Part shown: positions 1 through 64,000 of the stretch, piece after piece
How positions within the stretch are numbered: position 1 is the stretch's first letter
Layout: every line of letters starts with the position of its first letter
Assembly (NCBI GenBank): GCA_964387595.1
Contig: CAYLYF010000004.1
Location: 2,139-66,138, forward strand
Reading direction: 5' to 3'
Source: an uncultured Thermodesulfobacteriota bacterium
GTDB lineage: Bacteria; Desulfobacterota; WTBG01; CAIYCZ01; CAIRTM01
DNA: 64,000 nucleotides
Made by a program: the position numbers and the translations under genes
Notes under the pieces: generated by a model
Database searches by the model: none
Seen by the model: the letters and a program-made list of their open reading frames with translations, nothing else
Told to the model about the DNA's origin: nothing

Positions 1-1543
1 AAGCTGACCCCTCGGTTCAAGGTTAAACAGCGCATAGGGGACAGCCTTTCCGGTGCGGTCAGACACGATGGACCCGTTAAACCGCATGGGAAAATCACCG
101 CGGTAATCCTCATATCCTGAAAAACTGGAGTTGATGATACCGGTTCCTTTGGTGTCGGTCAAAAATTCGTCCCGATACCCGATTAAAGCACGGGAAGGGA
201 CGCTGAACTCAATGTTGACTCTTCCTTTGCCGTGATTTGCCAGGTTGATCATTCTTCCTTTTTTAACAGACAGCTTTTCAGTGACAACCCCGAGAAAACT
301 TTCTTCGCAGTCAATGAAGAGGTGTTCAACCGGCTCCTGCTTTTTGCCTTTTTTCTCTTTAAAGATGACTTCGGGTCTGCCCACGCTGAACTCAAAGCCT
401 TCCCGCCGCATGGTCTCAATAAGAATGGCCATCTGAAATTCGCCGCGACCCTTTACGATGAAACTTTCGCGTTCCGTTGTTTCTTCGACCTTGATGGCGA
501 CATTAAGAAGGGTCTCCTTATTCAGTCTTTCGCGAATCTTGCTGGACTGGACAATCGTTCCCTCTCTGCCGCAGTATGGGGAGTTGTTAATGGTAAAGCG
601 CATGGAAACTGTGGGCTCGTCAACCGTTATCCGCTTTAAAGGTTTTGGGTAGTCTTTTTTGCAGATCGTATCTCCGATGGTGGTATTTTCGATTCCGGAC
701 AGGATGATTATTTCTCCCGGTCCTGCTTCCTCCACAGTCTTAAACTTCATGCCGTCGTATGTCTGGAGTTTTGAAACTTTAAGGGGAAGGTATTCATTTT
801 TTTCATTGATACAGATCAGCTGATCATTAAATTTTGCTGTTCCGTTAAAGATACGGCCGATAGCAAGACGGCCCAGATAATCTGAATAACCGAGGTCTGA
901 CACCAGCATCTGAAGCGGCGCTTTCGGGTCATAGGTTGGCGGAGGAATTTCCTCGAGTATGCTTTCTAAAAGAACATGAAGATTATCTGTTTTGTCTTCA
1001 AGCTTTTCCATCACAATGCCTTCGCGGCCATTGGCATAAAGAACGGTAAACTCGAGCTGTTCATCGGTAGCTTCAAGATCGATAAAAAGATCATATATTT
1101 CGTCCAGTACTTCATAAGGTCTTGCATCTTTACGGTCGATCTTGTTGATGACCACAATTACATGAAGTCCCGCTTCAAAGGTTTTTTTAAGGACAAAACG
1201 GGTCTGGGGCAAAGGGCCCTCGGAGGCATCCACCAGGAGAATTGCGCCGTCGGCCATTGAAAGCGCTCTCTCCACCTCGCCGCCGAAATCAGCATGCCCG
1301 GGGGTGTCAATGATATTAATTTTTACATTTTTCCAGAGAACAGAGCAGTTTTTTGCTGAAATGGTAATGCCGCGCTCGCGTTCCAGATCCATGCTGTCCA
1401 TGATGCGGTCATCCACTTCCTGGTTTTGTCGGAAAAGACCGCTTTGTTTGAACATGGCATCGACCAGGGTTGTTTTACCGTGGTCAACATGGGCAATGAT
1501 AGCGATATTTCTTATTTTTTCATTTAATACAAGGGCTTTCATC
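1..1543 (-). CDS. typA: translational GTPase TypA/BipA. The C-terminal end runs off the start of the window, so the CDS is partial.
   Basis: Minus-strand translation from the ATG at 1543 gives MKALVLNEKIRNIAIIAHVDHGKTTLVDAM... with GTPase motifs (AHVDHGKTT, DTPGHADF, NKIDR) and an EF-G-like domain order. There is no stop before position 1, which is why it is missing from the ORF track. The plus-strand ORFs at 232-652 are antisense artefacts. Confidence 0.85.
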
Positions 1544-1806
1544 ATTTTGTTTCCGGTTACCTATTCTATATGTTTTGGCAGTTCAGTCCAGAGGCTGTTG
1601 ATTGGTATTATGGTGAATCTGCTGGTTTTTAAGAAGCCTAAAGTTAACTACACAGTATAAGTTATAGTATGCTTTGTGTCAATAAACAATAAGGCTATTG
1701 AGGGGTCAGAAGAACAGGTGTTTTGGGTTGTGAAATTTTTGGAAACTGATTTTAATCCAGGCAATTAATTTAAGTTTTTCTTGACAAAAACCTTTTAAAT
1801 CCTTAA

Positions 1807-1826
1807 TATACTGACCAGTCAGTTTA
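1807..1826. promoter_or_regulatory. Palindromic operator TATACTGACCAGTCAGTTTA (core ACTGAC-N2-GTCAGT), 14 nt upstream of the tetR start codon
   Basis: An inverted repeat seen directly in the sequence. The same core recurs at 2519-2538 and 8335-8354. Confidence 0.6.
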
Positions 1827-1839
1827 TTAAGGATAAGTC

Positions 1840-2436
1840 ATGCTTAAAAAAACGGTAAAAAAAGATCGTAAAGAAGATGTTTTTGAAGCGGCCTTGAAAT
1901 GTTTCAATGAAACAGGCTATTACAGAACATCCATTGATAAAATTGCTAAAAAAGCAAAAATCAGCAAAGGCGGTATATATTATCATTTCAAATCAAAAGA
2001 AGAGCTGTTTATAAAGCTTTTTACTTTCAGGTGCAATAAGTATCTTGAGCAGGTACGAAACGAGATACAGACGGTTAAAGACCCGGAAGAAAGGCTGGAA
2101 CTGTTTATCGAAAAAGCAGGCAGCCTTTATATGGGTAATGAGGATTTCTTAAGGTTTTTTATAGAATTCATGACAATGGGATTACGCGATCCTGAGATTT
2201 GTGATGTAATGACTTCGTATTACAAAAATGCAATTGAACATTTTAAAGAGCTTATTCAGGCCGGAGTAGATGAGAAAATATTTAAAAATATAGATACCGG
2301 TAAAGTTGCCAGGCGTGTTTATTTTCTGTCTGCGGGGATTTTCTTTACCTATTTTACGGTTCGGAAGGATTTTGATTTAGCCGGGGAGCATACCCGTCAA
2401 ATAAGAGAATTTCTGGAAACAATTAAAATTAGTTAA
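1840..2436 (+). CDS. TetR/AcrR family transcriptional regulator
   Basis: The N-terminal HTH is typical of TetR (RKEDVFEAALKCFNETGYYRTSIDKIAKKAKISKGGIYYHFKSKEELF). The gene is divergent from typA and has a palindromic operator in its own promoter. Confidence 0.85.
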   Translation: MLKKTVKKDRKEDVFEAALKCFNETGYYRTSIDKIAKKAKISKGGIYYHFKSKEELFIKLFTFRCNKYLEQVRNEIQTVKDPEERLELFIEKAGSLYMGNEDFLRFFIEFMTMGLRDPEICDVMTSYYKNAIEHFKELIQAGVDEKIFKNIDTGKVARRVYFLSAGIFFTYFTVRKDFDLAGEHTRQIREFLETIKIS

Positions 2437-2518
2437 TACAGGTTTAAAGCATAAAATTACAGTTTTTATGAGTATTTAAATCATTCTTGAGTGGGTGGAT
2501 TGTTTTTTATAACATAAC

Positions 2519-2538
2519 TGTACTGACCGGTCAGTTTA
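2519..2538. promoter_or_regulatory. Second copy of the ACTGACCGGTCAGT operator
   Basis: A palindrome lying 16 nt upstream of the 2554 start codon. Confidence 0.55.
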
Positions 2539-2553
2539 TAGAAAGGGCAAAGT

Positions 2554-2988
2554 ATGAATATATTTGAGATGTTCTATGAAAGTTTCAAAAAATATTTTGA
2601 ATTAATACTCAAGGAGGTTGAAAAAGCTGAAGATCCGGAGCTTCAAGTCCGTATTTTTATTGAGGGTTTTGTGAATGTGATCTACGAGGAACGGGAATTT
2701 TTCAGGACTTACGTGGAAGAGTTGTCCCGGAATGCCGCTAATCCGGAAGTGAAAAAAATGAAAACGATTTTTTATGATCAGTTTATGGAACATCTTAAAA
2801 AGTTATTGCAGCAGGGTATCCGTGCCGGTGTTTTTGTTGGTTTTGACACGGAAAAATTAGCCCGGGCGATCTATTTTCTTTCTATCGGCGTTATTTTTAC
2901 CCGTTATGCCATGAAAATCGATTTTGATCTAAAAGAGCAAAACGCGTTTCAAGTTGACAGAATACTGGAGTCCATAAAATCCAGATAA
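2554..2988 (+). CDS. TetR-like ligand-binding (C-terminal) domain protein that lacks an HTH
   Basis: The 144-aa product aligns with the C-terminal half of the upstream TetR (IFTRYAMKIDFDLKEQNAFQVDRILESIKSR versus FFTYFTVRKDFDLAGEHTRQIREFLETIKIS). An in-frame TAG at 2539 rules out any N-terminal extension. Confidence 0.6.
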   Translation: MNIFEMFYESFKKYFELILKEVEKAEDPELQVRIFIEGFVNVIYEEREFFRTYVEELSRNAANPEVKKMKTIFYDQFMEHLKKLLQQGIRAGVFVGFDTEKLARAIYFLSIGVIFTRYAMKIDFDLKEQNAFQVDRILESIKSR

Positions 2989-3018
2989 GAAAGATAAGCA
3001 GGCAAAGGGAGGAATGAT

Positions 3019-4581
3019 ATGAGTTTGCCAGAAGGTGCCTACCCGGCGTTGGAAGACGCTCTGGGTAAGAATAATGTGAGTGATGATCCGTCCATAACCT
3101 CCGGTTACAGCTATATGTGGCTGGCTTATGCGACGCATGCTCAGTCCGGACGATACCGCCCGGCTGCTGTGGCCTTGCCGGAAAGCACCGGGGACATTCA
3201 GACTATCATCAAAATTGCCAACCGTTACGGGTTCAATTATATACCGGTTGGAACCAATTTGTTCCCGCCGAGCATGCCTACCCGTCCGGACACAATTATT
3301 ATCGATCCCAAACGGATGAACCGCATTCTGGAAATTGATACCGATAATATGTTTGCGGTAGTTGAACCTTATGTTACCTATGCCCAGCTTCAGGCAGAAA
3401 CCATGAAGAAGGGGCTGACCCTTACGGTTTGTGAAGGCGGTTCCCAGTGTTCGGTGCTTGCGAATAATATGTTTCAGGGGATGGGCGGAACCGGTCACAA
3501 GTTTGGATTCAACCGGGGTATTCTGGGCTGTGACTGGATACTGCCGAATGGCGAGCTTTTAAAGATCGGCTCCCGGGGGAATGCCCGCGGCGACTGGTTC
3601 TGGGGGGATTGTGCCGGGATGAACTTAAAAGGGCTGCTGCGGGGGGATAGCGGACACTGCGGTGGTCTGGGCATGGTGACCACCATGGCGGTAAAACTGT
3701 TTCCTTATCCGGGACCCAAAACTTTTCCAGTGAAAGGGACCAGTCCCAATTTTAATACAGATTTTCCGAAAGATCGTTTTAAGGTTAACCTGATAAAATT
3801 TCCGACTCGCGAAAAGCTGATTGATGCCATGTATGAGATCGGGCATGAAGAGATCGCGATTGCTGTGCATGAGGAACCGGCCAGCATGATTTTGTGCGGT
3901 GAGTCTCCTTCGGTTGAATATTTTTGGGAAAAATGGCCGGATTTCAAGAAAAAATGGACCAACGTGCTGTCTGTGACTCTGTTTGGTTTTTCATCTTCAC
4001 GTCAGGTCGAATATGAGCAGACGGTACTTGATGCGATTGTTAAAGAAACTGATGGCGAATATATTACTGAAAATTCAGAGCTTTGGGAACATGCCAGCTG
4101 CAACCTTGGAGAACAGTTCCGTACCGGCGGTTCCAACCGGCTTTTCAGGATTGCGGGTGATTTTTTTGTGATGGGCGGATTCGGCTTTGATTCTCTGGAT
4201 CAGAGCCTGAAAATGAGCAAGGAGTATATGTGGCCTCTCATTTTAGATGGTATTGAAAAAGGACACCTGGCGCCCGATGATATGGGAAATGACTGGCTGA
4301 ACTCCTACCAGCTGGGCCACTTTGCAGAAACCGAGCCGCTGATTTATTTTGAGCACGATCTTGAGGCCGGCGGTACTTTTATGAACGGTTATGTCACCAC
4401 CGTAATGGAAGCCGTGAAAAGAAAAATGACCAGCTCCTGGCCGCTGGGTCCCATGACCTATATTACCGGCCCGGCCATGTGTAATTATCATGAACTGGTG
4501 AAAAAAATAAAAGAAGCGGTTGATCCGAGGATGACCTCAAATCCGGGCTATCCTGTTCCGCCTGAACCGCCGCAGGGATAA
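3019..4581 (+). CDS. FAD-binding (PCMH-type) oxidase, GlcD-like subunit
   Basis: FAD-binding domain-4 pattern (AAVALPESTGDIQTIIKIANRYGFNYIPVGTNLF ... GGTGHKFG). A good RBS (GGGAGG) precedes the start. It is the first of three adjacent oxidase genes. Confidence 0.7.
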   Translation: MSLPEGAYPALEDALGKNNVSDDPSITSGYSYMWLAYATHAQSGRYRPAAVALPESTGDIQTIIKIANRYGFNYIPVGTNLFPPSMPTRPDTIIIDPKRMNRILEIDTDNMFAVVEPYVTYAQLQAETMKKGLTLTVCEGGSQCSVLANNMFQGMGGTGHKFGFNRGILGCDWILPNGELLKIGSRGNARGDWFWGDCAGMNLKGLLRGDSGHCGGLGMVTTMAVKLFPYPGPKTFPVKGTSPNFNTDFPKDRFKVNLIKFPTREKLIDAMYEIGHEEIAIAVHEEPASMILCGESPSVEYFWEKWPDFKKKWTNVLSVTLFGFSSSRQVEYEQTVLDAIVKETDGEYITENSELWEHASCNLGEQFRTGGSNRLFRIAGDFFVMGGFGFDSLDQSLKMSKEYMWPLILDGIEKGHLAPDDMGNDWLNSYQLGHFAETEPLIYFEHDLEAGGTFMNGYVTTVMEAVKRKMTSSWPLGPMTYITGPAMCNYHELVKKIKEAVDPRMTSNPGYPVPPEPPQG

Positions 4582-4660
4582 ACAGAAGAAGGTGAATTAG
4601 AAGATTAGGCCCGGCGTTATTAATAAAAAAATATCAGACAAATGATGGAGGTTAAAAAGG

Positions 4661-6199
4661 ATGGATGAACAAAAGCTGGCCAAGGTGGATTATCAAAAGC
4701 CACTTGAAGATGTATCCTATGGAGAGGTAACGGCGGCAAAGGGTAAATATCAGAAAGAGATAAACCATAAAATAGCTGCTATTGTGGGTGAAAAAAATGT
4801 ATCTGATATGCCGGAAGACCTGGAAAAATATGCTTCTGATAAAAGTCTGGAGAGATATGGTAAGCCGGCCTTTGTGGTCTGTCCGAAAAACATGGAACAG
4901 ATCTGCGAGCTGGTGAAATACGCAAATACGATCCGGCTGCCGATTATCCCGGTCAGCTCAGGCACGCATAATTACGGCGCTGCCCTGCCGCGTATGGGCG
5001 GTATGATCCTTGATTTATCCGGTTGGAAAGAAATCCATAAAATAGATCACAGAAATCGTGCGGTTCGGGTCGCGCCGGGAGTGAATTATAATGAACTTCA
5101 GGATGCCCTTGAAAAAGAGGGGTTAAGAGCGCTTATTCCTCTTTTGCCGCGTAAAGACCAGTCCGTTTTGACCGCTCACATGGAAGCCCATCCCATGCTG
5201 ATTCCGGAGTTCAACTACAGCGAACCGCTTTATACCGCAGAAATCGTATTACCCTCCGGCGAGCTTTTTCGAACCGGCTCAGCCGCAGTGGCGCCGCCGG
5301 AACAGACCCAGACAGATATGGTCGGGCCCTGGGGGCCGGGACTGGACTGGAACCGGCTCTTTACCCGCAGTCAGGGGACCCTGGGGGTGATTACCTGGGC
5401 AAATATCATGGCAGAGCCAAAGCCCGGGAAACAGAAACTCTATTTTACAGCCAGTCCGGATATAAATACGCTGGTTAATTTTACCGGACGGATTCAGAAA
5501 AAATGGATTGGTTATGAATGTTTTATCCTGAACAGAACCCATCTGGCCAATATCCTGTCAAAAACGCCGAGTGAAAGAGAAATGATTCAAAGGAAGCTTC
5601 CGGCATATGTTCAGATTTTCTGTATCGGCGGTTTAAAACGCTTTCCGGATGAGCGTATTGCCTATCAGCAGGCTGATTTTCTGGAGACCTCGCAGGAGTG
5701 CGGAGTGACGCCGCTTCATACGATTCCTGAAGCGCCGCGGGCCGCTGATTTTTTTGAGAAGAATCTGCACCGCTGCTGGGAAGGAGATGTGTACTGGAAG
5801 GATGTCCGCAGAGGAGCAAGCGCTGACATTTTCTTTATTACCACCATGAATAAAGCAGCTGATTTTATTCATGTGATGCAGCAGCAGGCGGGTGCGGCCG
5901 GGTACAATTTTCAGGACATCGGATTTTACCTGCAGCCCATAGAAAACGGCCGGGCAGCGCATGTGGAATTTTCTATTCCTTTCAACCCCGAAGATCAGCA
6001 GGAATGCGCACAGGTAAAACAGCTGCATGGTCTGGCCAGTGAAGAAGTCTATAATCTGGGCGCTTTGTTCACCCGGGCATACGGGCCCTGGGCGCAGATA
6101 ACTGCAAGCCGAAATGCGGGGCAGTACCAGACCGCAAAGCTCATAAAAGAACTTTTAGATAAGAACAATATCATGAACCCGGGGAAACTGGGTCTTTAG
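4661..6199 (+). CDS. FAD-binding (PCMH-type) oxidase, second subunit (GlcE-like)
   Basis: FAD_binding_4-like N-terminus (PAFVVCPKNMEQICELVKYANTIRLPIIPVSSGTHNYG). It is paralogous to the preceding gene. Confidence 0.65.
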   Translation: MDEQKLAKVDYQKPLEDVSYGEVTAAKGKYQKEINHKIAAIVGEKNVSDMPEDLEKYASDKSLERYGKPAFVVCPKNMEQICELVKYANTIRLPIIPVSSGTHNYGAALPRMGGMILDLSGWKEIHKIDHRNRAVRVAPGVNYNELQDALEKEGLRALIPLLPRKDQSVLTAHMEAHPMLIPEFNYSEPLYTAEIVLPSGELFRTGSAAVAPPEQTQTDMVGPWGPGLDWNRLFTRSQGTLGVITWANIMAEPKPGKQKLYFTASPDINTLVNFTGRIQKKWIGYECFILNRTHLANILSKTPSEREMIQRKLPAYVQIFCIGGLKRFPDERIAYQQADFLETSQECGVTPLHTIPEAPRAADFFEKNLHRCWEGDVYWKDVRRGASADIFFITTMNKAADFIHVMQQQAGAAGYNFQDIGFYLQPIENGRAAHVEFSIPFNPEDQQECAQVKQLHGLASEEVYNLGALFTRAYGPWAQITASRNAGQYQTAKLIKELLDKNNIMNPGKLGL

Positions 6200-6213
6200 G
6201 AGGAGTTAAATCC

Positions 6214-7476
6214 ATGAGTCTTGAAAAATACCGATGGGATCTTGTTAACTGTGAACGCTGCTCCATGTGCAAGTGGCAGCATCCCTGGGCTGTTAAAAGC
6301 AGGGCGCGTGCCATGGTCTGCCCTTCACTGAAAAAATATAACTTTGATGCCTATTCCGCTCAGGGCCGGTTTGATCTTGCCCGGGCGCTGCTTGAAGGAG
6401 AAGTCGAGCTGAATGATAAGGCGCTGGAAGTGATCTATTCCTGTACCCTGTGCGGCGCCTGTGATGTGACCTGCAAATTTACCCGCGACATGGAGCCTCT
6501 TGAAGTTCTGCACGAGCTGCGAAAGTATTGCGTTGAGAAGGGAAAAGGACCGTTGCCCGGGCATATGCCCGCAATTGACAGTATCCGGAAAAACAGAAAC
6601 CCCTGGCTTCAGCCTGCAGCGCGCCGCGGCCACTGGGCCCGTAAAATGGAGGTCAAAGACCTGAATCAGGAAAAAGCGGGGGTTCTTTATTTTGCAGGCT
6701 GCACCTACTCCTACAATGCCAATCTTCAGGATGTCGCCCGCTCCACCCTCCGTATTCTTCAGCAGGGCGGGATTGATGTGGGGATTCTGGGCAAAAGTGA
6801 GAACTGCTGCGCCAGTCCGGTGGTGAAGGTCGGTATGTATGACCTTTTCAGGGAGCATGCAGCAAGAAACATTGAAATGTTTAATGATCTTGGGGTGAAA
6901 ACGATTGTCACTTCCTGTGCCGGCTGTTACGGAGTTTTTCAGAGTCAGTATCCGGCGATTGGAAAAATGAATTTTGAGATCAAACACAGTGTGGAATATT
7001 TTGATGAGCTGATCAAAGAAGGAAAACTAAAGTTTACAAAAGAAGTTCCTATGAAGGTGACCTGGCACGACCCCTGCCATTCAGGCCGGGGCGGAGAGCC
7101 TCAGGATCTGTGGGAGGGGAAACGGGTGAAATGGGGGTTGTCTGATCCTCCAAGAGAGAGGAACTTCGGTGCAAAAGGGGTTTATGATGCTCCCCGGAAT
7201 GTATTGAAGGCCATACCGGGTGTTGAGCTTGTTGAAATGGAACGCATCCGGGAATTTTCGTGGTGCTGCGGCGCCGGCGGCGGGGTCAAGTCCGCCCTTC
7301 CGGAATTTGCAGTTGAAACGGCCCGCGAGCGGGTTCAGGAAGCAAAGGAAACAGGCGCTGAGGCGCTGGTGACCAGCTGCCCCTGGTGTGAGGCCAATCT
7401 TCAGGACGGTATCTATGCGGATGACGGCGGTCTGGATATGTATAGCCTGGTGCAGCTGATTGAAAAGGCTATTTAA
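6214..7476 (+). CDS. Fe-S oxidoreductase with 4Fe-4S and CCG cysteine-rich domains (GlcF / HdrD-like)
   Basis: CTLCGACDVTC ferredoxin-type motif, plus two CCG-type cysteine clusters (CAGCYGVF ... WCCGAGGG ... CPWC). Confidence 0.7.
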   Translation: MSLEKYRWDLVNCERCSMCKWQHPWAVKSRARAMVCPSLKKYNFDAYSAQGRFDLARALLEGEVELNDKALEVIYSCTLCGACDVTCKFTRDMEPLEVLHELRKYCVEKGKGPLPGHMPAIDSIRKNRNPWLQPAARRGHWARKMEVKDLNQEKAGVLYFAGCTYSYNANLQDVARSTLRILQQGGIDVGILGKSENCCASPVVKVGMYDLFREHAARNIEMFNDLGVKTIVTSCAGCYGVFQSQYPAIGKMNFEIKHSVEYFDELIKEGKLKFTKEVPMKVTWHDPCHSGRGGEPQDLWEGKRVKWGLSDPPRERNFGAKGVYDAPRNVLKAIPGVELVEMERIREFSWCCGAGGGVKSALPEFAVETARERVQEAKETGAEALVTSCPWCEANLQDGIYADDGGLDMYSLVQLIEKAI

Positions 7477-7509
7477 ATCACTTATTTATTTGTAGAAAAG
7501 GACAGGTTT

Positions 7510-8265
7510 ATGGACTCAAAGAACAGGTTTGCTTTTCCGAAACGGCAAAATCTGGAAAAGCTAGAGGCTTTTTATGCGGAAATGGATAAAAGCGGGTCCT
7601 TTGACCCGGTCATAAAAGAGGGTTCCGGGGTCTGGTGTGCTGAAGTCCACTGTTCCCGGGGAGAATTGTTTGAAAAGGCCGGTATGGCACGGGTGGAACT
7701 GACAAAAGGAGAGGTTGATGGAGGATCCGCAGACATTACTCTGGTTCAGACCCTGGCCTGGCCGAAAAACCCGAATCTGCCCGGTCTGATCATTATGGCC
7801 AGCACCAGTAAAATGGAAGGGATGGACGCGATTATCACCTTTTATGCGGATCTGATCATTCAGAATGGTGCGCCGCTTCAGGAAGACAAGGATATTTTCA
7901 CAGATGCGCTGAGAGCAGCCTGTGAAAAAAATAAACAGAGTTTGGAAGAATACCAGGCTTTTCTGGCGGGCCGGGGGATGCTGGGCGGCTGTGCCGCTGA
8001 ATGCGGGATTCTCTATTTTTTTGAGGAGAGTGACGCGGCGCTTCTGGAGAGCCTGTTTTCAGGCGCAATGGAAGCATACAAAAAAATTACCAGCGAAACA
8101 AAACCGTCGCCGACTGAAGATGATTTTATAAAAATGCGTGACAGTCGTAAGAAAATTCAGGAGTGGATGACGACCGAGGATTACGGCTATAAAGTTTCAC
8201 GGCAGAATAATATTCCTGAAGCAGTTATCGGAGCTTACGGTTTTCCGCCTTCTGCTGAAGGTTAA
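7510..8265 (+). CDS. hypothetical protein. It shows only weak resemblance to coproporphyrinogen oxidase (HemF).
   Basis: A 251-aa ORF in operon position after the GlcF-like gene. A few stretches (RGMLGG..ILYFFEESD, GEVDGGSADITLV) loosely recall the HemF family. This is not a secure call. Confidence 0.3.
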   Translation: MDSKNRFAFPKRQNLEKLEAFYAEMDKSGSFDPVIKEGSGVWCAEVHCSRGELFEKAGMARVELTKGEVDGGSADITLVQTLAWPKNPNLPGLIIMASTSKMEGMDAIITFYADLIIQNGAPLQEDKDIFTDALRAACEKNKQSLEEYQAFLAGRGMLGGCAAECGILYFFEESDAALLESLFSGAMEAYKKITSETKPSPTEDDFIKMRDSRKKIQEWMTTEDYGYKVSRQNNIPEAVIGAYGFPPSAEG

Positions 8266-8334
8266 TCCGTATTTTTTAAAACGGTTCAGCTAGCCGGACA
8301 GTTCTTTGTAAACCCTTTTTTTAGGACAATGATA

Positions 8335-8354
8335 TACTGACCGGTCAGTATAAT
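8335..8354. promoter_or_regulatory. Perfect 20-bp palindrome TATACTGACCGGTCAGTATA, the third copy of the TetR-type operator
   Basis: Seen directly in the sequence, about 70 nt upstream of the 8427 start codon. Confidence 0.6.
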
Positions 8355-8426
8355 CAAGGTGTTTAAAGTTTAGCGTTTTTGATATGTATCACTTGCTAAA
8401 AAAACAGAAAATTAAAAAAGTAAAAT

Positions 8427-9245
8427 ATGGAGCTGAAAATGAAAAAAAACAGAAAAGCATATAGCCTCATATTCATAAGCCTTATTTTTTCACTGTTATC
8501 TATTTCAGAAGCTCTTCATGCAAACGAAAGCCAGATCAAAGAAGATAAACAAATCAATGCTGAGGCCGATGTTGACAGCAATCATCCTGAGATTCCCGAA
8601 GGGGTGACCTGCGCGGATTGTCATGAAATAAAGTTTGATGCAAAGACCACCGCTACTCAGGTATGGCTCACAGGAAACTATGCCGGGTTTAGCCCCGATG
8701 AAGGGATCATGGACAATCGTCTTGTAAAAGAAGCTATTGTAAAAGAAATGGGCGGCAGAAAACAGTGCCGGACCAGCATTCTGGCAACCTGTATCAATAA
8801 TGTGCCGACAAGTTCAACGGCCGAATACGTTCTGGATCCTCAGGACATGGCTTTGTACGGGGTTCATGAAAAAGGAACCGCAAAACTTCTTCACCTTAAA
8901 CAAAATCCCCGATTTAGTTTAAACTGGCACCGGGAATTTAAAAACTGGGGGGAAACGCTCTGTATTCAGTTTGTGGGGACGGCTGAGCTGATTGATGGAA
9001 ACAGCCCGGAATATGAAAAAATCCTGAAAGAGATTTATCCCTATGAGGAAGGCGCGGATGCCAGAAAAATACCCCATGAAAAATATATCCAAATGGCGAA
9101 GCAGATGATGCTGATCAGCAGACTGACCGTAAAAGAGGCAACCATCACCAATATAAAGTTCAGAGAGAAAGGCAAACGTCCCTGGCAGCGCTGGGTTCGA
9201 CATGAAGATGATGATAAGAATTTATACAAAGGAAAGGGCAAATAG
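8427..9245 (+). CDS. secreted protein with a pyridoxamine-5'-phosphate-oxidase-like (FMN-binding split-barrel) domain
   Basis: It has a signal peptide (MKKNRKAYSLIFISLIFSLLSISEALHA). Its C-terminal region (LHLKQNPRFSLNWH ... CIQFVGTAELIDG) is PNPOx-like. Confidence 0.4.
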   Translation: MELKMKKNRKAYSLIFISLIFSLLSISEALHANESQIKEDKQINAEADVDSNHPEIPEGVTCADCHEIKFDAKTTATQVWLTGNYAGFSPDEGIMDNRLVKEAIVKEMGGRKQCRTSILATCINNVPTSSTAEYVLDPQDMALYGVHEKGTAKLLHLKQNPRFSLNWHREFKNWGETLCIQFVGTAELIDGNSPEYEKILKEIYPYEEGADARKIPHEKYIQMAKQMMLISRLTVKEATITNIKFREKGKRPWQRWVRHEDDDKNLYKGKGK

Positions 9246-9247
9246 AT

Positions 9248-10576
9248 ATGTATGATGTTGCAATAGTGGGCGCGGGCCCTTCAGGGCTGCATGCAGCAAA
9301 GTGGGCAGCTAAAAAAGGACTGAGCGTTGTACTCGTAGAAAAACGTATTGATATCTCAAAGATCACCCGGTACTGCAGTGAGCATCTTATTTTAGACGAA
9401 AATTATAATGGCGACACGCTCATTGTGGAGCCCGGTCTACCGCCGGAAGGGCCGTATAAGATCGTTCCTGCAAACAATAAGAACAAGATCCGCTCTGCTA
9501 AATTCGGATGGGAAATAACCTATCACGGTCCCTTATGTCCCTGTCTGGATAAATACTACTATTCCGCCGATCTCGACCACAACGCACATTTTACCTGGCC
9601 GGGGTTCAAACCGCTTGCCTGGAAATATGACAAGGGAGGCCTTCAGCAGCAGCTGCTGGATGAGGTTTTGGCTCTGGGAGTGGAGTATGCTAGCGGAACC
9701 ACCTGTTATGAAGCGCGTGATACCGGGAATTCGGAAGGTGTGCTTTTAAAATGTGTAAGCAAGGGGAAGCGTTTTACCCTGAAAGCCAAAAAACTCCTTG
9801 CTGCGGACGGCGCCAGCGCTCAGATCGCGCAGAGTATGGGAATAAACGATGGCAGAATGTTTTTAGCGACTGCGCCGGTTGTGGCGATCTATATGTCCGG
9901 GGTGAAAGAGTATAACCGGAATCACTGGGTCGGGTACTGGGGGTCGTGCTATGGGTCAAATTACGCACCGCTGATTGGCACCGGCCCTCATGGGCATTTT
10001 GACTGGGCCGATTTGATCATGGTGGGGACTGAAAAACAGCGGCCGCTGGAGCTTTTTGAATATTTTACGAAAAAGAGTCCTGTTGCCTGGAAGTTTGAAA
10101 ATGCCAAAGTCGAGCAGATGCACAGCTGCACCACCAAGGCGTTTGCGCCTTTAAAAAAACCCTACAAGGGGAACTGCCTGGTGATTGGGGACGCAGCGGC
10201 ATTTGTCGAGGTGCAGGCCCAGGGAGCGCTGAACTGCGGGTATTGGGCTGCTGATGCGGTTGCAAAGGAACTGGAAGGCAAAGACGGTTTTGAGGATTAC
10301 GCCCGCACATGGCAGGAGACCTTTGAATTTAACGATGACGGTATGATGCAGGTCACTACCGGATATGCCCTGATTCCATACTATACAGATGAACAGGTGG
10401 TGTATCTGTTTTCTCTTTTAGATGATGTTACGCTGAACGGAAGCTGGAGTCAGTACGAATCGCCCCGCCTGATCTGGGGTGCAATTCACAAACATGATCA
10501 GCGTATTCAGGAGGAACGGCCGGATGTATGGGAGAAGGTTCAGAAACAGCAGGCAAGGAGTCTGGCAGATCAATAA
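9248..10576 (+). CDS. FAD-dependent oxidoreductase of the geranylgeranyl-reductase-like family
   Basis: It has a Rossmann motif (MYDVAIVGAGPSGLHAAKWAAKKGLSVVLVEKR). It is paralogous to the 22645-23916 gene. Confidence 0.7.
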   Translation: MYDVAIVGAGPSGLHAAKWAAKKGLSVVLVEKRIDISKITRYCSEHLILDENYNGDTLIVEPGLPPEGPYKIVPANNKNKIRSAKFGWEITYHGPLCPCLDKYYYSADLDHNAHFTWPGFKPLAWKYDKGGLQQQLLDEVLALGVEYASGTTCYEARDTGNSEGVLLKCVSKGKRFTLKAKKLLAADGASAQIAQSMGINDGRMFLATAPVVAIYMSGVKEYNRNHWVGYWGSCYGSNYAPLIGTGPHGHFDWADLIMVGTEKQRPLELFEYFTKKSPVAWKFENAKVEQMHSCTTKAFAPLKKPYKGNCLVIGDAAAFVEVQAQGALNCGYWAADAVAKELEGKDGFEDYARTWQETFEFNDDGMMQVTTGYALIPYYTDEQVVYLFSLLDDVTLNGSWSQYESPRLIWGAIHKHDQRIQEERPDVWEKVQKQQARSLADQ

Positions 10577-10620
10577 GCGTGTGATGAACGGACAGGAAAG
10601 GTAATAAAATTAATAACAGA

Positions 10621-10733
10621 AAAAGGTATTGGAGAAAGTTGAAATTTTTAAGCACGGACCCCCTCCTGCAAAAAAAATCTGTTTTCTCCATGCCTTTTGA
10701 TTTTCTCTTAAGGAGGTTGTTTTGAAAATCATA
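10621..10733 (+). promoter_or_regulatory. Conserved ~110-nt leader element, copy A. It runs GGAG ... CCCCCTCC (anti-SD) ... AAGGAGG, and ends at the TTG start of the next gene.
   Basis: It is about 80% identical to 24542-24655, including the blocks CGGACCCCCTCC, ATGCCTTTTGATTT and TAAGGAGGTTGTTTTGAAAAT. Confidence 0.6.
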
Positions 10734-11357
10734 GGATTTCTGGGAAGCCCCAGGGTTAAGGGAATTTGCTGCCGGCTTTTGCAGGCAGTACTGGATGGCG
10801 CGCAAAGTCGTGGCGCGGTTGTCCATCGGATTGACCTTATTAAACAAAATATTCAGCACTGTATGGGTTGCTGCAAGTGTATTTTTGATGATCCTTTGCT
10901 TCCCATCGGCCGGTGTCCGATAAAAGATGATATGAAAGAAATCCTTGAGGAATATGCTGCGGCGGACGGCTATGTGTTTGCAAGCCCGGTTTATGATGGG
11001 TCCGTTACAGCGCTGATGAAAAAGTTTATGGAAAGAAAATTCGGTTTGGCCCATCGTTCGCCGGAAGCGCATGCCACTATTTGCGCTGCGCGTGTTCCGG
11101 CTGAGTTTAAAAAAAAAGCAGTGATGCTGGTTACCGGAAACTGTCCTGATGAATACCGGGAGGTGATGGGGGACCCCTGTTTTGAGCTGATGGGGGCTGA
11201 CTGGATGATCGAACAGGTTGAAACAACGGGTCAATTATATGTCGGCGGTGTAGAGACCCTGACTGAAACGGAAACTGCCGACCGTCTTGAAAAAGCCTTT
11301 GAGATGGGCCGGGATATGGTTGATAAAATAGAGCAGGAGCGCAACGCATCCGAGTGA
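10722..11357 (+). CDS. flavodoxin-like fold protein, NAD(P)H-dependent FMN reductase / iron-sulfur-flavoprotein-like
   Basis: MKIIGFLGSPRVKG...FASPVYDGSVTALMKKFMER pattern. It has a TTG start immediately after a strong SD (AAGGAGG). Confidence 0.55.
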   Translation: MKIIGFLGSPRVKGICCRLLQAVLDGAQSRGAVVHRIDLIKQNIQHCMGCCKCIFDDPLLPIGRCPIKDDMKEILEEYAAADGYVFASPVYDGSVTALMKKFMERKFGLAHRSPEAHATICAARVPAEFKKKAVMLVTGNCPDEYREVMGDPCFELMGADWMIEQVETTGQLYVGGVETLTETETADRLEKAFEMGRDMVDKIEQERNASE

Positions 11358-11377
11358 AACAGAGCCTGTGAAGAGGT

Positions 11378-12703
11378 ATGCTGTTATATGGAAATTGCGT
11401 CTTCAGAACATTAAAGCTTCAGAAACAGGAGATAAAATTGGAACATGGAAAAAAAGGACCTCTACATGGCGTGACCATACTGGATTTTACCTGGGTGCTG
11501 GCAGGACCCTTTGCGACCCGGACACTTGCGGATATGGGTGCAGAGATTATCAAGGTTGAGCGCTACAAGGATGGAACCAATGAACGGCACTTACCCCTGA
11601 TTGTGGAAAATGATGGGGTAAAGCAAAGTTCTTATAACATTAACTGCAATCGGGGAAAAAAGAGTATTTGTGTGAATCTGAAAGAAGTTCAGGGCCGGGA
11701 GTTGATCCATGACCTGATCAAAAAAAGCGATGTGCTGATGGAAAACTTTGCGCCAGGCGTTATGGAACGTTTGGACCTTGATTATGATTCTGTAAAAAAG
11801 ATCAATCCGGAAATTGTTTACTGCTCGGTGTCCTGCTTTGGGCACTGGGGACCTTATGCGATGAAACCCGGGTATGATCTGATTGCCCAGGGGGCCAGTG
11901 GATGGACCGATCAGAGCATTACGACCCAGATCGCGCCGGTTTCAATCGGTGACATGACTGCGTCAATGCATGCGGCAACAGCAGTTCTGGCAGCGCTTTA
12001 CAGCCGGAAGGAAACCGGGAAAGGTCAGAATATTGATATCTCCATGATGGACTGCTTATTTACCTTTCATGAAAATACGCTGCCCTGGTATCTGCTGACG
12101 GATGCTATCGGCAAGCCGGTTGAGCCGCCAAAGATCGGGCGGTTGCATCCGGGATATGCGCCCTATGGGATTTATAAGGCAAAGGACGGAGATATTACCA
12201 TAGCCTGTTTAACCCAGCCGCGCTGGGAAGGATTGGTTCGGGCCATGGGCCGGGATTATGAGTGGCTGCTTTCAGATCCCAGAGCGGCCGATGTTTCCAC
12301 CCGGTGTACGGAAAATAACGCGCCGTTTATTCACAAAGTTGTTGAGGAATGGGTTTTGTCAAATACTTCGGTTGACCAGGTGGAGAAAAAACTGGAAAAG
12401 AACGGTGTTCCCTGTCTCCGGGTCAGGGGGATTAAGGAGCTGGCAGACGTGGATCCTCATATTAAAGCACGAGAAATGATGGTTGAGGTTGAACAGCCGT
12501 TTGTGGGTAAAATGAAGATGTACGGCAGTCCGTTTAAAATGTCTGAAACACCCTGCGGCATTAAAGGACATGCGCCGCTGCTGGGGGAAAACAATTTTGA
12601 TGTCCTGCGTAAGAATCTTGGTTATACAGAGGATAAGATTTCAGAGCTTTATGACAATAATGTCCTCTATCATGAAGTGGCTGTTAATAGGTTAAAACCT
12701 TAA
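11378..12703 (+). CDS. CoA-transferase family III (CaiB/BaiF-like)
   Basis: VTILDFTWVLAGPFATRTLADMGAEIIKVER signature. The true start may be the TTG at 11438, which follows a GGAG. Confidence 0.8.
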   Translation: MLLYGNCVFRTLKLQKQEIKLEHGKKGPLHGVTILDFTWVLAGPFATRTLADMGAEIIKVERYKDGTNERHLPLIVENDGVKQSSYNINCNRGKKSICVNLKEVQGRELIHDLIKKSDVLMENFAPGVMERLDLDYDSVKKINPEIVYCSVSCFGHWGPYAMKPGYDLIAQGASGWTDQSITTQIAPVSIGDMTASMHAATAVLAALYSRKETGKGQNIDISMMDCLFTFHENTLPWYLLTDAIGKPVEPPKIGRLHPGYAPYGIYKAKDGDITIACLTQPRWEGLVRAMGRDYEWLLSDPRAADVSTRCTENNAPFIHKVVEEWVLSNTSVDQVEKKLEKNGVPCLRVRGIKELADVDPHIKAREMMVEVEQPFVGKMKMYGSPFKMSETPCGIKGHAPLLGENNFDVLRKNLGYTEDKISELYDNNVLYHEVAVNRLKP

Positions 12704-12730
12704 TATAATTAATAACCGAAGAAGAAGGGA

Positions 12731-13771
12731 ATGAAAAAGATGACTAAAGAGAAAAATTCTGCTCAGGAAGAAAACACAGAAGGCACCATTGAAAAAATGA
12801 TGCAGATGAAACCGTTCCGGCATTTTGACAGCCATGGCCATCCGGGTCTTGAAAAAAAAGGGATTGCGGACAGACAAGGGTGTCAGGAGTTCTGGTGCGG
12901 CAACTCGGTTGTGTCCCGCAGCATGATGGGCGCCCGCGCTTTGCTGGGCGACCCCAACCCTTTTGCCGTGATCACAAAACCTGAAGAATGCCCTGAGATG
13001 ACGCCGGAAGTATTCGTTCAGTATATGGACCAGGCCAATATTGAAGGGATGTGCCTGCAGGCGATACACGGGGTGACTGAACCCTTTGGCCCGGACAAGA
13101 AGGTCTGGAAATGGCATGTGCCCAATGAATACGTGAAAAAAGAGTTTATCGACGCTTTTCCCGGACGGTTCACGGCCGTGGGCGGAGTGCATACCCGTTA
13201 CGGCGTGGAAGCCGCGCTGGAAATGGTGCAGTCGGCCCATGACTGCGGTTTTCCGGGGCTGAAGTTTCATACCGCAACCTCCGGCTGTCCTAATATGAAG
13301 GAGATGTACCCGGTCTATGAAAAATGCGTGGAGCTCGGTCTTCATGTCCAGTTTCACACCGGATGCGAGGAATTGCCCGGTACGCGGACCAAGTGGCAGA
13401 ACCCGGAGCATATGGATGACGTGGCCATTGATTTTCCGGACCTGAAAATCCTGCAGCTGCACTGCGGCATGTTCAATAATATTGAAATGAGTCTCTGGCA
13501 TGTGATGAAGCATGATAATTATTATACGGACGTGGTTATGCCGGTACCCCTGCTGATGCATTTCCGGCAGTTTTTCGACATGGACCACATGCGGTTTCTG
13601 GAGTTTTTTATACCGGACAAGGTCTTCTATGGCACGGATTTTCCGCTGACCATGCCGTTTTACAAACCCATGCTGGACAATATTATGAATATGCCGCTGA
13701 GCATGGAGTTTAAGCATAAATTGACCGGTAATAACTTTAGAAAGTTTGTGAACTGGGAGAGTGCTGCCTGA
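12731..13771 (+). CDS. amidohydrolase-2 family metal-dependent hydrolase or decarboxylase
   Basis: It has the N-terminal FDSHGH metal-binding motif and a TIM-barrel-like length. It sits in a catabolic context. Confidence 0.6.
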   Translation: MKKMTKEKNSAQEENTEGTIEKMMQMKPFRHFDSHGHPGLEKKGIADRQGCQEFWCGNSVVSRSMMGARALLGDPNPFAVITKPEECPEMTPEVFVQYMDQANIEGMCLQAIHGVTEPFGPDKKVWKWHVPNEYVKKEFIDAFPGRFTAVGGVHTRYGVEAALEMVQSAHDCGFPGLKFHTATSGCPNMKEMYPVYEKCVELGLHVQFHTGCEELPGTRTKWQNPEHMDDVAIDFPDLKILQLHCGMFNNIEMSLWHVMKHDNYYTDVVMPVPLLMHFRQFFDMDHMRFLEFFIPDKVFYGTDFPLTMPFYKPMLDNIMNMPLSMEFKHKLTGNNFRKFVNWESAA

Positions 13772-13849
13772 TAGATCGTCATATGAATCGTTTATGAATA
13801 AACAGACGTAACACGGCCAGCGCCGGTATGCGTTAACGGAGGAAAAGAA

Positions 13850-15046
13850 ATGAGAGAAGTTGTCGTTCTGGGCGCCTGCCGAACACCTATTGGAAGTTTC
13901 CTGGGCACCTTAAAAAATGTTCATGTAAAAGAACTGGGCAGGATTGTCGGTTCGGAAGCAATTAAAAGAGCAGGAATAACAGCGGATGATATTGACGAGA
14001 TTGTGTGCGGCAATGTGATTCAGGCGGGTGCCGGAGGGAATGTGGGCCGGCAGATACAGGGGGCTCTCGGTATTCCCTGGTCTGCCCCAGCCTGTACTGT
14101 TAATCAGCTGTGTGCTTCGGCGATGCGTGCTTTTGAGATCGGTGCCCGGAACATTATTTGCGGCGCAACAGACAGTTGCCTTGTCCTGGGTGTGGAAAAT
14201 ATGACGATGGCGCCTTATTTGATTCCTCAGGCCCGCAGCGGATACCGGATGGGTTCCGGAACCCTTGAGGACGCCATGCTTCTGGACGCGCTGGTGTGTT
14301 CGGTCGAGAATTATCATATGGGCGTAACAGCGGAAAACATTGCAACGCATTTTGAGATCTCAAGGCAGGAGCAGGATGCGCTTGCGGTGTTAAGTCAGAA
14401 TCGGGCAGCAGCTGCCATAAAAAGTGGAAGATTTAAAGACGAGATCGTTCCGGTTCAGGTCAAAAACAGGAAAGAGACCATTCTTTTTGATACGGATGAA
14501 CATCCCCGCGGAGGCACAACGGAAGAGACCTTATCGAAGTTAAAGCCTGTTTTCAGGGAAAACGGTACAGTCACTGCCGGAAATGCTTCCGGGGTGAATG
14601 ACGGAGCGGCTGCGGTGATACTGATGTTGCGGGAGAAAGCAGAAAAACTCAATCTTATTCCCCGGGTAAAAGTTCTTGCGACAGCAAGCGTGGGAGTTGA
14701 GCCGGAGGTGATGGGGCTGGGCCCTGCCCGGGCCATTCCCGGAGCCTTAAAATCGGCAGGACTTGATTTTGAACAAATAGATTATTTTGAGGTCAATGAA
14801 GCTTTCGCGGCCCAGTTTCTGGGGGTGGGAAGAATTCTTGAAATAGAGTACGGAATGGTTCTTAACATGGAAAAAACTAACCGGAACGGGTCAGGTATTT
14901 CACTTGGACATCCGGTAGGCTGTTCAGGCCTTCGCGTCATTGTGTCGCTGATTCATGAAATGTATAAAACGGGCGAAAACCTGGGCTGCGCATCCCTGTG
15001 TGCCGGGGGTGGCCCGGGTATGGCAGCCATACTTGAAAGGCTGTAA
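13850..15046 (+). CDS. acetyl-CoA C-acyltransferase (thiolase)
   Basis: VLGACRTPIGSFLGTL, NQLCASAMRA (the active-site Cys) and a C-terminal GGGPGMAAILERL. Confidence 0.85.
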   Translation: MREVVVLGACRTPIGSFLGTLKNVHVKELGRIVGSEAIKRAGITADDIDEIVCGNVIQAGAGGNVGRQIQGALGIPWSAPACTVNQLCASAMRAFEIGARNIICGATDSCLVLGVENMTMAPYLIPQARSGYRMGSGTLEDAMLLDALVCSVENYHMGVTAENIATHFEISRQEQDALAVLSQNRAAAAIKSGRFKDEIVPVQVKNRKETILFDTDEHPRGGTTEETLSKLKPVFRENGTVTAGNASGVNDGAAAVILMLREKAEKLNLIPRVKVLATASVGVEPEVMGLGPARAIPGALKSAGLDFEQIDYFEVNEAFAAQFLGVGRILEIEYGMVLNMEKTNRNGSGISLGHPVGCSGLRVIVSLIHEMYKTGENLGCASLCAGGGPGMAAILERL

Positions 15047-15170
15047 CCGGCGGAGTTTCTGAGCGAAAAGGTGATGCGCACACGCCACATTCAGGTATGG
15101 AGCTTCCACAAAATAAATGCCATGAACATAAAATAAAGTAAAAACCTGAAAATATTATTGTGAGAAAAAA

Positions 15171-16187
15171 ATGGAAAATTCTAAAAAAAAAGGGCTGCTT
15201 GTCTACGATTCAATATATGGCGCGACTGCAGAAGTAGCCTACTGGATAAAAGATCTGATCGGAAAAGAGCACTACCTTGAGGTGAAGCGACAGGGTCAGG
15301 TGACGACGGTCAGGCCCTTTGATTATATTATTATCGGCAGTTACACCCGGCGGGAAAAACCTTCCAAAGCAACTTATGCCTTTGTACAGAAACATCTTGA
15401 AGATCTGTCTCAAAAACAGGTGTGCTATTTTCTGACCTGCGGAGACAGTGACGAAACCCAGCTGCTTAATATTCCCGGATCACCTCCCCATTTGATTGCC
15501 GGGCGGAATTATTTTACGGATATCCTTAAAAAATTTTCGGCGGTAAAGCCGTTGGTGATCGGCGGGTTTGGGGGGCGGCAGGTCTATCCGGCGCTTCACC
15601 TGATGGACAGATTAACCGTTGATCTGGTGGGGAAAATGGCCAAGGAAAGCGGTGCGCCCTGGCAGGGACGCGATATCTGGGAATCGCTGATCCCGGAACG
15701 GGTGGAGGTTTTTGCCGGAGAGATCCGGGAGAAAATACTTGAAAAGCCGGCAAAAGAAGATGTTATGCCGTACCGATGCTATTGGCAATCCATTCTTCCA
15801 GCAGCACTTAGTGATGACGGGATGTTAAAGCAGGATCCCGGGAAGTACACCACCCGGCTGAGTACACCGAAAGTCTATTTTAGCAGGTCACATATCAGAG
15901 GTGATTTTGAAACGCTGGATCCTCTTATCCTTGAATGGGCCGATCAGGCGGGTGTTCAGTTGCTTGAGCAGAGCAGAACATTTTTTAACATCTATTGCCA
16001 TGCTGTAAAATCATACCGTAATAAGAAAGCAACCATTCACATAACTTCGGCCGTTTTTCCTGAGGATCCCGGTAATGTTCATGTTGCCTTTCGCTGTTAT
16101 GAAAAACAGCCGGCGCGTGAGGGAGCTGAACACGATATTCAGAGTGCAGAAAAAATCCTGTGGGCAGAAGGCCGTCAGGTGGAATGA
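15171..16187 (+). CDS. flavodoxin-domain protein with an uncharacterised C-terminal extension
   Basis: The N-terminal KKGLLVYDSIYGATAEVAYWIKDLIG resembles a flavodoxin. The total length is 338 aa. Confidence 0.45.
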   Translation: MENSKKKGLLVYDSIYGATAEVAYWIKDLIGKEHYLEVKRQGQVTTVRPFDYIIIGSYTRREKPSKATYAFVQKHLEDLSQKQVCYFLTCGDSDETQLLNIPGSPPHLIAGRNYFTDILKKFSAVKPLVIGGFGGRQVYPALHLMDRLTVDLVGKMAKESGAPWQGRDIWESLIPERVEVFAGEIREKILEKPAKEDVMPYRCYWQSILPAALSDDGMLKQDPGKYTTRLSTPKVYFSRSHIRGDFETLDPLILEWADQAGVQLLEQSRTFFNIYCHAVKSYRNKKATIHITSAVFPEDPGNVHVAFRCYEKQPAREGAEHDIQSAEKILWAEGRQVE

Positions 16188-16393
16188 AATAATGCTGCCG
16201 GTGGTGTCAGAACCGGATTTTCCAACGAATCTGGCATTCCGGAAGATCAGAACAAAAGGCTATGAGAAGACAATGCGCAGCCCTCTTAAGCGGGATACAT
16301 TCTTTTCTTAACAGGAATATGCTTTTCAGATCAGCCAAAAGCAATCTTTCTTTTAAATAAAGATTTTAATGCATGACTAAAAAGGAGGGAAAG

Positions 16394-17947
16394 ATGAAAA
16401 GGGCAATTTGTTTTAGTCTGGGGTTTGTGTTTTTTATGCTTGCGGCAGAGAGTGCCCTGGCAACGGTGAAACTGTTTGATGAAAAGCTTACTTTAAACGG
16501 TTATGTAAAGGAAGTGGCTTTCTACAGAACCAGCATGCAGGATATGGAGGCGAAATATCATGATACGAACTTTGATTTCTTAAAGACAAGCGCTGGTATT
16601 GAGGCACTCTACAGCATAAAGGAGAGTCAGGATCTGACCATTCGGTTTTTTACGGGGTTAAAATGGTGGTATGAAGCCGCGCCCAGAATTGATGACCAGT
16701 ATGGACGGTCGATGGATCACCGGTTCAAAAAAGATTACGTGACGCCGAGGGATTTTGATGAGGATGTGCTGAATGAGGCATATTTTGATTTTATCAGCGG
16801 TCCCTTTCAGGTCCGAATCGGAAAGCAGATCGTTGTTTGGGGAAACCTTGATGTAGACCGGGCCGCGGATGTAGTTAATCCCGTTGATCTTCGCCACGCC
16901 ATGTTTGGTGTAGACAAGTGGGAAGAATTCAAGCGCGGCATATTTATGATTCGGATGTTCTACCAGACCCAGCTTCCGGGTAATCTCCGCATGGAAGCTA
17001 TATTCAATCCCGGTGATTTTAAACAGGATCTTCTTCCCCTGGACGGCGGTGGTCATTACGGCACGCCGCTCCACCTGAACAATCCATTTGATTCAGATCC
17101 ATCCTTTATGCACTGGCAGTTTGAGAAATCCCGCAGGGATGCGCCGGGGTGGAGCACAAACAACTATGAGTTCGGGTTCAAACTCAGCGGGTATACCTGG
17201 GATATTGACTGGAGCCTGATCTATTATAATTCAATAAACGGTGCTCCTATTATTGATCCCAAAGCTGTCGGACCTTTCATGGAGCAGTATATTTTTGGAA
17301 ATATTCTGCCCTGGCAGGAGGTGGGCGACTGGCCCGGTTACAGGGTTTTTAAATATAAACGGAATCAGATTGTGGGTGGTACTTTTGAAAAATGTATGAC
17401 AAGCGGCGGACTGCTTCGCGGGTCTACCCTTACAGTAGAATGGTATTATGATATCCATTCCCCGTTTAATCTTGGGACCAACGGGGATGCCTCTGCTACC
17501 TATGGAATGATCAGAAAAAACATATTGGGAGGAGCGGTAAAGTTTTATCAGAAATATAATATCCCTGGATTTACCCAAAGCCGGATCTGCACGGGAAAAC
17601 AGTTTGAAATGACCATCACCTATTACTTTGAAAAAATTTTCAAGGATGAGTATGATCTGATTCAGAATACACGCTATCATCGCCGGGGGGATTCTGTGGC
17701 GGATAGTATTTCGGTATTTTGCATGCAGCCGATGTTTAATTATGTCTGGACTTTCGTATTTAACTCCTACTACAAACCCAGAATTGGTAAATGGTTTGTG
17801 ATGCCTGCGGTAAGATATAATTTCCCCGGCAAGCATTGGTCGTTTGAAACAGGTCTCTGCCTTTATGGCGGTGCAAAAAATGACTATACCCACAGTGTTT
17901 ATGAACATAAGGACAGTGTGATATTGAAACTTACCTATGAGTGGTAA
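16394..17947 (+). CDS. DUF1302 family outer-membrane protein
   Basis: It has a signal peptide (MKRAICFSLGFVFFMLAAESALA) after the RBS AAGGAGGG. The ORF-track start at 16373 is upstream of this RBS. It is paralogous to 24700-26268 and is followed by a DUF1329 gene, as is typical. Confidence 0.65.
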   Translation: MKRAICFSLGFVFFMLAAESALATVKLFDEKLTLNGYVKEVAFYRTSMQDMEAKYHDTNFDFLKTSAGIEALYSIKESQDLTIRFFTGLKWWYEAAPRIDDQYGRSMDHRFKKDYVTPRDFDEDVLNEAYFDFISGPFQVRIGKQIVVWGNLDVDRAADVVNPVDLRHAMFGVDKWEEFKRGIFMIRMFYQTQLPGNLRMEAIFNPGDFKQDLLPLDGGGHYGTPLHLNNPFDSDPSFMHWQFEKSRRDAPGWSTNNYEFGFKLSGYTWDIDWSLIYYNSINGAPIIDPKAVGPFMEQYIFGNILPWQEVGDWPGYRVFKYKRNQIVGGTFEKCMTSGGLLRGSTLTVEWYYDIHSPFNLGTNGDASATYGMIRKNILGGAVKFYQKYNIPGFTQSRICTGKQFEMTITYYFEKIFKDEYDLIQNTRYHRRGDSVADSISVFCMQPMFNYVWTFVFNSYYKPRIGKWFVMPAVRYNFPGKHWSFETGLCLYGGAKNDYTHSVYEHKDSVILKLTYEW

Positions 17948-17984
17948 TGACATTTAAAATTCTTTTTGGAAGGGGGATACATTA

Positions 17985-19265
17985 ATGAAAGAAATAAAAA
18001 GACAGCATTATGTTTTTTGCTCCATGATTAGCTGTGTCATTTTACTTGTATTTTTCATATCCACATTGCGGGCTGAAGAAATAGTTTATCCGACTTCAGC
18101 TTATTCCAAAGATGAGCTTGCAAAGGTCAGGGAGTGGGAGAAAAACTGGGCAGGTAAAAACCTCGATAAAACAAACGTTGATCAGGTGGCTGAATTTTTG
18201 CCTGAATCTTATGTGGATATTTATAAAAATCCTGAAAAATGGGGGGCTCCTCCGGGTGAAAACATTACATCGATTCTTGTTCCGTACCAGCAGATCATTG
18301 AAACAAAGGGAATGATCGAAGCAACGAAAAAGTATGCACCTCTGGTTAAGACCAATCTGGACGGGTCCATCGCTAATTATGGTGAAATTGCGGGGGTGCC
18401 TTATCCGGCTCCGAAAACAGGTATTGAGATTGCCTGGAATATGGACTTTAATAACCATGGAGATACAGAGCATTATATGCGGGACGGACCGAACATCAAT
18501 CCGAAACAGAGAACCGAACGGTCCAGCAAGCAGGAGCAATGGTATTTGACTTTCATGCACCGGACTGAAATGGATCCCAAACCGGTACTGCCTACTAAAA
18601 AAGGAATTCTTCGCGGAACCTTTGTTCATATGTATGAACCTCCAGAGTTTATCAATACCCGGTACTATAATTTGAGATTTATGGATACGGCGAAAGATGA
18701 TATGACCTATTTCTGGTATGCCCAGTTCAGGAGAATCAGGCGTTTATCTACCACCCAGCGTACGGATTCGATTGATGGTACGGACCTGATTTATGATGAT
18801 GAATTTTTCTGGGATGGACATATTACCCGGAATACCTATACGCACAAAGGGAAGAAAGATCTTTTATGCTGTCGACACCAGGATGTGTCAAAGTTTAACC
18901 GTCCTAACGGCCAGATTATGTCAAACGACCTGATGCTGGAACGTCTGAACACACTGGTGGTGGATGTGTTCAACAAGGACCCGAGTTATCTATACAGCAA
19001 GCGGATCTGGTATGTTGACCCGGAGACTTATATTATTTTATGGACAGAGATCTACGATCAGAAGGGGCGTTTCTGGAAATGTTTCATGCAAAACACGGGG
19101 AACAATAAAACAGCCCTGGGTGAGACCAAGAACAATATTGTGGGATCGGTCTTTGTGGATTACCAGCGGACTCATGGCGGGCACAGTACAAACAAAATAA
19201 AAGGGGTTTCTGTTGAGCTCGATACCAAGATGTTTTCCATAACGAATCTGCAGAGAACGTACTAA
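17985..19265 (+). CDS. DUF1329 family (LolA-like) periplasmic / outer-membrane protein
   Basis: It is paralogous to 26292-27560. The two share the C-terminus ...NLQRTY and internal blocks (AKVREWEKNWAGK, DDEFFWDGHI). Confidence 0.65.
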   Translation: MKEIKRQHYVFCSMISCVILLVFFISTLRAEEIVYPTSAYSKDELAKVREWEKNWAGKNLDKTNVDQVAEFLPESYVDIYKNPEKWGAPPGENITSILVPYQQIIETKGMIEATKKYAPLVKTNLDGSIANYGEIAGVPYPAPKTGIEIAWNMDFNNHGDTEHYMRDGPNINPKQRTERSSKQEQWYLTFMHRTEMDPKPVLPTKKGILRGTFVHMYEPPEFINTRYYNLRFMDTAKDDMTYFWYAQFRRIRRLSTTQRTDSIDGTDLIYDDEFFWDGHITRNTYTHKGKKDLLCCRHQDVSKFNRPNGQIMSNDLMLERLNTLVVDVFNKDPSYLYSKRIWYVDPETYIILWTEIYDQKGRFWKCFMQNTGNNKTALGETKNNIVGSVFVDYQRTHGGHSTNKIKGVSVELDTKMFSITNLQRTY

Positions 19266-19295
19266 AATCATTAATTAAACAAAGGAGGGTTAGCT

Positions 19296-21278
19296 ATGAG
19301 ACGAAAAGCTTTAAATCAATTTACGGATTTTGTAATGGCAGTTCTGGGCCTGCTCTGTCTGCTTGGCAGTCAGTCGGCTTTTGCTCAGGGTGTAATTGTG
19401 ACAGAAGACCAGACAATTGCAGACAAGTTTACACGGCATACGGTAACTGGTATTACTACACCGCAGCCTGTACTGCCTGACGTTCCCGGATTTATTGGCG
19501 CATCATATATAACTATTGAGGATATCGATGAGAATGGAATATTGGATATTATATCCACCTCGGGAATGGGTCTTGATTCTAATCCAATGACTGCTGACGG
19601 GTCGATCGCTCTTTTTACCTGGGACGGCAGTAACAAGGATGTCTGGGTACAGACAATTATTGAAGATACTTTTTATTTTCCCAATGAAACAATTGTGAAA
19701 GATCTGGATGGAGACGGATATCTTGACATCATTATCATGGACAAGTTTATTTTCGGGGACTTTCCGGGTGGAATTTATTGTCTTAAAAATGGTGGCGGAA
19801 CCATTACCGATCCTTCTAACTGGACACGTGAAACAGTTTTCGAAGATTTATCTCTTGATTCTACACACAGTTATCATCGGGCTCAATTCATTGACCTTGA
19901 TAATGATAACTACGATGATATCGTGACAACGAACTGGGACGGCTGGATTGGCTGGCTGAAAAATAACGGAGATGGAACCTATAATAACGGCACTACCGGG
20001 TATAATAAACATGATATCGGAATCGGGGGTGGTTCTCTTTTTATAATGTATGATGTGGACGAGGATGGCGATCTGGATTTAATCGCTCCTCAGTTTCTTA
20101 TTACAGCAGGGATGATGAGTTGTGAAATTTTAGGCGGGCCATCAGGTACTGACCCGCTAGGTGATTCTCTGGTCTGGTTTGAAAATCCCGGTCTGCTTGC
20201 GCTTGCATCAAATCCTGATGTTCTGTGGAACCGCTATACAATAGATAACTGGTATACTTCTATCAATCCCCTAGGTAAGACAATGGAGATTATGGTTTCA
20301 GATATTGACAATGACGGTACCGATGAGCTGGTGGTCAGTAACCACAACCATCAGAACAGTGATGCAAATGGCAATAGAGTCTGGCCTTCCGGAATATACT
20401 TTCTGGAGATTCCAGGTCTGGGCGGTAACTCCGGCAGTCCGGTAGTTTCTGCTGACTGGGTACCCGTAGCCATTGAGACCGGTGATCCGGATTTAGTAAG
20501 AACGATCAATCCTTCAACCGGCAATTATTATCAGCCGTATGAAGATCCGGCTGTTATTAATGATGTTTATGCATCTGATAGAAGGGGCAGCTTCTATGAT
20601 CAGGGCTCTCCCGGTATGGTTCGTGCCGGTGATATTAATGACGATGATAAAAATGATATTGTAGTTCCCGGAGATGGAAAAGGTGTTGTGTATTATTATG
20701 AAGCCGGTGAAAAGGACGGCGCTAACTTGACTTTTAAAAGGGCTACTCTGTATCAGGATCTTCAGTCCATGCCGGGTGAAGCGGAAATTGTTGATATTGA
20801 CAAAGATGGTGATATGGATATTGTTTCTGTAATTTTTGACACAAGCGTTTCAAAGCTGTATCCGTACACCTCAAGTTCTATTTTTGTTTTTGCACAGAGT
20901 TCACCTTCGGACGGGGATGGTGATGGTGTTCCTGATTCGAATGATAACTGTCCGGATGCAGCCAACCCCGGCCAGGAAGATGCAGATAGTGATGGTGCCG
21001 GTGATGTTTGTGATGCGGATACAATTTATGGAACTATCAGTGGAGATATTCAGGAAGGAGTTACTGTACAGGTTGGTATAGTTAGTTGTGGTATTACTGT
21101 TGTGGTAATTTCGACAGAAACAAATGTAAATGGGTACTATTCATTCGGTGGTTTGGAAGAGGGCCTATACCTCCTTTGGGCTAGCGCTGCTGATTATAGT
21201 TTTGTTCCTACATTTAGCTGGCCGCGTATTCCGCAGGCAGTTATTCAGTCTTATGATTTTATTTCAAGCAATAACTGA
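19296..21278 (+). CDS. secreted FG-GAP / VCBS-repeat protein with a thrombospondin type-3 calcium-binding repeat and a CarboxypepD_reg-like C-terminal domain
   Basis: It has a signal peptide and repeated DxDxDG motifs (DIDENGILDI, DLDGDGYLDI, DVDEDGDLDL). There is an exact TSP3 signature (DGDGDGVPDSNDNCPDAANPGQEDADSDGAGDVCD). The C-terminal beta-sandwich reads VGIVSCGITVVVISTETNVNGYYSF. Confidence 0.65.
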   Translation: MRRKALNQFTDFVMAVLGLLCLLGSQSAFAQGVIVTEDQTIADKFTRHTVTGITTPQPVLPDVPGFIGASYITIEDIDENGILDIISTSGMGLDSNPMTADGSIALFTWDGSNKDVWVQTIIEDTFYFPNETIVKDLDGDGYLDIIIMDKFIFGDFPGGIYCLKNGGGTITDPSNWTRETVFEDLSLDSTHSYHRAQFIDLDNDNYDDIVTTNWDGWIGWLKNNGDGTYNNGTTGYNKHDIGIGGGSLFIMYDVDEDGDLDLIAPQFLITAGMMSCEILGGPSGTDPLGDSLVWFENPGLLALASNPDVLWNRYTIDNWYTSINPLGKTMEIMVSDIDNDGTDELVVSNHNHQNSDANGNRVWPSGIYFLEIPGLGGNSGSPVVSADWVPVAIETGDPDLVRTINPSTGNYYQPYEDPAVINDVYASDRRGSFYDQGSPGMVRAGDINDDDKNDIVVPGDGKGVVYYYEAGEKDGANLTFKRATLYQDLQSMPGEAEIVDIDKDGDMDIVSVIFDTSVSKLYPYTSSSIFVFAQSSPSDGDGDGVPDSNDNCPDAANPGQEDADSDGAGDVCDADTIYGTISGDIQEGVTVQVGIVSCGITVVVISTETNVNGYYSFGGLEEGLYLLWASAADYSFVPTFSWPRIPQAVIQSYDFISSNN

Positions 21279-21303
21279 AGAAGTTTAGACTTGATATTTT
21301 TTT

Positions 21304-21340
21304 AAAAAAGGCAGGGTTTTTCCCTGCCTAGCTTTCTTTT
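21304..21340 (+). terminator. rho-independent terminator (GGCAGGG-TTTTT-CCCTGCC followed by a T-rich tract)
   Basis: A hairpin plus U-run lying 26 nt after the stop of the FG-GAP gene. Confidence 0.6.
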
Positions 21341-21692
21341 TCAATTTGAGATGAAGGCCGCAGGGCGGGATGAAGAAAATATACAAAAAAAGGGTTTAAT
21401 TCCTGAAGGACAGAAAGACAGAAGCCTTGAAATGATTCCCAAAAAGTTTAACTGGCCAAAAATAACTCCTGATAAAATGATATTGCTTGATGTGAAACCA
21501 GGGGCATATCCTCTTCAAAAGATATGGGAACCGGGCTCTGCAACTATTCGAAATTATGCCGGATGATCGAACTGAAATGCATGTTCTAGCCTCTGATAAA
21601 ACACCGGACTCTCTGGGCGAAGATTTTAAATGGGAAACGAACCGATTTTATAAAAAACCCCAGTCGCTATATCTTGAAAGAAGGAGATAATA

Positions 21693-22502
21693 ATGTTTGT
21701 CGTAATTGTTAAATATACTTTTCTGGTTCTGATGTCTATCATTTTACTTGCTGTTCTGGCGGCAATACCCTTTAGGATCAAAGCCCGGAAAGAGGGGGAT
21801 CGGCTTTATTCCCGGTATGAATCCTATACCAATGAAGTTCTGGCGCAGCGTTTCGAATTGCATGAATTTTCAGTTAAAGCGGAATACAGAAAACTTCATC
21901 CTGCCAAATTTTTAAAGACCATGAAATTTCTGGTAATCAGCCGGCAAAGTGATCGTCTTGCCCGGATTAATTCTCTGGATGCCACCCTGTTTTATTTTAT
22001 AAAAATGTATACCCTGATGCTCCGGCCTGATTATGCCTACAATCTGCCGGTCCTTTCCATTGATTTCATTTTTATCGGCGGAAAGCGGGTCTATGTTATT
22101 GAAATAATTGATCCGGCCAGGATCGATGATTCCAACAAGGAGCGATACTATGCAGAGATGAAAAAATGGATGCCGCAGGTTGCAAAATTCAAACAATCCA
22201 AAGTCAGTGACTGGTTTTTTGACTATATTACGGATTTTAGCATCCATATCTCTGCTGATCGTGCTGATGATGAGTTGCTGTTTGAGATTTACAAAACCTA
22301 TCTGAATGCTTATCTGGACATGGCTGAACATGCAGAAAAAGTCAGCCCTGAACAGAGCCAAAAGCTTAAAGCGGGTCTGGAGAAATTTGTCACGACTCTA
22401 CTTGACAAGGGCGGTCCGGCTGTAAATGTGTTTGAGAAATTTATGGGGCCTGAAAAACAGCGGGAATATATACGGACGGTTATGTTTGGTCTTGAGAAAT
22501 AA
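21693..22502 (+). CDS. ferredoxin-dependent bilin reductase (FDBR, Fe_bilin_red)-like protein with an N-terminal transmembrane helix (putative)
   Basis: RPDYAYNLPVLSIDFIFIGGKRVYVIEIIDP aligns with the FDBR core block (PebA [32 protein letters not shown]). The C-terminal VFEKFMGPEKQREYIRTVMF resembles the FDBR C-terminal F..FG..W/E....F motif. Confidence 0.4.
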   Translation: MFVVIVKYTFLVLMSIILLAVLAAIPFRIKARKEGDRLYSRYESYTNEVLAQRFELHEFSVKAEYRKLHPAKFLKTMKFLVISRQSDRLARINSLDATLFYFIKMYTLMLRPDYAYNLPVLSIDFIFIGGKRVYVIEIIDPARIDDSNKERYYAEMKKWMPQVAKFKQSKVSDWFFDYITDFSIHISADRADDELLFEIYKTYLNAYLDMAEHAEKVSPEQSQKLKAGLEKFVTTLLDKGGPAVNVFEKFMGPEKQREYIRTVMFGLEK

Positions 22503-22644
22503 CCGAAGTTAAGGAACTTGTCTGTGAGTAATCAGGTTTTTGTATCATTGAATAATAATGCATGGATTGGGAAAGTGTTGAAGTTTTGTGCTTTCTTTGT
22601 TTGTACTATAAACAGTTTTTATAAATAGCTTGGAGGAATAAAAC

Positions 22645-23916
22645 ATGAACTACGATATTGCAATTGTTGGCGCAGGGCCGGCAGGGCTGATGGCAGCCAA
22701 AAGAGCTTCGGAACAGGGATTGAAAGTGGTCCTGATTGAAAAAAGAAAAGATATCTCAAAAATTACCCGGGCCTGCTGTCAGTTTTTTATTATGGATGAG
22801 GACTTCCAGGGAGAGACCATCCGGATCGAAGATAACAGCGTTGTTTTTAACCAAAACAAATTTGAAGTGGCCTACAGCGGCCCGCTTCTGTCCGTGACAG
22901 ATAAATACTTTATTTCACCCGGGGGGCATAAAATTCATTTTGCCCATGAGGATAAAAAACCACTGGTAATCAAGTTTGATAAGGGGCAGTTGCTGCATGG
23001 CCTGCTGGAGGACTGTGTGCGCCTGGGGGTTGAATTTTTAAATGCATCGAAAATAAAAAGTATTGAAGACCGTGACGATAAAATATCTATAAGTTTAACC
23101 CGGGGGAATGGTGAAGAAAAACTTACAGCCAAAAAACTGGTGATTGCAGACGGGGTGAATACGCCTGCAGCCGAGATGCTGGGACTCAACAGCGGCAGAG
23201 CTCTTTTTACAAAAGTGCTGGTAACCGTATCCACTCTGGAAGGGGTAAAGAATTTTGAGCCGGCCACCCTGAAAAGTTATATGGGAGCCGCCTACCGTTC
23301 TTTTGCGCCTGTAATCATGGGCCCTGCTTTTGGTAGTGATGACATGCGGTATCTGGTGCTGATCGGGACTAAGGAGCGAAGGCCGGAAAAACTGTTTGAA
23401 GAAATTACCATGAATAGCCCGCTTAAACCCATGTTTGAAAATGCCCGGATTGTAAAAAAGGCCGCCTGTACGGCAACCGCCTACAGTTCAATGAAGGTCC
23501 CTCATCGTGGAAATGTTCTGGTGATCGGAGATGCGGCTGCATATGTTGAAGTGGAGACTCAGGGAGCGCTGACCTGCGGTTATCGGGCAGCAGATGCGGT
23601 TTTTGATGAGATTGAGAATAAAAAAGGATTTGAAGCGTATACAAAATGGTGGCAGGACTCCTTTGAGTTCAACGGGGATGATTACCTGCAGGTAGCGCAG
23701 GGGTTTGCTCTTGTGCCGACTTATACGGATGACGAGCTTGACTATCTTTTCGCGCTGATTGAAGGGGAAAGACTGGAAGGGACGTATAACCAGTACAAAT
23801 CACCGAAAGTGATGTGGGGAGCAATACTTAAGCATCGTGAAAGAATTTCACTTGAACGTCCGGCACTTATCAAGAAAATAGACAGTAGAAAACTGTTGCT
23901 TTCGGATTCTTTGTGA
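22645..23916 (+). CDS. FAD-dependent oxidoreductase, geranylgeranyl-reductase-like (paralog of 9248-10576)
   Basis: MNYDIAIVGAGPAGLMAAKRASEQGLKVVLIEKRKDISKITR. It is co-linear with its paralog along the whole length. Confidence 0.7.
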   Translation: MNYDIAIVGAGPAGLMAAKRASEQGLKVVLIEKRKDISKITRACCQFFIMDEDFQGETIRIEDNSVVFNQNKFEVAYSGPLLSVTDKYFISPGGHKIHFAHEDKKPLVIKFDKGQLLHGLLEDCVRLGVEFLNASKIKSIEDRDDKISISLTRGNGEEKLTAKKLVIADGVNTPAAEMLGLNSGRALFTKVLVTVSTLEGVKNFEPATLKSYMGAAYRSFAPVIMGPAFGSDDMRYLVLIGTKERRPEKLFEEITMNSPLKPMFENARIVKKAACTATAYSSMKVPHRGNVLVIGDAAAYVEVETQGALTCGYRAADAVFDEIENKKGFEAYTKWWQDSFEFNGDDYLQVAQGFALVPTYTDDELDYLFALIEGERLEGTYNQYKSPKVMWGAILKHRERISLERPALIKKIDSRKLLLSDSL

Positions 23917-24156
23917 AACATGTCGGATTTTCAGATAAATAAAAAATCTGTCAGACATTGAACTTATTATTTGATGAGCTGTGAAGATGTAAATACCGTT
24001 TGCCGATAGCGGATTAGAATAAAACTGCTTAATCATAATTGACGGTATCTGCACAGGTTTTTATTTTTGATTTTTTAGATTAACTCGTAATCCATATGGA
24101 ATAATATATAAAGGAAGTAAGATAATTAAGAAAAACAAAAAGAATCAAAAAAATAG

Positions 24157-24168
24157 TTGACTTGTCAA
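24157..24168. promoter_or_regulatory. Palindromic box TTGACTTGTCAA (MarR-type operator candidate). It overlaps a -35 element, with -10 TATGTT 16 nt downstream.
   Basis: One of four TTGAC-N2-GTCAA sites. The others are at 24281, 33188 and 33444. Confidence 0.45.
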
Positions 24169-24280
24169 TTGAGAGTGCTATGTTTTATTCAAGAATCAAA
24201 AACTTGGTTTAAATACCTGAATTTTAAATAAATAAAAAGGGCAAATAATTAATTAAAGCAAGGAAATTCAAAACATATAG

Positions 24281-24292
24281 TTGACATGTCAA
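24281..24292. promoter_or_regulatory. Palindromic box TTGACATGTCAA, within a tandem duplicate of the promoter/operator unit
   Basis: The 24141-24200 and 24263-24330 units share ATAGTTGACNTGTCAATTG ... TTTTATTCA. Confidence 0.45.
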
Positions 24293-24541
24293 TTGTATAT
24301 TAGTCTTTTATTCAGTGAATTTTATGTTTTTATTTGAGCGCTTCCCGGGCAACTGCAGACTCAGACCTGTGATTATTTTAAATAACAAAATCCTGAATAT
24401 ATCTATTTGTCAGAGAGGCGGCGCTGAGTTGTCTTTCCGATGATCGGCATTGGTGTTTCCGAATCTCTTTAAAAGAATGATCCTTGCGGATCAATAAGCC
24501 TCTGATGAGCAGAGAGGAAAGGGAGTAAAGTTTATAAAAGA

Positions 24542-24655
24542 AAAAGGTATTGGAGGAAATGGAAATTTTCTCATTACGGACCCCCTCCAAATAAGAAAAA
24601 ACCTGTTTCCTCTATGCCTTTTGATTTAATCGTAAGGAGGTTGTTTTGAAAATAA
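24542..24655 (+). promoter_or_regulatory. Conserved ~110-nt leader element, copy B (TTGGAGG ... CCCCCTCCAA ... TAAGGAGGTTGTTTTG)
   Basis: It matches copy A. The homology extends upstream (24484-24541 versus 10563-10620) into what is the 3' end of the GG-reductase-like gene in copy A. Confidence 0.6.
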
Positions 24656-24699
24656 ATTGTTTTTCATTATATAACATAATCTTTGAGAAAGGAGGAGGC

Positions 24700-26268
24700 A
24701 TGAAAAACAAATTTAAGCAAAAAGGAGGAGTCTTCTTTTTGGCAGCACTTGTTTTTTTTGGGCTATGCGGAAAGGCCGGGGCGACAATTTCTCTGTATGA
24801 CGGAAAGCTGATATTAAGTGGTTTTGCCAAAGAAACAGTGTATGTGCGAACCGACCAGTCAAAACGTGAGCAGGAGTACAGGGATACGGCACTGGATTTG
24901 GCTAAAACGAGTCTCTACATTGAAGCACTGTATACCCTCAGAGAGTGCCCTGATCTGACGGTGCGAATGTTTACAAGCGTTAAGTGGTGGTATGAGTCAA
25001 CTTCAGGTTTTCTGGATGACAATCAGAGACGACACATTCTCCACCGACACCGTAAGCAATATACTTCGCCCCGAAAATTTGATGATGATATTTTAACGGA
25101 AGCTTATGTTGATATTATTAAAGGACCCTTTCAAGTCCGTCTGGGCAAGCAGATCGTTATCTGGGGTCAGCTGGATGTAGATAAAGTTGCCGATGTGGTT
25201 AACCCGATTGATTTCCGCTGGAATGTGCCGGGGATTGATGCCTGGGAAGAAATAAAAAAGGGACTGTGGATGGTTCGTATGTTCTACCAGACTGATTTGC
25301 CCGGAAATATACTTTTAGAAGGTATTTTTAACCCGGGATACTTTCAGGAGTTCCGGCTTCCCTATGATGGAACACACTGGGGGGTTCCCTATGACGAGCC
25401 TTTTGGCGCTTCAGGTATGACGATATTTGGATGGCAGCAGGAGAAGATGCACCGGGATGCCCGAAGATGGAGTCTGAGCGAAAACTATGAGTGGGGATTC
25501 AGGATCCGGGGGTATTCTCTGGGTATTGACTGGACTTTGCTTTTTTGGAATGCCCCTTCAGACAGTCCGACAGCTGATCCCCGGCGCCTGGGTGATTTCA
25601 GTATGCAGTATGTGTCGGGTGCTTTAGGCGCTGCGATCTTCGGAGGGTCTATCAATCCGGGCAACTGGCCGGAATACAAGGTGTACCGGTATAAACGGCT
25701 TCAGACCTTCGGCGGTACGGCCCAGTACTGTGCCGATTGGCTTCATGGCTCGATCTGGCGTCTGGAATGGTTTTACAACAAAGGGCAGCCCTTTAACCGG
25801 GGAGGAAGGGGAAGTGTTTCTGATATAGATGGCTGGACACGCCGAGATACCTATGGATTTGCAGTCTCCTGCTCTGACAAGTTCCGCCTTCCGGGTGTGA
25901 GCAACACTATCGGGCGGGGTAAGATGCTTGATGTGACGTTGACCTTTTTCTGGGATAAAATCAGGGATAACAACCATGATCTTTATAAAAGTGCCTTGAA
26001 TCACCGGCCCGGTGATTCAACGACTGAAGGGTTTTCAATTTTTCTCATGCAGATGATGTTCAGCGGAGAGTGGACTTTTACTTTTATCGGAAATTACAAG
26101 CCTCGCATCAACAAATATTTCGGCTGTCCGACTATGACCTATTCCTTTTCGGGAAGCCACTGGTATATGGATATAGGCTATAAATTTTACGGTGCAAGGC
26201 ACGGTTATAATTACGGTTCTTATCATGATAAAGATGCGGTCATATTCCGGCTGCGTTATGAATTCTAG
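24700..26268 (+). CDS. DUF1302 family outer-membrane protein (paralog 2)
   Basis: The likely start is at ATG 24700, after GGAGGAGG (MKNKFKQKGGVFFLAALVFFGLCGKAGA signal peptide). The ORF-track start at TTG 24646 lies inside the leader element. Confidence 0.6.
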   Translation: MKNKFKQKGGVFFLAALVFFGLCGKAGATISLYDGKLILSGFAKETVYVRTDQSKREQEYRDTALDLAKTSLYIEALYTLRECPDLTVRMFTSVKWWYESTSGFLDDNQRRHILHRHRKQYTSPRKFDDDILTEAYVDIIKGPFQVRLGKQIVIWGQLDVDKVADVVNPIDFRWNVPGIDAWEEIKKGLWMVRMFYQTDLPGNILLEGIFNPGYFQEFRLPYDGTHWGVPYDEPFGASGMTIFGWQQEKMHRDARRWSLSENYEWGFRIRGYSLGIDWTLLFWNAPSDSPTADPRRLGDFSMQYVSGALGAAIFGGSINPGNWPEYKVYRYKRLQTFGGTAQYCADWLHGSIWRLEWFYNKGQPFNRGGRGSVSDIDGWTRRDTYGFAVSCSDKFRLPGVSNTIGRGKMLDVTLTFFWDKIRDNNHDLYKSALNHRPGDSTTEGFSIFLMQMMFSGEWTFTFIGNYKPRINKYFGCPTMTYSFSGSHWYMDIGYKFYGARHGYNYGSYHDKDAVIFRLRYEF

Positions 26269-26291
26269 AATTAGGAAGGAGAGATTATTTT

Positions 26292-27560
26292 ATGAAAGTA
26301 ATAAATCACAAATTATGGCTTAACGGGCTGGCTGTATGGGCAGTATTATGGGCAGGTATTGTTTCAGCGGCGGAAATTGATTATCCGGTTGCAGCTTATT
26401 TCGGAGAGGAGCTTGCAAAGGTCAGGGCCTGGGAAAAAACATGGGCCGGCAAAAAGATCGACGGAAGCAATATTGATCAGGTTGCCGAGTTTTTGCCCGA
26501 ATCATTTGCCGGGATGTATAAAGAACCGGAAAAGTGGGCAGCTCCAGAAGAAGGTCTTTTTTTTAATATTGTTCCTTATCAGCGGGTTATGGACACTCAG
26601 GGCATGATTGATGCGACCCAAAAAAATGCGCCACTTGTTAAGACCAATGATGACGGAACCATAGTGAATTATGCGGGGCTGGCCGGGATCCCTTATCCGA
26701 CACCGAAAACAGGACTTGAAATTGCCTGGAACTTTGATTCTACCAATCATGGAGACAGCGCGCATTACAAACGGAATTCTCCCAATATTAACCCGAAAAC
26801 CCGGTCGGAGCGGTTTGGCGATCAGGAGCAATGGGAACTGTATTTTGTTCACCGTACAGAACTTGATCCTAAACCCCAAATTCCAAAGAACCCGAAGGGG
26901 TATCATCGCGGAACTTTTATCCATATGTGGGGTCCGCCGGAGTTCATGAATACGCGTTATTTCTCGATGCGGTTTATAGATCCGAAAAAAGATGATTCCA
27001 TGTATATGTGGTACCAGGCCTTTCGGCGCATCCGGAGAATGTCCACAAAACAACGTTCAGACGCGGTTGATGGAACAGACCTTATTTATGATGATGAGTT
27101 CTTTTGGGATGGTCATATTATGCGCAACACCTATGAATTTAAAGGCACCAGAGAACTGCTCTGCTCTCGTCATCAGGATATGAAAAAAGTAAGCCGCGCA
27201 ACCGGTCAGATTGTGCCCAATAACCTGGATCTGGAGCGGACAAAGCTGCTGGTTGTTGAAGTCATAAATAAAGACGCTAATTATATATATGGAAAGCGGG
27301 TCTGGTATGTGTGCCCGGAGACCTACATTATTCGCTGGACGGATATATATGATGAAAAGGGACGTTTCTGGAAGACCTTTGCCATGTTTACAAATGATGT
27401 AAAAACAAAAACCGGCGCTGTTAAAAATTTTATAGTGGGGTATTCGCTTATAGATTTTCAGCGAACTCACGGCGGGTATAATATCCAGGATATCCAGGGT
27501 ATCAGTATTGATGTGAACCCGAAAATTTTTACGATCAGTAATCTGCAGAGAACGTATTAG
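26292..27560 (+). CDS. DUF1329 family protein (paralog 2)
   Basis: It has a signal peptide and is co-linear with 17985-19265. Confidence 0.65.
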   Translation: MKVINHKLWLNGLAVWAVLWAGIVSAAEIDYPVAAYFGEELAKVRAWEKTWAGKKIDGSNIDQVAEFLPESFAGMYKEPEKWAAPEEGLFFNIVPYQRVMDTQGMIDATQKNAPLVKTNDDGTIVNYAGLAGIPYPTPKTGLEIAWNFDSTNHGDSAHYKRNSPNINPKTRSERFGDQEQWELYFVHRTELDPKPQIPKNPKGYHRGTFIHMWGPPEFMNTRYFSMRFIDPKKDDSMYMWYQAFRRIRRMSTKQRSDAVDGTDLIYDDEFFWDGHIMRNTYEFKGTRELLCSRHQDMKKVSRATGQIVPNNLDLERTKLLVVEVINKDANYIYGKRVWYVCPETYIIRWTDIYDEKGRFWKTFAMFTNDVKTKTGAVKNFIVGYSLIDFQRTHGGYNIQDIQGISIDVNPKIFTISNLQRTY

Positions 27561-27630
27561 TAATCAATTTCAATTAAAAATCGTTTTTATGGCTTTTTTA
27601 AATTGAAATTGATTCAGGAGGAAATGAAGT

Positions 27631-29718
27631 ATGGACAAAAAACCAAAAAACACGTTTATTACAGCCTGTCTTTTTTTGGCGGTTTTATTAGCCTTAACAG
27701 TTGTTTGTTCTGCTGATGCGCAAACAGTTCCTCCAGCGATTGAAAGCATAACAGCAGAAGACAACTCAATCTGGGAAAGGGTATCAACGGAAGGGTTCGG
27801 TAATTCCAATAATATCGGAATCAGTGCTTTGTGCGCGTATAATGATAATTTGTATGCCCTGACACGAAATGATGTTGAAGGGTTTCAGCTGTGGCAGGCC
27901 GGAACAGCCGGCTGGACCCGGCTGAGCATACCGGGTTTTACTGACAGCGTGCGTCAGCCTTTTTTAAACGGCGGTTACAGTGCCATGACTGTTTTTGACA
28001 ACAGGCTGTATGTGGCGGTTGGTTCCGGGTATGAGGGAGACATGCTTTTCCGCTCTGTCGGCCTGGAAATCTGGCGCTTTGACGGGACAGTCTGGCAGGC
28101 CGTGATCAGTGATGCAAGAAGTGATGGCCAAAAAGAATCCGGGCAGATTACATCTCTGAGCGATTGCGCTGCTGATGATACGGCCATGACTGCGCTGGTT
28201 TCTGACTCAACCAAGGCCTGGACAGTTAACCAGTGGGCCGGAGGTGTGCTGAAGATATCATCCGGTGACGGTGCGGGCCGGGTTTTTGATATTATCAGCA
28301 ATGATAATACGACTTTAACCATTCAGCAGAATGAGGCGGCAACAGAGGATGAATATACGATTTGCGCTTCTTTTGCGCCGGATGCAGACCGCTCGGAGAT
28401 GACCGTTGGCTCGGTTGCTCAGAGTGACAGCTATCTTGTGACGCTGGGCTGGAAAGCAAACGGTTTTGGAGAGATCTGGAACAAGAATCTTATTGGCTTT
28501 GAAGAATACCAGGGCCGTCTGTATCTTTCTGTCGCGCTAAATTATGCGGACGGGACCCGGGTTTGGCGAAGTTCCGACGGTCTTGAGTGGGAGCCGACTT
28601 CAGAGTACAGTTTTGGTCTGATGCATGGTTATGATATGGACGGGGTTGAAACCGGTTTTTGTTTGGTAGACGGTTATGAATACCGTAATGGCGGTCCGGT
28701 TTGTTCCAGCGCCACATATCTGCATGCCAGTGATGTGACGGGTACGGAAAGCCTGTTCGCGGGCGGAACCGGTTCGACCGGCTGCAATGGCCGAGGGGCA
28801 AGGGTATTAAAATATGACGGAACGGAGTGGGCGTTTTTAGTTGATTATTTTGTAGATACTGATGATGAGGGTACGAATGAAAACGGGCTTGGCGATGCAG
28901 CCGATTTTTTAAGCGCTAATTTTCAGGCCTGGTCCTGGGCGGATTATGATGACCATCTTTTTCTCGGTATCGCCCGGACAATTGGCAGCCGAATCATGTA
29001 TACTGCGACAGGAGACACGGCCAATGATTCATGGAAATATGCTGTGGGCGGTGACGGGCCGATGCCGGATGGTTTTGACGGGGCCGGTGGGCTTCTGGGA
29101 TATGGAAGGGGACTGGGATCTCATCTGTATACATATAATAATGCGTTGTGGGCAGCCTGTTTTGTAAACGCGGCTGTTGCAGGCTTACCGTGGAAACTTG
29201 ATGGGGCAGATATCTGGCGGGCAACCGGGTCAGCGGACGCTTTGGTTTGGACGCGGATAACGGACAACGCCTTCGGCAACCGGGGAATTATTACCTTTGG
29301 CAATCCTGTTGAATTTGACGATACCCTGTATGTTGGGGGTTCAAATATTTTTGGAAACTTTACGGAAAACGCTGCTCCAGACGGAAATGGATGTCTGGTT
29401 TTCAGGCTGGCCAGCCGTTCAGACTGGATCGATCTTGACAGCCTGGATGCAGACGAGAAGAAGTTTTTCATAGACCTGTCTTGGACGGTGGATACTTCAT
29501 CGACGATTAATGGATATAATGTGTATGTATCACGTAATTCTGATATGCTTTTTAAACGAAAGTTAAACCTGAGCCTGATTGAAGATACCAGTTTTATCCA
29601 CGGCATTGTATGGCCGGGAAGCAAGTGGTGGTATGTGATAGAAGCGGTCGGATCAGATGGTAAAACAGCAGTTTTTGGGCCAGTCCCATCGACGGCAAAG
29701 AAATTTTTTGAAAACTGA
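27631..29718 (+). CDS. secreted beta-propeller-like repeat protein with a C-terminal fibronectin-III-like domain
   Basis: It has a signal peptide (MDKKPKNTFITACLFLAVLLALTVVCSADA). Internal Trp/Gly-rich repeats recur (LYALTRND..GFQLWQAG, LYVAVGSG..LEIWRFDG). The C-terminus reads YNVYVSRNSDM...WWYVIEAVGSDGK. Confidence 0.4.
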   Translation: MDKKPKNTFITACLFLAVLLALTVVCSADAQTVPPAIESITAEDNSIWERVSTEGFGNSNNIGISALCAYNDNLYALTRNDVEGFQLWQAGTAGWTRLSIPGFTDSVRQPFLNGGYSAMTVFDNRLYVAVGSGYEGDMLFRSVGLEIWRFDGTVWQAVISDARSDGQKESGQITSLSDCAADDTAMTALVSDSTKAWTVNQWAGGVLKISSGDGAGRVFDIISNDNTTLTIQQNEAATEDEYTICASFAPDADRSEMTVGSVAQSDSYLVTLGWKANGFGEIWNKNLIGFEEYQGRLYLSVALNYADGTRVWRSSDGLEWEPTSEYSFGLMHGYDMDGVETGFCLVDGYEYRNGGPVCSSATYLHASDVTGTESLFAGGTGSTGCNGRGARVLKYDGTEWAFLVDYFVDTDDEGTNENGLGDAADFLSANFQAWSWADYDDHLFLGIARTIGSRIMYTATGDTANDSWKYAVGGDGPMPDGFDGAGGLLGYGRGLGSHLYTYNNALWAACFVNAAVAGLPWKLDGADIWRATGSADALVWTRITDNAFGNRGIITFGNPVEFDDTLYVGGSNIFGNFTENAAPDGNGCLVFRLASRSDWIDLDSLDADEKKFFIDLSWTVDTSSTINGYNVYVSRNSDMLFKRKLNLSLIEDTSFIHGIVWPGSKWWYVIEAVGSDGKTAVFGPVPSTAKKFFEN

Positions 29719-29817
29719 TAAAGGTTGTATTTCTTGATCGGAAGCGTGACGCGCATACGCCAAGTCCTGGAGTGAAGTTAAGTAATATGTATGCAAAATA
29801 ATCCGGATTAATTTAAG

Positions 29818-29859
29818 CGATACCCCCCTCAGCCTGCTGTGGGGGGTATTCTTGTTTTA
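29818..29859 (+). terminator. rho-independent terminator (GATACCCCCC ... GGGGGGTATT followed by CTTGTTTT)
   Basis: A hairpin with a U-rich tail, about 100 nt after the stop of the beta-propeller gene. Confidence 0.55.
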
Positions 29860-30104
29860 TAATTATTTTCCAGGAAGAGGAGGGTTTGGGGGATGAAAAT
29901 ATTAAATAAGGAGTAAGCTTTTTATGTTTTTAATCACGATAACGCAACCAGATATCTCTCCAGTTGAAAACGAGTACACTGCCGCAGTTTTTCTCATCAC
30001 ACCTACAGCTTAAGCTTTCAGTGGTTAAAGTAAAAAGATAATTGCTATCGCTTTTTCCTTCTGGTTTTATAATAACGTAATAGCTGATGGCGCAGAGTGG
30101 GTTT

Positions 30105-30185
30105 TATGGGCCGGGCATTCAGGGTATCCGTATTTATGTGAATCCGAAAGATTTTACGGTCAGTAATCTGCAGAGGACGTACTGA
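30105..30185 (+). pseudogene. Remnant of the 3' end of a DUF1329 gene (...GIQGIRIYVNPKDFTVSNLQRTY*)
   Basis: About 80 nt, near-identical to the last 25 codons of 26292-27560 (IQGISIDVNPKIFTISNLQRTY) and similar to 19200-19265. There is no upstream ORF. Confidence 0.7.
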
Positions 30186-30211
30186 TGTAATTGCCTTTCA
30201 TGGGATCAATT

Positions 30212-30259
30212 AAAAACGGTCTCAGACCTTCTGTGCAGAAGGTCTGAGACCGTTTTTAT
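30212..30259. terminator. Bidirectional terminator, a perfect palindrome AAAAACGGTCTCAGACCTTCTG-TGCA-CAGAAGGTCTGAGACCGTTTTT
   Basis: A 17-bp stem flanked by A5 and T5, lying between the DUF1329 remnant (+) and the 3' end of the minus-strand lipoprotein gene. Confidence 0.75.
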
Positions 30260-30262
30260 ATA

Positions 30263-30928
30263 TTATTTCAGGAGTGCTTCTATAACCGGGAGAGTCGCAT
30301 TGATCATAACTTCAGTCAACGATTTAAGAGCCGGATGAGAGATGATGATATCGTTCATGGATCTTGCGTTATCATAATAGCTTTTTATAATTGCTTTTCC
30401 AACGGCATTTTCCGCAAGGACTTCATCCCTGAACCGGTGAAGGGTATCCAGCCGTGTATCGCCTTCCCCTAAAACAGTTCTGGCCGGGCAGACGGGATCG
30501 TCGCCATCGTCAGTGCAGTCCTGCTTGATTGCCTGTGCAATCGGGTAAGCCGGAGTTTCACCCGTGTATTTTGTAAGAGTGCATCCGGAGAATGTGAAAA
30601 GGCTTGCCGGCATGGACTCATCAAGATCTCCCAGATCCTCAGTATACATATATTTTGTTCCCGCAAACACTCTGGGGTATATTCTAAAGGGAACCGGGTC
30701 TTCACCTTCAGATGTGCTGTTTCCGGAAGTATAGCAGGGAAACATAGAGCTGTCGCGCTCCGTGGTTTCTGTGATTACCCAGGTTGCGGTGCTGCTATCA
30801 TCATATGTGACATCCCAGGTGCCGACCATAAAGTCACAGTCCTGAGCCGACACGGCTCCTGATAAAAATAGAAAAAATAAAATAGTACCCAAAGCAAGTT
30901 TTTTCATAACGGTAGCCTCCTTCATCAT
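30263..30928 (-). CDS. hypothetical lipoprotein. Its C-terminal ~60 aa are shared with the FG-GAP paralog.
   Basis: It has a signal peptide plus lipobox-like sequence (MKKLALGTILFFLFLSGAVSAQDC). Its C-terminal TRLDTLHRFRDEVLAENAVGKAIIKSYYDNA matches ENLETVRVFRDKVLLSSQGGRSMVALYYKHA of 30953-33037. Confidence 0.5.
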   Translation of the reverse strand: MMKEATVMKKLALGTILFFLFLSGAVSAQDCDFMVGTWDVTYDDSSTATWVITETTERDSSMFPCYTSGNSTSEGEDPVPFRIYPRVFAGTKYMYTEDLGDLDESMPASLFTFSGCTLTKYTGETPAYPIAQAIKQDCTDDGDDPVCPARTVLGEGDTRLDTLHRFRDEVLAENAVGKAIIKSYYDNARSMNDIIISHPALKSLTEVMINATLPVIEALLK

Positions 30929-30952
30929 AATTAATGTTGTTTAAAAAGGTTT

Positions 30953-33037
30953 TTATTTCAATACAGAACAGGCAGAATTAATATGCCCGCTGTCTGCAAT
31001 GCTATCCAGACGTTTATGGTTGTTTGAGAAACCGTGTAGACTGAAGATTTCATTACCAGTTCGGGTAATTATTTTAGAGCAGTCTTTTTTTAAGTCTAAA
31101 CCGGCATGTTTTGATAGTTCTTTAATCAGCTCAATTCCCTGCTGGATAACTGCTAGAGGAAATACTGTAGCATGGTTTTCTTGCGTTCTTTTTATCTCCG
31201 GAATAAGGGTGCTCAGCAGGTTCCTGGCCTTTGTTTTCAGCTGGGGTTCTCTGAGAAGAATGCCGATGATTTCAGCCGCATGTTTATAATACAGCGCAAC
31301 CATTGATCGACCACCTTGAGAAGATAAAAGGACCTTGTCCCGGAAAACTCTTACAGTTTCTAAGTTTTCCTGCTGTCCGCTCATTAACATACTGATGGGG
31401 CATAACTGTGAAGTTTTGTTTTCGTAGACAAAAATTGAGCCTGAAGAACTGTCTTTATCTACACTGGTATCGTATATGGTTGCGATTATATCCAGGTCAC
31501 CATCACCATCGATATCATAAATATCAGGTTCTCCCGGCATGCATGCCGGATCTTTGTACAGGGCAGCACGTTTAAAGGCCAGGCAGTCATCCTCAAGGCC
31601 TTGTGATTCGTAATAATATACAGCTCCCTTTCCGTCACCCGACACAACCAGATCCGGAAGGCCGTCACCTGAGATATCAGCTGCCTTGACAGCCGCAGGG
31701 GATCCCTGGGAGTAGGCTCCTCCGGGACGGTCAACAGCAAAGGGGTCTGCAGCTACCGCCTCGTCGTCATCTGGATCCAGTTCCGGATTTCCGGAATCTA
31801 TGGTGATTGGATTCCAGTTTTCTGTAACTTGAGGATTGTCCGGAACATTAAAGTAGTAGATACCCGAAGGCCATACTCTGTTATCGCTTTTATAGTCCTG
31901 ATGATTATGGCTTGTAATGAGTATTTCATCATCCGAATCATCATCAATATCCGAACAGAATACGTCAAATCCTTTGCCAATGGGGTTTGACGATTTATAC
32001 CAGTTTTCTATGGTATAACGGTTCCACGGCTGTTTAAGAACCGATACACCTGATGTCCTGCCCGGATTTTCAAACCAGGAAAGGGTATCCCCTCTTATAT
32101 CTGATCCGTCCAGCCCCCCTTTGACAATCAGGGTCCCCGGATTTGTGATCAGGAACTGAGGTGCCAGAACATCAAGGTCGCCGTCTTTGTCTACATCAAA
32201 AAAAGCTATAAAAAAACCGCCTCCCTCACCGATTTCATAAGGGCCGGAATATCCCGAGGGAAAGGTTTCCCTGTCTGTTTCCCGTCTGAACCACTCTACC
32301 CATCGGTACTGCTGATCTGTTTTCTGCCAGTACCACATGTGGGATTTTGTGGTGACGAAGTCCTCCAGTCCGTCGCCGTCTATATCATGGAATTCTGCTT
32401 TATGATAGGTCTCGATACCATCTGTACAGTTATCCGACGAGCATGGACATTTTCCATTTATTTCCCCTTGAAAAATGATCTGTTTTTTCCAATTTTCCGG
32501 ATCGGTGATATCTCCTCCGTTGTTTTCCAGATAATATATGCCGGAGACTCCGCAGGTAGACCACGCGGCCAGGTAGTTGTCCATGACCATAATATCTATG
32601 TCGCTGTCATTATCCATGTCCCTCAGCACCATGTCATTTGGGAAGGAAAAGGTATCGTTAATAATGGTCTGAGTCCAGGCGTCAAGGTTTGAGCCGTTCC
32701 AGGTAAATACTGCGATGGCCCCGTCAAAAATATTAAAATCAACAGATTGTCCCATCAGAGAGGAACAGACCACTTCAGGGATGCTGTCCTGATTCAGATC
32801 ACCCACAGCAACAAAGCCGGGTGCTTTGTAACCGGGGACATCGGGTTTCACCGGCAGCGGTGTTTTTATGCCGGTAATTGTGTGTCGAACAAATTTTAAT
32901 GACAGCAATGGGTCTTTGGAAATATTGACACACTGAGCGGTTGCAGTAGATAGGCTGAACAGTATTGTACACAAACAAAAACAGGCTGCACAAGACTCTT
33001 TTCGAACAAAAAAAGCATAAATGTTACTTTTTTTCAT
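30953..33037 (-). CDS. secreted FG-GAP / VCBS-repeat protein (paralog of 19296-21278) with a different, alpha-helical-looking C-terminus
   Basis: Its N-terminal two-thirds are co-linear with 19296-21278 (FVRHTITGIKTPLPVKPDVPGY versus FTRHTVTGITTPQPVLPDVPGF; DIDGDGDLDI repeats). It has no TSP3 repeat. Confidence 0.65.
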   Translation of the reverse strand: MKKSNIYAFFVRKESCAACFCLCTILFSLSTATAQCVNISKDPLLSLKFVRHTITGIKTPLPVKPDVPGYKAPGFVAVGDLNQDSIPEVVCSSLMGQSVDFNIFDGAIAVFTWNGSNLDAWTQTIINDTFSFPNDMVLRDMDNDSDIDIMVMDNYLAAWSTCGVSGIYYLENNGGDITDPENWKKQIIFQGEINGKCPCSSDNCTDGIETYHKAEFHDIDGDGLEDFVTTKSHMWYWQKTDQQYRWVEWFRRETDRETFPSGYSGPYEIGEGGGFFIAFFDVDKDGDLDVLAPQFLITNPGTLIVKGGLDGSDIRGDTLSWFENPGRTSGVSVLKQPWNRYTIENWYKSSNPIGKGFDVFCSDIDDDSDDEILITSHNHQDYKSDNRVWPSGIYYFNVPDNPQVTENWNPITIDSGNPELDPDDDEAVAADPFAVDRPGGAYSQGSPAAVKAADISGDGLPDLVVSGDGKGAVYYYESQGLEDDCLAFKRAALYKDPACMPGEPDIYDIDGDGDLDIIATIYDTSVDKDSSSGSIFVYENKTSQLCPISMLMSGQQENLETVRVFRDKVLLSSQGGRSMVALYYKHAAEIIGILLREPQLKTKARNLLSTLIPEIKRTQENHATVFPLAVIQQGIELIKELSKHAGLDLKKDCSKIITRTGNEIFSLHGFSNNHKRLDSIADSGHINSACSVLK

Positions 33038-33187
33038 ATATTCTCCAGAAAAACAATTAAGAAAATATTTACCTTGAAACGATCTTTTTAAAATGTGCTG
33101 ACAGCTTATTTCGGCATATTGAAAAAAATGAAATTAAATTCAACTTTCATCTTTTATGAGCCATATTTTTTAAAATAACACAAATAG

Positions 33188-33199
33188 TTGGCTAGTCAA
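33188..33199. promoter_or_regulatory. Palindromic box TTGGCTAGTCAA in the divergent FG-GAP / marR intergenic region
   Basis: It is the same TTGAC-N2-GTCAA family as the boxes at 24157 and 24281. Confidence 0.4.
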
Positions 33200-33443
33200 C
33201 TTAAAAATAGGTCCATAAAGTTCAAAAACTTGTTTTCTAAGCGAAGATGTCTCATGTCTTTAACCTTTTATCAAGGGTCGAGATACAGGTTTTTTTGATC
33301 ATTATTTTATTATTGGTGCAACTCTATTTTAAAAGTTTTAATGAGCATTAATTTCTTTTTATAATTTGTTTAGTTTTTTCAAATACTTATTGGTTTGTCT
33401 GGAAGATGTTTGTGGTTTTTAAAATAAAAATAAATAAACATAT

Positions 33444-33455
33444 TGACTAATCAAT
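33444..33455. promoter_or_regulatory. Box TTGACTAATCAA overlapping the -35 of the marR promoter (-10 TATAAA 16 nt downstream). This is a probable autoregulatory operator.
   Basis: The geometry is seen directly: the marR ATG at 33477 lies about 20 nt after the -10 element. Confidence 0.45.
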
Positions 33456-33476
33456 TATTTTTAGTATAAATAATTT

Positions 33477-33926
33477 ATGGACTCATACTGTAAAAATTTT
33501 AATCCAAAAGATTCAATGGCCAATTTGTTGAACACGACCACGAGGACACTTTCAACCCGGCTTCAGAGTTTATTTACCAGTCACGGGATCGATGTTACCT
33601 CGGAGCAGTGGATGATACTGCTTCTTTTGTGGCAGGAAGACGGCCGTTCTCCCTACCTTCTGGCGGATATTATTGTTAAAGACCGTGCTGCCATCACAAG
33701 GCTCATTGATGGCCTTGAAAGGCGGAATCTTGTGGTGAGAATAAAGGACAAAAATGATTCCCGTCAAAAACAGGTCTATTTAACGCCCAAGGGAAAAGCC
33801 CTGGAAAAAGAACTGATTCCGCTGGGTCTGTCCAACATGGCAAAAGCAAAGCAGGGGATCAGCACTGAAGAAATTGATATCTGTAAAGCCGTATTAAAAA
33901 AGATCTACCAGAATCTAATTGAGTAA
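33477..33926 (+). CDS. MarR family transcriptional regulator
   Basis: Winged-HTH region (SEQWMILLLLWQEDGRSPYLLADIIVKDRAAITRLIDGLERRNLVVRIKDKNDSRQKQVYLTPKG). Confidence 0.8.
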   Translation: MDSYCKNFNPKDSMANLLNTTTRTLSTRLQSLFTSHGIDVTSEQWMILLLLWQEDGRSPYLLADIIVKDRAAITRLIDGLERRNLVVRIKDKNDSRQKQVYLTPKGKALEKELIPLGLSNMAKAKQGISTEEIDICKAVLKKIYQNLIE

Positions 33927-34006
33927 TTCTTTTATGGTTATAATTGATATATCAATCATAATGGTTTGCTTTTATTTTTGCTTGAGAAAACACGAAAGGA
34001 GATTTT

Positions 34007-34798
34007 ATGAGATTTAATAACAAAAATATCATCGTAACCGGGGCTGGAACGGGAATCGGAAAAGGGATCGCCCATCGATTTGCAGCTGAAGGTGGAAATG
34101 TGGTGATTGCAGACCTGAACCGGGAAAATGGGGAGCGTGCCGTACGGGAGATTAAAGAACAGGGGGGATCCGCCCTTTATGTACTAACTGACGTATCAAA
34201 GGAAAAAGACATTGAAAACCTGATTTTAGAAGCGACAGAAGCCTTTGGTCCTTTGCACGTTGCGGTATCAAATGCCGGTATTACGGAATCAGCCTCGTCT
34301 GCTCTTGATATCTCTTCGCAGGAATGGGATCAGGTGTATGCCGTAAACACAAAAGGGTCTTTTCTGTTTTGCCGGGCCAGTGCCAAAAACATGATGGAAA
34401 ACGATATTAAAGGTGCAATTGTAACCTTATCCACGCTGATGGCACGGGGTGGTAAGGGCATGTCCGGGGCGTATGCCTCTTCAAAAGCAGCGGTAATCAT
34501 GTTTACCAAGACCCTGGCCAAGAGCCTTGGAGCATCGGGAATTCGAGTAAATTGTGTGTCCCCGGGAATTGTGGCTACCGAAATCTACAATAAGGTTGAA
34601 AAGGAAATGATGATGGAGAAAGGCTCTTTTGCCGACTGGCTGGTGGAAGAATCAATCAACAATGGTCAGCTTTTGATTCCCCGTGGAGGCGCACCGGAAG
34701 ACATTGCTTCAGCAGTGGCTTTTCTAGCGTCCGAAGATGCATCCTATATTACTTCTCAAAACCTGAGTGTGGACGGCGGCATGGACTGGTGCTGGTAG
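34007..34798 (+). CDS. SDR family oxidoreductase
   Basis: TGAGTGIGKGIA Rossmann motif, NAG, and a YASSKAAV catalytic YxxxK. Confidence 0.85.
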   Translation: MRFNNKNIIVTGAGTGIGKGIAHRFAAEGGNVVIADLNRENGERAVREIKEQGGSALYVLTDVSKEKDIENLILEATEAFGPLHVAVSNAGITESASSALDISSQEWDQVYAVNTKGSFLFCRASAKNMMENDIKGAIVTLSTLMARGGKGMSGAYASSKAAVIMFTKTLAKSLGASGIRVNCVSPGIVATEIYNKVEKEMMMEKGSFADWLVEESINNGQLLIPRGGAPEDIASAVAFLASEDASYITSQNLSVDGGMDWCW

Positions 34799-34872
34799 CA
34801 GACTGTTACAGGGTGCTGGTTTTAAAAATTGAATCGAAGATAACAAAAAAATATAGTCTGGAGGAAAAAATA

Positions 34873-35874
34873 ATGGCAGAGGATAATAAAAAGATAGCCT
34901 TTACGGTTGATGCGGAGCGGTGTGTTGGATGCGGGGCCTGTGTGGATGCCTGTCCGATGAAAATCCTGGCTCTTGAGGATGGTATTTGTATCATCACCGA
35001 TATCTCAAAATGCCTAGAATGCGGTACCTGTATTAAAGAGTGTCCAACAGATGCGATCACCATACCGGGCGTTAAGCTGTCTCCCAAAGAAAAGAAGGGG
35101 AAAAAAGATGATGCCTCGCCTGCAGCAAAGAAGACGGCCGGGGATACTCCGGCTTCGCAGAAGTTCACCCCGATCCTGCAGCATCTGACCGATCTAATAA
35201 CTCAGGAGCTTGCGCCGGTTCAGGTCTTTGAACACGAGGGCACGGATGTCACCAGTTTGAACGAATTTGAGCTTGAAGGGGAGTCCTGCTTTTACCGGGT
35301 TTACAAAGCCGATAAACTTGAAAAAATCGGTATCTCCCGCATGAATTTTTACGGAACCATGGTTGCCGACGTTGTGTCAATCACCCCGGGCCCGGAATAT
35401 GATATGCCCTATTACATTATTGACTGGGATGAATCAGATGAGCATATCTTTTTTATTTGTGACCTGATGCCCAGCGTTGACGTGGCACAAAATCTGGAAC
35501 AGCTGCAAAACTATTTTTATGATCCGCTGGAAGATCTGTACAACACCTACTGTGAAGTTCCCGGAATGAAACCCAGTGTGTTCCACTGGGTCCGTGCGAT
35601 CCACTCTCCTTACCTGATCACCGGGACTGTTGAAAAAACAGGAAATAATGTGGATATGATATATCAGTGTGCTGTGGACTATTTTAATGCCTGGCTGAAA
35701 ATTTATAAAGAAGCCCAACCGCAGGATCCCGGATCCGATTATATGAAACGGGTTCATGAACGGCGGAAAAACATGCGCGCACTTTACCGGGAATACGATC
35801 CCGGTGTCGGAACCCTCAATAAGTTTTTGGGTGATGAGATGGCGGATACCTCTCTCGCCATTATTGAACCGTAA
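34873..35874 (+). CDS. 2x[4Fe-4S] ferredoxin domain fused through a Lys-rich linker to an FDBR-like (bilin-reductase-family) domain (putative)
   Basis: CVGCGACVDACP and CLECGTCIKECP motifs, followed by the linker KEKKGKKDDASPAAKKTAGD, then ITPGPEYDMPYYIIDWDESDEHIFFICDLMP, which aligns with the FDBR core. The start was chosen at ATG 34873, after GGAGGA. The ORF-track start at 34789 overlaps the SDR gene. Confidence 0.45.
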   Translation: MAEDNKKIAFTVDAERCVGCGACVDACPMKILALEDGICIITDISKCLECGTCIKECPTDAITIPGVKLSPKEKKGKKDDASPAAKKTAGDTPASQKFTPILQHLTDLITQELAPVQVFEHEGTDVTSLNEFELEGESCFYRVYKADKLEKIGISRMNFYGTMVADVVSITPGPEYDMPYYIIDWDESDEHIFFICDLMPSVDVAQNLEQLQNYFYDPLEDLYNTYCEVPGMKPSVFHWVRAIHSPYLITGTVEKTGNNVDMIYQCAVDYFNAWLKIYKEAQPQDPGSDYMKRVHERRKNMRALYREYDPGVGTLNKFLGDEMADTSLAIIEP

Positions 35875-35892
35875 ATTGGAAAGGACAACACC

Positions 35893-36600
35893 ATGACCGA
35901 AACTATAGATTTTGCTGGAAAAGCAAAAACATTTATGAATGCCATCCCCATGCAGCCGGTAGAAATAGATCCGAAGCTCAGTCGGATCGAAGCTGAGGGC
36001 GGCATCATTGATCTGGAAATATTTAAGGCGGAAAAGATCGAAAAAATTGTTTTCTGCACCATTAATATGCATGAGACCGGGGTGGTGGAGTCAACGGTTA
36101 TGATCTGGCCGGATGATAATCACAACCTGCCGATCCTGTGGTGCAACCTGACGATTGTGCCGGAAGTCATGAACGTACCTGTTTTTGACTTTGTGCCCAT
36201 GATGGATTTTGTGGTATGGCCCGGATATGCAGAAAAATACGTTGAATGTATTAAAGACTTAAAAGATAATGCGATTGAAATCCTTGGTGATATGGTGATC
36301 GACAAAGCCGCTAATCTTCCCTCGCTATCCGTTTATACCCTTTCTCCGTATAAGCTCGTTGCCATGATCTCAGATGACGGGATAGCAAAGGTTCCCGAGG
36401 TCACGGGAGAATATATTGCAAAATATGCCGAACTGTGGCTGCAGGCTGAACCGATTGTCGGGGATGAAGATAGGGCCTATTATCTTAGAAAAAAAGCAGC
36501 CACCAGCAAGCTAATGAAAGCAAATGATCCCGGTTATCACTTTATGGTGGATGTGTTCGGAGAGGAAACCACGCATAAAGTTTTTGATCTGGTCTTTTAG
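35893..36600 (+). CDS. ferredoxin-dependent bilin reductase family (PcyA/PebA/HY2-like) protein (putative)
   Basis: At 235 aa it is FDBR-sized. WPDDNHNLPILWCNLTIVPEVMNVPVFDFVP aligns with PebA [32 protein letters not shown]. The C-terminal FMVDVFGEETTHKVFDLVF matches the FDBR C-terminal motif. Confidence 0.5.
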   Translation: MTETIDFAGKAKTFMNAIPMQPVEIDPKLSRIEAEGGIIDLEIFKAEKIEKIVFCTINMHETGVVESTVMIWPDDNHNLPILWCNLTIVPEVMNVPVFDFVPMMDFVVWPGYAEKYVECIKDLKDNAIEILGDMVIDKAANLPSLSVYTLSPYKLVAMISDDGIAKVPEVTGEYIAKYAELWLQAEPIVGDEDRAYYLRKKAATSKLMKANDPGYHFMVDVFGEETTHKVFDLVF

Positions 36601-36686
36601 GTGAGGGCAGGCAAAAGTCGGTTATTGTGATATACTTAACTAACTTGTCTTAAAGATATAATAAGGTTTTTATATAGGAGCAGCAT

Positions 36687-38591
36687 ATGTTCGGATGGGC
36701 AGGAAAAATAATGGTCGTTGATCTGACCGAAAGGGAGATCTCTTTCCTTAAAACAAAGGATTATTCAGATAAATATATCGGTGGACTGGGGGTGGGGCTG
36801 AAGCTGTACTGGGACATGGCCTCAGGAAAGGTCAATGCGTTTCACCCGGATAATCCGCTTATTTTAATGACAGGGCCTTTGGCCGGAACAAAAGCGCCTT
36901 CAGCGCCAAGGTTTCTTGTCTGCGGAAAATCACCCTGTATTTATCCAGAAACTTTTGTGAATGCCAATATGGGGGGGCACATTGCTGTTGATCTCAAAAA
37001 AGCCGGATATGACGGTATGGTTATTAAAGGCCGGGCGGACAGCCCTGTCTATTTAAGTATTGAAAATGAAAAGGTGGAAATAAAAGATGCCGGGCATTTG
37101 TGGGGCCTTGGCAATTTTAAAACACGTGAGATCCTCCAGAATGAGTACAGCGGTAAACATGGCATCCTCTCAATCGGTCCTGCGGGAGAGAACCTGACCT
37201 GTTTTGCCATCCTTTTTACGGATGAAGGCAGTACCGCATCCATGGGCTTTGGTGCGGTCATGGGCTCAAAAAATTTGAAAGCCATTACGGTTCGCGGTAC
37301 AGGGAAGATAATAGCGGCCGATGATGAAAAAATAAAAACCATCAGGAGTCGGTTTAAGGCCATGATGGGAGAGGGTTATTTTCATCTCTTTAATAACCCG
37401 ATTATCATTCCAGGATCTGAAGTGGTGAAGCGGGTCCACTGCAGCGGCTGTCCCCAGGGCTGCTGGCGGTCCCTGCATAGAAGTCCTGCCGGAACAGAGG
37501 ATATCCGGAAATGTCAGATCGGAAACTTTTACATGATGTGGGATAAAAAACTGCATGGCAGTTTTACCGAGGCAAGTTTTGAGGCGCCCATGCTGGCCAA
37601 TGATTTCGGGGTATGCGCGCTGGATATGGTCTTTCTTCTGATGTGGATGGATCAGTGCGCACAGCAGGGAATAATCACCCAAAAAGAAACCGGTCTTGAT
37701 TTTTCACAGATGGGAAGCCGGGAGTTTCTGGAAGGCGTGCTGCAGAAGATCTGTAACAAGGAGGGCTTCGGAGAGATCCTTTCTCAGGGCGTTCTTCGTG
37801 CATCAGAAGCTTTTGGGGAGAAGTCGAAAAAGATAACAGCCAACATGCTGACACACAGCGGGCGGGCAATCGCATACGGGCCCAAAGTATTCAGTATGTC
37901 AGCGGCTATTTATGCCACAGAACCCAGACCTTTTATTACCGAACTTCATGAGATCTGTGAACCTCTGACCAAATGGGCTCTGTGGTATTTATCAAAAGGG
38001 GAAAAGAGCTATTTATCCACAGATGTTTTGAAAAAGATCGCAAAAGCGTTCTGGGGCAGTGAACAAGCCGTTGATTTTTCAACTGTTGACGGCAAGGCGC
38101 TTGCGGCCGTTAAGGTCCAGAACAGGCAGTTTATAAAAGAGTCTTTAAACCTGTGTGATTTTGCCTGGCCGGTTTATGACCCTGCTGACAGAGATGACCA
38201 TGTGGGTGACCCGACCTTAGAGGCCCAGCTTTTTTCCGCGGTTACCGGAAAAGAGCTTGATCCCGAGGCATTTGACCTGATTGGAAACCGCCTTTTTACC
38301 CTGAACCGGATGATCCTTCTTCGGGAAGGAAGAAACGGGCGTGAAGATGATGTGCTGCCGGATTTTATGTTTTTAGAACGCGAAGAGATGATCGCAGATG
38401 TTTTTGGCATGTATAATCCGGAACTTTATCTTCCGGGGAAGGGGGAAACGGTGATTTCCCGAAAAGGAAAAGCAGTTGATAAAGATGAGTTTGAAAAGAT
38501 GATGGATGAATATTATGCGCTAAGGGGCTGGGAGGTTCAGACCGGTCTGCCTGAAAAAGAGACTCTGGATAGGCTGGGGTTGAAAGATTAA
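36687..38591 (+). CDS. aldehyde:ferredoxin oxidoreductase (tungsten-containing AOR family)
   Basis: AOR N-terminal domain (MFGWAGKIMVVDLTEREISF...GGLGVGLKLYWD...LILMTGPLAGT). The 634-aa length is typical. Confidence 0.8.
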   Translation: MFGWAGKIMVVDLTEREISFLKTKDYSDKYIGGLGVGLKLYWDMASGKVNAFHPDNPLILMTGPLAGTKAPSAPRFLVCGKSPCIYPETFVNANMGGHIAVDLKKAGYDGMVIKGRADSPVYLSIENEKVEIKDAGHLWGLGNFKTREILQNEYSGKHGILSIGPAGENLTCFAILFTDEGSTASMGFGAVMGSKNLKAITVRGTGKIIAADDEKIKTIRSRFKAMMGEGYFHLFNNPIIIPGSEVVKRVHCSGCPQGCWRSLHRSPAGTEDIRKCQIGNFYMMWDKKLHGSFTEASFEAPMLANDFGVCALDMVFLLMWMDQCAQQGIITQKETGLDFSQMGSREFLEGVLQKICNKEGFGEILSQGVLRASEAFGEKSKKITANMLTHSGRAIAYGPKVFSMSAAIYATEPRPFITELHEICEPLTKWALWYLSKGEKSYLSTDVLKKIAKAFWGSEQAVDFSTVDGKALAAVKVQNRQFIKESLNLCDFAWPVYDPADRDDHVGDPTLEAQLFSAVTGKELDPEAFDLIGNRLFTLNRMILLREGRNGREDDVLPDFMFLEREEMIADVFGMYNPELYLPGKGETVISRKGKAVDKDEFEKMMDEYYALRGWEVQTGLPEKETLDRLGLKD

Positions 38592-39367
38592 AAATGCCTA
38601 AAAGAATTGAAGCGTTTTAAGATCAAAACAAAGACATTAAAAATTTAGTCCCTGTTTGTTTTATCTTTTCCATAATAAAAAGCTGACATACCTTTTTCTC
38701 GCAGAGTCCACAGAGAGAATTTTATTTTTGCTTTCAAGCGCACGATTCTGAAGGCGGGATGTCCTTAATAAACATGAGTAAATCTCTGCTTTCGCGAAGA
38801 TGATCGTGTGGATATAGGTTAAGGAAACGTACAGTACGTGGGTATCTTCCCGATACTTAATGGACATTGGGTGGCCAGACATTCGGCTAATCCTCCAGAC
38901 GGCTTGCGTGCACGAGGGCTTTACTCTACATTTTTGAAGTGTGCTGAAGTACTAAGGTTACCCGAGAGACTGTCGAAAAAGTACATTTCATAAGACTAGA
39001 AACAAATATAGGGTATCAAATCACAAGGCCCTGTTCAAGAACATTGATCCAGGGGCATCCTCGAATGCCGTTTTTATGACCGCATTCACGCCCCGGGTTT
39101 TTTCGACAGTCTCCGAAATAATGTTTACTCATTAATTTTATAACTTCACTTATCTTAAAGCAAATTAAACAAAATATTTTCTACTTTTTTAATAATTTGA
39201 TTAAAACTAATAATAGATAAACCCTTAAAAAAAGTCACAAATATATTGTTTAAAACTCACCATTCCTCAAGCTTTTTCCAAGATTAATTTTTTTTAATTC
39301 TCCCCTTCTCTGCTCAGGTAAGAGTTTTGCTGCAGTTTAAATATTTTTTAATTTATAAATAATATCA

Positions 39368-41428
39368 ATGGAAAAGAAAGATATGGCCGATTCCTTAAAT
39401 TTCAGACTAGGAAAAATTGCAAAAAAAGTTTCTGGGAAGGGTTTTACTTTTATGGGGCCCTTTTTCCCTTCAGCGATATTTTTGATTATTAGTTTATTAC
39501 TCTTTTTTGTTTTTAGAATTCTTTTATATCTGAACAATCTAAGCACTGTTGCTGATGTTGAAAACAGTTTACTTGTTTTTCCAATAGGCATCCGTATAGA
39601 TGTTATCCTTTTAAGTTATCTTATTATACCGGTATTTTTGCTAATGGTTATCCTGCCTTCAAAAGCAGTCAGGATATTCAGCCCTGTTTTTTCTCTTTAT
39701 TTTGCTTTATTTTCGGCTGTTTTTGTATTTATGGAAATTGCCACATTTCCCTTTATGGCGGAATTCGATACTCGGCCGGACAGGCTTTTTGTTGAGCATA
39801 TTGCTCAGTTTAAGGAGGTTGCTGCCATGGTATTGAAGGGATATTTTACGGAATTGCTGATTGGGATTCCCTTAACGCTTCTTTGTACTGCTTTGGTTTA
39901 CTTCTTTTACCAAAATATTTTTAAGCAGTATGTTTCTTTTTCTTTTTTAAAGAGGGCAGCACTTTTTTTAGTTGTTTGTCCTTTGCTGGTTTTAGGCGCA
40001 AGATCAAGTATTGGTCATCGCCCGGCAAACATAAGTACTGCTGCTTTTTCACAAAGCCATCTGGTAAACCAGCTGGGGCTTAATTCAACCTATTCTATGG
40101 TATATGCGTATTACCGTGCAAAAAAACATGGAATAGATCCCCGAAAGATTTACGGTAGAATGGACAAAAATAAAATGTTCGAGGAGGTGCTTGTTTCGGC
40201 CGGTATATCAAAAAGTCCTGATGCTGATATTGAAAAAAGTTTATTTCATTATCAGAAATCAAATTTTCCCAGAAAACAGCCTTTAAACCTGGTTATTATC
40301 CTGGAAGAGAGTCTTGGTGCAGAATATGTGGGTTATTTAGGAGGACTTCCGCTTACGCCAAGTATTGATAAGCTGAGCAAGGAAGGAATCTCTTTTACTA
40401 AGCTTTACTCTACCGGTACAAGGACGGTTCGGGCGATAGAGGCGCTTATCTGCGGATTTTTGCCCACACCAGGAGCAAGTATTGTAAAACTGGAGCGCTC
40501 GCAACAGGGTTTTTTTACTATTGCAGGGCTTCTTGCACAACAGGGGTATGCTACCGAATTTATCTATGGCGGAGACAGTCAGTTTGACAATATGAAGTCC
40601 TTTTTCCTGTCGAATGGTTTTCAAAAAATTCATGATCAGAAAGTTTTTAATGACCCGGTTTTTGCCGGGACCTGGGGCGTGTCCGACGAAGATCTCTTTA
40701 AACAGGCAAATGAAGTTTTTAAAGCTCATAAGGATGAGCCCTTCTTTTCTCTTGTTCTGACAACCTCAAACCATGATCCATTTGAGTTTCCGGACGGCCG
40801 AATAGAGCTTTATGAGCAGCCTAAAATGTCAAGATATAATGCTATGAAGTATGCTGATTATGCGGTGGGTAGATTTTTTGAAATGGCTAAAAAAGAGAAA
40901 TATTATGAAAATACGGTTTTTTTAATTATTGCTGACCATAGCACACGTCTGCGTGGTCAGGACCTGATTCCGATTCATAAATTCAACATACCGGGTATTA
41001 TTATCGGTCCGGGTATTGGGCCCGGTAAGTATGAAAAGGTTTGCAGTCAGATCGATATGCCGTCAACCCTGCTCGATTTAATTAGAATAAGCGCCACGCA
41101 CCCTTTTATAGGAAAACCTCTTTTAAATATAGCAGAAGATGTCCCTGGCAGGGCTATAATGCAGTACGGGGAGGTCAATGCATTTATGCTCGGCAGCGAT
41201 GTGGTTATAAACCGCCCTGAAATGGAACCGTCGCAGTTTATCTATCAGAAAGGGAGACTGGTTCAGTCAGAACTTGATCCTGAACTTGCAAAAAAAGCAC
41301 TTGCACATGCTCTTTTGCCGGGATATTTGTATTATAATAGTTTATACTCTCAAGTTAAAGAAAACGGACAACGCAAAGGGGAAAAGGCTGTATCTGGTAA
41401 AAGAGAAGACAATGGAGGTGTATTATAA
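39368..41428 (+). CDS. LtaS/MdoB-family sulfatase-like phosphoglycerol transferase (membrane-anchored)
   Basis: It has about five N-terminal transmembrane helices, then a sulfatase-fold domain (LVIILEESLGAEY, TGTRTVRAIEALICG, LTTSNHDPF, IIADHSTR). Confidence 0.65.
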   Translation: MEKKDMADSLNFRLGKIAKKVSGKGFTFMGPFFPSAIFLIISLLLFFVFRILLYLNNLSTVADVENSLLVFPIGIRIDVILLSYLIIPVFLLMVILPSKAVRIFSPVFSLYFALFSAVFVFMEIATFPFMAEFDTRPDRLFVEHIAQFKEVAAMVLKGYFTELLIGIPLTLLCTALVYFFYQNIFKQYVSFSFLKRAALFLVVCPLLVLGARSSIGHRPANISTAAFSQSHLVNQLGLNSTYSMVYAYYRAKKHGIDPRKIYGRMDKNKMFEEVLVSAGISKSPDADIEKSLFHYQKSNFPRKQPLNLVIILEESLGAEYVGYLGGLPLTPSIDKLSKEGISFTKLYSTGTRTVRAIEALICGFLPTPGASIVKLERSQQGFFTIAGLLAQQGYATEFIYGGDSQFDNMKSFFLSNGFQKIHDQKVFNDPVFAGTWGVSDEDLFKQANEVFKAHKDEPFFSLVLTTSNHDPFEFPDGRIELYEQPKMSRYNAMKYADYAVGRFFEMAKKEKYYENTVFLIIADHSTRLRGQDLIPIHKFNIPGIIIGPGIGPGKYEKVCSQIDMPSTLLDLIRISATHPFIGKPLLNIAEDVPGRAIMQYGEVNAFMLGSDVVINRPEMEPSQFIYQKGRLVQSELDPELAKKALAHALLPGYLYYNSLYSQVKENGQRKGEKAVSGKREDNGGVL

Positions 41429-41464
41429 ACTCCCAAAACATAAATCAAAACAGGCTGACAGTCG

Positions 41465-42526
41465 TTGAATTTCACCTTATGGTGCAAACCGTTTATGCGA
41501 AACCTTGTTTCCATCCTATGCCTCTCCACGGGGGTGTTGCTTCTTGCTGCTAAGCTTGAGGCGGTGGTAGTAGACCCATCGAGTACATCGACAGGGCTTT
41601 TTCCACAGTTCATCGTTGCCATCGTCGTATTCACGCTATTACGAGTCGGATGGCGAGCTCGGAACACCTTTGGAGAAGGACCTAGCCTGCTGTGGTTTCC
41701 TCTCCTTCTCGTAACTACTGGGTTAATGATGACGAGCTTCATCCTGATGATTTCCTGGGTAGACTACAACTTGGCTCAGCGGACCTATATTGGAGTATAT
41801 AACGAACCCTATAAGGTGTGGGCGACAAGAGGACTCGTCACCGACGGATCAGATGGTTCCCCGGTTCGGGTTCGCAACTCGATCGAAAGCATCAGCTATG
41901 CGTTCGACCAAGGGGCCAAGGGCTCCGAGGTCGACATATTTTATGATCCGAGCTTAGGCGTGTTCGTCGTCTCACATAACAGGCACTACGAAAAGCCAAA
42001 CGGAGTCATCCTGACTCTCGACACGCTGTTTGATACCGTCGGGAACGATGGGTATTTCTGGCTAGATTGGAAGAAGCTGCGCCATTTGGACAAAGACCAG
42101 CTTCAAGCTGCACTCGCAAGGCTGGAACAGCTCATGGGTCGTGGTGATTTGAGGGATCGTGTCTACATTGAAGGAGAGGCCCCGCTAAGTCTACTGACCA
42201 TAAAGCAAGCGGGCTTTCAAACGATCTATGACTGCAAACCAACTTTTGACTCGAACATCATGGGCCCAGTGGTCATAGCTTTATTCAAGGCGGTCTACTA
42301 TTTCGGAGGTTTCACGGTGATGAGTCTGAGTAGTGGTACCCGGGCGGAGCCTATCTACGGACCCAACACCCGTTGTGGGCTGAGCAACATCCCGGTGTTT
42401 CTCTACCACCTGCCCGATGACGTAGCATTTATAGATGAACTTGTTTCCTCCAAGGATGTGCGTGTTATCATTATTCGTCAGGATATCAATCGCTTTGGTT
42501 TCGTAGCCGAAAGCTCCAAGCATTAG
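41465..42526 (+). CDS. membrane-anchored glycerophosphodiester-phosphodiesterase (GDPD)-like protein. It is compositionally atypical (GC-rich).
   Basis: N-terminal transmembrane helices, then a GDPD-like core (ATRGLVTDGS...VRNSIESISYAFDQGAKGSEVDIFYDPSLGVFVVSHN). Codon usage visibly differs from neighbouring genes. Confidence 0.5.
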   Translation: MNFTLWCKPFMRNLVSILCLSTGVLLLAAKLEAVVVDPSSTSTGLFPQFIVAIVVFTLLRVGWRARNTFGEGPSLLWFPLLLVTTGLMMTSFILMISWVDYNLAQRTYIGVYNEPYKVWATRGLVTDGSDGSPVRVRNSIESISYAFDQGAKGSEVDIFYDPSLGVFVVSHNRHYEKPNGVILTLDTLFDTVGNDGYFWLDWKKLRHLDKDQLQAALARLEQLMGRGDLRDRVYIEGEAPLSLLTIKQAGFQTIYDCKPTFDSNIMGPVVIALFKAVYYFGGFTVMSLSSGTRAEPIYGPNTRCGLSNIPVFLYHLPDDVAFIDELVSSKDVRVIIIRQDINRFGFVAESSKH

Positions 42527-42762
42527 CAAGGCTACTGGGGACGGCTAAATAATCCAGTTTTTTTATATATTATGTTAAAAGATTTTCTGCAGGAAATTTA
42601 TATTGTGGATGCTTGAATTCGTAACTGAGTGGTATAATAAATTTAAATAACTATCAGTATCTTTGATAAATTTCAGAATTCAGTTAACGTGCCAAAATTT
42701 AAAATCTTATTGGTATTGATGTTACTCGTGTTTATAATAAAGACATTTCATAAAACCAACAA

Positions 42763-43572
42763 ATGAAAAAATACATTATGGATAAAAAATTTTTCGAAAA
42801 TATATACAAGAAATACAACAAAAAAGCTTTTGTCGCGCCTGATCCGCTCCAGTTTCTTTATGATTATGACAGTACTTATGACCGGGAGATCGTTGGGCTG
42901 ATCGCCTCCTGTCTGGCTTATGGAAAAGTAACCCAAATCCTAAAGAGCGTTGGTACAATTCTTGAAAAGTTAACCCCTGAGCCTTCTGTTTTTCTAAAAA
43001 AAAGTTCACCTGCTAAAATAAAAAATTTGTTTCCCGATTTTAAACACAGGTTTACAACCGGCAGAGAAGTAAGCAGCCTGCTTGTAGCCGTAAGACATGT
43101 AATAAATACATACGGCTCACTTTACAGCTGTTTTTCCTTATGCGCCCGGCCCGAGGATTCTACCCAAATCCCCGCACTGACAAAATTTGTCGGCATCCTA
43201 AAAGAAAAAGCTCACGACATTGAAAGCCATCTTCTCCCCTCCCCTCAAAATGGCAGCGCCTGCAAGCGTCTTAATCTTTATTTGAGGTGGATGGTGAGAA
43301 AAGACAGGGTCGACCCCGGGGGCTGGGATGAACTTGAACAAAAAAAACTGACCATCCCGCTTGACACCCATATGTATAAAATCGGAACAGCCCTTGGTTT
43401 TACCTCCCGGAAACAGGCAGACCTTAAAACAGCCATAGAAATAACAGAGGGGTTCAAACTTTTATCCCCCGAAGATCCGGTCCGGTATGATTTCGCTCTG
43501 ACCCGTTTCGGAATCAGAGATGAGCTTGACATGAAAAAATTCATTACGCAAATCAAAAAAAAGAATCTCTAG
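42763..43572 (+). CDS. conserved hypothetical protein (resembles the TIGR02757 uncharacterised family)
   Basis: A 269-aa ORF containing the ...RLNLYLRWMVRKDRVDPGGW... block. It is AT-rich. No function is assigned. Confidence 0.35.
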   Translation: MKKYIMDKKFFENIYKKYNKKAFVAPDPLQFLYDYDSTYDREIVGLIASCLAYGKVTQILKSVGTILEKLTPEPSVFLKKSSPAKIKNLFPDFKHRFTTGREVSSLLVAVRHVINTYGSLYSCFSLCARPEDSTQIPALTKFVGILKEKAHDIESHLLPSPQNGSACKRLNLYLRWMVRKDRVDPGGWDELEQKKLTIPLDTHMYKIGTALGFTSRKQADLKTAIEITEGFKLLSPEDPVRYDFALTRFGIRDELDMKKFITQIKKKNL

Positions 43573-43843
43573 CATGAACACATCAGCGGACTGCAAAAAA
43601 CCTACTAAGCCCCCCTCTGGCAAAGGACCTGCTTTTTTTAGGCTTGGAGCAGGTCCTTTGCTTTACCTTCGAAATCTAAATTCCCCATTTAAAAGAAACT
43701 CTCCCCTGTTTTTTTACTTTCATAAATCTGAAGTTGACAATGAAAATTAAATAGCGGAACATGTCTGATATATAGACATAAATACAAAAAAAACAAAACC
43801 TGTCTTGAATTTATTCAAGGATACATCTAATCAGGATACGCAT

Positions 43844-44413
43844 ATGAAAAAACGCTGCGGCTGGGTAACAGATGACCCTGTTTACCTTGAATACCACGAC
43901 ACGGAATGGGGAGTTCCTGTCCATGACGACAGACTGCTGTTTGAGTTCCTTATCCTTGAGGGTGCCCAGGCAGGACTGAGCTGGATCACGGTCCTTAAAA
44001 AAAGAGAGAATTACAGAAAAGCTTTTGATAATTTTGACCCGGCTAAAATAGCAAAATACAATAAGAACAAAACCAACGCCCTCCTTTTAAACCCGGGAAT
44101 CATAAGAAATAGACTAAAGATAGAATCTGCCATAAAAAATGCAGGGGCAATTTTAGAAATTAAAAAAAGCTTTAAAAGCTTTGAAACGTTTATCTGGCAG
44201 TTTGTAAATCACAAACCCATATTAAATAAGTGGAAAAATGACACGGATGTGCCGACGACCTCTCCTGAAGCAGAAGAAATGAGCAGAACTCTAAAGAAAA
44301 TGGGGTTTAGCTTTGTTGGACCGACAATATGCTACTCTTTTATGCAGGCAGTCGGCATGGTCAACGACCATGTAACCTCCTGCTTCCGACACAAAAAAAT
44401 CAAAAAACAATAA
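43844..44413 (+). CDS. tag: DNA-3-methyladenine glycosylase I
   Basis: MKKRCGWVTDDPVYLEYHDTEWGVPVHDDRLLFEFLILEGAQAGLSWITVLKKRENYR is a canonical Tag sequence. The start was chosen at the internal ATG. Confidence 0.85.
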   Translation: MKKRCGWVTDDPVYLEYHDTEWGVPVHDDRLLFEFLILEGAQAGLSWITVLKKRENYRKAFDNFDPAKIAKYNKNKTNALLLNPGIIRNRLKIESAIKNAGAILEIKKSFKSFETFIWQFVNHKPILNKWKNDTDVPTTSPEAEEMSRTLKKMGFSFVGPTICYSFMQAVGMVNDHVTSCFRHKKIKKQ

Positions 44414-44466
44414 AGGAGTTCCCTGTTAAACGCAGGAAACTCCTTTTAAATAACGCTTATCATGTT

Positions 44467-44667
44467 TTACTGTCTTACAACCTTTTTTGCCTGTGGACCT
44501 TTCTGGCCCTGTTCTATCTCTATAGAAACCTTTTCCCCCTCATTCAGGGTACGATAACCTTCAGTCTCAATAACACTAAAATGCACGAAAACATCTCCCT
44601 GCTCTTCTGTTTCGATGAAGCCATAGCCTTTTTTTGCGTCAAACCATTTAACGGTACCTTCAGTCAT
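44467..44667 (-). CDS. csp: cold-shock protein (CspA family)
   Basis: [63 protein letters not shown]. Confidence 0.9.
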
Positions 44668-45103
44668 CTCTCTCTTGCTCCTTTCTTAATTGTTAAAACT
44701 GCTCGTAAGGAGGCTACTTTGACTGCTGGTTTGAAACCGAATAGCAAAAGATGCAAAAACAATTTCAAACGTAGAACAAAATAACAACCAGACTTGCATA
44801 CTTAAAGTAGCAGGTAAAACAGTATACCTGTCTATATTTTTGGACTTTATATATTTTAGAAATAAAATGCAAGTTTTTTTTGTACTATTTTACTACTAAA
44901 ATAGAATTTTTTTGCATTATGAATACAGGTTAAACCTTCTTGACAAAAACCATCCATAATTATAATTACATCCTATAAAATTTCATAAATATATTATTTT
45001 AATCTCGTTATATAAGTTTTTTCTTCGATAATCTTAGCAAATATCTGATAAATATGATAACTAGTTAATATTCAAAAATACAAAAATAAAAGCAAGGACC
45101 AAT

Positions 45104-46423
45104 ATGCTTAATAACAGACTCACTGCCGGGAATTTCATCATATCTTCTCTTGGAACACCCAAAAAAAACTCTCCTTTAATAAAAGAAAAAGAACTGTTTG
45201 TAAACGAAACACAAAAAATAACGCAATCTGCAGATATGGAAGAAATAAATTCCTTAATCAGACAGGGCAAAGACCTTCCTTCTTTTGAACTTGCAGGCCC
45301 CAGGAAAAAGATATTTTTTGATTCAAAAAAGGTCAATTGCGCAATAGTGACCTGCGGAGGGCTTTGTCCCGGGATAAACGACGTTATCAGGGCCATTGTT
45401 TACGAATCATATTCAAGATATAAGGTTAATAAAGTCTATGGCTTCAGGTACGGCTACCAGGGAATGGTTAAAAAAAGCAATATCCCTCCCCTTCTTTTAG
45501 ACACGGACATGGTAAATGAGATTCATGAAAAAGGGGGCACCCTGCTGGGCTCATCCCGCGGACCTCAAAACAAAGATAAAATGGTTGATTATCTTCAGGA
45601 GCTTGACATCTCTATTCTTTTTGCAATTGGCGGAGACGGGACGTTGAGAGGGGCATCAGATATTGCATCAAAAATAAAAGAAAGAAAACTTGATATTTCA
45701 GTCATCGGCATCCCCAAAACCATTGATAATGACATTTCTTTTATTGAACAGACCTTTGGATTTGAAACAGCTGTTGAGGAAGCCCGTTCTGTGATTCAGT
45801 CGGCACATATCGAATCTAAAGGAGCTGAAAACGGCATTGGGCTGGTAAAACTGATGGGACGGGATTCCGGGTTTATTGCGGCCCAGGCAACACTTGCAAA
45901 TGCCGATGTAAACTTTTGTCTTATTCCCGAAGTACCGTTCACCCTCACCGGCAAAAACGGCATTTTCCCTCTTTTAAAAAACCGGCTTATAAAACGCAGA
46001 CATTCGGTTATTGTGGTGGCTGAAGGCGCCGGTCAGGACCTGATAGAAAAAGAGCATGAAAGCATCAAAGAAAGAAGGATAGATGCTTCAGGAAATATTC
46101 TGAACAAGGACATCGGAATTTTCTTAAAAGACAAGATCACCTTATATTTCAGAAAAAACAGATTTCCGATAACCGTAAAATACATTGATCCCAGCTACAT
46201 TATCCGCAGCAAACCGGCAAACGCAAATGATTCTGTTTTCTGTCTTCAAATCGGTCAAAATGCGGTTCATGCCGGAATGGCCGGAAAAACCGATATGCTC
46301 GTCAGTTACTGGAACCACAACTACACCCACGTTCCCATAAAACTTGCCACCTCAAAAAGAAAAAAGATTGATCCGGAAGAAAGACTCTGGAAAACCGTGC
46401 TTTCAATGACTGACCAGCATTGA
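45104..46423 (+). CDS. pfk: 6-phosphofructokinase (long, group-III type; ATP- or PPi-dependent)
   Basis: GGLCPGINDV, FAIGGDGTLRGA, IPKTIDND and KLMGRDSGF motifs. The start may instead be the internal Met at 45236. Confidence 0.8.
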   Translation: MLNNRLTAGNFIISSLGTPKKNSPLIKEKELFVNETQKITQSADMEEINSLIRQGKDLPSFELAGPRKKIFFDSKKVNCAIVTCGGLCPGINDVIRAIVYESYSRYKVNKVYGFRYGYQGMVKKSNIPPLLLDTDMVNEIHEKGGTLLGSSRGPQNKDKMVDYLQELDISILFAIGGDGTLRGASDIASKIKERKLDISVIGIPKTIDNDISFIEQTFGFETAVEEARSVIQSAHIESKGAENGIGLVKLMGRDSGFIAAQATLANADVNFCLIPEVPFTLTGKNGIFPLLKNRLIKRRHSVIVVAEGAGQDLIEKEHESIKERRIDASGNILNKDIGIFLKDKITLYFRKNRFPITVKYIDPSYIIRSKPANANDSVFCLQIGQNAVHAGMAGKTDMLVSYWNHNYTHVPIKLATSKRKKIDPEERLWKTVLSMTDQH

Positions 46424-46460
46424 TGTCCCTCTCGAAATTTCCAGTATCTCCGCAAACATA

Positions 46461-46503
46461 AAAAAAGCCCCTGCAACAATAAAAAAGTGCGGGGGCTTTT
46501 TAT
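46461..46503 (+). terminator. terminator-like hairpin (AAAAAGCCCC ... GGGGGCTTTTT)
   Basis: A GC stem with an unusually large (~19-nt) loop and a U-tract, lying 40 nt after the pfk stop. Confidence 0.4.
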
Positions 46504-46576
46504 AATATCTAATTAGAGCATTTTCATAACGTGTAACCATTGCGCAACAAAAGGCTGAAGCGGTACAATCAAAAAG

Positions 46577-46690
46577 TCAAATTTCAAAGTTCAAATGCCA
46601 AATGAATGACAAAAAAGAAAAAAGGATAAAAGGGTTTGGCCTTGGTGTTTTTCAGTTTTATTTGATATTTTTAATTTGAACTTTGAAATT
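46577..46690. repeat. Inverted repeat: a 19-bp arm TCAAATTTCAAAGTTCAAATG and its complement, separated by ~75 bp
   Basis: The arm at 46577-46597 pairs with the one at 46672-46690 (18 of 19). The element is AT-rich and lies between pfk and the ParB-like gene. Confidence 0.5.
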
Positions 46691-46761
46691 TCATTTTAAT
46701 TCATTTAAATCGTTCAATCCGTTCAAACTGTTCTTGAGGCTACAATATTAAAAAAATTGCT

Positions 46762-47151
46762 CTAGTCAAGTCCAAACAGTCTGTTTATCATCTTAATTAT
46801 CACATCTAATACTCTTTTTAACCATCCGGGGTTTTTCAATGTCTCAAGACGGGCCCTGGCATCTTCAAGTTCCTCTTCTGAAAAATCTTTCCGCACCACA
46901 TTTTCTTCGACCTCAAGCTCAAGTTTTTCAATTTCAGATATTTCATCCACGGCCAAAACATCAATAAATCTCCAGCCCAGAGCCTTTGCTGATTCTATTC
47001 TTCTATGTCCGGCAATAAGAAAATTATCTCTGGTAATGACAACCGGGTTCATCAGTCCGTGCTTGCGAAGACTTTCAATCAAAGGCGTTAAATCACCCAG
47101 CTCCTTTCTTATCCGTTTTTTGATCTTTATTTCTTCAATACGTATCTGCAA
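46762..47151 (-). CDS. ParB-like nuclease-domain protein (short, N-terminal domain only)
   Basis: NPVVITRDNFLIAGHRRIESAKALG ParB/Srx-fold motif. The product is 129 aa. Confidence 0.55.
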   Translation of the reverse strand: MQIRIEEIKIKKRIRKELGDLTPLIESLRKHGLMNPVVITRDNFLIAGHRRIESAKALGWRFIDVLAVDEISEIEKLELEVEENVVRKDFSEEELEDARARLETLKNPGWLKRVLDVIIKMINRLFGLD

Positions 47152-47305
47152 GGTATTTTCCCAAAATTAAATCCTGTCGTAAAAGCAATATAGAATAAAC
47201 GCCTTTGCGTGTCAATAACACACCGGCAGATAGTCCAGATTGCTGTCTTTGAAATGTTCCGGGAAAAAACAGGGGAAAGAAAAATATATTTTTAACAGCT
47301 TAAAA

Positions 47306-47533
47306 TCAAAACCTGTAAACCATGGTGTCCTGATCAGGCAGGTTCTCATCCGCCACAACATCAGAGTCTGCATTATAACTGAAATCATCCTCGTCATAGA
47401 GCTCAGATTCCTGATTCATATTAAAGTCAGCCGCTATTTCGGTAGAATATTCATTGTCCATCCAGACATAATCTTCAGGATTTTCAATTGCTGCACATGC
47501 CAGAAAAACTATTACGATAAGTATTTGTCTCAT
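47306..47533 (-). CDS. small secreted acidic protein (hypothetical)
   Basis: A signal peptide (MRQILIVIVFLACAA) preceded by an AAGGAGAAG RBS, then an Asp/Glu-rich tail. Confidence 0.4.
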   Translation of the reverse strand: MRQILIVIVFLACAAIENPEDYVWMDNEYSTEIAADFNMNQESELYDEDDFSYNADSDVVADENLPDQDTMVYRF

Positions 47534-47942
47534 AATCTTCTCCTTTATATACCTACTATATATTGTAGTACATTTATTAGAACATGCAATATGTTGTGCT
47601 TGTTTTTTTAATAATTTTTAAGGAAACGTTTTAATCATCTTTTGATACCCATAATAGCGCCTGTCTTTGTCATATCAGGTCAAAGGGAATGATTTTTTTT
47701 AATAAGTTGTTGCTATTTCCTATGTTAAATTGATATATATTGATAATATTTTTATTGTTTTTTCTTGTTTAATAATGTCATTAGAAATAGACAAGGATGG
47801 CAAATTAAAAAGCTCCAAATTTAAGGCGCGCAAGTCTAAAGGAATGAGGCGTACTTACTGTACGCCGCAAAGACTGAAGATGCAGCGCAACGCAGCCTCG
47901 CCCTGGCGGGATTTAAGAAGCCATATTGTTTAGGAGAAAAAT

Positions 47943-48917
47943 ATGTCCCGCGGAGACCAGCTCGGAAGACAATGGCAGATCATCCAGACCCTCCTTTCTT
48001 CAAAAAGAGGCAAATCTGCAGCAGAAATATCAGATGAACTTGAATGTAACCTGCGCACAGTCTACCGTGATCTTGAGGCCCTTCAGATCGCGGGATTTCC
48101 GATCTGCAATGAAAGAGAAGACGGAAAAAACCTATGGTCACTTCTTGATACAGTTAAACAAAGCATCCCCATTCCCTTCACCCTGACAGAACTGATGGCC
48201 CTGTATTTCAGCCGCGACCTGCTCCGGACCCTCCAGGACACACTGTTCTATGATTCTCTTGAATCTCTTTTTAAAAAAATAAAAACAACGCTTCCGCCCG
48301 ATTCAGAAGAGTTTCTGAAAAATGTCCAAAAAACCCTTTATGTCAGCCAAAAGCAGTACAAAGAATACGGCAGATCAAAGGGAACCATAAACACGGTAAA
48401 TGATGCGGCCATCCGAAAAAAATCAATTGAGATCGATTATTATTCAATGAGCCATAAAAAAGAGAGCACCCGCAAAGTCGACCCTTACAGAATATGGTTT
48501 TTTAACGGGACCTTCTATTTGATCGCATACTGTCATCAGCGTAAAGAAACACGGATCTTTGCCCTTGACCGCATAAAATCCGTACAAATGACAAATGAAA
48601 ATTTTATTGTTCCGGACGACTTTGATCTGGAAGACTTTATGAAACCGAGCTTCGGCATATTTAAAGGAAAACCGGAAAATGTGAAAATATGGTTTGACAC
48701 TGACGCAGCCGGTTATATCAACGAGAAGGTCTGGCATGAAACGCAACAAATAACAGAAAACAAAGACGGGTCCATCATCTTTGAAGCAGAAATCGCCGTA
48801 ACAGAAGAAATAAAAACATGGGTGTTAAGCTGGGGATCAAAAGCCGCAGTCCTAAAACCGGAGTCATTAAAAAAAGAGATGCTGACTGAGATAAAAAAAA
48901 TGGCGGGTAAATATTAA
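47943..48917 (+). CDS. WYL-domain transcriptional regulator (HTH + WYL + WCX, BrxR/CapW-like)
   Basis: The N-terminal HTH reads KSAAEISDELECNLRTVYRDLEALQIAGFPI. The WYL core reads TFYLIAYCHQRKETRIFALDRIKS. Confidence 0.75.
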   Translation: MSRGDQLGRQWQIIQTLLSSKRGKSAAEISDELECNLRTVYRDLEALQIAGFPICNEREDGKNLWSLLDTVKQSIPIPFTLTELMALYFSRDLLRTLQDTLFYDSLESLFKKIKTTLPPDSEEFLKNVQKTLYVSQKQYKEYGRSKGTINTVNDAAIRKKSIEIDYYSMSHKKESTRKVDPYRIWFFNGTFYLIAYCHQRKETRIFALDRIKSVQMTNENFIVPDDFDLEDFMKPSFGIFKGKPENVKIWFDTDAAGYINEKVWHETQQITENKDGSIIFEAEIAVTEEIKTWVLSWGSKAAVLKPESLKKEMLTEIKKMAGKY

Positions 48918-49184
48918 AAACCGGTTTTAATAACTTTCAAAGTATGGCATGGACCAGTAGTTTTGGATGACCCGCCCCACTTAGCTGTACCAATATTTGT
49001 GAGAGAGCATTTGCTGATTTAGCAGACTTATTAAAATAATTGCTTGCAAAAACAAGTTTGAGGAAACTATATTTATCAAACAAAAAATATTTTAAAAACT
49101 TTAAATACAGCTATTTAGCTTAAATCAACTTAAAAACACCCTTGCCGGGTAAAAATTAATCATTAAAATAATCAAGTAGATATA

Positions 49185-49799
49185 ATGCTTATTCTTCTTT
49201 TTGCCATATTAATATATTTCTACGGCGCTTTGCCTTATGCCTACATTGCAACGTATCTTTTAAAAAAAAGAAACCTTGCTTACGAGGGCTCCGGCAATAT
49301 AGGTGTTACAAACGCATTTAAAATTGGCGGTACAAGCGTGGGCATTATTACGGTGCTGGGCGAAATCTCCAAGGCAATTATTCCAATCCTTGCTTCAAGC
49401 TATTTCTTTGAGAGTAATATAAAAATAACGCTTCTTTTTATATACCTTTCATTTCTCGGGACAAGTTTTTCAATATTTTTAAAAGGCAGAGGCGGTAAAG
49501 GCAGTACCGTAACCATTTGGAGCCTGATGATTTTATCACCAAAGGCCTGTGTCATCATGTTAATTATCTGGACAACACTTGTTCTTTTCTCAAAAAATAA
49601 TCCTGTGATAAAAACAATCCCTCTTTTTTTGATTCCAATTATATTCTATATCTTTGAAAAAGATATTTACTTTACTGTTTTTTGTGTTTTATTCAGTATT
49701 ACAACATTTATAAACAATAGAATAAAAATGGATGACTATAAATTTTATAAAATTTTTAATAATAACCCGTTAAGCAAGAAGCATACGAATGGCACATAA
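49185..49799 (+). CDS. PlsY-family (acyl-phosphate:glycerol-3-phosphate acyltransferase-like) membrane protein
   Basis: EGSGNIGVTNAFKIGG and FLKGRGGKGSTV motifs, with about five transmembrane helices. It is very AT-rich. Confidence 0.55.
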   Translation: MLILLFAILIYFYGALPYAYIATYLLKKRNLAYEGSGNIGVTNAFKIGGTSVGIITVLGEISKAIIPILASSYFFESNIKITLLFIYLSFLGTSFSIFLKGRGGKGSTVTIWSLMILSPKACVIMLIIWTTLVLFSKNNPVIKTIPLFLIPIIFYIFEKDIYFTVFCVLFSITTFINNRIKMDDYKFYKIFNNNPLSKKHTNGT

Positions 49800-52143
49800 T
49801 TATATTTTAAAACTGAGCGACTGCAGCCCGCAATCACCCATCGGCAATAAAGCCCGTTCTCTTCTTTCTCTGGATACTCTTCATTACAAAGTTCCTGACA
49901 CTTATATCTGTACTTTTGATGCCTACAAATCCTTTTTATTAAACCCTGCAGAAACAGAAAAAGTAATTCAAGAAGAATTGGCCGGCATCCTAAACAGTCA
50001 AACAACTTATGCCGTACGCTCTTCATCAAGCCTGGAAGATGGCCGCACCTATTCGTACGCAGGTCTTTTCACCACCGTTCTAAACGTGGAAGGTATAGCT
50101 TCAATATGGACTTCAGTCAAATCTGTCTGGGAAACAGCTGATTCTGAAACCGTTAGATCTTACATCCAAAAAATAGGCCGGAACAAAAAAAAATTTTCAA
50201 TGACTGTCATTATTCAGGAGATGATACCGGCAGAATTCTCAGGGGTTGTATTTACACAAAATCCTTTAACAGGCAAAAACGAAACAGTCATTGAAGTCAT
50301 CAAAGGAACCGGCGACAACCTCGTTCAGAATGGTTTTACTCCTTTTCGATGGAGACTGGACAAGGACGGAATCCTTGAAGAACCCGAACAGAATCTTGTT
50401 TCTAAAGAAACCATATCAATAATTTTTGAACAGACAAATAAATTATCCCGCCAGATTGATAAGCCTCTTGATCTGGAATGGTGTTTTAGTAAAGGATCTT
50501 TATTTTGGCTTCAAATGAGAGAAATAACTGCGATACAGAACACAGATGTTTACACAAACCACTTCTCAAAAGAGTTTCTTCCCGGAATAATAAAACCGTT
50601 GGTATGGTCGATCAGTGTACCGCAGATAAACAAGGCTTGGGTTAAAGTTCTGACTGAGATAATGGGAAAAAATAATCTTGATTATAAACGCTTATCAAAA
50701 TCATTTTATTACCATGCCTATTTTAATACGGGAGTATTAGAAATTATTTTTAAAAAGCTTGGTTTTCCTTCAAAAATACTGGATACGCTTATAATCGGTA
50801 ATACAAAATTTTCAGAAGGAATATCTTACAAGCCCACATTAAGAACACTCCGCTTTGCCCCTCGGATGATATTCTTCCTGTTGGATAAACTTAATATTTA
50901 TAAAAGACTGAGCCTTTTTTTAAAAAAAATTGAAGAAGAGGTTTATGAGATCAAAAAAAATGATTTTAGCACGCTTACAGACAAACAACTTTTAGAACAA
51001 ATTGAGGGGCTGTTATTAAAGACTGATCAGCTAAGTTACTATTATCTTTTAGCACCCTTTATTCTTTATTTTTCAAGTTATTTTCTCAGAAAAAGCATTG
51101 GCACAAAAAACCCAGACTTCGTTCACTTTGACGGTTCAGAAATAAACAGTCTTGAGAATTATGATCCGAATATATATATGATCAAACTAAGTAAACAATT
51201 TAAAAAACTGAATATTAACACCCAGAATACACTTAAAGAGACATCCTATGAAGACTTTTGTTCTATGAAGGGAGTTGAATCTTTTAAATCAGGTGTAAAT
51301 AATTTTCTCGAACGTTTTGGTCATTTTAGCGATAGCGGTACTGACTTTTCTTTTAAACCCTGGAAAGAAACGCCAACTTTATTGCTTCACATTATTACAG
51401 ATTATCAATCCAAAATCCAAAATCCGCGCAATCCGTACAATACGTTAATAAAAACGCTGCCATTTTTCAAAAGAGGAGTAATTAAAATAATCCTAAAAAA
51501 AGTTAAAAAGGCCAGAGAATACAAAGAAAAGACGAGTTATATACACACCTATAGTTACGGCATATTAAGGGATCTTTTTATTCAGCTTGGAAACAGTTAT
51601 CAAAAAAAAGATTTTCTCAATAATAAAGAGGATATATTCCTCTTATATTTTGATGAAATTATGGAAATTGCAGAGAGAAAATCTTTAGGTGAAAACATCC
51701 GAGATAAGATCAAAAAAAGGAAAGAAGACATTTGTCGATATAAAAATATGAATTTGCCAAGCATTATATTTGGCGAACAGGAACCCCCGCCTGAACTTTC
51801 TAAAAATATTGATTTTAGTGGAATTGCCACATCCTGTGGATATTGCAGCGGTTATATAAAAGTAGTAAAAGGTATAAGTGAATATGATAAGATGAATCAG
51901 GGAGACATACTGGTTATTCCCTATTCGGACATTGGGCTGGCGCCATTGTTTTCTAAGGCTGGAGCTGTCATTTCTGAATCAGGCGGAATTCTTTCCCATT
52001 GTTCAATCATAGCCCGGGAGTATAAAATTCCTGCAATAACATCAGTAGAAAGAGCCTGTTCCTTGGAAGATAATACCTTTGTAATCGTTGATGGCTATAA
52101 AGGTGAAGTAAGAATAAGTGAATGTCCTGAAAAAGTTAACTAA
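49789..52143 (+). CDS. PEP-utilising enzyme family protein (PPDK_N ATP-grasp plus phospho-His swivel domain; PEP-synthase / rifampin-phosphotransferase-like)
   Basis: IGNKARSL and VRSSSSLEDGRTYSYAGLFTTVLNV (PPDK_N), and a C-terminal GGILSHCSIIAREYKIPAI phosphohistidine domain. It overlaps the PlsY-like gene by 11 nt. Confidence 0.65.
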   Translation: MAHNYILKLSDCSPQSPIGNKARSLLSLDTLHYKVPDTYICTFDAYKSFLLNPAETEKVIQEELAGILNSQTTYAVRSSSSLEDGRTYSYAGLFTTVLNVEGIASIWTSVKSVWETADSETVRSYIQKIGRNKKKFSMTVIIQEMIPAEFSGVVFTQNPLTGKNETVIEVIKGTGDNLVQNGFTPFRWRLDKDGILEEPEQNLVSKETISIIFEQTNKLSRQIDKPLDLEWCFSKGSLFWLQMREITAIQNTDVYTNHFSKEFLPGIIKPLVWSISVPQINKAWVKVLTEIMGKNNLDYKRLSKSFYYHAYFNTGVLEIIFKKLGFPSKILDTLIIGNTKFSEGISYKPTLRTLRFAPRMIFFLLDKLNIYKRLSLFLKKIEEEVYEIKKNDFSTLTDKQLLEQIEGLLLKTDQLSYYYLLAPFILYFSSYFLRKSIGTKNPDFVHFDGSEINSLENYDPNIYMIKLSKQFKKLNINTQNTLKETSYEDFCSMKGVESFKSGVNNFLERFGHFSDSGTDFSFKPWKETPTLLLHIITDYQSKIQNPRNPYNTLIKTLPFFKRGVIKIILKKVKKAREYKEKTSYIHTYSYGILRDLFIQLGNSYQKKDFLNNKEDIFLLYFDEIMEIAERKSLGENIRDKIKKRKEDICRYKNMNLPSIIFGEQEPPPELSKNIDFSGIATSCGYCSGYIKVVKGISEYDKMNQGDILVIPYSDIGLAPLFSKAGAVISESGGILSHCSIIAREYKIPAITSVERACSLEDNTFVIVDGYKGEVRISECPEKVN

Positions 52144-52154
52144 AAAGTGGCTTA

Positions 52155-52892
52155 TTGCAAAACAGAGAACTATCCATGCCTACAAGAATAATTATTAACG
52201 TACCAATCCTTGTTTTTTCTTTATTTTTGTCTTGCTTCATATTCTACAGTATAAGCTGGGCTGGTTTTCAGTTTCTTGACCCGGAAATACCCAATGGAGA
52301 GACAATCACCTACAGCAGTCGAAGCGATGGAAAAACCATCACGGTTAAAGAACAGATCACTCATATCAGGGACGGGCAAAACAACTTATACGAGATTGCT
52401 TCAGTATCGCCCGTACTGGACACCTATATCCGCGTGAACAGAAAAGATATGACCGTTAGCTCTGTTCAAACCATCCAAAAATATGATGCCGCAACCCTGG
52501 ATTCAAAACTTATTGTAAAAAATTCGAAAGCCAATCCAGATAATGACGCTATTAAAATTCCCCACTTTGTTGCCTTAAGCCATTTGTTAAGAGGCTTCCC
52601 CTTCGAGTCAAAAGAAAAATTACAGATTAATTATTTCGGCGGCAGCGGCAGTAAAAAATTCATGCTCTGTGTCCGTAATAAACACCGCAAGACCATTCAG
52701 GTTATGGGTAAAAAGATCGAATGCTACAAACTTGAATTTGGTCTGGCCGGCTTCCTGTGGGCTGTTCTGCCTGAACTTGAATTGTGGTACAGCGTTGAGC
52801 CGCCCCACTATATGGTCAGATACAAAGGCCCGGAAGGTCCGCCAGGAACACCCAAGCGTTTTATTGAGATAATCGATTATCAAGCACCCTGA
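52155..52892 (+). CDS. hypothetical secreted or membrane-anchored protein
   Basis: An N-terminal hydrophobic segment (IIINVPILVFSLFLSCFIFYSISWA). I recognised no domain. Confidence 0.35.
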   Translation: MQNRELSMPTRIIINVPILVFSLFLSCFIFYSISWAGFQFLDPEIPNGETITYSSRSDGKTITVKEQITHIRDGQNNLYEIASVSPVLDTYIRVNRKDMTVSSVQTIQKYDAATLDSKLIVKNSKANPDNDAIKIPHFVALSHLLRGFPFESKEKLQINYFGGSGSKKFMLCVRNKHRKTIQVMGKKIECYKLEFGLAGFLWAVLPELELWYSVEPPHYMVRYKGPEGPPGTPKRFIEIIDYQAP

Positions 52893-52975
52893 AAACATCA
52901 CCGGGTGTCCCCATTCTCAGAAACGGGGATAAATAATTTTAGGGTTATAATCTTTAAATCGTAAAGGAGACCCTT

Positions 52976-53365
52976 ATGAGTGTTTGGTATGCAGATCTAA
53001 TTAAGCCCCCTTTTAATCCCCCAAACTGGGTTTTCGGTCCGGTTTGGACAATTTTATACATCATGATTGCCTGTTCAATCATTTTATACTTAAAAACACC
53101 CTCTAAACATTTGCCGACGCTCACCATCATTATTCTTTTATCCCACCTCATCTTAAATTTTATCTGGATGCCCCTCTTTTTCAGGCTAAATTCTCTGCTG
53201 CTCTCCTTGATCGATATCCTTGTTTTAGACCTGACACTCATCGTTATCATCTTTCTTTTTTGGAAAACCTCCATGGCAGCTGCTGCATTTTTAATTCCTT
53301 ACTTTCTATGGATTTGTCTCGCGACCTATTTAAACGCAGGTATTTTTCTGCTGAACAGACAATAA
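52976..53365 (+). CDS. tspO: TspO/MBR (tryptophan-rich sensory protein) family, short form
   Basis: WYADLIKPPFNPPNWVFGPVWTILYIMIA ... FLIPYFLWICLATYLN. At 129 aa it appears to lack the first transmembrane helix of canonical TspO. Confidence 0.6.
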   Translation: MSVWYADLIKPPFNPPNWVFGPVWTILYIMIACSIILYLKTPSKHLPTLTIIILLSHLILNFIWMPLFFRLNSLLLSLIDILVLDLTLIVIIFLFWKTSMAAAAFLIPYFLWICLATYLNAGIFLLNRQ

Positions 53366-53419
53366 TTTTTTTGCTAACTGGTAAATAATTCAGATATTAA
53401 TTTTAAAAAGAAGAATGTT

Positions 53420-53991
53420 ATGAATAAAATACTATTGCAAATATTAATTTTTATTTTTATAGGGAATACAGCAATGGCTGAACAAAAGGATAAAGTCATT
53501 TATGATTTTACTAAAGAAAAAGACCTTGCAGAATGGCAGGGAATTAATGACACCGTTATGGGCGGCATCTCCCAAAACCGAATGAAACAGTGCGGAGAAG
53601 CACTTGTATGTTTTTCTGGAAATATCTCTCTGGAGAATTTTGGAGGGTTCTGTTCTGCAAGCTCTCTGCCGACACGGACACATGACCTCAGCGATTTTAA
53701 AGGCATTAAGATAAGGCTTAAAGGCGACGGTAAAAAATACAAGGCAACAGTGAAGAATGACGCTTCATTCAGCGGTTTTGTGTACCAGTTTGAATTTAAG
53801 ACTGAAGCGGGGTAATGCAGCGACGTCATTGCCCCCTTCAATAAATTTATACCGGTCTTCAGGGGAGTTGTTCAGGATAGTACAGACAAATTGAAGAATG
53901 GTAAAATAAAGACGTTTGGTTTCCTGATAGCAGACAAGCAGGAAGGGGCTTTTCGTCTGGAAATTGATAATATCAAGGCTTATTTAAAATA
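53420..53991 (+). pseudogene. CIA30-family (complex-I-intermediate-associated protein 30-like) gene interrupted by an in-frame TAA at 53813-53815
   Basis: The ORF 53420-53815 (…WQGINDTVMGGIS…) continues in the same frame after the TAA for 58 more codons, to 53991 (CSDVIAPFNKFIPVFRGVVQD…FRLEIDNIKAYLK). Confidence 0.55.
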
Positions 53992-54115
53992 GATCGAAAA
54001 ACGCTGTTTGCTTCTGTATTTAAGGCTGTTTGCAGTCAACCCTTCCTCATCCGTTCCGCCTTCTGGACCGGTTATGATTGTAGAACAAAATCCGTTTTTG
54101 ATAAACAAAACCGGT

Positions 54116-54550
54116 TCAGGGCTTTATTCTTTCCCAATCCGCAATCGGACCTTCAACGAGTTTAAAAAAAGGATGTGCATCAGGGGTGTTAATAGAATAA
54201 TATTTTTTATATAACTCGGGATCCCGTATCTTCAGTTTATTCAACAGGTGCATCCATTCATATTTGATTTGACCGGTGGTCAGTTCGATTTTTCCTCGTG
54301 TACCGGGACCTTCAATTTTGGTCCGGTTAAAATGATATCTCCGGCTTTGGGCCTCAGCAAAAACACCCGTAAGATATGATCTCAAATAGCGAACAGGATC
54401 AGGCCTTTTTCTGAAACGGATTAACTGCGGATGGTGACAATATGCATTGGTTTGGCCAGATAAAACCTTTACGGCCAGCAAACCTTCACGCCAGAGAGCC
54501 ACCAAACCTTTAGCGTCTAAATAGCAGGGATGCAATGACCAGAGTCTCAT
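54116..54550 (-). CDS. pyrimidine-dimer DNA glycosylase (T4 endonuclease V / DenV-like, Pyr_excise family)
   Basis: MRLWSLHPCYLDAKGLVALWREGLLAVKVLSGQTNAYCHHPQLIRF is a characteristic N-terminus. The start was chosen at the internal Met. Confidence 0.6.
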   Translation of the reverse strand: MRLWSLHPCYLDAKGLVALWREGLLAVKVLSGQTNAYCHHPQLIRFRKRPDPVRYLRSYLTGVFAEAQSRRYHFNRTKIEGPGTRGKIELTTGQIKYEWMHLLNKLKIRDPELYKKYYSINTPDAHPFFKLVEGPIADWERIKP

Positions 54551-54640
54551 GTCTGTTACTCCGGGTAATGTGTTCAATTAATCGTTCAGTTTTAACTGAC
54601 AGCAGTTATCATATTACAAAAAATCTATATATTTATTTGG

Positions 54641-54770
54641 GAAAAAATGGAAGTAACAGAAGAAATTAATACATGGGTGCTAAGCTGGAGATCGAAAACC
54701 GGCAGTCCTAAAACCGGGGTCATTTAAAAAAGAGATGCTAACAAAGATAAAAAAATGCTTGGAAAATATT
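54641..54770 (+). pseudogene. Decayed partial copy of the 3' end of the WYL-regulator gene
   Basis: It is about 85-90% identical to 48797-48917 (GTAACAGAAGAAAT.A..ACATGGGTG.TAAGCTGG.GATC.AAA.CCG.CAGTCCTAAAACCGG.GTCATT). The copy carries frame-disrupting changes. Confidence 0.7.
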
Positions 54771-54844
54771 AGCCTATCATCTTAAGTTTTCATACTCCGT
54801 TTGACTCTGCACCCGGGTTCAGTATATTCAAGAATCGCTTCCAA

Positions 54845-55390
54845 TCAACCCTCGTCAACAGGTGCCAGACCGGTACGTAACAATCTGCCGGTATCATGCC
54901 CCTGCTCTTTCAGACGCATAAGAATTTTGCTGTAAAGATCATCTTCCATCTCCGGCGTTCGTGAAAGGATCCAAAGATATTTATGTCTCGGATGACCGAC
55001 CACCGCCCATTGATAATCTTTGTCCAGCTGTATGATCCAGTAATTCCCGCTGAACGGCCAGAAAAACTGTACCTTGAGCTTGGCATTTGTTTTTTTATCA
55101 ACCACCCAGGCTTTCCCTGAAGCTGATTTCTCCTTACCGTCAGCCGTCCGGATACGGGCTTTATTCAGTACTTTTATCTTTCCATCCTCCCGCAGCGAAT
55201 AGGTCGCTGTTGTTGCAGTACAGTTCTTCTGGAAATTGTTTGGATAACGTGCGATCTCATACCAGGTTCCGATATATTTGTTTAAATCGACGGAGGGAAC
55301 GACTTCCGGCGTATTTTTCATCATATCATCCTTTCCCGCACACGAAGTAAGAAGGATTAAAAGCAAAATAACTGTTTTTTTCATGGCCAT
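54845..55390 (-). CDS. blc: bacterial lipocalin (outer-membrane lipoprotein Blc)
   Basis: Lipoprotein signal (LLILLTSCAG) and the lipocalin signature GTWYEIARYP. Confidence 0.8.
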   Translation of the reverse strand: MAMKKTVILLLILLTSCAGKDDMMKNTPEVVPSVDLNKYIGTWYEIARYPNNFQKNCTATTATYSLREDGKIKVLNKARIRTADGKEKSASGKAWVVDKKTNAKLKVQFFWPFSGNYWIIQLDKDYQWAVVGHPRHKYLWILSRTPEMEDDLYSKILMRLKEQGHDTGRLLRTGLAPVDEG

Positions 55391-55441
55391 ACCAGTATTG
55401 ATCTTAGATTAGTTCTGACAGCTAAAAACTTTCTCCGGCAA

Positions 55442-56068
55442 TTACTGCGCAAGTTTTTCTGCAGCAGCAGAAAGTTCCTGAATCGCTTCGGCAGTAGCAA
55501 AACCCTCACCCTGCCAGCGGATAATCCCCGCTTTATCAAGCAGAAAGGCATGTCCCTTTTGCGGGTCAAGATTCAGCGCCGCCGTATATTTCTCAACATC
55601 ACCATACATGGTCATCACATGCTTATGCTTAAATTCTGGAATGCCGGCCCGCATCCCGCCGTCAATAACAACTTTCATAAACTTATAGCCCGATGAGATC
55701 ATGGGCACCTCATAAAACATAAATCCGTCCCGTTTACCAAAAGTCTCATAAAAAGGATTCAGCCAGGAATCCAGCTGCGGCTGACTCTCCCGCAAAAAGG
55801 CAACCCCCACAAGGGTTACCTTGCCTTTTGCGTCAACGGGCAGTGTTGCAGGCTTATTCTCAAGTGTCTTTGCACTTATCTCAGGAAAAATTTTACCAAT
55901 ATTTGCCTGTTTTTTATCTGTCATGACATATACCCTCTTTTTCTCCTGTTTTTTATCATTTACCTTTTGCGCATAAGCACTTCCGGCACCTGCCGTAAGC
56001 AGCAGCACTATTCCCAAAACACATATAATATAAGTAGTATCTTCTGCTTTAAAGGAATCATTTTTCAT
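55442..56068 (-). CDS. hypothetical periplasmic protein
   Basis: It has a signal peptide (IICVLGIVLLLTAGAGSAYA) and a 208-aa product. I recognised no domain. Confidence 0.4.
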   Translation of the reverse strand: MKNDSFKAEDTTYIICVLGIVLLLTAGAGSAYAQKVNDKKQEKKRVYVMTDKKQANIGKIFPEISAKTLENKPATLPVDAKGKVTLVGVAFLRESQPQLDSWLNPFYETFGKRDGFMFYEVPMISSGYKFMKVVIDGGMRAGIPEFKHKHVMTMYGDVEKYTAALNLDPQKGHAFLLDKAGIIRWQGEGFATAEAIQELSAAAEKLAQ

Positions 56069-56188
56069 TGAAAAACTCCTAAACTATTTAATTTTTTCAG
56101 ATCAAAGATATGCCTGTACCTGCGCATTAAACATAAGAGGGGCCCTATATTTCTATAGAGCCCCTCTATCATGCTAAATCATATCAAT

Positions 56189-57040
56189 CTATTTCCGGTT
56201 AAGAATTTCGTATATTTCATCGACCTGTTTGTCGGTAATCTTCGCACCCTTTTTCTGCATCATTTTAATTATCTCTTTGGGAACACCTGAGGTATAGGGG
56301 TCCTTTGCACATGTTTTGACAATAACGTCCATCGGATGGCACTGGGTACACTCACTCTTAAACAACGGCTGCAGCCAGAAAGGCGCTTCAAGAAATTTTG
56401 CAATATTAATGACCTCCTCATCAGACATGTCCGCACCCTTTTTTTTCTGCATCTCCAGTACAATTTCCATGGCCTTTTTCTCATTATCGTGTATTTTCTG
56501 AGCCCGGGTCGCATCATGACATTTGGTGCACTTATCAGAAAATATATCCAAAAGTGTTATATATTTTTCAAATTTTGCCTTCTTATTAAGCAGTTCATGG
56601 ATAACCTTGGCCTGTTCATCCGTTATGTTCGCTCCTTTTTTCTGCATCCGCTTAATGGCTTCCATTGGAACCGGTCCTTTATCACAGACCCGGATAACCC
56701 TGTCCAGGTTGTGGCATTTTGTACATTCCGTCACCAGCATTTCCCATGATGGTTTTTCAAGTACACCGGCTACATTTAAAGCTTCTTCTACTGAAATACC
56801 GGAATCCTTCTTTTGCTGCATCTTCTTCACGATCTCTGTGGGAGATTTTTCCAGTTTGTGGATATTTTGCACACGAGAGGCATCATGGCATTTGGTACAC
56901 TTTTCTTTAACAAAACTTAAAAGTACCATCTCCCTGTCAGCAGCACCACTTGCCATCTCTTTGTCAGCAGCACCACAACCGCTTAAAAAGAAAACGGTAA
57001 ACGAAAAAACAACGGCTATCATAAGCATGCTTTTTTTCAT
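56189..57040 (-). CDS. tetraheme c-type cytochrome lipoprotein built from four ~65-aa repeats
   Basis: Lipobox (FFLSGCG) and four CxxCH motifs (CTKCHD, CTKCHN, CTKCHD, CTQCHP). Each is followed by a conserved ..MQ.KKG..I(T/S)D.. segment. Confidence 0.7.
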   Translation of the reverse strand: MKKSMLMIAVVFSFTVFFLSGCGAADKEMASGAADREMVLLSFVKEKCTKCHDASRVQNIHKLEKSPTEIVKKMQQKKDSGISVEEALNVAGVLEKPSWEMLVTECTKCHNLDRVIRVCDKGPVPMEAIKRMQKKGANITDEQAKVIHELLNKKAKFEKYITLLDIFSDKCTKCHDATRAQKIHDNEKKAMEIVLEMQKKKGADMSDEEVINIAKFLEAPFWLQPLFKSECTQCHPMDVIVKTCAKDPYTSGVPKEIIKMMQKKGAKITDKQVDEIYEILNRK

Positions 57041-57272
57041 TTTTCCCTCCTCTTGTTTTAATTTATTTAACCTATTATATTAAACGTAATCTTAGTTTGA
57101 TGAAGCATATAAGACAAAAAATTGAACGAATAAATTTATATATATTATTTTAGCTATATAACAGAATATCTAACATTATGCCAGCATGAATTTATTAAAA
57201 GAATAAGTTAATTTTAGTATATTATAATTAATTAAACCCGCTGAGACAGAATATTTTTTAATCTTTAAGCTT

Positions 57273-57828
57273 TTATGCTTTCCTGAAGCAGTTTTCTCCC
57301 TCTTTTATTCCACTGCTGAACGGCTTTTGACAGCCCAGCCACATCAAAAACGGCATTCCTGCCCCCCATATAATCATCAGCCAGATTAAACTAACAACCG
57401 TATTATCCATAATCTCAATCGCCCCGATCTTCTCGCCGCCAAAATAACTTAAGGGTCCGGCAACAGCCCCCAAAGACGCCGCCAGCAGATATCGCCGGTT
57501 CAGCCAGGATAAAGAGTAATGCAGCGTCGAAGCAAAAAGCGCCCACAACGCTAGAAACCATAAAGGCACGATCCAGTCCGCGTAAAAACTCCCGTTGAAC
57601 CGGCAAATCCCAAATAATCCGGCCAGAGCTTCAACACACCCGCCCAACAGGGTCACGCTTAAAATAAAAATCCTGCTTCCTCCGTTTAGAAAATGAAAAA
57701 TGCATAAAAAGCATAAAAGCAACAACCCCGATCGCAACCCACTGTCGTTCATATGCCGCGCTGAATGCACAGGTGAACCATCCCACCTGAAAACCGATAA
57801 AATTAATGATTTTTATAATCGTCTGCAA
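57273..57828 (-). pseudogene. DUF2878-family membrane protein gene split by a frameshift
   Basis: The N-terminus (MQTIIKIINFIGFQVGWFTCAF…) is in ORF 57631-57828. The remainder is in ORF 57273-57770, in another frame. The two ORFs overlap across 57631-57770. Confidence 0.45.
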
Positions 57829-57912
57829 TAAAAAGTCTTCACCAAAAAAAAGGTTTCCCGCTTACAAAACAAATCATCCCATTTCTTACTTTGATTTTAT
57901 TGACATCTGGCT

Positions 57913-59193
57913 TCATCTACCCTGACAACGGTTAAACGGTTTACTGAGCAACAGCTGTACATCTCCGATCACCCGTTCTTCAAATGCGCCCTCACAATAG
58001 CAAAAATAAGCTTCCCACATCCGTATAAAGGTTTCACCGAAACCTAACTTTCTGACAGCCTCTATATTTCCAAAAAAATTATTACGCCAGTATTGCAGGG
58101 TTTTGACATAATGCGGACCGATTTCCTGCAGATCAAATACTGTAAAATCCGTAACCCGTTTGACACAATCTGTTATCGCACTAATAGATGGCAGCGCACC
58201 CCCCGGAAAGATATAACGCTGAATAAAATCGACCGAATCTTTGGCCGCTTCATAACGCTGATCTTTTATGGTGATGGATTGAAGCAGCATGAGACCGGTG
58301 GGTTTCAACAAATCACTGCAGATTTTAAAGAACGTATCAAAATAAGCATGCCCAACAGCTTCGATCATTTCAATAGATACCAGTTTGTCAAATTTTGCAT
58401 TCAGCTTATCAGGAAGGGTGCGGTAATCAGAACTAATCAGGGTAATACGCTCTTGAAGTCCTTCGTCAACAATACGCTGCTGCGTCCAGGCATGTTGTTC
58501 TTTAGAAATTGTCGTGGTGGTGACATGACAACCATAGTGTTTAGTTGCATGAATCGCCAGGGCTCCCCAGCCGGTTCCAATTTCGAGAAGCCGGTCCTCC
58601 GGCTGAAGATTAAGTTTTCGGCAGATGACATCCAGCCGGTGTTTTTGAGCATCATAAAGAGAGCTGTCCGGCTTTGGAAAGATCGCACATGAATACATCA
58701 TGGTCTCATCCAGAAAGAGCCGGTAAAAGTCGTTGCCAAGATCATAATGCGCTTCAATATTTTGACGACTCCCCTTTAAGCTGTTGCGGTTGAGCCAGTG
58801 ATAAAATCTTTGAAAGATCTGACTAAATTTAGAGAAACCGCTGTCCACACCTAAAAGCAGAGATTCATTTATAGCAAATATGCGGACAAAACCGGTCAGG
58901 TCATCACACACCAGGTCCCCGCGCATGTACGCTTCCGCCACACCGATACTGCCGCCAAGAACCAGGGCGGTATAAAACCCAGGGTCATAAACAGTTATAG
59001 TTACAGATAAGGGCTGCCCCGTATCCTTTGATCCAAAAGTCAGGGTTCCCTCTTCATCTAGCAGCTGGAGTTTTCCATGTTTCAGCAGAGAAAGCTTTCC
59101 AACTACCAGACCCTTCATCCAGCGCTGAAAAAAGGTTAATTGAACCGGTTTTGTTTTTTTTACCTGTTCGTTCGGTAGAAGTATTGTTTTCAT
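57913..59193 (-). CDS. cfa: cyclopropane-fatty-acyl-phospholipid synthase family SAM-dependent methyltransferase
   Basis: LLEIGTGWGALAIHATKHYGCHVTTTTISKEQ SAM-binding block and a CFA-synthase-like length (426 aa). Confidence 0.8.
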   Translation of the reverse strand: MKTILLPNEQVKKTKPVQLTFFQRWMKGLVVGKLSLLKHGKLQLLDEEGTLTFGSKDTGQPLSVTITVYDPGFYTALVLGGSIGVAEAYMRGDLVCDDLTGFVRIFAINESLLLGVDSGFSKFSQIFQRFYHWLNRNSLKGSRQNIEAHYDLGNDFYRLFLDETMMYSCAIFPKPDSSLYDAQKHRLDVICRKLNLQPEDRLLEIGTGWGALAIHATKHYGCHVTTTTISKEQHAWTQQRIVDEGLQERITLISSDYRTLPDKLNAKFDKLVSIEMIEAVGHAYFDTFFKICSDLLKPTGLMLLQSITIKDQRYEAAKDSVDFIQRYIFPGGALPSISAITDCVKRVTDFTVFDLQEIGPHYVKTLQYWRNNFFGNIEAVRKLGFGETFIRMWEAYFCYCEGAFEERVIGDVQLLLSKPFNRCQGR

Positions 59194-59232
59194 ATCACAA
59201 AATATATTTGTTTCATCTAAAATTAAACAGAA

Positions 59233-60009
59233 TCAATCAATAACTGCCGTCCCGGGAGGCGGCACATACGGCACTTTTTTAAACCATAATTTAAGCGCCT
59301 GATAATAAATCAGGCTTATCACCTGTCCGGTCATCCATGGAAATTTTAATAACAAGTGAGCCAGGTTCCATCCGTTAATGACCTGTCGCTTCAATTCAAG
59401 CTTCACATCCAGAAGTGTCTCACTTGGATCTTTTACTTCAATTTGAACAAACAGACTTTCCGAAGGTACTGTTATCTGCCAGAAATATTCTAAATCCATT
59501 TTCATAAAAGGAGATACATGAAAGCATTTTTTATTATTAAATTTCAGCAAACGGTTTTTATCAGTATTGCAAGCCTCTTTTCCCTCTTCTATGGGAAGCA
59601 CATATACATGTTTTTGACCCCAGGGCGTATTACTCACTTCGCCCACAATCACATCCAGATGTATTCCGGTTTCATCAAAACAGTAATAGATACAAATGGG
59701 GTTAAAGTAGTAACCGAAATAACACAAGTGCGTTAACATCCGGATCGGCCCTTTCGGACGGCGGCCGATCTCATTTTCCACTTTGTCCCGGATCGTTTGG
59801 TCAAGCGTCAGCAATGGATCACCAAAATGGTCTGACCGTCTCAACCGGCACAGAGATGCCTTGTCCACAGACCAGAACAGACGCCCTTTAAAAACGGCAT
59901 CAATTTCAGCCAAATCCAGATAAACCAAAAAAATCTTATAATTAAAATTATTTTGTGCGGGGGTCAGGCGCTTATGCGTGACCTTTCCTTCGTAAATCGA
60001 ACTGTTCAT
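59233..60009 (-). CDS. DUF1365 family protein
   Basis: MNSSIYEGKVTHKRLTPAQNNFNYKIFLVYLDL is a typical DUF1365 N-terminus. The start was chosen at the internal Met to avoid overlap with the upstream gene. Confidence 0.65.
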   Translation of the reverse strand: MNSSIYEGKVTHKRLTPAQNNFNYKIFLVYLDLAEIDAVFKGRLFWSVDKASLCRLRRSDHFGDPLLTLDQTIRDKVENEIGRRPKGPIRMLTHLCYFGYYFNPICIYYCFDETGIHLDVIVGEVSNTPWGQKHVYVLPIEEGKEACNTDKNRLLKFNNKKCFHVSPFMKMDLEYFWQITVPSESLFVQIEVKDPSETLLDVKLELKRQVINGWNLAHLLLKFPWMTGQVISLIYYQALKLWFKKVPYVPPPGTAVID

Positions 60010-60022
60010 ACCGACAAGCCTC

Positions 60023-61276
60023 TCAGGTTCTGTTGATTGATTCATCAAAACGCTTAATCGCTTTCAAGGCGCTGATAACGCCGTCTTCGTGAAAGCCGTA
60101 TCGCCAATAGGCTCCGCAGAAATGGGTGCGGTTGTGTCCGCTGATCTCATGGTGCCGGGACTGGGCATCAATGCCTTTCTGCAAAAAAACCGGGTGGTGA
60201 TAAATAATACGCCTGATGGTCTGGCTTGGATTCAGAACACCGGGATAATTGAGGGACACACAAAAGGTCTGCTGTGCAGATAAAGACTGCAGAATATTCA
60301 TATTGTAGGTCAATACGACCCGGTCAGACAGGCCCGGGGGGATATGGTAATTCCAGGCCGCCCAGCAATTTTTACGGATCGGCAATGCACTCTGATCGGT
60401 ATGTAAAACTGCGGAATTCTCCTGATATGGGATTGCGGAAAGGATCTCGTGCTCATTAGAGCTGGCATCTTTAAGCAGATCCAAAGCCTGATCACTATGG
60501 CAGGCAAAGAACACATGGTCGCAGCTAACCTCCGTACCGTTAGAGAGTTTAATTGCGCAGTGGTCCTGATGACGGGTAACGGCCTGAACCGCAGTGTCCA
60601 AGTGAATATTTTGAGAAAACCCGCTGATCATTTTTTTAACGTATTCTCTGGAACCGCCGGTAATGACCCGCCATTGGGGGCGATCATTGATATTTAGCAA
60701 ACCATGATTATTGAGAAATCTTAGAAATGTATTCGCCGGATAACCGAACATTTTACGAGGATCGGTCGACCAGATAGCCGCTCCCATAGGGATAAGGTAA
60801 TGGTCACGAAACCGATCGCCAAAACCATATTGATTTAAAAACTCACCCAGACTAATCGACAGATCTCCTGATTCAACAAATATTTTTCCAATGCGGTTAA
60901 AACGAAAAATATCATAGAGCATTTTATAGAAAGACGGACTCAAAATATTTTTACGCTGGCCAAAAAGGCCATTCAAAGAATTGCCGCAATATTCCAGGCC
61001 TGTCTTTTCACATTTTACAGAAAAGCCCATACTGCTGGGTTGTGATTCAACTCCCAGCTCATCAAGCAGTGAAATAAAATTAGGGTAGGTCCAGTCATTA
61101 AATACAATAAATCCGGTGTCCACTGCAAAGTTTCGTCCCTCCGCTTCAACATCAACGGTATGGGTATGTCCGCCGATATAACTGTTTGCCTCAAAGACCA
61201 GAATCTCATGATCTTTGTGCAAACGATATGCAGCTGTTAGTCCCGAAATGCCGCTTCCGATAATTGCGATTTTCAT
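60023..61276 (-). CDS. NAD(P)/FAD-dependent oxidoreductase (amine-oxidase-like)
   Basis: MKIAIIGSGISGLTAAYRL…FEANSYIGGHTHT dinucleotide-binding motif. Confidence 0.75.
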   Translation of the reverse strand: MKIAIIGSGISGLTAAYRLHKDHEILVFEANSYIGGHTHTVDVEAEGRNFAVDTGFIVFNDWTYPNFISLLDELGVESQPSSMGFSVKCEKTGLEYCGNSLNGLFGQRKNILSPSFYKMLYDIFRFNRIGKIFVESGDLSISLGEFLNQYGFGDRFRDHYLIPMGAAIWSTDPRKMFGYPANTFLRFLNNHGLLNINDRPQWRVITGGSREYVKKMISGFSQNIHLDTAVQAVTRHQDHCAIKLSNGTEVSCDHVFFACHSDQALDLLKDASSNEHEILSAIPYQENSAVLHTDQSALPIRKNCWAAWNYHIPPGLSDRVVLTYNMNILQSLSAQQTFCVSLNYPGVLNPSQTIRRIIYHHPVFLQKGIDAQSRHHEISGHNRTHFCGAYWRYGFHEDGVISALKAIKRFDESINRT

Positions 61277-61384
61277 ACGCCACCTCTGAAAAGTTGCCGA
61301 TTAAAAATCGTTAACCACAAACCTTTATATTATAAAAAGAGGCCTCACATCACATCCGGACATTAAAGCCGGGCCGGGACTCTC

Positions 61385-62155
61385 TTATTTTGGATTTGTT
61401 ATTTTTGTCACGATACGGGTTTGCCAGCTGCTCGGCAGCGAACCCATTATCTTCATCAGCATGGCAAACACAAACGGAAAATAAATTTCTTCTTTTTGTT
61501 TTTCAAGTCCGTCAGCAATAATCTTTGCAGCACGTTCAGACTCAATAATCATCGGCATGGGAAAATCGTTCTTGTCAGTCAAGGGTGTTTTTACAAAACC
61601 GGGACAGATAATTGAAACCGGGATCTTTTCAGGAACCAGGCTGATCCGCAGGGCCTGAAGCATGTTCCTGACCGCTGCTTTAGACGCGCCGTACGCTTCG
61701 CTGCGCGGCATACCCAGATAACCGGCAAGACTGCTCATACCGACCAAATGGGGATGTTGAGAAAACCGCAATGCAGGAAGAACGGCCTCAATACCATAGA
61801 CCATAGACATGACATTGATTTTCAGGATATTTTCAAAAAGAAGGCTGTCAAAATTCTTAATATCGACATATTGCGCGCTGCCGGCATTGAACAGGGCAAT
61901 ATCAATCCTACCAAACTCCGCAACAATCTTTTCAACCGCAAACAAATTTGCCTGCCGGTCGCACAAATCAGCCGGAACCACTAAATGCCCTTCACCGTCC
62001 AGTTCCTGTATTAAGGTCTGAAGTCTAGACTCATTGCGGGCAGTAACAGCCAAACGGGCGCCACGTCCGGCAAGCTCCATAGCCACAGCACGTCCGATAC
62101 CGGTAGATGCTCCTGTGATCCAGACATTTCGTCCTTTAAAGCCGTTTTTCTTCAT
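61385..62155 (-). CDS. SDR family oxidoreductase
   Basis: ITGASTGIGRAVA, NAG and a YGASKAAV catalytic YxxxK. Confidence 0.8.
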   Translation of the reverse strand: MKKNGFKGRNVWITGASTGIGRAVAMELAGRGARLAVTARNESRLQTLIQELDGEGHLVVPADLCDRQANLFAVEKIVAEFGRIDIALFNAGSAQYVDIKNFDSLLFENILKINVMSMVYGIEAVLPALRFSQHPHLVGMSSLAGYLGMPRSEAYGASKAAVRNMLQALRISLVPEKIPVSIICPGFVKTPLTDKNDFPMPMIIESERAAKIIADGLEKQKEEIYFPFVFAMLMKIMGSLPSSWQTRIVTKITNPK

Positions 62156-62508
62156 CTTAAATTACTTTACTAAATTTTCGTCTTAGAAAAATATTTCAGA
62201 TTTTAAAAACGCCAGAATGTGTTCCAGATTCATCTAAAGAGGAGAAGGGATTTCGATCAAACGACTCAAATGCATCTCGGATTAAGGAAAAAATTCAATA
62301 AAAAATTTTCAGACAGGGTCATTCATTCAGTAATTGATTCCAGGCGACCGCACCGTCTGCCATTTCACATAATTATTTTAGGTATAACATGGATAAAATA
62401 AAAATCAAATTTAAAGCAAAATTACTTTAAATGCATAATAAACAAAACAGGTTTCCGGGGTATCTTAAAGCCCATGACAATATTAATAAAATAAGACTCT
62501 ACGAATGT

Positions 62509-63117
62509 TCAATCCCTGATATCGTCAAGCAGTGTATCCCTCAGTTTTTTATCCACAGGCTCTTTTCCCAGCCAGATAGCAAAATAGGCTCTCGCAAAAT
62601 CCGCACCCCTAATTGTGATTAAAGGTTTGGAATTCAATGTCATCTGGATCCCTTTTCCCGGAATATAGGTAAGTGCATAACGGTCTTTGGGTTTCACATC
62701 CTGATAAGCACTATGAAATTTTTCTAATCGGCTGTTCAGCTTTTTCAATAACAGATCCGTCTCATTTCTCCGCAAGACCTTATTCGCTGCCGAAACCATA
62801 TCCGCAGCAGAAATACTCCGAAAATACGACAGCTCAAGCCGCTTTGGAACTTCTTCTAAAACATCTTTGACCAAAAAGTCCTCCCCCTGGTACAGAGCAA
62901 CAGAATAAACCTTAAAGATCTTTTTATAGCGAAGCAAACCGACCGTTTCAAGCTTTAAACGACTGCCATCCACAATAATGCTTTCATCAAAACTTACTCC
63001 TGAAATTTCTCGTGTACCTTTCTCCGCATAGGCAGAAAAACCGATTACAGCTAAAAATCCGATTAAAACAAAATTAAATTTCAATATTTTTCTTATCGGG
63101 AATATTTTAATCGTCAT
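62509..63117 (-). CDS. chalcone-isomerase-like (CHI-like) family protein
   Basis: A secreted protein of about 200 aa whose pattern (GVSFDESIIVDGSRLKLETVGLLRYKKIFKVYSVALY) is typical of CHI-like proteins found in cfa clusters. Confidence 0.5.
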   Translation of the reverse strand: MTIKIFPIRKILKFNFVLIGFLAVIGFSAYAEKGTREISGVSFDESIIVDGSRLKLETVGLLRYKKIFKVYSVALYQGEDFLVKDVLEEVPKRLELSYFRSISAADMVSAANKVLRRNETDLLLKKLNSRLEKFHSAYQDVKPKDRYALTYIPGKGIQMTLNSKPLITIRGADFARAYFAIWLGKEPVDKKLRDTLLDDIRD

Positions 63118-63250
63118 TTACTCCAGAAAATCCTATGGGTTTCAATTTTCCAGCATAAGAAGCGACGTCTCAAAAAGACGTTGCAAAACAAAAAACATAC
63201 AAGTAAGATGACAAAAATACGGCAATAGAAACCCGTGCAGGCAGCTAAAG

Positions 63251-63709
63251 ATGAAACCCACAGAAGAGACTTATGATTCAGGTTTTAAAAACTACCTGAC
63301 CGCCTTAGAAAATTTAAACGCTGAAAAAGTAGCGGGTCTGGAAAGTGTCATGTGCAGCGATATTCATTTCGTTGACCCGTTTAATGATGTGACCGGGCTG
63401 GAAAAAGTTCAGATGATCTTCAGACACATGTACCAAAAAATCAAAGATGCCCGTTTTATAATCCTCAATTCCGCACTGGACCTTAAGAGCCCTGATCCGG
63501 TAGGCCTGATCCGTTGGCGAATGGTAGGGAACCTAAGCTCAAATGACCTCCCCTGGCCCATCGAGGGAATGAGTGAAGTACGCTTTGCGGATGACGGCCG
63601 GGTGCGGGAACATATCGACCACTGGGATGCCAGCGCACAATTTTTTGAACGCCTGCCTATCATCAGCTGGGTGATCCGGTTTATCAAAACCCGCATTAAG
63701 CCATCTTAA
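63251..63709 (+). CDS. NTF2-like / SnoaL-like small protein
   Basis: A 152-aa product with an NTF2-fold-like pattern. It belongs to the conserved cfa-associated cluster. Confidence 0.45.
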   Translation: MKPTEETYDSGFKNYLTALENLNAEKVAGLESVMCSDIHFVDPFNDVTGLEKVQMIFRHMYQKIKDARFIILNSALDLKSPDPVGLIRWRMVGNLSSNDLPWPIEGMSEVRFADDGRVREHIDHWDASAQFFERLPIISWVIRFIKTRIKPS

Positions 63710-64000
63710 TCTTTTATTTTCTGAAAAGAAAGAAAGACCGTTCCAACCTTTAACCCCCAGCGCCTCACCGTTGCCAGATTAAGAAGTACATCATTGGGCT
63801 GCAGAAACATCCAGTCATCAAAATTAACTTTCCAGGTCCCATCACCCACCTTAAGATTAAAATCATATTTCCAGTTAAAGGCATTCCCGCTTAAATGACC
63901 CGCCGCATCTCCGACAGCATTGTCCGTCTTACCAACATAGCTGCCGTCATATTTCTTTCGAATCACCCATACGCGATTTTCTTTTTCCCCGTCATTATAA
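63706..64000 (-). CDS. DUF3833 family lipoprotein (N-terminus lies beyond the window end)
   Basis: …RVWVIRKKYDGSYVGKTDNAVGDAAGHLSGNAFNWKYDFNLKVGDGTWKVNFDDWMFLQPNDVLLN matches the DUF3833 pattern. The reading frame is open through position 64000. Confidence 0.55.
   Translation of the reverse strand, partial: YNDGEKENRVWVIRKKYDGSYVGKTDNAVGDAAGHLSGNAFNWKYDFNLKVGDGTWKVNFDDWMFLQPNDVLLNLATVRRWGLKVGTVFLSFQKIKD

Follow-up and report, generated by a model that had tools for sequence, protein, structure and literature searches.

Ferredoxin-dependent bilin reductases (FDBRs) make bile-pigment chromophores in cyanobacteria and plants. The closest described relatives of the proteins reported here are PebB and HY2 of this family. 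Both aspartates of the PebB active site (Asp-99 and Asp-219 in GtPEBB) are essential by mutagenesis, and a further residue, Arg-215, is strictly conserved in the A-ring-reducing PebB/HY2. Outside phototrophs, pre-PcyA genes are known from heterotrophic bacteria and from MAGs, some of them deltaproteobacterial, where they cluster with a gene for a dedicated iron-sulfur protein (Rockwell et al. 2023, PMC10151467; Frascogna et al. 2026, PMC13446030). Such clusters are defined by a heme oxygenase together with two V4R proteins and a BBAG globin, or a B12 protein plus a globin (PMC10151467, PMC13446030). All characterised proteins with the FDBR fold bind tetrapyrroles (PMC13193486). Two further clades, uncharacterised and hard to place (Frascogna 2026, PMC13193486), may or may not include the families described below. 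The same fold occurs in red chlorophyll catabolite reductase (RCCR), a plant enzyme acting downstream of an O2-dependent oxygenase, which carries out a ferredoxin-dependent, cofactor-free reduction of a formyl-bearing linear tetrapyrrole that is catabolic rather than biosynthetic. Bacteria also reduce a bilin anaerobically through the gut bilirubin reductase system BilR/BilS/BilQ, which includes a MarR-type regulator and a flavodoxin-like protein. Its reductase, BilR, belongs to the Old-Yellow-Enzyme-type flavoproteins and has no kinship to the FDBRs; the system would be the functional analogue of the present one if the substrate here is a bilin.

We analysed a 64,000-nucleotide stretch of DNA (the window) from an uncultured Thermodesulfobacteriota bacterium. 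The first-pass annotation had proposed that three genes at 34873-38591 may form the core of a ferredoxin-driven reductase system. The three open reading frames are as it gave them, and all the peptide strings that it quoted are present in the translations. The genes stand, but not the extent: they belong to an island of about 37 kb with a third FDBR paralog, and the module that contains them starts further upstream, with a MarR gene that the annotation did not mention. The module consists of the following features:

33477-33926, + strand: MarR-family regulator, first of five genes (Pfam MarR, 44.7 bits)
34007-34798, + strand: classical NAD(P)-dependent SDR (adh_short_C2, 205 bits)
34873-35874, + strand: FDBR-A, ferredoxin-FDBR fusion, 333 aa
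34873-35079, + strand: N-terminal 2x[4Fe-4S] ferredoxin domain of FDBR-A, residues 1-69 (CxxCxxCxxxCP pair, Fer4)
35080-35154, + strand: Lys-rich flexible linker of FDBR-A, residues 70-94 (pLDDT <50, variable)
35155-35874, + strand: FDBR-fold catalytic domain of FDBR-A, residues 95-333 plus stop (PF05996, Foldseek)
35893-36600, + strand: FDBR-B, stand-alone FDBR-fold paralog, 235 aa (PF05996, AF2/Foldseek)
36687-38591, + strand: aldehyde:ferredoxin oxidoreductase (AOR) family enzyme, 634 aa, W or Mo pterin (AFOR_N, AFOR_C)

FDBR-A is a ferredoxin-FDBR fusion, as had been proposed. Some gene callers start the protein at the GTG at 34789, but GGAGG lies 9 nt upstream of the ATG at 34873 and favours that start, which gives 333 aa. 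The two CxxCxxCxxxCP clusters are exact (C17/C20/C23/C27-P28 and C47/C50/C53/C57-P58); this domain matches Pfam Fer4 (E=1.3e-14) and, by Foldseek, the HgcB and FwdG ferredoxins. In the family alignment (A1), conservation breaks down and length varies only in the linker, which is disordered in the AF2 model. Residues 141-326 match PF05996 (Fe_bilin_red) with 46.7 bits (E=4e-12) against a gathering cut-off of 31. The best Foldseek match of the FDBR domain is GtPEBB (6qx6, E=6e-11), and HY2 (6kmd), PcyA (2g18), RCCR (2zxk) and PebA (2x9o) are also found. For the AF2 models of both FDBR-A (pLDDT 85) and FDBR-B (pLDDT 90), only FDBR/RCCR structures appear at E values of 1e-11 to 1e-9, with CPO next; the FDBR-A model has a pTM of 0.72, and its mutual placement of the two domains is unreliable. 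Profile-to-PDB alignments showed that the motif blocks singled out in the first-pass annotation are true FDBR active-site blocks. They place Asp184 on the central catalytic Asp (GtPEBB Asp-99) and Asp309, within 'NDPG', on GtPEBB Asp-219/HY2 Asp-256. Both are invariant across 27 diverse family sequences.

FDBR-B is homologous to the FDBR domain of the fusion (hhalign probability 98%, 20% identity). It matches PF05996 over residues 15-228 (39.2 bits, E=8e-10), and its model (pLDDT 89.7) superimposes on GtPEBB (Foldseek E=9e-12, TM 0.83). Asp212 in its 'NDPG' is invariant, while the central Asp site is occupied by Asn85, a likeness to land-plant HY2, and the HY2 Asp-116 site is Thr.

In both profile and structure comparisons the two proteins match PebB/HY2 (GtPEBB 6QX6, tomato HY2 6KMD) best. 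They have in common with these an alpha/beta/alpha sandwich and the sites of the Asp pair, one on the central strand and one in a 'K/N-D-P' loop, at an identity of only 16-18%. The ferredoxin is a fused or adjacent 2x[4Fe-4S] protein rather than a free plant-type [2Fe-2S] one, and, unlike PebB/HY2, the new enzymes have no heme oxygenase, phycobiliprotein or phytochrome context. As in the pebA-pebB operon, FDBR-A and FDBR-B are adjacent divergent same-fold paralogs in one operon, an arrangement suggesting, by analogy, that one scaffold undergoes two two-electron reductions in turn. They are nevertheless not PebA/PebB orthologs (NCBIfam PebA, 24.6 bits against a cut-off of 263), the island has a third paralog, and FDBR-A often occurs without FDBR-B. 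RCCR is likewise close in fold (Foldseek E of about 1e-10), but its model PF06405 scores 17.4 bits, under the cut-off of 24.9. None of the genes that define the pre-PcyA clusters is present in the island, and the pre-PcyA iron-sulfur protein is encoded by a separate gene, with no fusion reported. No natural ferredoxin-FDBR fusion is described in the literature searched in full text, and the public names of the fusion proteins are '4Fe-4S binding protein' or 'PreA subunit'; the proposal of a new architecture is consistent with the literature and names checked.

The fusion family comprises 86 clusters, all metagenomic and mostly from Thermodesulfobacteriota MAGs, and the host lineages are, by taxonomy, typically anaerobic; that of the present bacterium is related to sulfate reducers. 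The ferredoxin is fused to FDBR-A in 22 loci and is a separate gene in at least 10; in the split loci (L024-27, L031-34, L038, L042) an orthologous ferredoxin gene of 72-103 aa precedes an unfused FDBR-A gene by about 20 nt. One of these (L042) has unrelated surroundings with no other redox gene nearby. This pattern indicates that the ferredoxin and FDBR-A parts are tied together. The other module genes repeatedly accompany the fusion, in varying arrangements. FDBR-B, a family of at least 137 clusters, lies directly 3' of FDBR-A in 18 of the 31 loci with room for it and is missing from 13. In 9 of 32 related loci the gene immediately 5' of the SDR/Fd-FDBR genes encodes a MarR homolog, and a MarR gene is likewise the first of a distant FDBR-like cluster (L040); the match of the island's MarR to the BilQ model is generic (31.6 bits against a cut-off of 125). 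SDR orthologs (62-81% identity) occur within 2 kb of FDBR genes in 18 of the 32 loci, upstream, downstream or divergently oriented, and a more distant SDR (39%) in L033 brings the total to 19. An SDR upstream and an AOR downstream, both ferredoxin-linked, had been proposed; the positions hold, but the SDR is of the NAD(P) type, with generic PDB and NCBIfam matches only.

The AOR had been called a tungsten enzyme. Its family is secure (AFOR_N 218.7 bits, AFOR_C 170.4 bits; a CSGCPQGC cluster motif of the CxxCxxxC form; nearest PDB relatives AORs, with BamB scoring lower), but the metal, W or Mo, cannot be read from the sequence. As for its co-occurrence with the FDBR homologs, an AOR is found in 8 of 32 loci, in four arrangements, and is absent from most: orthologs lie near FDBR-A in L010, L015, L028, L029, L032, L034 and L039, and a more distant one (27%) in L035. 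L010 and L015 have the AOR after FDBR-A without FDBR-B, L039 has a divergent AOR-SDR pair, and one distant FDBR lineage combines MarR with a Fer2/MoCoBD molybdenum hydroxylase in place of the AOR. Given these counts, neither the AOR nor FDBR-B is obligatory. No other known family explains the homolog contexts examined.

Upstream of the module, the island contains the following features:

3019-7476, + strand: GlcDEF-like trio, two FAD_binding_4 flavoproteins and a Fer4_8/CCG iron-sulfur subunit (Pfam)
7510-8265, + strand: conserved 251-aa protein of no known family (homologs in 6-7 FDBR loci)
8427-16187, + strand: accessory enzymes, namely PNPOx-like, geranylgeranyl-reductase (GGR)-like flavoprotein, FMN_red, family-III CoA-transferase, Amidohydro_2, thiolase and Flavodoxin_5 protein (Pfam)
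16373-21278, + strand: DUF1302, DUF1329 (LolA-like) and FG-GAP protein set, copy 1 (Pfam)
21693-22502, + strand: FDBR-C, FDBR-family gene, 269 aa, with an apparent N-terminal hydrophobic (membrane-anchor-like) segment (PF05996)
22645-23916, + strand: second GGR-like FAD oxidoreductase (Pfam FAD_binding_3, 62.5 bits)
24646-27560, + strand: DUF1302 and DUF1329, copy 2 (Pfam)
27631-29718, + strand: 695-aa unknown protein
30263-30928, - strand: 221-aa protein with a hydrophobic N-terminus
30953-33037, - strand: FG-GAP protein (Pfam)

Nearly all genes in 3019-33037 have homologs next to FDBR genes in other MAGs. Homologs of the GlcDEF-like trio, whose NCBIfam GlcD/TfrB matches are sub-threshold only, flank FDBR genes in at least 12 other loci, and most of the accessory enzymes, sub-threshold in NCBIfam except for the thiolase subfamily, have homologs beside them. 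The first DUF1302/DUF1329/FG-GAP set has counterparts adjoining FDBR genes in L017, L018, L024 and L028, and the 24646-33037 gene set in L012, L018, L020, L024 and L028. Excerpts of the literature tie DUF1302/DUF1329 to hydrophobic-substrate metabolism, including that of fatty acids, alcohols and monoterpenes. The second GGR-like protein (TIGR02032, 82.7 bits against a cut-off of 158.8) has homologs in 9-11 FDBR loci. The 251-aa protein has neither a Pfam nor a PDB match; kinship with the FDBR/CPO proteins is unsupported, since hhalign against FDBR-B gave a probability of 0.9%.

FDBR-C, which the first-pass annotation did not mention, matches PF05996 with 63.6 bits (E=2.8e-17) and, by phmmer, GtPEBB (6e-08), PcyA (2e-06) and PebA (5e-05). 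It represents a separate family of at least 184 clusters, found within the same module in L036. The central Asp is present, and Gly replaces the C-terminal Asp. Since FDBR-B lacks the central acid and FDBR-C the C-terminal one, both may act differently or be non-reductases. Across the wider FDBR-like radiation the active-site triads are very diverse, and in some relatives, such as the 'LRL' and 'FQF' leaves, all three positions lack an acid. A crude NJ tree placed the new families outside the PcyA/PebA/PebB-HY2 clade, and with 15-47 bits in the NCBIfam PebA/PcyA/PebB models (cut-offs 206-327) the FDBR proteins of the island appear, by sequence, to match no named FDBR clade.

We lean towards a single joint explanation, in which FDBR-A would be a cofactor-free reductase of the FDBR superfamily, flexibly tethered to its own two-cluster [4Fe-4S] ferredoxin; 33477-38591 would be a regulated redox module of MarR, SDR, Fd-FDBR-A, FDBR-B and AOR; and roughly 37 kb of the window (about 1840-38591) would be one conserved catabolic or detoxification island. 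Starting from the domain identities, folds, conserved acids, fused/split ferredoxin pattern and gene neighbourhoods observed here, we infer the electron route, reaction type and substrate from the chemistry of the family. Most likely, electrons from ferredoxin are used, without a cofactor, to reduce C=C bonds of a conjugated substrate that is imported. A low-potential donor would charge both clusters, the prime candidate being the AOR of the module acting on an aldehyde; the ferredoxin domain would then swing onto the FDBR domain and pass single electrons directly to the bound, extensively conjugated substrate. Asp184 and Asp309, with water, could serve as proton donors in a two-electron reduction via a substrate radical. 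FDBR-B (Asn85/Asp212) and the putatively membrane-anchored FDBR-C might carry out further reductions of the same scaffold with other regiospecificity, as PebA and then PebB do, and the SDR and AOR might interconvert an alcohol/aldehyde/acid function on the same molecule.

As the substrate class we tentatively prefer an imported linear tetrapyrrole, possibly with a formyl or alcohol group. Against the joint explanation, the CoA-transferase, thiolase, Amidohydro_2, GGR-like and DUF1302/1329 proteins would fit aromatic or isoprenoid catabolism equally, and the site of Arg-215 is Tyr305 in FDBR-A and Met208 in FDBR-B. Nearly as likely is the same chemistry on an imported hydrophobic conjugated alcohol or aldehyde (an apocarotenoid/retinoid-type polyene, a phenylpropanoid or another polyphenol), taken by the SDR and AOR from alcohol to aldehyde to acid, with the CoA-transferase, thiolase and Amidohydro_2 degrading the product; we rate this possible, if somewhat doubtful. 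It gains from the catabolic context (MarR/TetR regulators, SDR, AOR or Mo-hydroxylase, family-III CoA-transferase, thiolase, Amidohydro_2), the two GGR-like flavoproteins and two DUF1302/DUF1329 sets with the metabolic ties mentioned above, a context free of tetrapyrrole-related genes, the lack of conservation of the PebB/HY2-specific Arg-215, and the diversity of the triads. Yet the known FDBR/RCCR/CPO-fold proteins all act on tetrapyrroles, cofactor-free one-electron reduction by ferredoxin demands a very extended pi system, and the accessory-family matches are all generic, under equivalog cut-offs.

Pfam annotation of the island and of ten related contexts turned up no gene for a heme oxygenase, globin/BBAG, V4R protein or phytochrome, and the genomic context gives no pointer to a bilin. 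With the hosts typically anaerobic, it is plausible that the substrate is not biliverdin. Ordinary bilin biosynthesis in the pre-PcyA style, in which heme-oxygenase biliverdin would become a phytobilin for a sensor or globin encoded elsewhere, would accord with PF05996 members carrying the catalytic Asp pair and with the active FDBRs of non-phototrophs clustered with a dedicated Fe-S protein (PMC10151467). We consider it improbable, as the island and the Pfam-annotated related loci also lack the B12-binding protein plus globin, heme oxygenase depends on O2, a chromophore pathway has no need of three paralogs, an AOR, an SDR and catabolic genes, and the NCBIfam scores are far below cut-off. Least probable of all, the FDBR-fold proteins would be ligand-binding, carrier or scaffold proteins that, for example, pass a hydrophobic intermediate to the AOR/SDR while the ferredoxin serves another partner, as the acids missing from FDBR-B, FDBR-C and the 'LRL' and 'FQF' leaves might suggest, but both FDBR-A acids are invariant, and FDBR-A in particular is what the ferredoxin is fused to or lies next to, L042 included.

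Returning to the preferred reading of a tethered reductase module, the fusion, two further FDBR copies and the alcohol/aldehyde-oxidising enzymes, clustered without a heme oxygenase, point to an undescribed pathway in these bacteria, one that is probably O2-independent.

The first-pass annotation had placed a ferredoxin (Fd) fused to a domain resembling ferredoxin-dependent bilin reductases (FDBRs), a stand-alone paralog of that domain and a tungsten aldehyde:ferredoxin oxidoreductase (AOR) at 34873–38591. The observation is real, and its interpretation was upheld in every part open to testing by Pfam, AlphaFold2 and Foldseek, active-site alignments and gene neighbourhoods. The genes concerned are as follows.

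33477–33926, + strand: MarR gene (ORF list)
34007–34798, + strand: gene for a short-chain dehydrogenase/reductase, SDR (ORF list)
34873–35874, + strand: FDBR-A, the Fd–FDBR fusion, 333 aa (ORF list; Fer4 and PF05996)
35893–36600, + strand: FDBR-B, the stand-alone paralog, 235 aa (ORF list; PF05996)
36687–38591, + strand: AOR, 634 aa, a complete AFOR_N plus AFOR_C enzyme (ORF list)
21693–22502, + strand: FDBR-C, a third paralog, 269 aa (PF05996; hydrophobic N-terminal segment)

The MarR, SDR, FDBR-A, FDBR-B and AOR genes constitute an operon-like five-gene unit, in which the intergenic gaps are 18–86 nt; a 776-nt gap follows the AOR gene, and the upstream region is divergent. A GGAGG sequence 9 nt before the ATG at 34873, together with the N-termini of 22 homologs, supports the start originally assigned to FDBR-A over that of a longer GTG-initiated ORF.

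We examined the FDBR assignment at the levels of profile and fold. FDBR-A, FDBR-B and FDBR-C scored 46.7, 39.2 and 63.6 bits, respectively, against PF05996 (Fe_bilin_red), for which the gathering threshold is 31 bits, and chance is excluded for the Pfam matches of FDBR-A, FDBR-B and the AOR. AlphaFold2 models built from family alignments had pLDDT values of 85.4 (FDBR-A) and 89.7 (FDBR-B), with disorder in FDBR-A limited to residues 1–4 and the linker at 70–94. Both are predicted to adopt the FDBR alpha/beta/alpha sandwich with its central antiparallel sheet. When compared with the PDB by Foldseek, the best 45 matches were chains of the FDBR/RCCR fold, including the PcyA-like subunit of the algal Ycf2–FtsHi complex; GtPEBB, tomato HY2, PcyA, RCCR and PebA were matched at E values of 1e-11 to 1e-9, with TM scores up to 0.84, and the next match, coproporphyrinogen oxidase (CPO), was far weaker. 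FDBR-A and FDBR-B align with each other by hhalign with a probability of 98% and 20% identity. The two are true, though distant, paralogs, as had been claimed.

The ferredoxin half of the fusion is equally clear. Two exact CxxCxxCxxxCP motifs (C17–C27/P28 and C47–C57/P58) lie in a region that matches Fer4 (E=1.3e-14) as well as Fer4_7 and other Fer4-type models of Pfam, and FDBR-A thus has what defines a clostridial-type 2x[4Fe-4S] ferredoxin, namely two such motifs within about 55 residues. Both motifs are kept in 22 fused homologs, and in Foldseek the N-terminal domain matches the HgcB and FwdG ferredoxins. The Fd is fused to FDBR-A in 22 loci and encoded by an adjacent separate gene in at least 10. 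In this split form (loci L024–27, L031–34, L038 and L042), a 2x[4Fe-4S] Fd gene of 72–103 aa lies ~20 nt upstream of an unfused FDBR-A of about 240 aa, as at 9740–11465 of L034 (GCA_900174595.1); L038 is on the same contig as L033, and the split-form loci represent nine distinct contigs. Where compared, the separate Fds share 47–61% identity with the fused domain, and in L042 Fd and FDBR-A make up a two-gene unit surrounded by unrelated transporter genes. That one Fd/FDBR-A pair occurs in both fused and split forms is classical evidence that its members are direct functional partners. In FDBR-A, only the linker is both variable (family alignment) and disordered (AlphaFold2 model), which fits an electron-donor domain that moves on a tether. 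Pfam detected no cofactor-binding domain in the FDBR part of FDBR-A. Fusion and adjacency thus lend genomic support to the view that the Fd may serve as the direct one-electron donor to a cofactor-free FDBR-A. The literature searched contained nothing relevant on a natural ferredoxin–FDBR fusion or on FDBRs in sulfate reducers. At 10001–11003 of another related locus, L021, the Fd–FDBR gene is split into overlapping ORFs (10001–10357 and 10224–11003), reflecting a frameshift or an assembly error.

Profile-to-PDB alignments of FDBR-A and FDBR-B showed that the motif blocks singled out in the first reading fall on genuine FDBR active-site elements. The catalytic positions are fully present in FDBR-A and half retained in each of its paralogs. 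The invariant Asp184 of FDBR-A aligns with the central Asp on strand S4 (GtPEBB Asp-99, PcyA Asp105), and its Asp309, invariant within 'NDPG', aligns with the Asp of the helix-connecting loop (GtPEBB Asp-219, HY2 Asp-256, PebS Asp-206). FDBR-B has the loop Asp (Asp212, likewise invariant in 'NDPG') and carries Asn85 at the central site; FDBR-C retains the central Asp and has Gly in place of the loop Asp. The central Asp has been described as 'critical in all FDBRs', and Asp-99 and Asp-219 of GtPEBB were found essential by mutagenesis (PMC6755814). In having Asn at the central site, FDBR-B resembles land-plant HY2, otherwise the only reported case, and Thr68 of FDBR-B occupies the site of the compensating Asp of HY2. 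By contrast, Arg-215 (GtPEBB numbering), which lies four residues before the loop Asp and is strictly conserved in PebB/HY2, is absent from both proteins, being replaced by a nearly invariant Tyr305 in FDBR-A and an invariant Met208 in FDBR-B.

How do these proteins relate to the named FDBR lineages? With the NCBIfam models, FDBR-B scored 24.6 bits for PebA (cut-off 263) and 15.3 for PcyA (cut-off 206), and FDBR-C scored 47 for PebA (cut-off 263) and 42 for PebB (cut-off 327); no FDBR model was among the best 25 families for FDBR-A. The RCCR model PF06405 has a threshold of 24.9 bits, below which FDBR-A fell (17.4 bits), and FDBR-B was unmatched. In a neighbour-joining tree and BLAST clustering of the 150 best representatives and partial PDB reference sequences, each of the three families stands apart from the other two and from the PcyA/PebA/PebB/HY2 clade; the tree is crude, with BLOSUM distances, partial references rebuilt from HMMER output and a root on partial RCCR. 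In this tree, FDBR-A sits in a broad radiation of uncharacterised proteins of 230–260 aa with highly varied active-site triads. On the evidence of profiles and tree, A, B and C belong to the FDBR superfamily, yet to no named lineage of it.

The pre-PcyA proteins of heterotrophs deserve separate comparison. Clusters of pre-1/3 PcyA encode HO (heme oxygenase), a separate Fe-S protein, two V4R proteins and a BBAG globin, and those of pre-2 PcyA encode a B12-binding protein and a globin (PMC10151467). None of these defining neighbours (HO, V4R, BBAG globin; B12-binding protein) occurs in the island described below or in the annotated related loci. We considered one FDBR-like relative, P0360, as a bridge to pre-PcyA, because its 'N-E-S' triad resembles that of pre-1, but its context (MarR, three FDBR-like genes, a Mo-hydroxylase and DUF2284) lacks the pre-1 cluster. 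Frascogna et al. 2026 (PMC13193486) mention two uncharacterised FDBR clades of uncertain placement; the supplement text names no taxa matching the A, B or C families.

The AOR belongs to its family by AFOR_N (218.7 bits), AFOR_C (170.4 bits) and a CxxCxxxC cluster motif (CSGCPQGC). The epithet 'tungsten' goes further than the sequence does, from which the metal, W or Mo, is not readable. The enzyme falls below the specific NCBIfam equivalog cut-offs (293 vs 868). As clues to the substrate, the AOR and SDR were uninformative, giving only generic PDB and NCBIfam matches (AOR ahead of BamB; SDR to the glucose-DH/FabG subfamily).

We counted neighbours over 32 non-redundant loci. FDBR-B lies immediately 3′ of FDBR-A in 18 of the 31 loci with room for it, an SDR is present in 19 of the 32 (62–81% identity, with one distant case at 39%) and MarR in 9. 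An AOR accompanies FDBR-A in 8 of the 32 loci. Four arrangements were seen:

A–B–AOR: the window and L029
A–AOR, no B: L010 and L015
AOR several kb away: L028, L032, L034 and L035
divergent AOR–SDR adjoining A: L039

At 1–2130 of L039, about 6 kb from the AOR of that locus, there is an ABC transporter whose binding protein is an SBP_bac_11 member, of the molybdate/tungstate-type family. A separate, distant FDBR-like lineage was found at 1640–8552 of L040 (GCA_035528335.1) and also in L041. Its gene order is MarR, FDBR-like, a 129-aa unknown, a Fer2+MoCoBD molybdenum hydroxylase, DUF2284 and two further FDBR-like genes. The hydroxylase, of the aldehyde-oxidoreductase type, takes the place of the W-type AOR of the window, which hints at non-orthologous replacement of the aldehyde-oxidising partner.

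The conserved context extends well beyond the unit first noticed. We compared each ORF of the window by BLAST with the related loci and scanned the upstream half with Pfam. Almost all genes of 1840–38591 recur beside FDBR genes in other MAGs; this stretch is one island of about 37 kb, far larger than 34873–38591. The recurring genes encode TetR; two FAD_binding_4 proteins with a CCG Fe-S subunit (GlcDEF-like); a 251-aa unknown; a PNPOx-like protein; two geranylgeranyl-reductase (GGR)-like flavoproteins; FMN_red; Amidohydro_2; a thiolase; and a Flavodoxin_5 protein. The family-III CoA-transferase of the island had no homolog in the related loci. Two paralogous sets also lie in the island:

16373–21278: first DUF1302/DUF1329 (LolA-like)/FG-GAP-repeat set
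24646–33037: second such set

Both sets probably encode machinery of the outer membrane or periplasm that serves a hydrophobic substrate, and homologous sets adjoin FDBR genes in L017, L018, L024 and L028. The hydrophobic N-terminal segment of FDBR-C looks like a membrane anchor. In L036, FDBR-C is part of a compact version of the island module, and L034 contains both modules within 17 kb.

Several of the accessory genes merit individual mention. The 251-aa protein (7510–8265, + strand) is without a match in Pfam or the PDB and is conserved in 6–7 FDBR loci; we considered it as a fourth paralog of the FDBR/CPO fold, having seen by eye an 'AWPxNPxxPG' stretch reminiscent of the FDBR core, but hhalign against FDBR-B gave a probability of only 0.9%, so that homology is not supported. 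Within 1840–2988 (+ strand), the TetR gene (198 aa) precedes an ORF of 144 aa whose only matches are to C-terminal domains of TetR; this ORF may represent a second TetR that is truncated or has a wrongly called start. A 338-aa protein at 15171–16187 (+ strand) carries at its N-terminus a Flavodoxin_5 domain, the type found in the protoporphyrinogen oxidase HemG. The protein, which is also conserved beside FDBR-C in L036, offers a possible link to tetrapyrroles. The accessory genes gave no further substrate clues, as their NCBIfam scores were all below equivalog cut-offs, bar a generic thiolase subfamily. There were no tRNA genes or Rfam families at the gathering threshold across 1–64000, and promoter and terminator scans were uninformative.

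At 90% identity, the fusion family falls into 86 clusters, almost all of them of 324–336 aa with Fer4+PF05996. The FDBR-B family has at least 137 clusters, and that of FDBR-C, separate from both, at least 184 metagenomic clusters. An exhaustive HMM search of 1.84 billion proteins with the FDBR-A domain profile returned 165 representatives at E<=1e-3 and 12 at E<=1e-30, making the FDBR-A family rare. Among 185,579 species genomes scanned, we found 27 loci, none in a cultured organism; the loci come from MAGs labelled Thermodesulfobacteriota or 'delta proteobacterium', except for one Spirochaetota SAG, one 'Proteobacteria' MAG and two unclassified bins. The database names encountered for these families are '4Fe-4S binding protein', 'ferredoxin', 'PreA subunit' or 'hypothetical', the first three being carried by fusion proteins; as an exception, a few JGI records label FDBR-C homologs 'PebA'.

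FDBRs use no cofactor: the bound bilin receives single electrons from ferredoxin directly and is protonated, by way of a substrate-radical intermediate, by water and conserved Asp residues (PMC6755814). In the mechanism that we propose, the tethered two-cluster Fd would store both electrons and pass them to the pocket of FDBR-A, where Asp184 and Asp309 would act as proton relays. The clusters would be recharged by a low-potential donor, for which the co-encoded AOR is the obvious candidate. FDBR-B and FDBR-C might catalyse further, different reductions, by analogy with PebA/PebB, while the SDR and AOR would act on an alcohol or aldehyde group of that same substrate and MarR would be its sensor.

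What the substrate might be is suggested by fold and by context. Since all characterised proteins of the FDBR/RCCR/CPO fold bind tetrapyrroles (PMC13193486), fold precedent favours a linear tetrapyrrole, which we hold as a tentative choice at somewhat less than even confidence. The gene context favours an imported hydrophobic compound bearing an aldehyde group; as a speculation, formyl-bearing bilins such as chlorophyll catabolites would meet both. Another conjugated compound would suit the context and depart from the fold precedent, and seems to us possible, if rather doubtful. The probability left over goes to something that we have not thought of, or to the proteins not being reductases, a reading against which stand the two Asp residues of FDBR-A and its dedicated Fd. 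Classical chromophore biosynthesis is very improbable: HO is absent from the Pfam-scanned island and from ten annotated related contexts (a statement about gene context), so that at this level nothing indicates an HO-supplied biliverdin or bilin, and the annotations of the island and related loci include no globin, V4R, phycobiliprotein or phytochrome domain.

As the boldest reading, and with much reserve, we suggest that A, B and C, with a dedicated Fd and W- or Mo-aldehyde oxidoreductases, could be the reductive core of an oxygen-independent pathway dismantling environmental linear tetrapyrroles (bilins, formyl-bearing chlorophyll catabolites) in Thermodesulfobacteriota of sediment and soil, or else the first FDBR-fold enzymes acting on a non-tetrapyrrole polyene. 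Either way, they would represent an anaerobic, HO-independent branch of the family and, if so, the kind of 'archae-FDBR' stock that specialists say they seek (PMC13446030).

No description of this Fd–FDBR/AOR/SDR system was found in the literature searched. FDBRs have been known for making chromophores in oxygenic phototrophs, to which some aerobic heterotrophs were added in 2023; to our knowledge, they always act downstream of an O2-requiring HO and always with a free ferredoxin. New here, in typically anaerobic lineages, are the tie to a low-potential two-cluster Fd by fusion or adjacency, the presence of three paralogs and a catabolic-looking island that has AOR and SDR genes but no HO. If the enzymes are active, the fusion would offer a self-sufficient means of studying C=C reduction by a radical route without cofactor and a possible tool for producing bilins without an auxiliary ferredoxin. 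They could also reveal an oxygen-free degradation of bilins, chlorophyll catabolites or other conjugated pigments, a process that, as far as we know, is poorly understood under anaerobic conditions, and would inform the question whether the FDBR fold is older than oxygenic photosynthesis.

Follow-up and report, generated by a model that had tools for sequence, protein, structure and literature searches.

The genes at positions 49185 to 52143 of the window, the 64,000-nucleotide stretch of DNA analyzed here, encode a PlsY-like membrane protein and an Rph-type dikinase that together constitute a previously undescribed enzyme pair. The evidence that the two genes are genetically coupled is strong, extending to bacteria and archaea and including natural fusions, and the PlsY-like partner appears to be something other than a standard glycerol-3-phosphate (G3P) acyltransferase. 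Our tentative reading, to which we give close to an even chance, is that the two overlapping genes and the gene that follows them form one operon encoding a membrane-bound, ATP-driven group-transfer system.

Gene organization

The locus comprises the following features, in window coordinates.

47943..48917, plus strand, HTH-WYL-WCX regulator, upstream of the pair
49185..49799, plus strand, PlsY-like gene, 204 aa, integral membrane protein of the PF02660 fold
49789..49799, plus strand, 11-nt overlap of the PlsY-like and kinase genes, ATGGCACATAA
49789..52143, plus strand, Rph-type dikinase gene, 784 aa, PPDK_N and PEP-utilizers domains (Pfam)
52176..52892, plus strand, P245, 238 aa, exported (or 245 aa, counting from a TTG start at 52155)
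52976..53365, plus strand, TspO/MBR-family gene, 129 aa, first helix apparently missing
53420..53815, plus strand, CIA30-domain gene, 131 aa
55442..56068, minus strand, ATP10-like (PF05176) gene, recurring neighbor

The coordinates of the 204-aa and 784-aa open reading frames (ORFs) are exactly those given in the initial annotation, and the motifs that it quoted are all present, EGSGNIGVTNAF and GRGGKGS in the smaller protein and VRSSSSLEDG...AGLFTTVLNV and GGILSHCSIIAREYKIPA in the larger. The kinase begins with an ATG at 49789-49791, within the end of the PlsY-like gene, whose TAA occupies 49797-49799; the two genes thus share 11 nt, as first reported, an arrangement consistent with co-transcription and translational coupling. 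The locus had been proposed to be a two-gene module; the coupling stands, but in the window's lineage the module has three genes, the P245 gene directly 3' of the pair having been overlooked. The TspO/MBR-family gene starts 84 nt past P245 on the same strand and is a possible further member of the operon. TspO lies downstream of P245 in the window and at loci L023, L024, and L097, the kinases of which are 51-100% identical. CIA30-domain genes recur as neighbors of the module at 7 of 101 non-redundant loci, and ATP10-like genes at four loci, including L021 from Thorarchaeota.

Pairing across genomes

A PlsY-family ORF was found at 66 of 80 related kinase loci sampled independently from metagenomes, fused to the kinase in a single ORF at 10 of them and present as a separate gene at 56. 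The separate pairs are co-oriented with two exceptions (54/56) and mostly lie no more than 100 nt apart (41/56). Gene order varies (PlsY-like first, 36; kinase first, 20; divergent, 3). Only four of the loci without a PlsY-family gene have flanks of 2 kb or more on both sides, and the partner is present at about 94% of informative kinase loci. The best 150 kinase representatives, taken from 50%-identity clusters, all score at least 344 bits. The pair occurs in metagenome-assembled genomes labeled Thermodesulfobacteriota, Eubacteriales, Lokiarchaeota, Thorarchaeota, and Bathyarchaeota, the kinase being present at all four archaeal-labeled loci, and the module was found in none of 72,556 plasmid records.

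Of the 120 top-ranking kinase homologues, 12 are fusions with the architecture PF02660::PPDK_N::PEP-utilizers, as are about 11 of the representatives of 50%-identity clusters, and some of these fusions are only 36-38% identical to the query; at L017, for example, positions 577-3609 form one PlsY-like/kinase ORF of 1010 aa. A rough tree places the fusions in at least two separate branches, and the kinase follows the C terminus of the PlsY domain. SDR domains or genes are fused to, or neighbor, some members of the module. Because 66 of 80 loci are paired and single-ORF fusions recur, the pairing is not a matter of chance, and the survey bears out the earlier suggestion of a functionally coupled kinase and PlsY-like protein. 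Sources naming such proteins use "glycerol-3-phosphate acyltransferase PlsY" and "pyruvate, water dikinase".

The PlsY-like protein

The 204-aa protein matches Pfam G3P_acyltransf (PF02660) with an E-value of 5.3e-28 (98.6 bits, cut-off 24.1). The only significant PDB matches of its AF2 model (pLDDT 86.2) are the Aquifex PlsY structures 5XJ5-5XJ8 (TM 0.72-0.76), and the predicted fold is that of Aquifex PlsY, with seven helices. The score against the PlsY equivalog model TIGR00023 is 84.6 bits, below the cut-off of 137.2, and other PlsY equivalog models score far below theirs. The match list breaks sharply: clade members share at least 43% identity (E <= 1e-43), whereas canonical PlsYs follow at about 30% (E about 1e-19).

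The G3P pocket of PlsY consists of a phosphate clamp (Ser35, Arg45, Lys104, and Asn180) and two residues binding the 2-OH (Ser142 and His177), and the acyl-phosphate site of a Gly-rich Loop3 "phosphate hole" (G102-G105), Thr41, and His92 (PMC5700162). In the Aquifex enzyme R45K by itself removes more than 90% of activity, G3P cannot be positioned without His177 and Asn180, and no competent replacement for His92 was found (PMC5700162). The window protein retains motif 1 (GSGNIGVTN), Ser35, Thr41, Lys104, and the Gly-rich Loop3 (GGKG), while Arg45 is replaced by Lys, His92 by Thr, and Ser142 by Lys, and the His177/Asn180 motif is deleted. These changes extend well beyond the window. Arg45 is found in 0/96 members of the window's clade and 0/65 kinase-linked PlsY-like proteins (0/161 in total), His177 in 2/96 and 3/65, and Asn180 in 0/96 and 3/65, whereas each is present in 21/21 canonical PlsYs. 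Thr41, the acyl-carbonyl binder, is conserved in all 96 clade members, of which 95, the window protein included, have Thr in place of His92. Gly102, Gly103, and Gly105 are kept in 65, 64, and 61 of the 65 kinase-linked proteins, respectively, and the fused forms have lost Lys104 and Thr41 as well. A C-terminal (R/K)xDD(F/Y)xxY motif (KMDDYKFY in the window protein) is specific to the clade.

With the G3P pocket gone and the phosphate hole kept, the residue pattern indicates that the kinase-linked PlsY-like proteins are not standard G3P acyltransferases. The window gene is unlikely to be a mere housekeeping plsY, because its product scores 84.6 against the required 137.2 bits and lacks G3P-pocket residues.

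The dikinase

The 784-aa protein has a dikinase layout, with an N-terminal ATP-grasp domain, a central family-specific region, and a C-terminal phospho-histidine swivel domain (SH at 736-737). Pfam matches (5e-28 for the PlsY family; 7e-34 for PPDK_N and 5e-17 for PEP-utilizers) show that both proteins had been assigned to the right families from the start. Its best PDB match is Listeria Rph (5HV1, 5FBS; E 1.6e-37), with which it shares the full-length three-part architecture; both terminal domains align, and the SH at 736-737 aligns with TH of Rph as a conserved (S/T)-His motif. However, Rph has no PlsY-fold partner, to which the present kinase is obligately linked, and the region with which Rph binds rifampin has no aligned counterpart in kinase residues ~250-488, a long and strongly conserved stretch in the position of the Rph substrate-binding domain. 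Scores against the Rph equivalog models NF041857 and NF000283 are 170 bits versus 999 and 116.6 versus 1700. PEP synthase and PPDK likewise combine a PPDK_N ATP-grasp with a PEP-utilizers swivel domain and work as dikinases, but their PEP/pyruvate-binding TIM barrel (PEP-utilizers_C) is absent from the 784-aa protein in the Pfam scan, and the scores fall far under the TIGR01418 and TIGR01828 cut-offs (145 versus 740 and 26.6 versus 843 bits). The PigC/RedH models NF052631 and NF052632 give 194.4 bits versus 1300 and 160.1 versus 1350; PigC is among the better NCBIfam matches of the kinase. Since the ATP-grasp residues and His737 are invariant among 20 homologues of 35-79% identity and the Rph architecture is full-length, the kinase looks active.

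Accessory genes

In the Desulfobacterota clade the module has P245 as its third gene, which adjoins the PlsY-like gene at 10 of 11 informative loci. The kinase is not adjacent at 5 of 12 loci of this clade, a small sample, and those five retain both the PlsY-like gene and P245. The P245 protein has an N-terminal signal or anchor helix followed by an all-beta domain and is a remote member of DUF3108. Foldseek matches of its AF2 model (pLDDT 88.5, pTM 0.80) in the PDB comprise DUF1849, RseB, EPDR1, LolA, LprG, and 3FZX, with E-values of 1e-5 to 1e-2 and TM of only 0.3-0.47, and include a LolA structure with bound stearic acid. It is probably a LolA/LprG/RseB-like half-barrel.

In other lineages a MacB-type ABC exporter takes the place of P245, represented near the module by a MacB_PCD/FtsX permease and an ATPase and at some loci by a periplasmic adaptor. 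MacB-type ABC genes occur at about 27 loci and P245 at 14. DedA/VTT genes are found at 10 loci, PEMT at 2, and a CDP-alcohol phosphatidyltransferase at 1, inside the L024 operon. Collectively, the probably LolA-like P245, MacB-type, DedA, PEMT, and CDP-alcohol-transferase neighbors suggest a theme of export and lipid metabolism. The part types resemble those with which LolCDE-LolA, HrtBA, and MacAB pull hydrophobic cargo from the membrane, a likeness of genes and predicted fold only, P245 being a remote DUF3108 member with low TM to LolA.

A membrane-anchored, class-II chelatase-like protein is encoded at 26 of the 101 loci, mostly between the kinase and PlsY-like genes, and at none in the window's own clade. 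It clears the Pfam gathering thresholds for Ferrochelatase and CbiX, yet its matches, at about 39 bits and with a PDB E-value of about 0.05, are weak; its conserved motifs are FTHGEP, VGHGQPDEWD, and aiHSQxDxP. Staygreen-family genes (the chlorophyll Mg-dechelatase family) adjoin the module at L107 and L084, a bilin reductase gene lies near L001, and an AraC/GyrI-like regulator is encoded upstream of the module at L019. The WYL regulator of the window has no homologues at the other clustered loci, including the closest relative L023, and is local context outside the conserved module.

Proposed mechanism

In the group-transfer system that we envisage, the soluble Rph-type dikinase would phosphorylate a hydrophobic, membrane-associated substrate through its ATP-grasp domain and swivelling phospho-histidine, releasing AMP and Pi; the enzyme class is read from sequence and the substrate is conjectural. 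The target would most likely be a carboxylate, giving an acyl-phosphate, with a fatty acid as the default candidate and a tetrapyrrole propionate as the main alternative. The phosphorylated intermediate would then be handed directly to the PlsY-like protein, which would displace the phosphate with an acceptor other than G3P, because the Gly-rich phosphate hole and Thr41 of the donor half of the site are kept, although His92 is Thr, and the G3P pocket is lost. To judge from the neighboring genes, the lipid-like product may leave the membrane via P245, often together with DedA, in the window's lineage and through the MacB-type ABC exporter elsewhere. Archaea are without PlsX (PMC6431249), and this absence, together with the kinase at all four archaeal-labeled loci, is consistent with an acyl-phosphate donor; in the Desulfobacterota clade, by contrast, 5 of 12 loci have no kinase adjacent, and these numbers are small. 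It is doubtful, but conceivable, that the pair represents a new route to phospho-activated hydrophobic acyl donors that dispenses with ACP, CoA, and PlsX and is common to uncultured bacteria, Asgard archaea, and Bathyarchaeota.

The closest known systems are the Gram-positive FakA/FakB to PlsY and the PlsX to PlsY routes, which follow the logic proposed here, one enzyme making a phospho-acyl donor for PlsY-fold transfer with release of phosphate (PMC9136124, PMC5700162). The window protein shares the PlsY fold, motif 1, Thr41, Lys104, and Loop3 with these routes. In contrast, the kinase is non-homologous, being of the PPDK/Rph type (ATP-grasp and swivel His, yielding AMP and Pi) rather than the DhaK/DhaL type of FakA, there is no FakB, the transferase is without a G3P pocket, the genes overlap or are fused, and the module has export parts (a probably LolA-like protein or a MacB-type pump) and is also archaeal. 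PigC, RedH, and HapC, which belong to the same family as the kinase and bind pyrrolic substrates, phosphorylate an oxygen so that it can leave in a subsequent group transfer, the chemistry proposed here. In PigC a single soluble protein carries out both activation and condensation, while our proposal assigns the second step to a separate or fused membrane enzyme.

Alternative explanations

An identical mechanism could serve a different substrate class and role, namely tetrapyrrole homeostasis or detoxification. The dikinase would activate a propionate side chain of a porphyrin, chlorin, or corrinoid, or phosphorylate such a molecule in some other way; its esterification or transfer within the membrane would be the task of the PlsY-like protein, and its removal that of P245 with TspO or of a MacB-type (HrtBA/MacAB-like) exporter. 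We regard this as unlikely, although MacB-type pumps export heme and protoporphyrin, and the chelatase-like protein at 26/101 loci, TspO after P245 in the window and three relatives, and the Staygreen and bilin reductase genes all fit. The pyrrolic substrates bound by the Rph-family proteins PigC, RedH, and HapC (PMC13534948) and the 194-bit PigC score also argue for it. Against this, the chelatase-like matches are weak and missing from the window's clade, TspO occurs in a single sub-branch, the Staygreen and bilin reductase genes occur at only one or two loci, and lipid-related neighbors are roughly equally common. Moreover, we know of no tetrapyrrole chemistry in the PlsY family. An improbable variant on the lipid side makes the dikinase a fatty-acid kinase analogous to FakAB, the PlsY-like protein acylating G3P or G1P via a rebuilt pocket, so that P245 would capture fatty acid from outside and the pair would salvage free fatty acids for phospholipid synthesis. 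The window's clade does retain the PlsY fold, Thr41, Lys104, and Loop3 and has three lysines (K46, K105, and K143) that might form a new phosphate clamp; the FakAB-to-PlsY precedent (PMC9136124), the stearic-acid-bound LolA among the P245 fold matches, and the CDP-alcohol phosphatidyltransferase of the L024 operon point the same way. However, Arg45, His177, and Asn180 are all missing, R45K alone costs Aquifex PlsY more than 90% of its activity (PMC5700162), the protein falls below the equivalog cut-off, and the fused forms are without Lys104 and Thr41 too. The neighbors, being exporters and not importers, are a poor fit to scavenging.

It is quite improbable that the module confers resistance by modification and export, the kinase phosphorylating and inactivating a membrane-active xenobiotic or antibiotic, the ABC pump expelling the product, and the PlsY-like protein acting as an accessory membrane partner in recruitment or further processing. 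Characterized Rph relatives inactivate rifampin and zearalenone (PMC4844700, PMC11768653), MacB or ABC-2 exporters adjoin the pair at many loci, L019 has its AraC/GyrI-like regulator upstream, and the patchy, cross-domain distribution is as horizontal transfer predicts. Resistance leaves unexplained, however, the need for a PlsY fold whose phosphate hole is conserved, at ~94% of informative loci and in kinase fusions; the plasmid records are devoid of the module, the central region of the kinase has no similarity to the rifampin-binding part of Rph, and the LolA-like, DedA, PEMT, and CDP-alcohol-transferase neighbors indicate endogenous lipid metabolism. A similarly slim chance attaches to a lipid kinase complex without any transfer step, in which the PlsY-like protein would extract a hydroxyl lipid, such as a polyprenol, diacylglycerol, or long-chain alcohol, and present it to the phospho-histidine domain to yield a lipid phosphate. 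The phosphate-binding Loop3 is kept in all kinase-linked PlsY-like proteins while the acyl-phosphate and G3P contact residues vary, and SDR fusions or neighbors hint at a substrate with a hydroxyl or keto group. In the fusions the kinase is joined to the C terminus of the PlsY domain, a terminus that is cytoplasmic in PlsY, and the DedA family, encoded at 10 loci, is implicated in flipping lipid phosphates. Yet the kinase keeps its own conserved central region in the substrate-binding position, so that a second protein to hold the substrate should be unneeded, and the five Desulfobacterota clade loci that have the PlsY-like gene and P245 with no adjacent kinase imply that the PlsY-like protein has an activity of its own. 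Highly improbable is a coincidental association of a housekeeping plsY with an unrelated PEP-synthase paralogue, as the database names "glycerol-3-phosphate acyltransferase PlsY" and "pyruvate, water dikinase" would have it, or its variant, a WYL-controlled anti-phage pair, for which the upstream regulator speaks. Chance proximity is contradicted by the 66/80 co-occurrence, the recurrent fusions, and the active-site data, with the G3P pocket lost and the PEP-utilizers_C domain missing. The initial annotation had raised the defense variant, which is unsupported because the WYL link is unique to this genome, not being conserved even in L023, and no PADLOC defense model matches the PlsY-like protein, the kinase, or P245; the upstream regulator matches generic WYL models only.

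Implications

PlsY is usually viewed as an enzyme of one function, catalyzing the step that commits bacteria to making phospholipid, and as an antibiotic target. The present analysis defines a large and diverse PlsY sister group that has lost the G3P pocket and is tied to an Rph-type dikinase and membrane-extraction machinery. The group-transfer system predicts membrane biochemistry of a new kind, in which a substrate is phospho-activated at the expense of ATP and its phosphate is then displaced by transfer within the bilayer, and offers a possible source of phosphorylated donors for the "orphan" PlsY homologues of archaea, these organisms being without PlsX. We urge caution in treating archaeal PlsY homologues as G3P acyltransferases in mixed-membrane and eukaryogenesis arguments. 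If the pair is indeed a new donor route shared by bacteria and archaea, the Lokiarchaeota and Thorarchaeota "PlsY homologues" that the lipid-divide literature takes as a sign of bacterial-type ester phospholipid synthesis would be kinase- and ABC-linked paralogues without a G3P pocket. Instead of lysophosphatidic acid they would make an acylated product for export, either a novel lipid or a tetrapyrrole carrying a lipid. Our reading would also give the Rph/PigC family, known until now for inactivating antibiotics and condensing pigments, a role coupled to the membrane. The natural PlsY-like/kinase fusions are ready constructs for structural and enzymatic study.

Overlapping genes for a PlsY-like protein and an Rph-type kinase

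The initial annotation described two co-oriented ORFs, one for a small membrane acyltransferase and one for a larger phosphotransferase; both were found exactly where it had placed them, and all of its quoted motifs are present in the two translations. The genes concerned, with their immediate neighbors, are:

47943-48917, HTH-WYL-WCX regulator (Pfam), upstream of the pair
49185-49799, PlsY-like protein, 204 aa
49789-52143, kinase, 784 aa
52176-52892, exported protein P245

The 11-nt overlap is also as described (ATGGCACATAA), the kinase ATG (49789-49791) lying inside the final codons of the PlsY-like gene, which ends with TAA at 49797-49799. A promoter, terminator, and repeat scan of the 268-nt upstream region gave no signal over background in this AT-rich DNA.

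Pfam confirmed the family assignments of the small protein (G3P_acyltransf, PF02660, 5e-28) and of the large PPDK-like protein (PPDK_N, 7e-34, and a PEP-utilizers swivel domain, 5e-17). Judged by equivalog scores, both proteins are atypical of their families. The PlsY-like protein reached 84.6 bits on the PlsY equivalog TIGR00023 (cut-off 137.2), and the kinase scored 226 bits against the "PEP synthase" PRK06241 variants (cut-off 883), 194 against PigC (1300), 170 against Rph (999), and 145 against PEP synthase TIGR01418 (740).

In a PDB search, the closest solved structure to the kinase was Listeria rifampin phosphotransferase (E 1.6e-37). The alignment spans the N-terminal ATP-grasp and C-terminal swivel domains and places kinase residues SH(736-737) on the catalytic TH of Rph. 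Kinase residues ~250-488 did not align; the corresponding part of Rph binds rifampin. No PEP/pyruvate-binding TIM-barrel domain was found by Pfam. The kinase is predicted to be active because His737 and the ATP-grasp residues are invariant among 20 homologues at 35-79% identity. Rph-type enzymes are described in PMC4844700 as having two substrate-binding domains and a phosphate-carrying His domain, and as converting substrate and ATP to phospho-substrate, AMP, and Pi.

Active site of the PlsY-like protein

The PlsY-like protein is, by sequence similarity, part of a distinct clade: ~99 homologues share at least 43% identity with it (E ≤ 1e-43), followed by an abrupt drop to canonical PlsYs at ~30% (E ~1e-19). 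Only 11 loci of this clade were found in species-representative genomes, all from uncultured Thermodesulfobacteriota or "delta proteobacterium" MAGs with the exception of one Bathyarchaeota-labelled bin. The fold predicted by AlphaFold (pLDDT 86, pTM 0.80) is that of PlsY, as the only PDB matches of the model were five Aquifex PlsY entries (TM 0.72-0.76).

In Aquifex PlsY, Thr41 and His92 hold the acyl-phosphate with their side chains, together with the backbone "phosphate hole" of glycine-rich Loop3 (residues 104-107), and the "invariable" glycerol-3-phosphate (G3P) pocket consists of a phosphate clamp (Ser35/Arg45/Lys104/Asn180) and the 2-OH binders Ser142 and His177; the R45K substitution alone costs >90% of activity, and no residue can replace His177 (PMC5700162). 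An HMM of canonical PlsYs served as the alignment reference on which these positions, in Aquifex numbering, were mapped in every sequence. Ser35, Arg45, His177, and Asn180 are invariant among the canonical PlsYs (21/21), where His92 and Lys104 are each found in 20/21. In the Desulfobacterota clade to which the window protein belongs (n=96), Lys occupies the Arg45 position in 96/96, Thr the His92 position in 95/96, and Lys the Ser142 position in 92/96. His177 (2/96) and Asn180 (0/96) are missing because the C-terminal HRxNIxRL motif is deleted, an invariant (R/K)xDD(F/Y)xxY standing in its place. Retained across the clade are Thr41 (96/96), Lys104 (90/96), and the glycine loop. The window protein itself keeps Ser35, Thr41, Lys104, and GGKG, has Lys45, Thr92, and Lys142, and is missing His177 and Asn180. 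G3P binding in the manner of PlsY is ruled out for it by the published determinants, although most of the features that hold the acyl-phosphate are predicted to be retained.

Kinase-linked PlsY-family proteins from the metagenome survey (n=65) gave a similar picture: Arg45 is present in none, and His177 and Asn180 in three each, two of these being probable misalignments in fusion ORFs; the loop glycines are kept (Gly102 in 65, Gly103 in 64, Gly105 in 61). Forms fused to the kinase have further lost Thr41 (Ala in 12/12) and Lys104 (Gln or Met in 11/12).

Conservation of the pair

Within the clade, two layouts recur. The order PlsY-like gene, kinase, ~240-aa gene (P245 in the window) is shared by the window, L007, L008, and L011, and by L015 with the PlsY-like gene divergent; L009 ends at a contig edge and L012 has no third gene. 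In L003, L010, L013, L014, and L016, the PlsY-like and 240-aa genes occur without a kinase in the surrounding 10 kb (or, in the short L010, anywhere on the contig), joined by a DedA/VTT gene in the last three. A GSKA variant of Loop3 was considered as a marker of this kinase-less layout and rejected; it is found in L003 and L010, but L013, L014, and L016 carry GGKG.

A metagenome scan with the kinase alignment yielded 80 loci, in 66 of which an HMM-based search identified a PlsY-family ORF (the less sensitive BLAST-cluster "noY" tree labels were kept out of the statistics). Just 4 of the remaining 14 are flanked on both sides by 2 kb or more, so that the pair is present in 66/70 (~94%) of informative kinase loci. 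Ten of the 66 are fused. The other 56 are separate genes, co-oriented in 54 cases and no more than 100 nt apart in 41 and 1.5 kb apart in 53. The PlsY-like gene comes first in 36 loci, the kinase in 20, and three are divergent; the linkage persisted through rearrangement.

Fusions account for 12 of the best 120 kinase homologues, single ~1000-aa polypeptides with PF02660, PPDK_N, and PEP-utilizers domains, such as the 1010-aa ORF at L017 577-3609. With clustering at 50% identity, an exhaustive search from one fusion returned ~11 fusion representatives, some with no more than 36-38% identity to the query; Pfam confirmed two of the representatives. Fusions occupy two or more widely separated branches in a rough neighbor-joining tree. 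MAG examples of the pair are labelled Lokiarchaeota (L018), Thorarchaeota (L021), Bathyarchaeota (L107 and the L017 fusion), and Eubacteriales (L019), with a further case in L022; these labels are those of the MAG records, and bins can be contaminated. Given the 66 paired loci and the fusions, the two-gene module that the initial annotation had supposed clearly recurs in other genomes, and we consider functional coupling of the kinase and the PlsY-like protein highly probable.

The same annotation had alternatively suggested a defence pair under WYL control. PADLOC models matched none of the PlsY-like protein, kinase, or P245, and the WYL regulator is missing from all other clustered loci, even from L023, where the kinase is 77% identical; WYL control and defence are rejected as conserved features.

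Neighboring genes

The module extends beyond its two core genes. P245 probably has a LolA-like fold, a structural assignment based on low TM-scores. In other lineages its place is taken by a MacB-type ABC exporter (ATPase and MacB_PCD/FtsX permease), sometimes accompanied by a periplasmic adaptor; the ATPase is present in 27/92 and the permease in 25/92 clustered loci.

Recurrent neighbors of the module among 101 non-redundant kinase loci
Membrane-anchored class-II-chelatase-like protein: 26/101; passes Pfam Ferrochelatase and CbiX thresholds, conserved HG motifs; L041 6429-7664, L073 3072-4301, also L025, L033, L044, L075, L079
DedA/VTT: 10/101
CIA30: 7/101; window 53420-53815 (+)
PGAP1-like alpha/beta hydrolase: 5/101
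TspO: 4/101; window 52976-53365 (+), L023 9160-9546, L024 9165-9551, L097 1871-2257
ATP10-like (PF05176): 4/101, including a Thorarchaeota locus; window 55442-56068 (-)
SDR: 4/101
Staygreen: 2/101; L107 5113-5508 (-) (Bathyarchaeota MAG), L084
PEMT: 2/101
CDP-alcohol phosphatidyltransferase: 1 locus; L024 5314-5985 (+), between the PlsY-like gene and the kinase

The chelatase-like proteins (~410 aa) have three N-terminal hydrophobic helices and the motifs FTHGEP, VGHGQPDEWD, and aiHSQxDxP, and are usually encoded between the kinase and the PlsY-like gene. In a sequence search of the PDB they matched CbiX only marginally (E ~0.05), and they appear to be an uncharacterised family. TspO proteins bind porphyrins. 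At 129 aa, and with its Pfam match covering positions 21-144 of 145, the TspO/MBR-family ORF of the window seems to be missing the first transmembrane helix; this short form is conserved in four loci with kinases 51-100% identical. The Staygreen gene (chlorophyll Mg-dechelatase family) directly adjoins the kinase/PlsY-like/ABC module in both of its loci, and a ferredoxin-dependent bilin reductase gene (L001 5822-6613, minus strand) lies 1.4 kb upstream of the module. CIA30, ATP10-like, and TspO, three families better known from mitochondria, are grouped around the module. The operon of L024 reads DedA/VTT, PlsY-like, CDP-OH_P_transf, kinase, P245, TspO.

One kinase representative, P0340 (L106 95-3376, 1093 aa), has an SDR fused to its N-terminus and is followed, with overlapping start, by a MacB-system ABC ATPase of the family seen in the other loci. 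Free-standing SDR genes closely related to that of P0340 stand immediately upstream of the kinase at L069 5063-5944 and L079 2-706. These links hint at a keto or hydroxyl group on the substrate.

A secreted family with no Pfam match (~210 aa, or ~360 aa with C-terminal membrane helices) occurs in nine loci, among them L050 (253-885), L035 (three copies), L043, L008, L017 (4552-5625), L072 (9116-10258), and L086; fasciclin-domain proteins often adjoin the fused form. The predicted mature N-terminus is apparently His (…ALA|HAP…, …AWA|HRP…), which might form a metal-binding histidine brace.

Proposed function

Read from sequence, the module combines an apparently active Rph-type dikinase with a PlsY-fold membrane protein that has the phosphate hole and no G3P pocket, the two being obligatorily coupled at the genetic level, at times also physically, and associated with membrane-extraction or export components. 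We propose phospho-activated acyl or group transfer via the PlsY fold. A hydrophobic substrate would be phosphorylated by the dikinase at the surface of the membrane and then passed to the cleft of the PlsY-like protein, where a nucleophile other than G3P would displace the phosphate. Removal of the product would fall to P245 and DedA or to the ABC pump. Acyl-phosphate is the only known donor for the PlsY fold; because of this, and because the carbonyl binder Thr41 is invariant in the window's clade, a carboxylate converted to acyl-phosphate would be the most economical substrate. The kinase part of the fusions is attached to the C-terminal end of the PlsY domain, an end expected to be cytoplasmic, and this arrangement would fit the use of ATP. 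The kinase is present in 4/4 archaeal-labelled loci and PlsX is absent from archaea (PMC6431249), and 5/12 loci of the Desulfobacterota clade have no adjacent kinase. Kinase-less loci would be expected if a general pool of acyl-phosphate can stand in for the kinase, a suggestive pattern in small numbers. We favor this coupled activation and transfer model tentatively, at a little short of an even chance.

Alternatively, the substrate could be a tetrapyrrole, which we regard as unlikely. About one-third of loci have chelatase-like, TspO, Staygreen, or bilin reductase neighbors, pyrroles are bound by PigC and HapC of the Rph family, and MacB-type pumps are known exporters of heme and protoporphyrin; however, the neighbor matches are weak or lineage-restricted, and the window's clade has TspO only. 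A scavenging route like FakAB, in which glycerol-phosphate is still acylated, seems less probable again and is contradicted by the missing Arg45, His177, and Asn180 and by neighbors that are exporters rather than importers.

Modify-and-export resistance would accord with what is known of Rph, with the ABC pumps, and with the AraC/GyrI-like regulator of L019, but would leave a conserved and often fused PlsY fold unexplained. A tblastn search of 72,556 plasmid records with the PlsY-like protein and kinase did not find the module, returning partial ATP-grasp matches (Deinococcus and Ilyobacter) and one weak PlsY; a mobile resistance cassette is thus unsupported, and we consider resistance improbable. 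The same low probability is given to a lipid-kinase complex, with the PlsY-like protein merely presenting a lipid hydroxyl: the SDR links and DedA would fit, but the central region of the kinase is conserved and some loci pair the PlsY-like gene with P245 and have no kinase. Coincidental neighbors or a WYL-controlled defence pair are scarcely credible, being contradicted by the co-occurrence, fusion, active-site, PADLOC, and WYL results.

Relation to known systems

Coupled activation and transfer most resembles, in its working, the FakAB-to-PlsY and PlsX-to-PlsY routes, to which the module does not belong: its kinase is non-homologous and its transferase lacks the defining G3P pocket. The kinase has the architecture of Rph, PigC, and PEP synthase but falls below every equivalog threshold, differing from Rph in having no rifampin-binding similarity and from PEP synthase in having no PEP domain. 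Full-text literature searches found no link between PlsY and phosphohistidine, Rph, or PigC-type enzymes, and no description of the module in papers on "PlsY-like" or PF02660 or in the Lipocone preprint; within the literature searched, it appears undescribed. The module could prove categorically new if its chemistry is other than acyl transfer.

"PlsY homologs" of Loki- and Thorarchaeota have been counted as potential G3P acyltransferases in the literature on the lipid divide (PMC6737245, PMC6431249). The archaeal-labelled PlsY-family genes inspected here (L018, L021, L107, L017) are all kinase-linked, three of the four also ABC-linked, and the proteins aligned (L018, L021, and the L017 fusion) have no G3P pocket. 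We predict from these loci that the homologs in those papers will show the same kinase linkage and pocket loss.

Other features of the region

Upstream of the module, window positions 46762-48917 hold the WYL/WCX regulator and, on the minus strand, a 129-aa ParB_N-only ORF that weakly matches a PADLOC model for a type II methyltransferase. The two may be a separate genome-specific insertion, as they have no counterpart in related loci. GC content is 0.35-0.39 at 44000-54000, flanked by 0.42-0.51 upstream and 0.40-0.45 downstream; almost all genes are on the plus strand before ~54 kb and on the minus strand thereafter, and cumulative GC skew peaks near 42 kb. Downstream, 56189-57040 (-) encodes a 283-aa protein with four CxxCH motifs in an internal two-fold repeat (KCTKCHD…ECTKCHN…KCTKCHD…ECTQCHP), presumably a small multihaem cytochrome c, which the window shares with L023.
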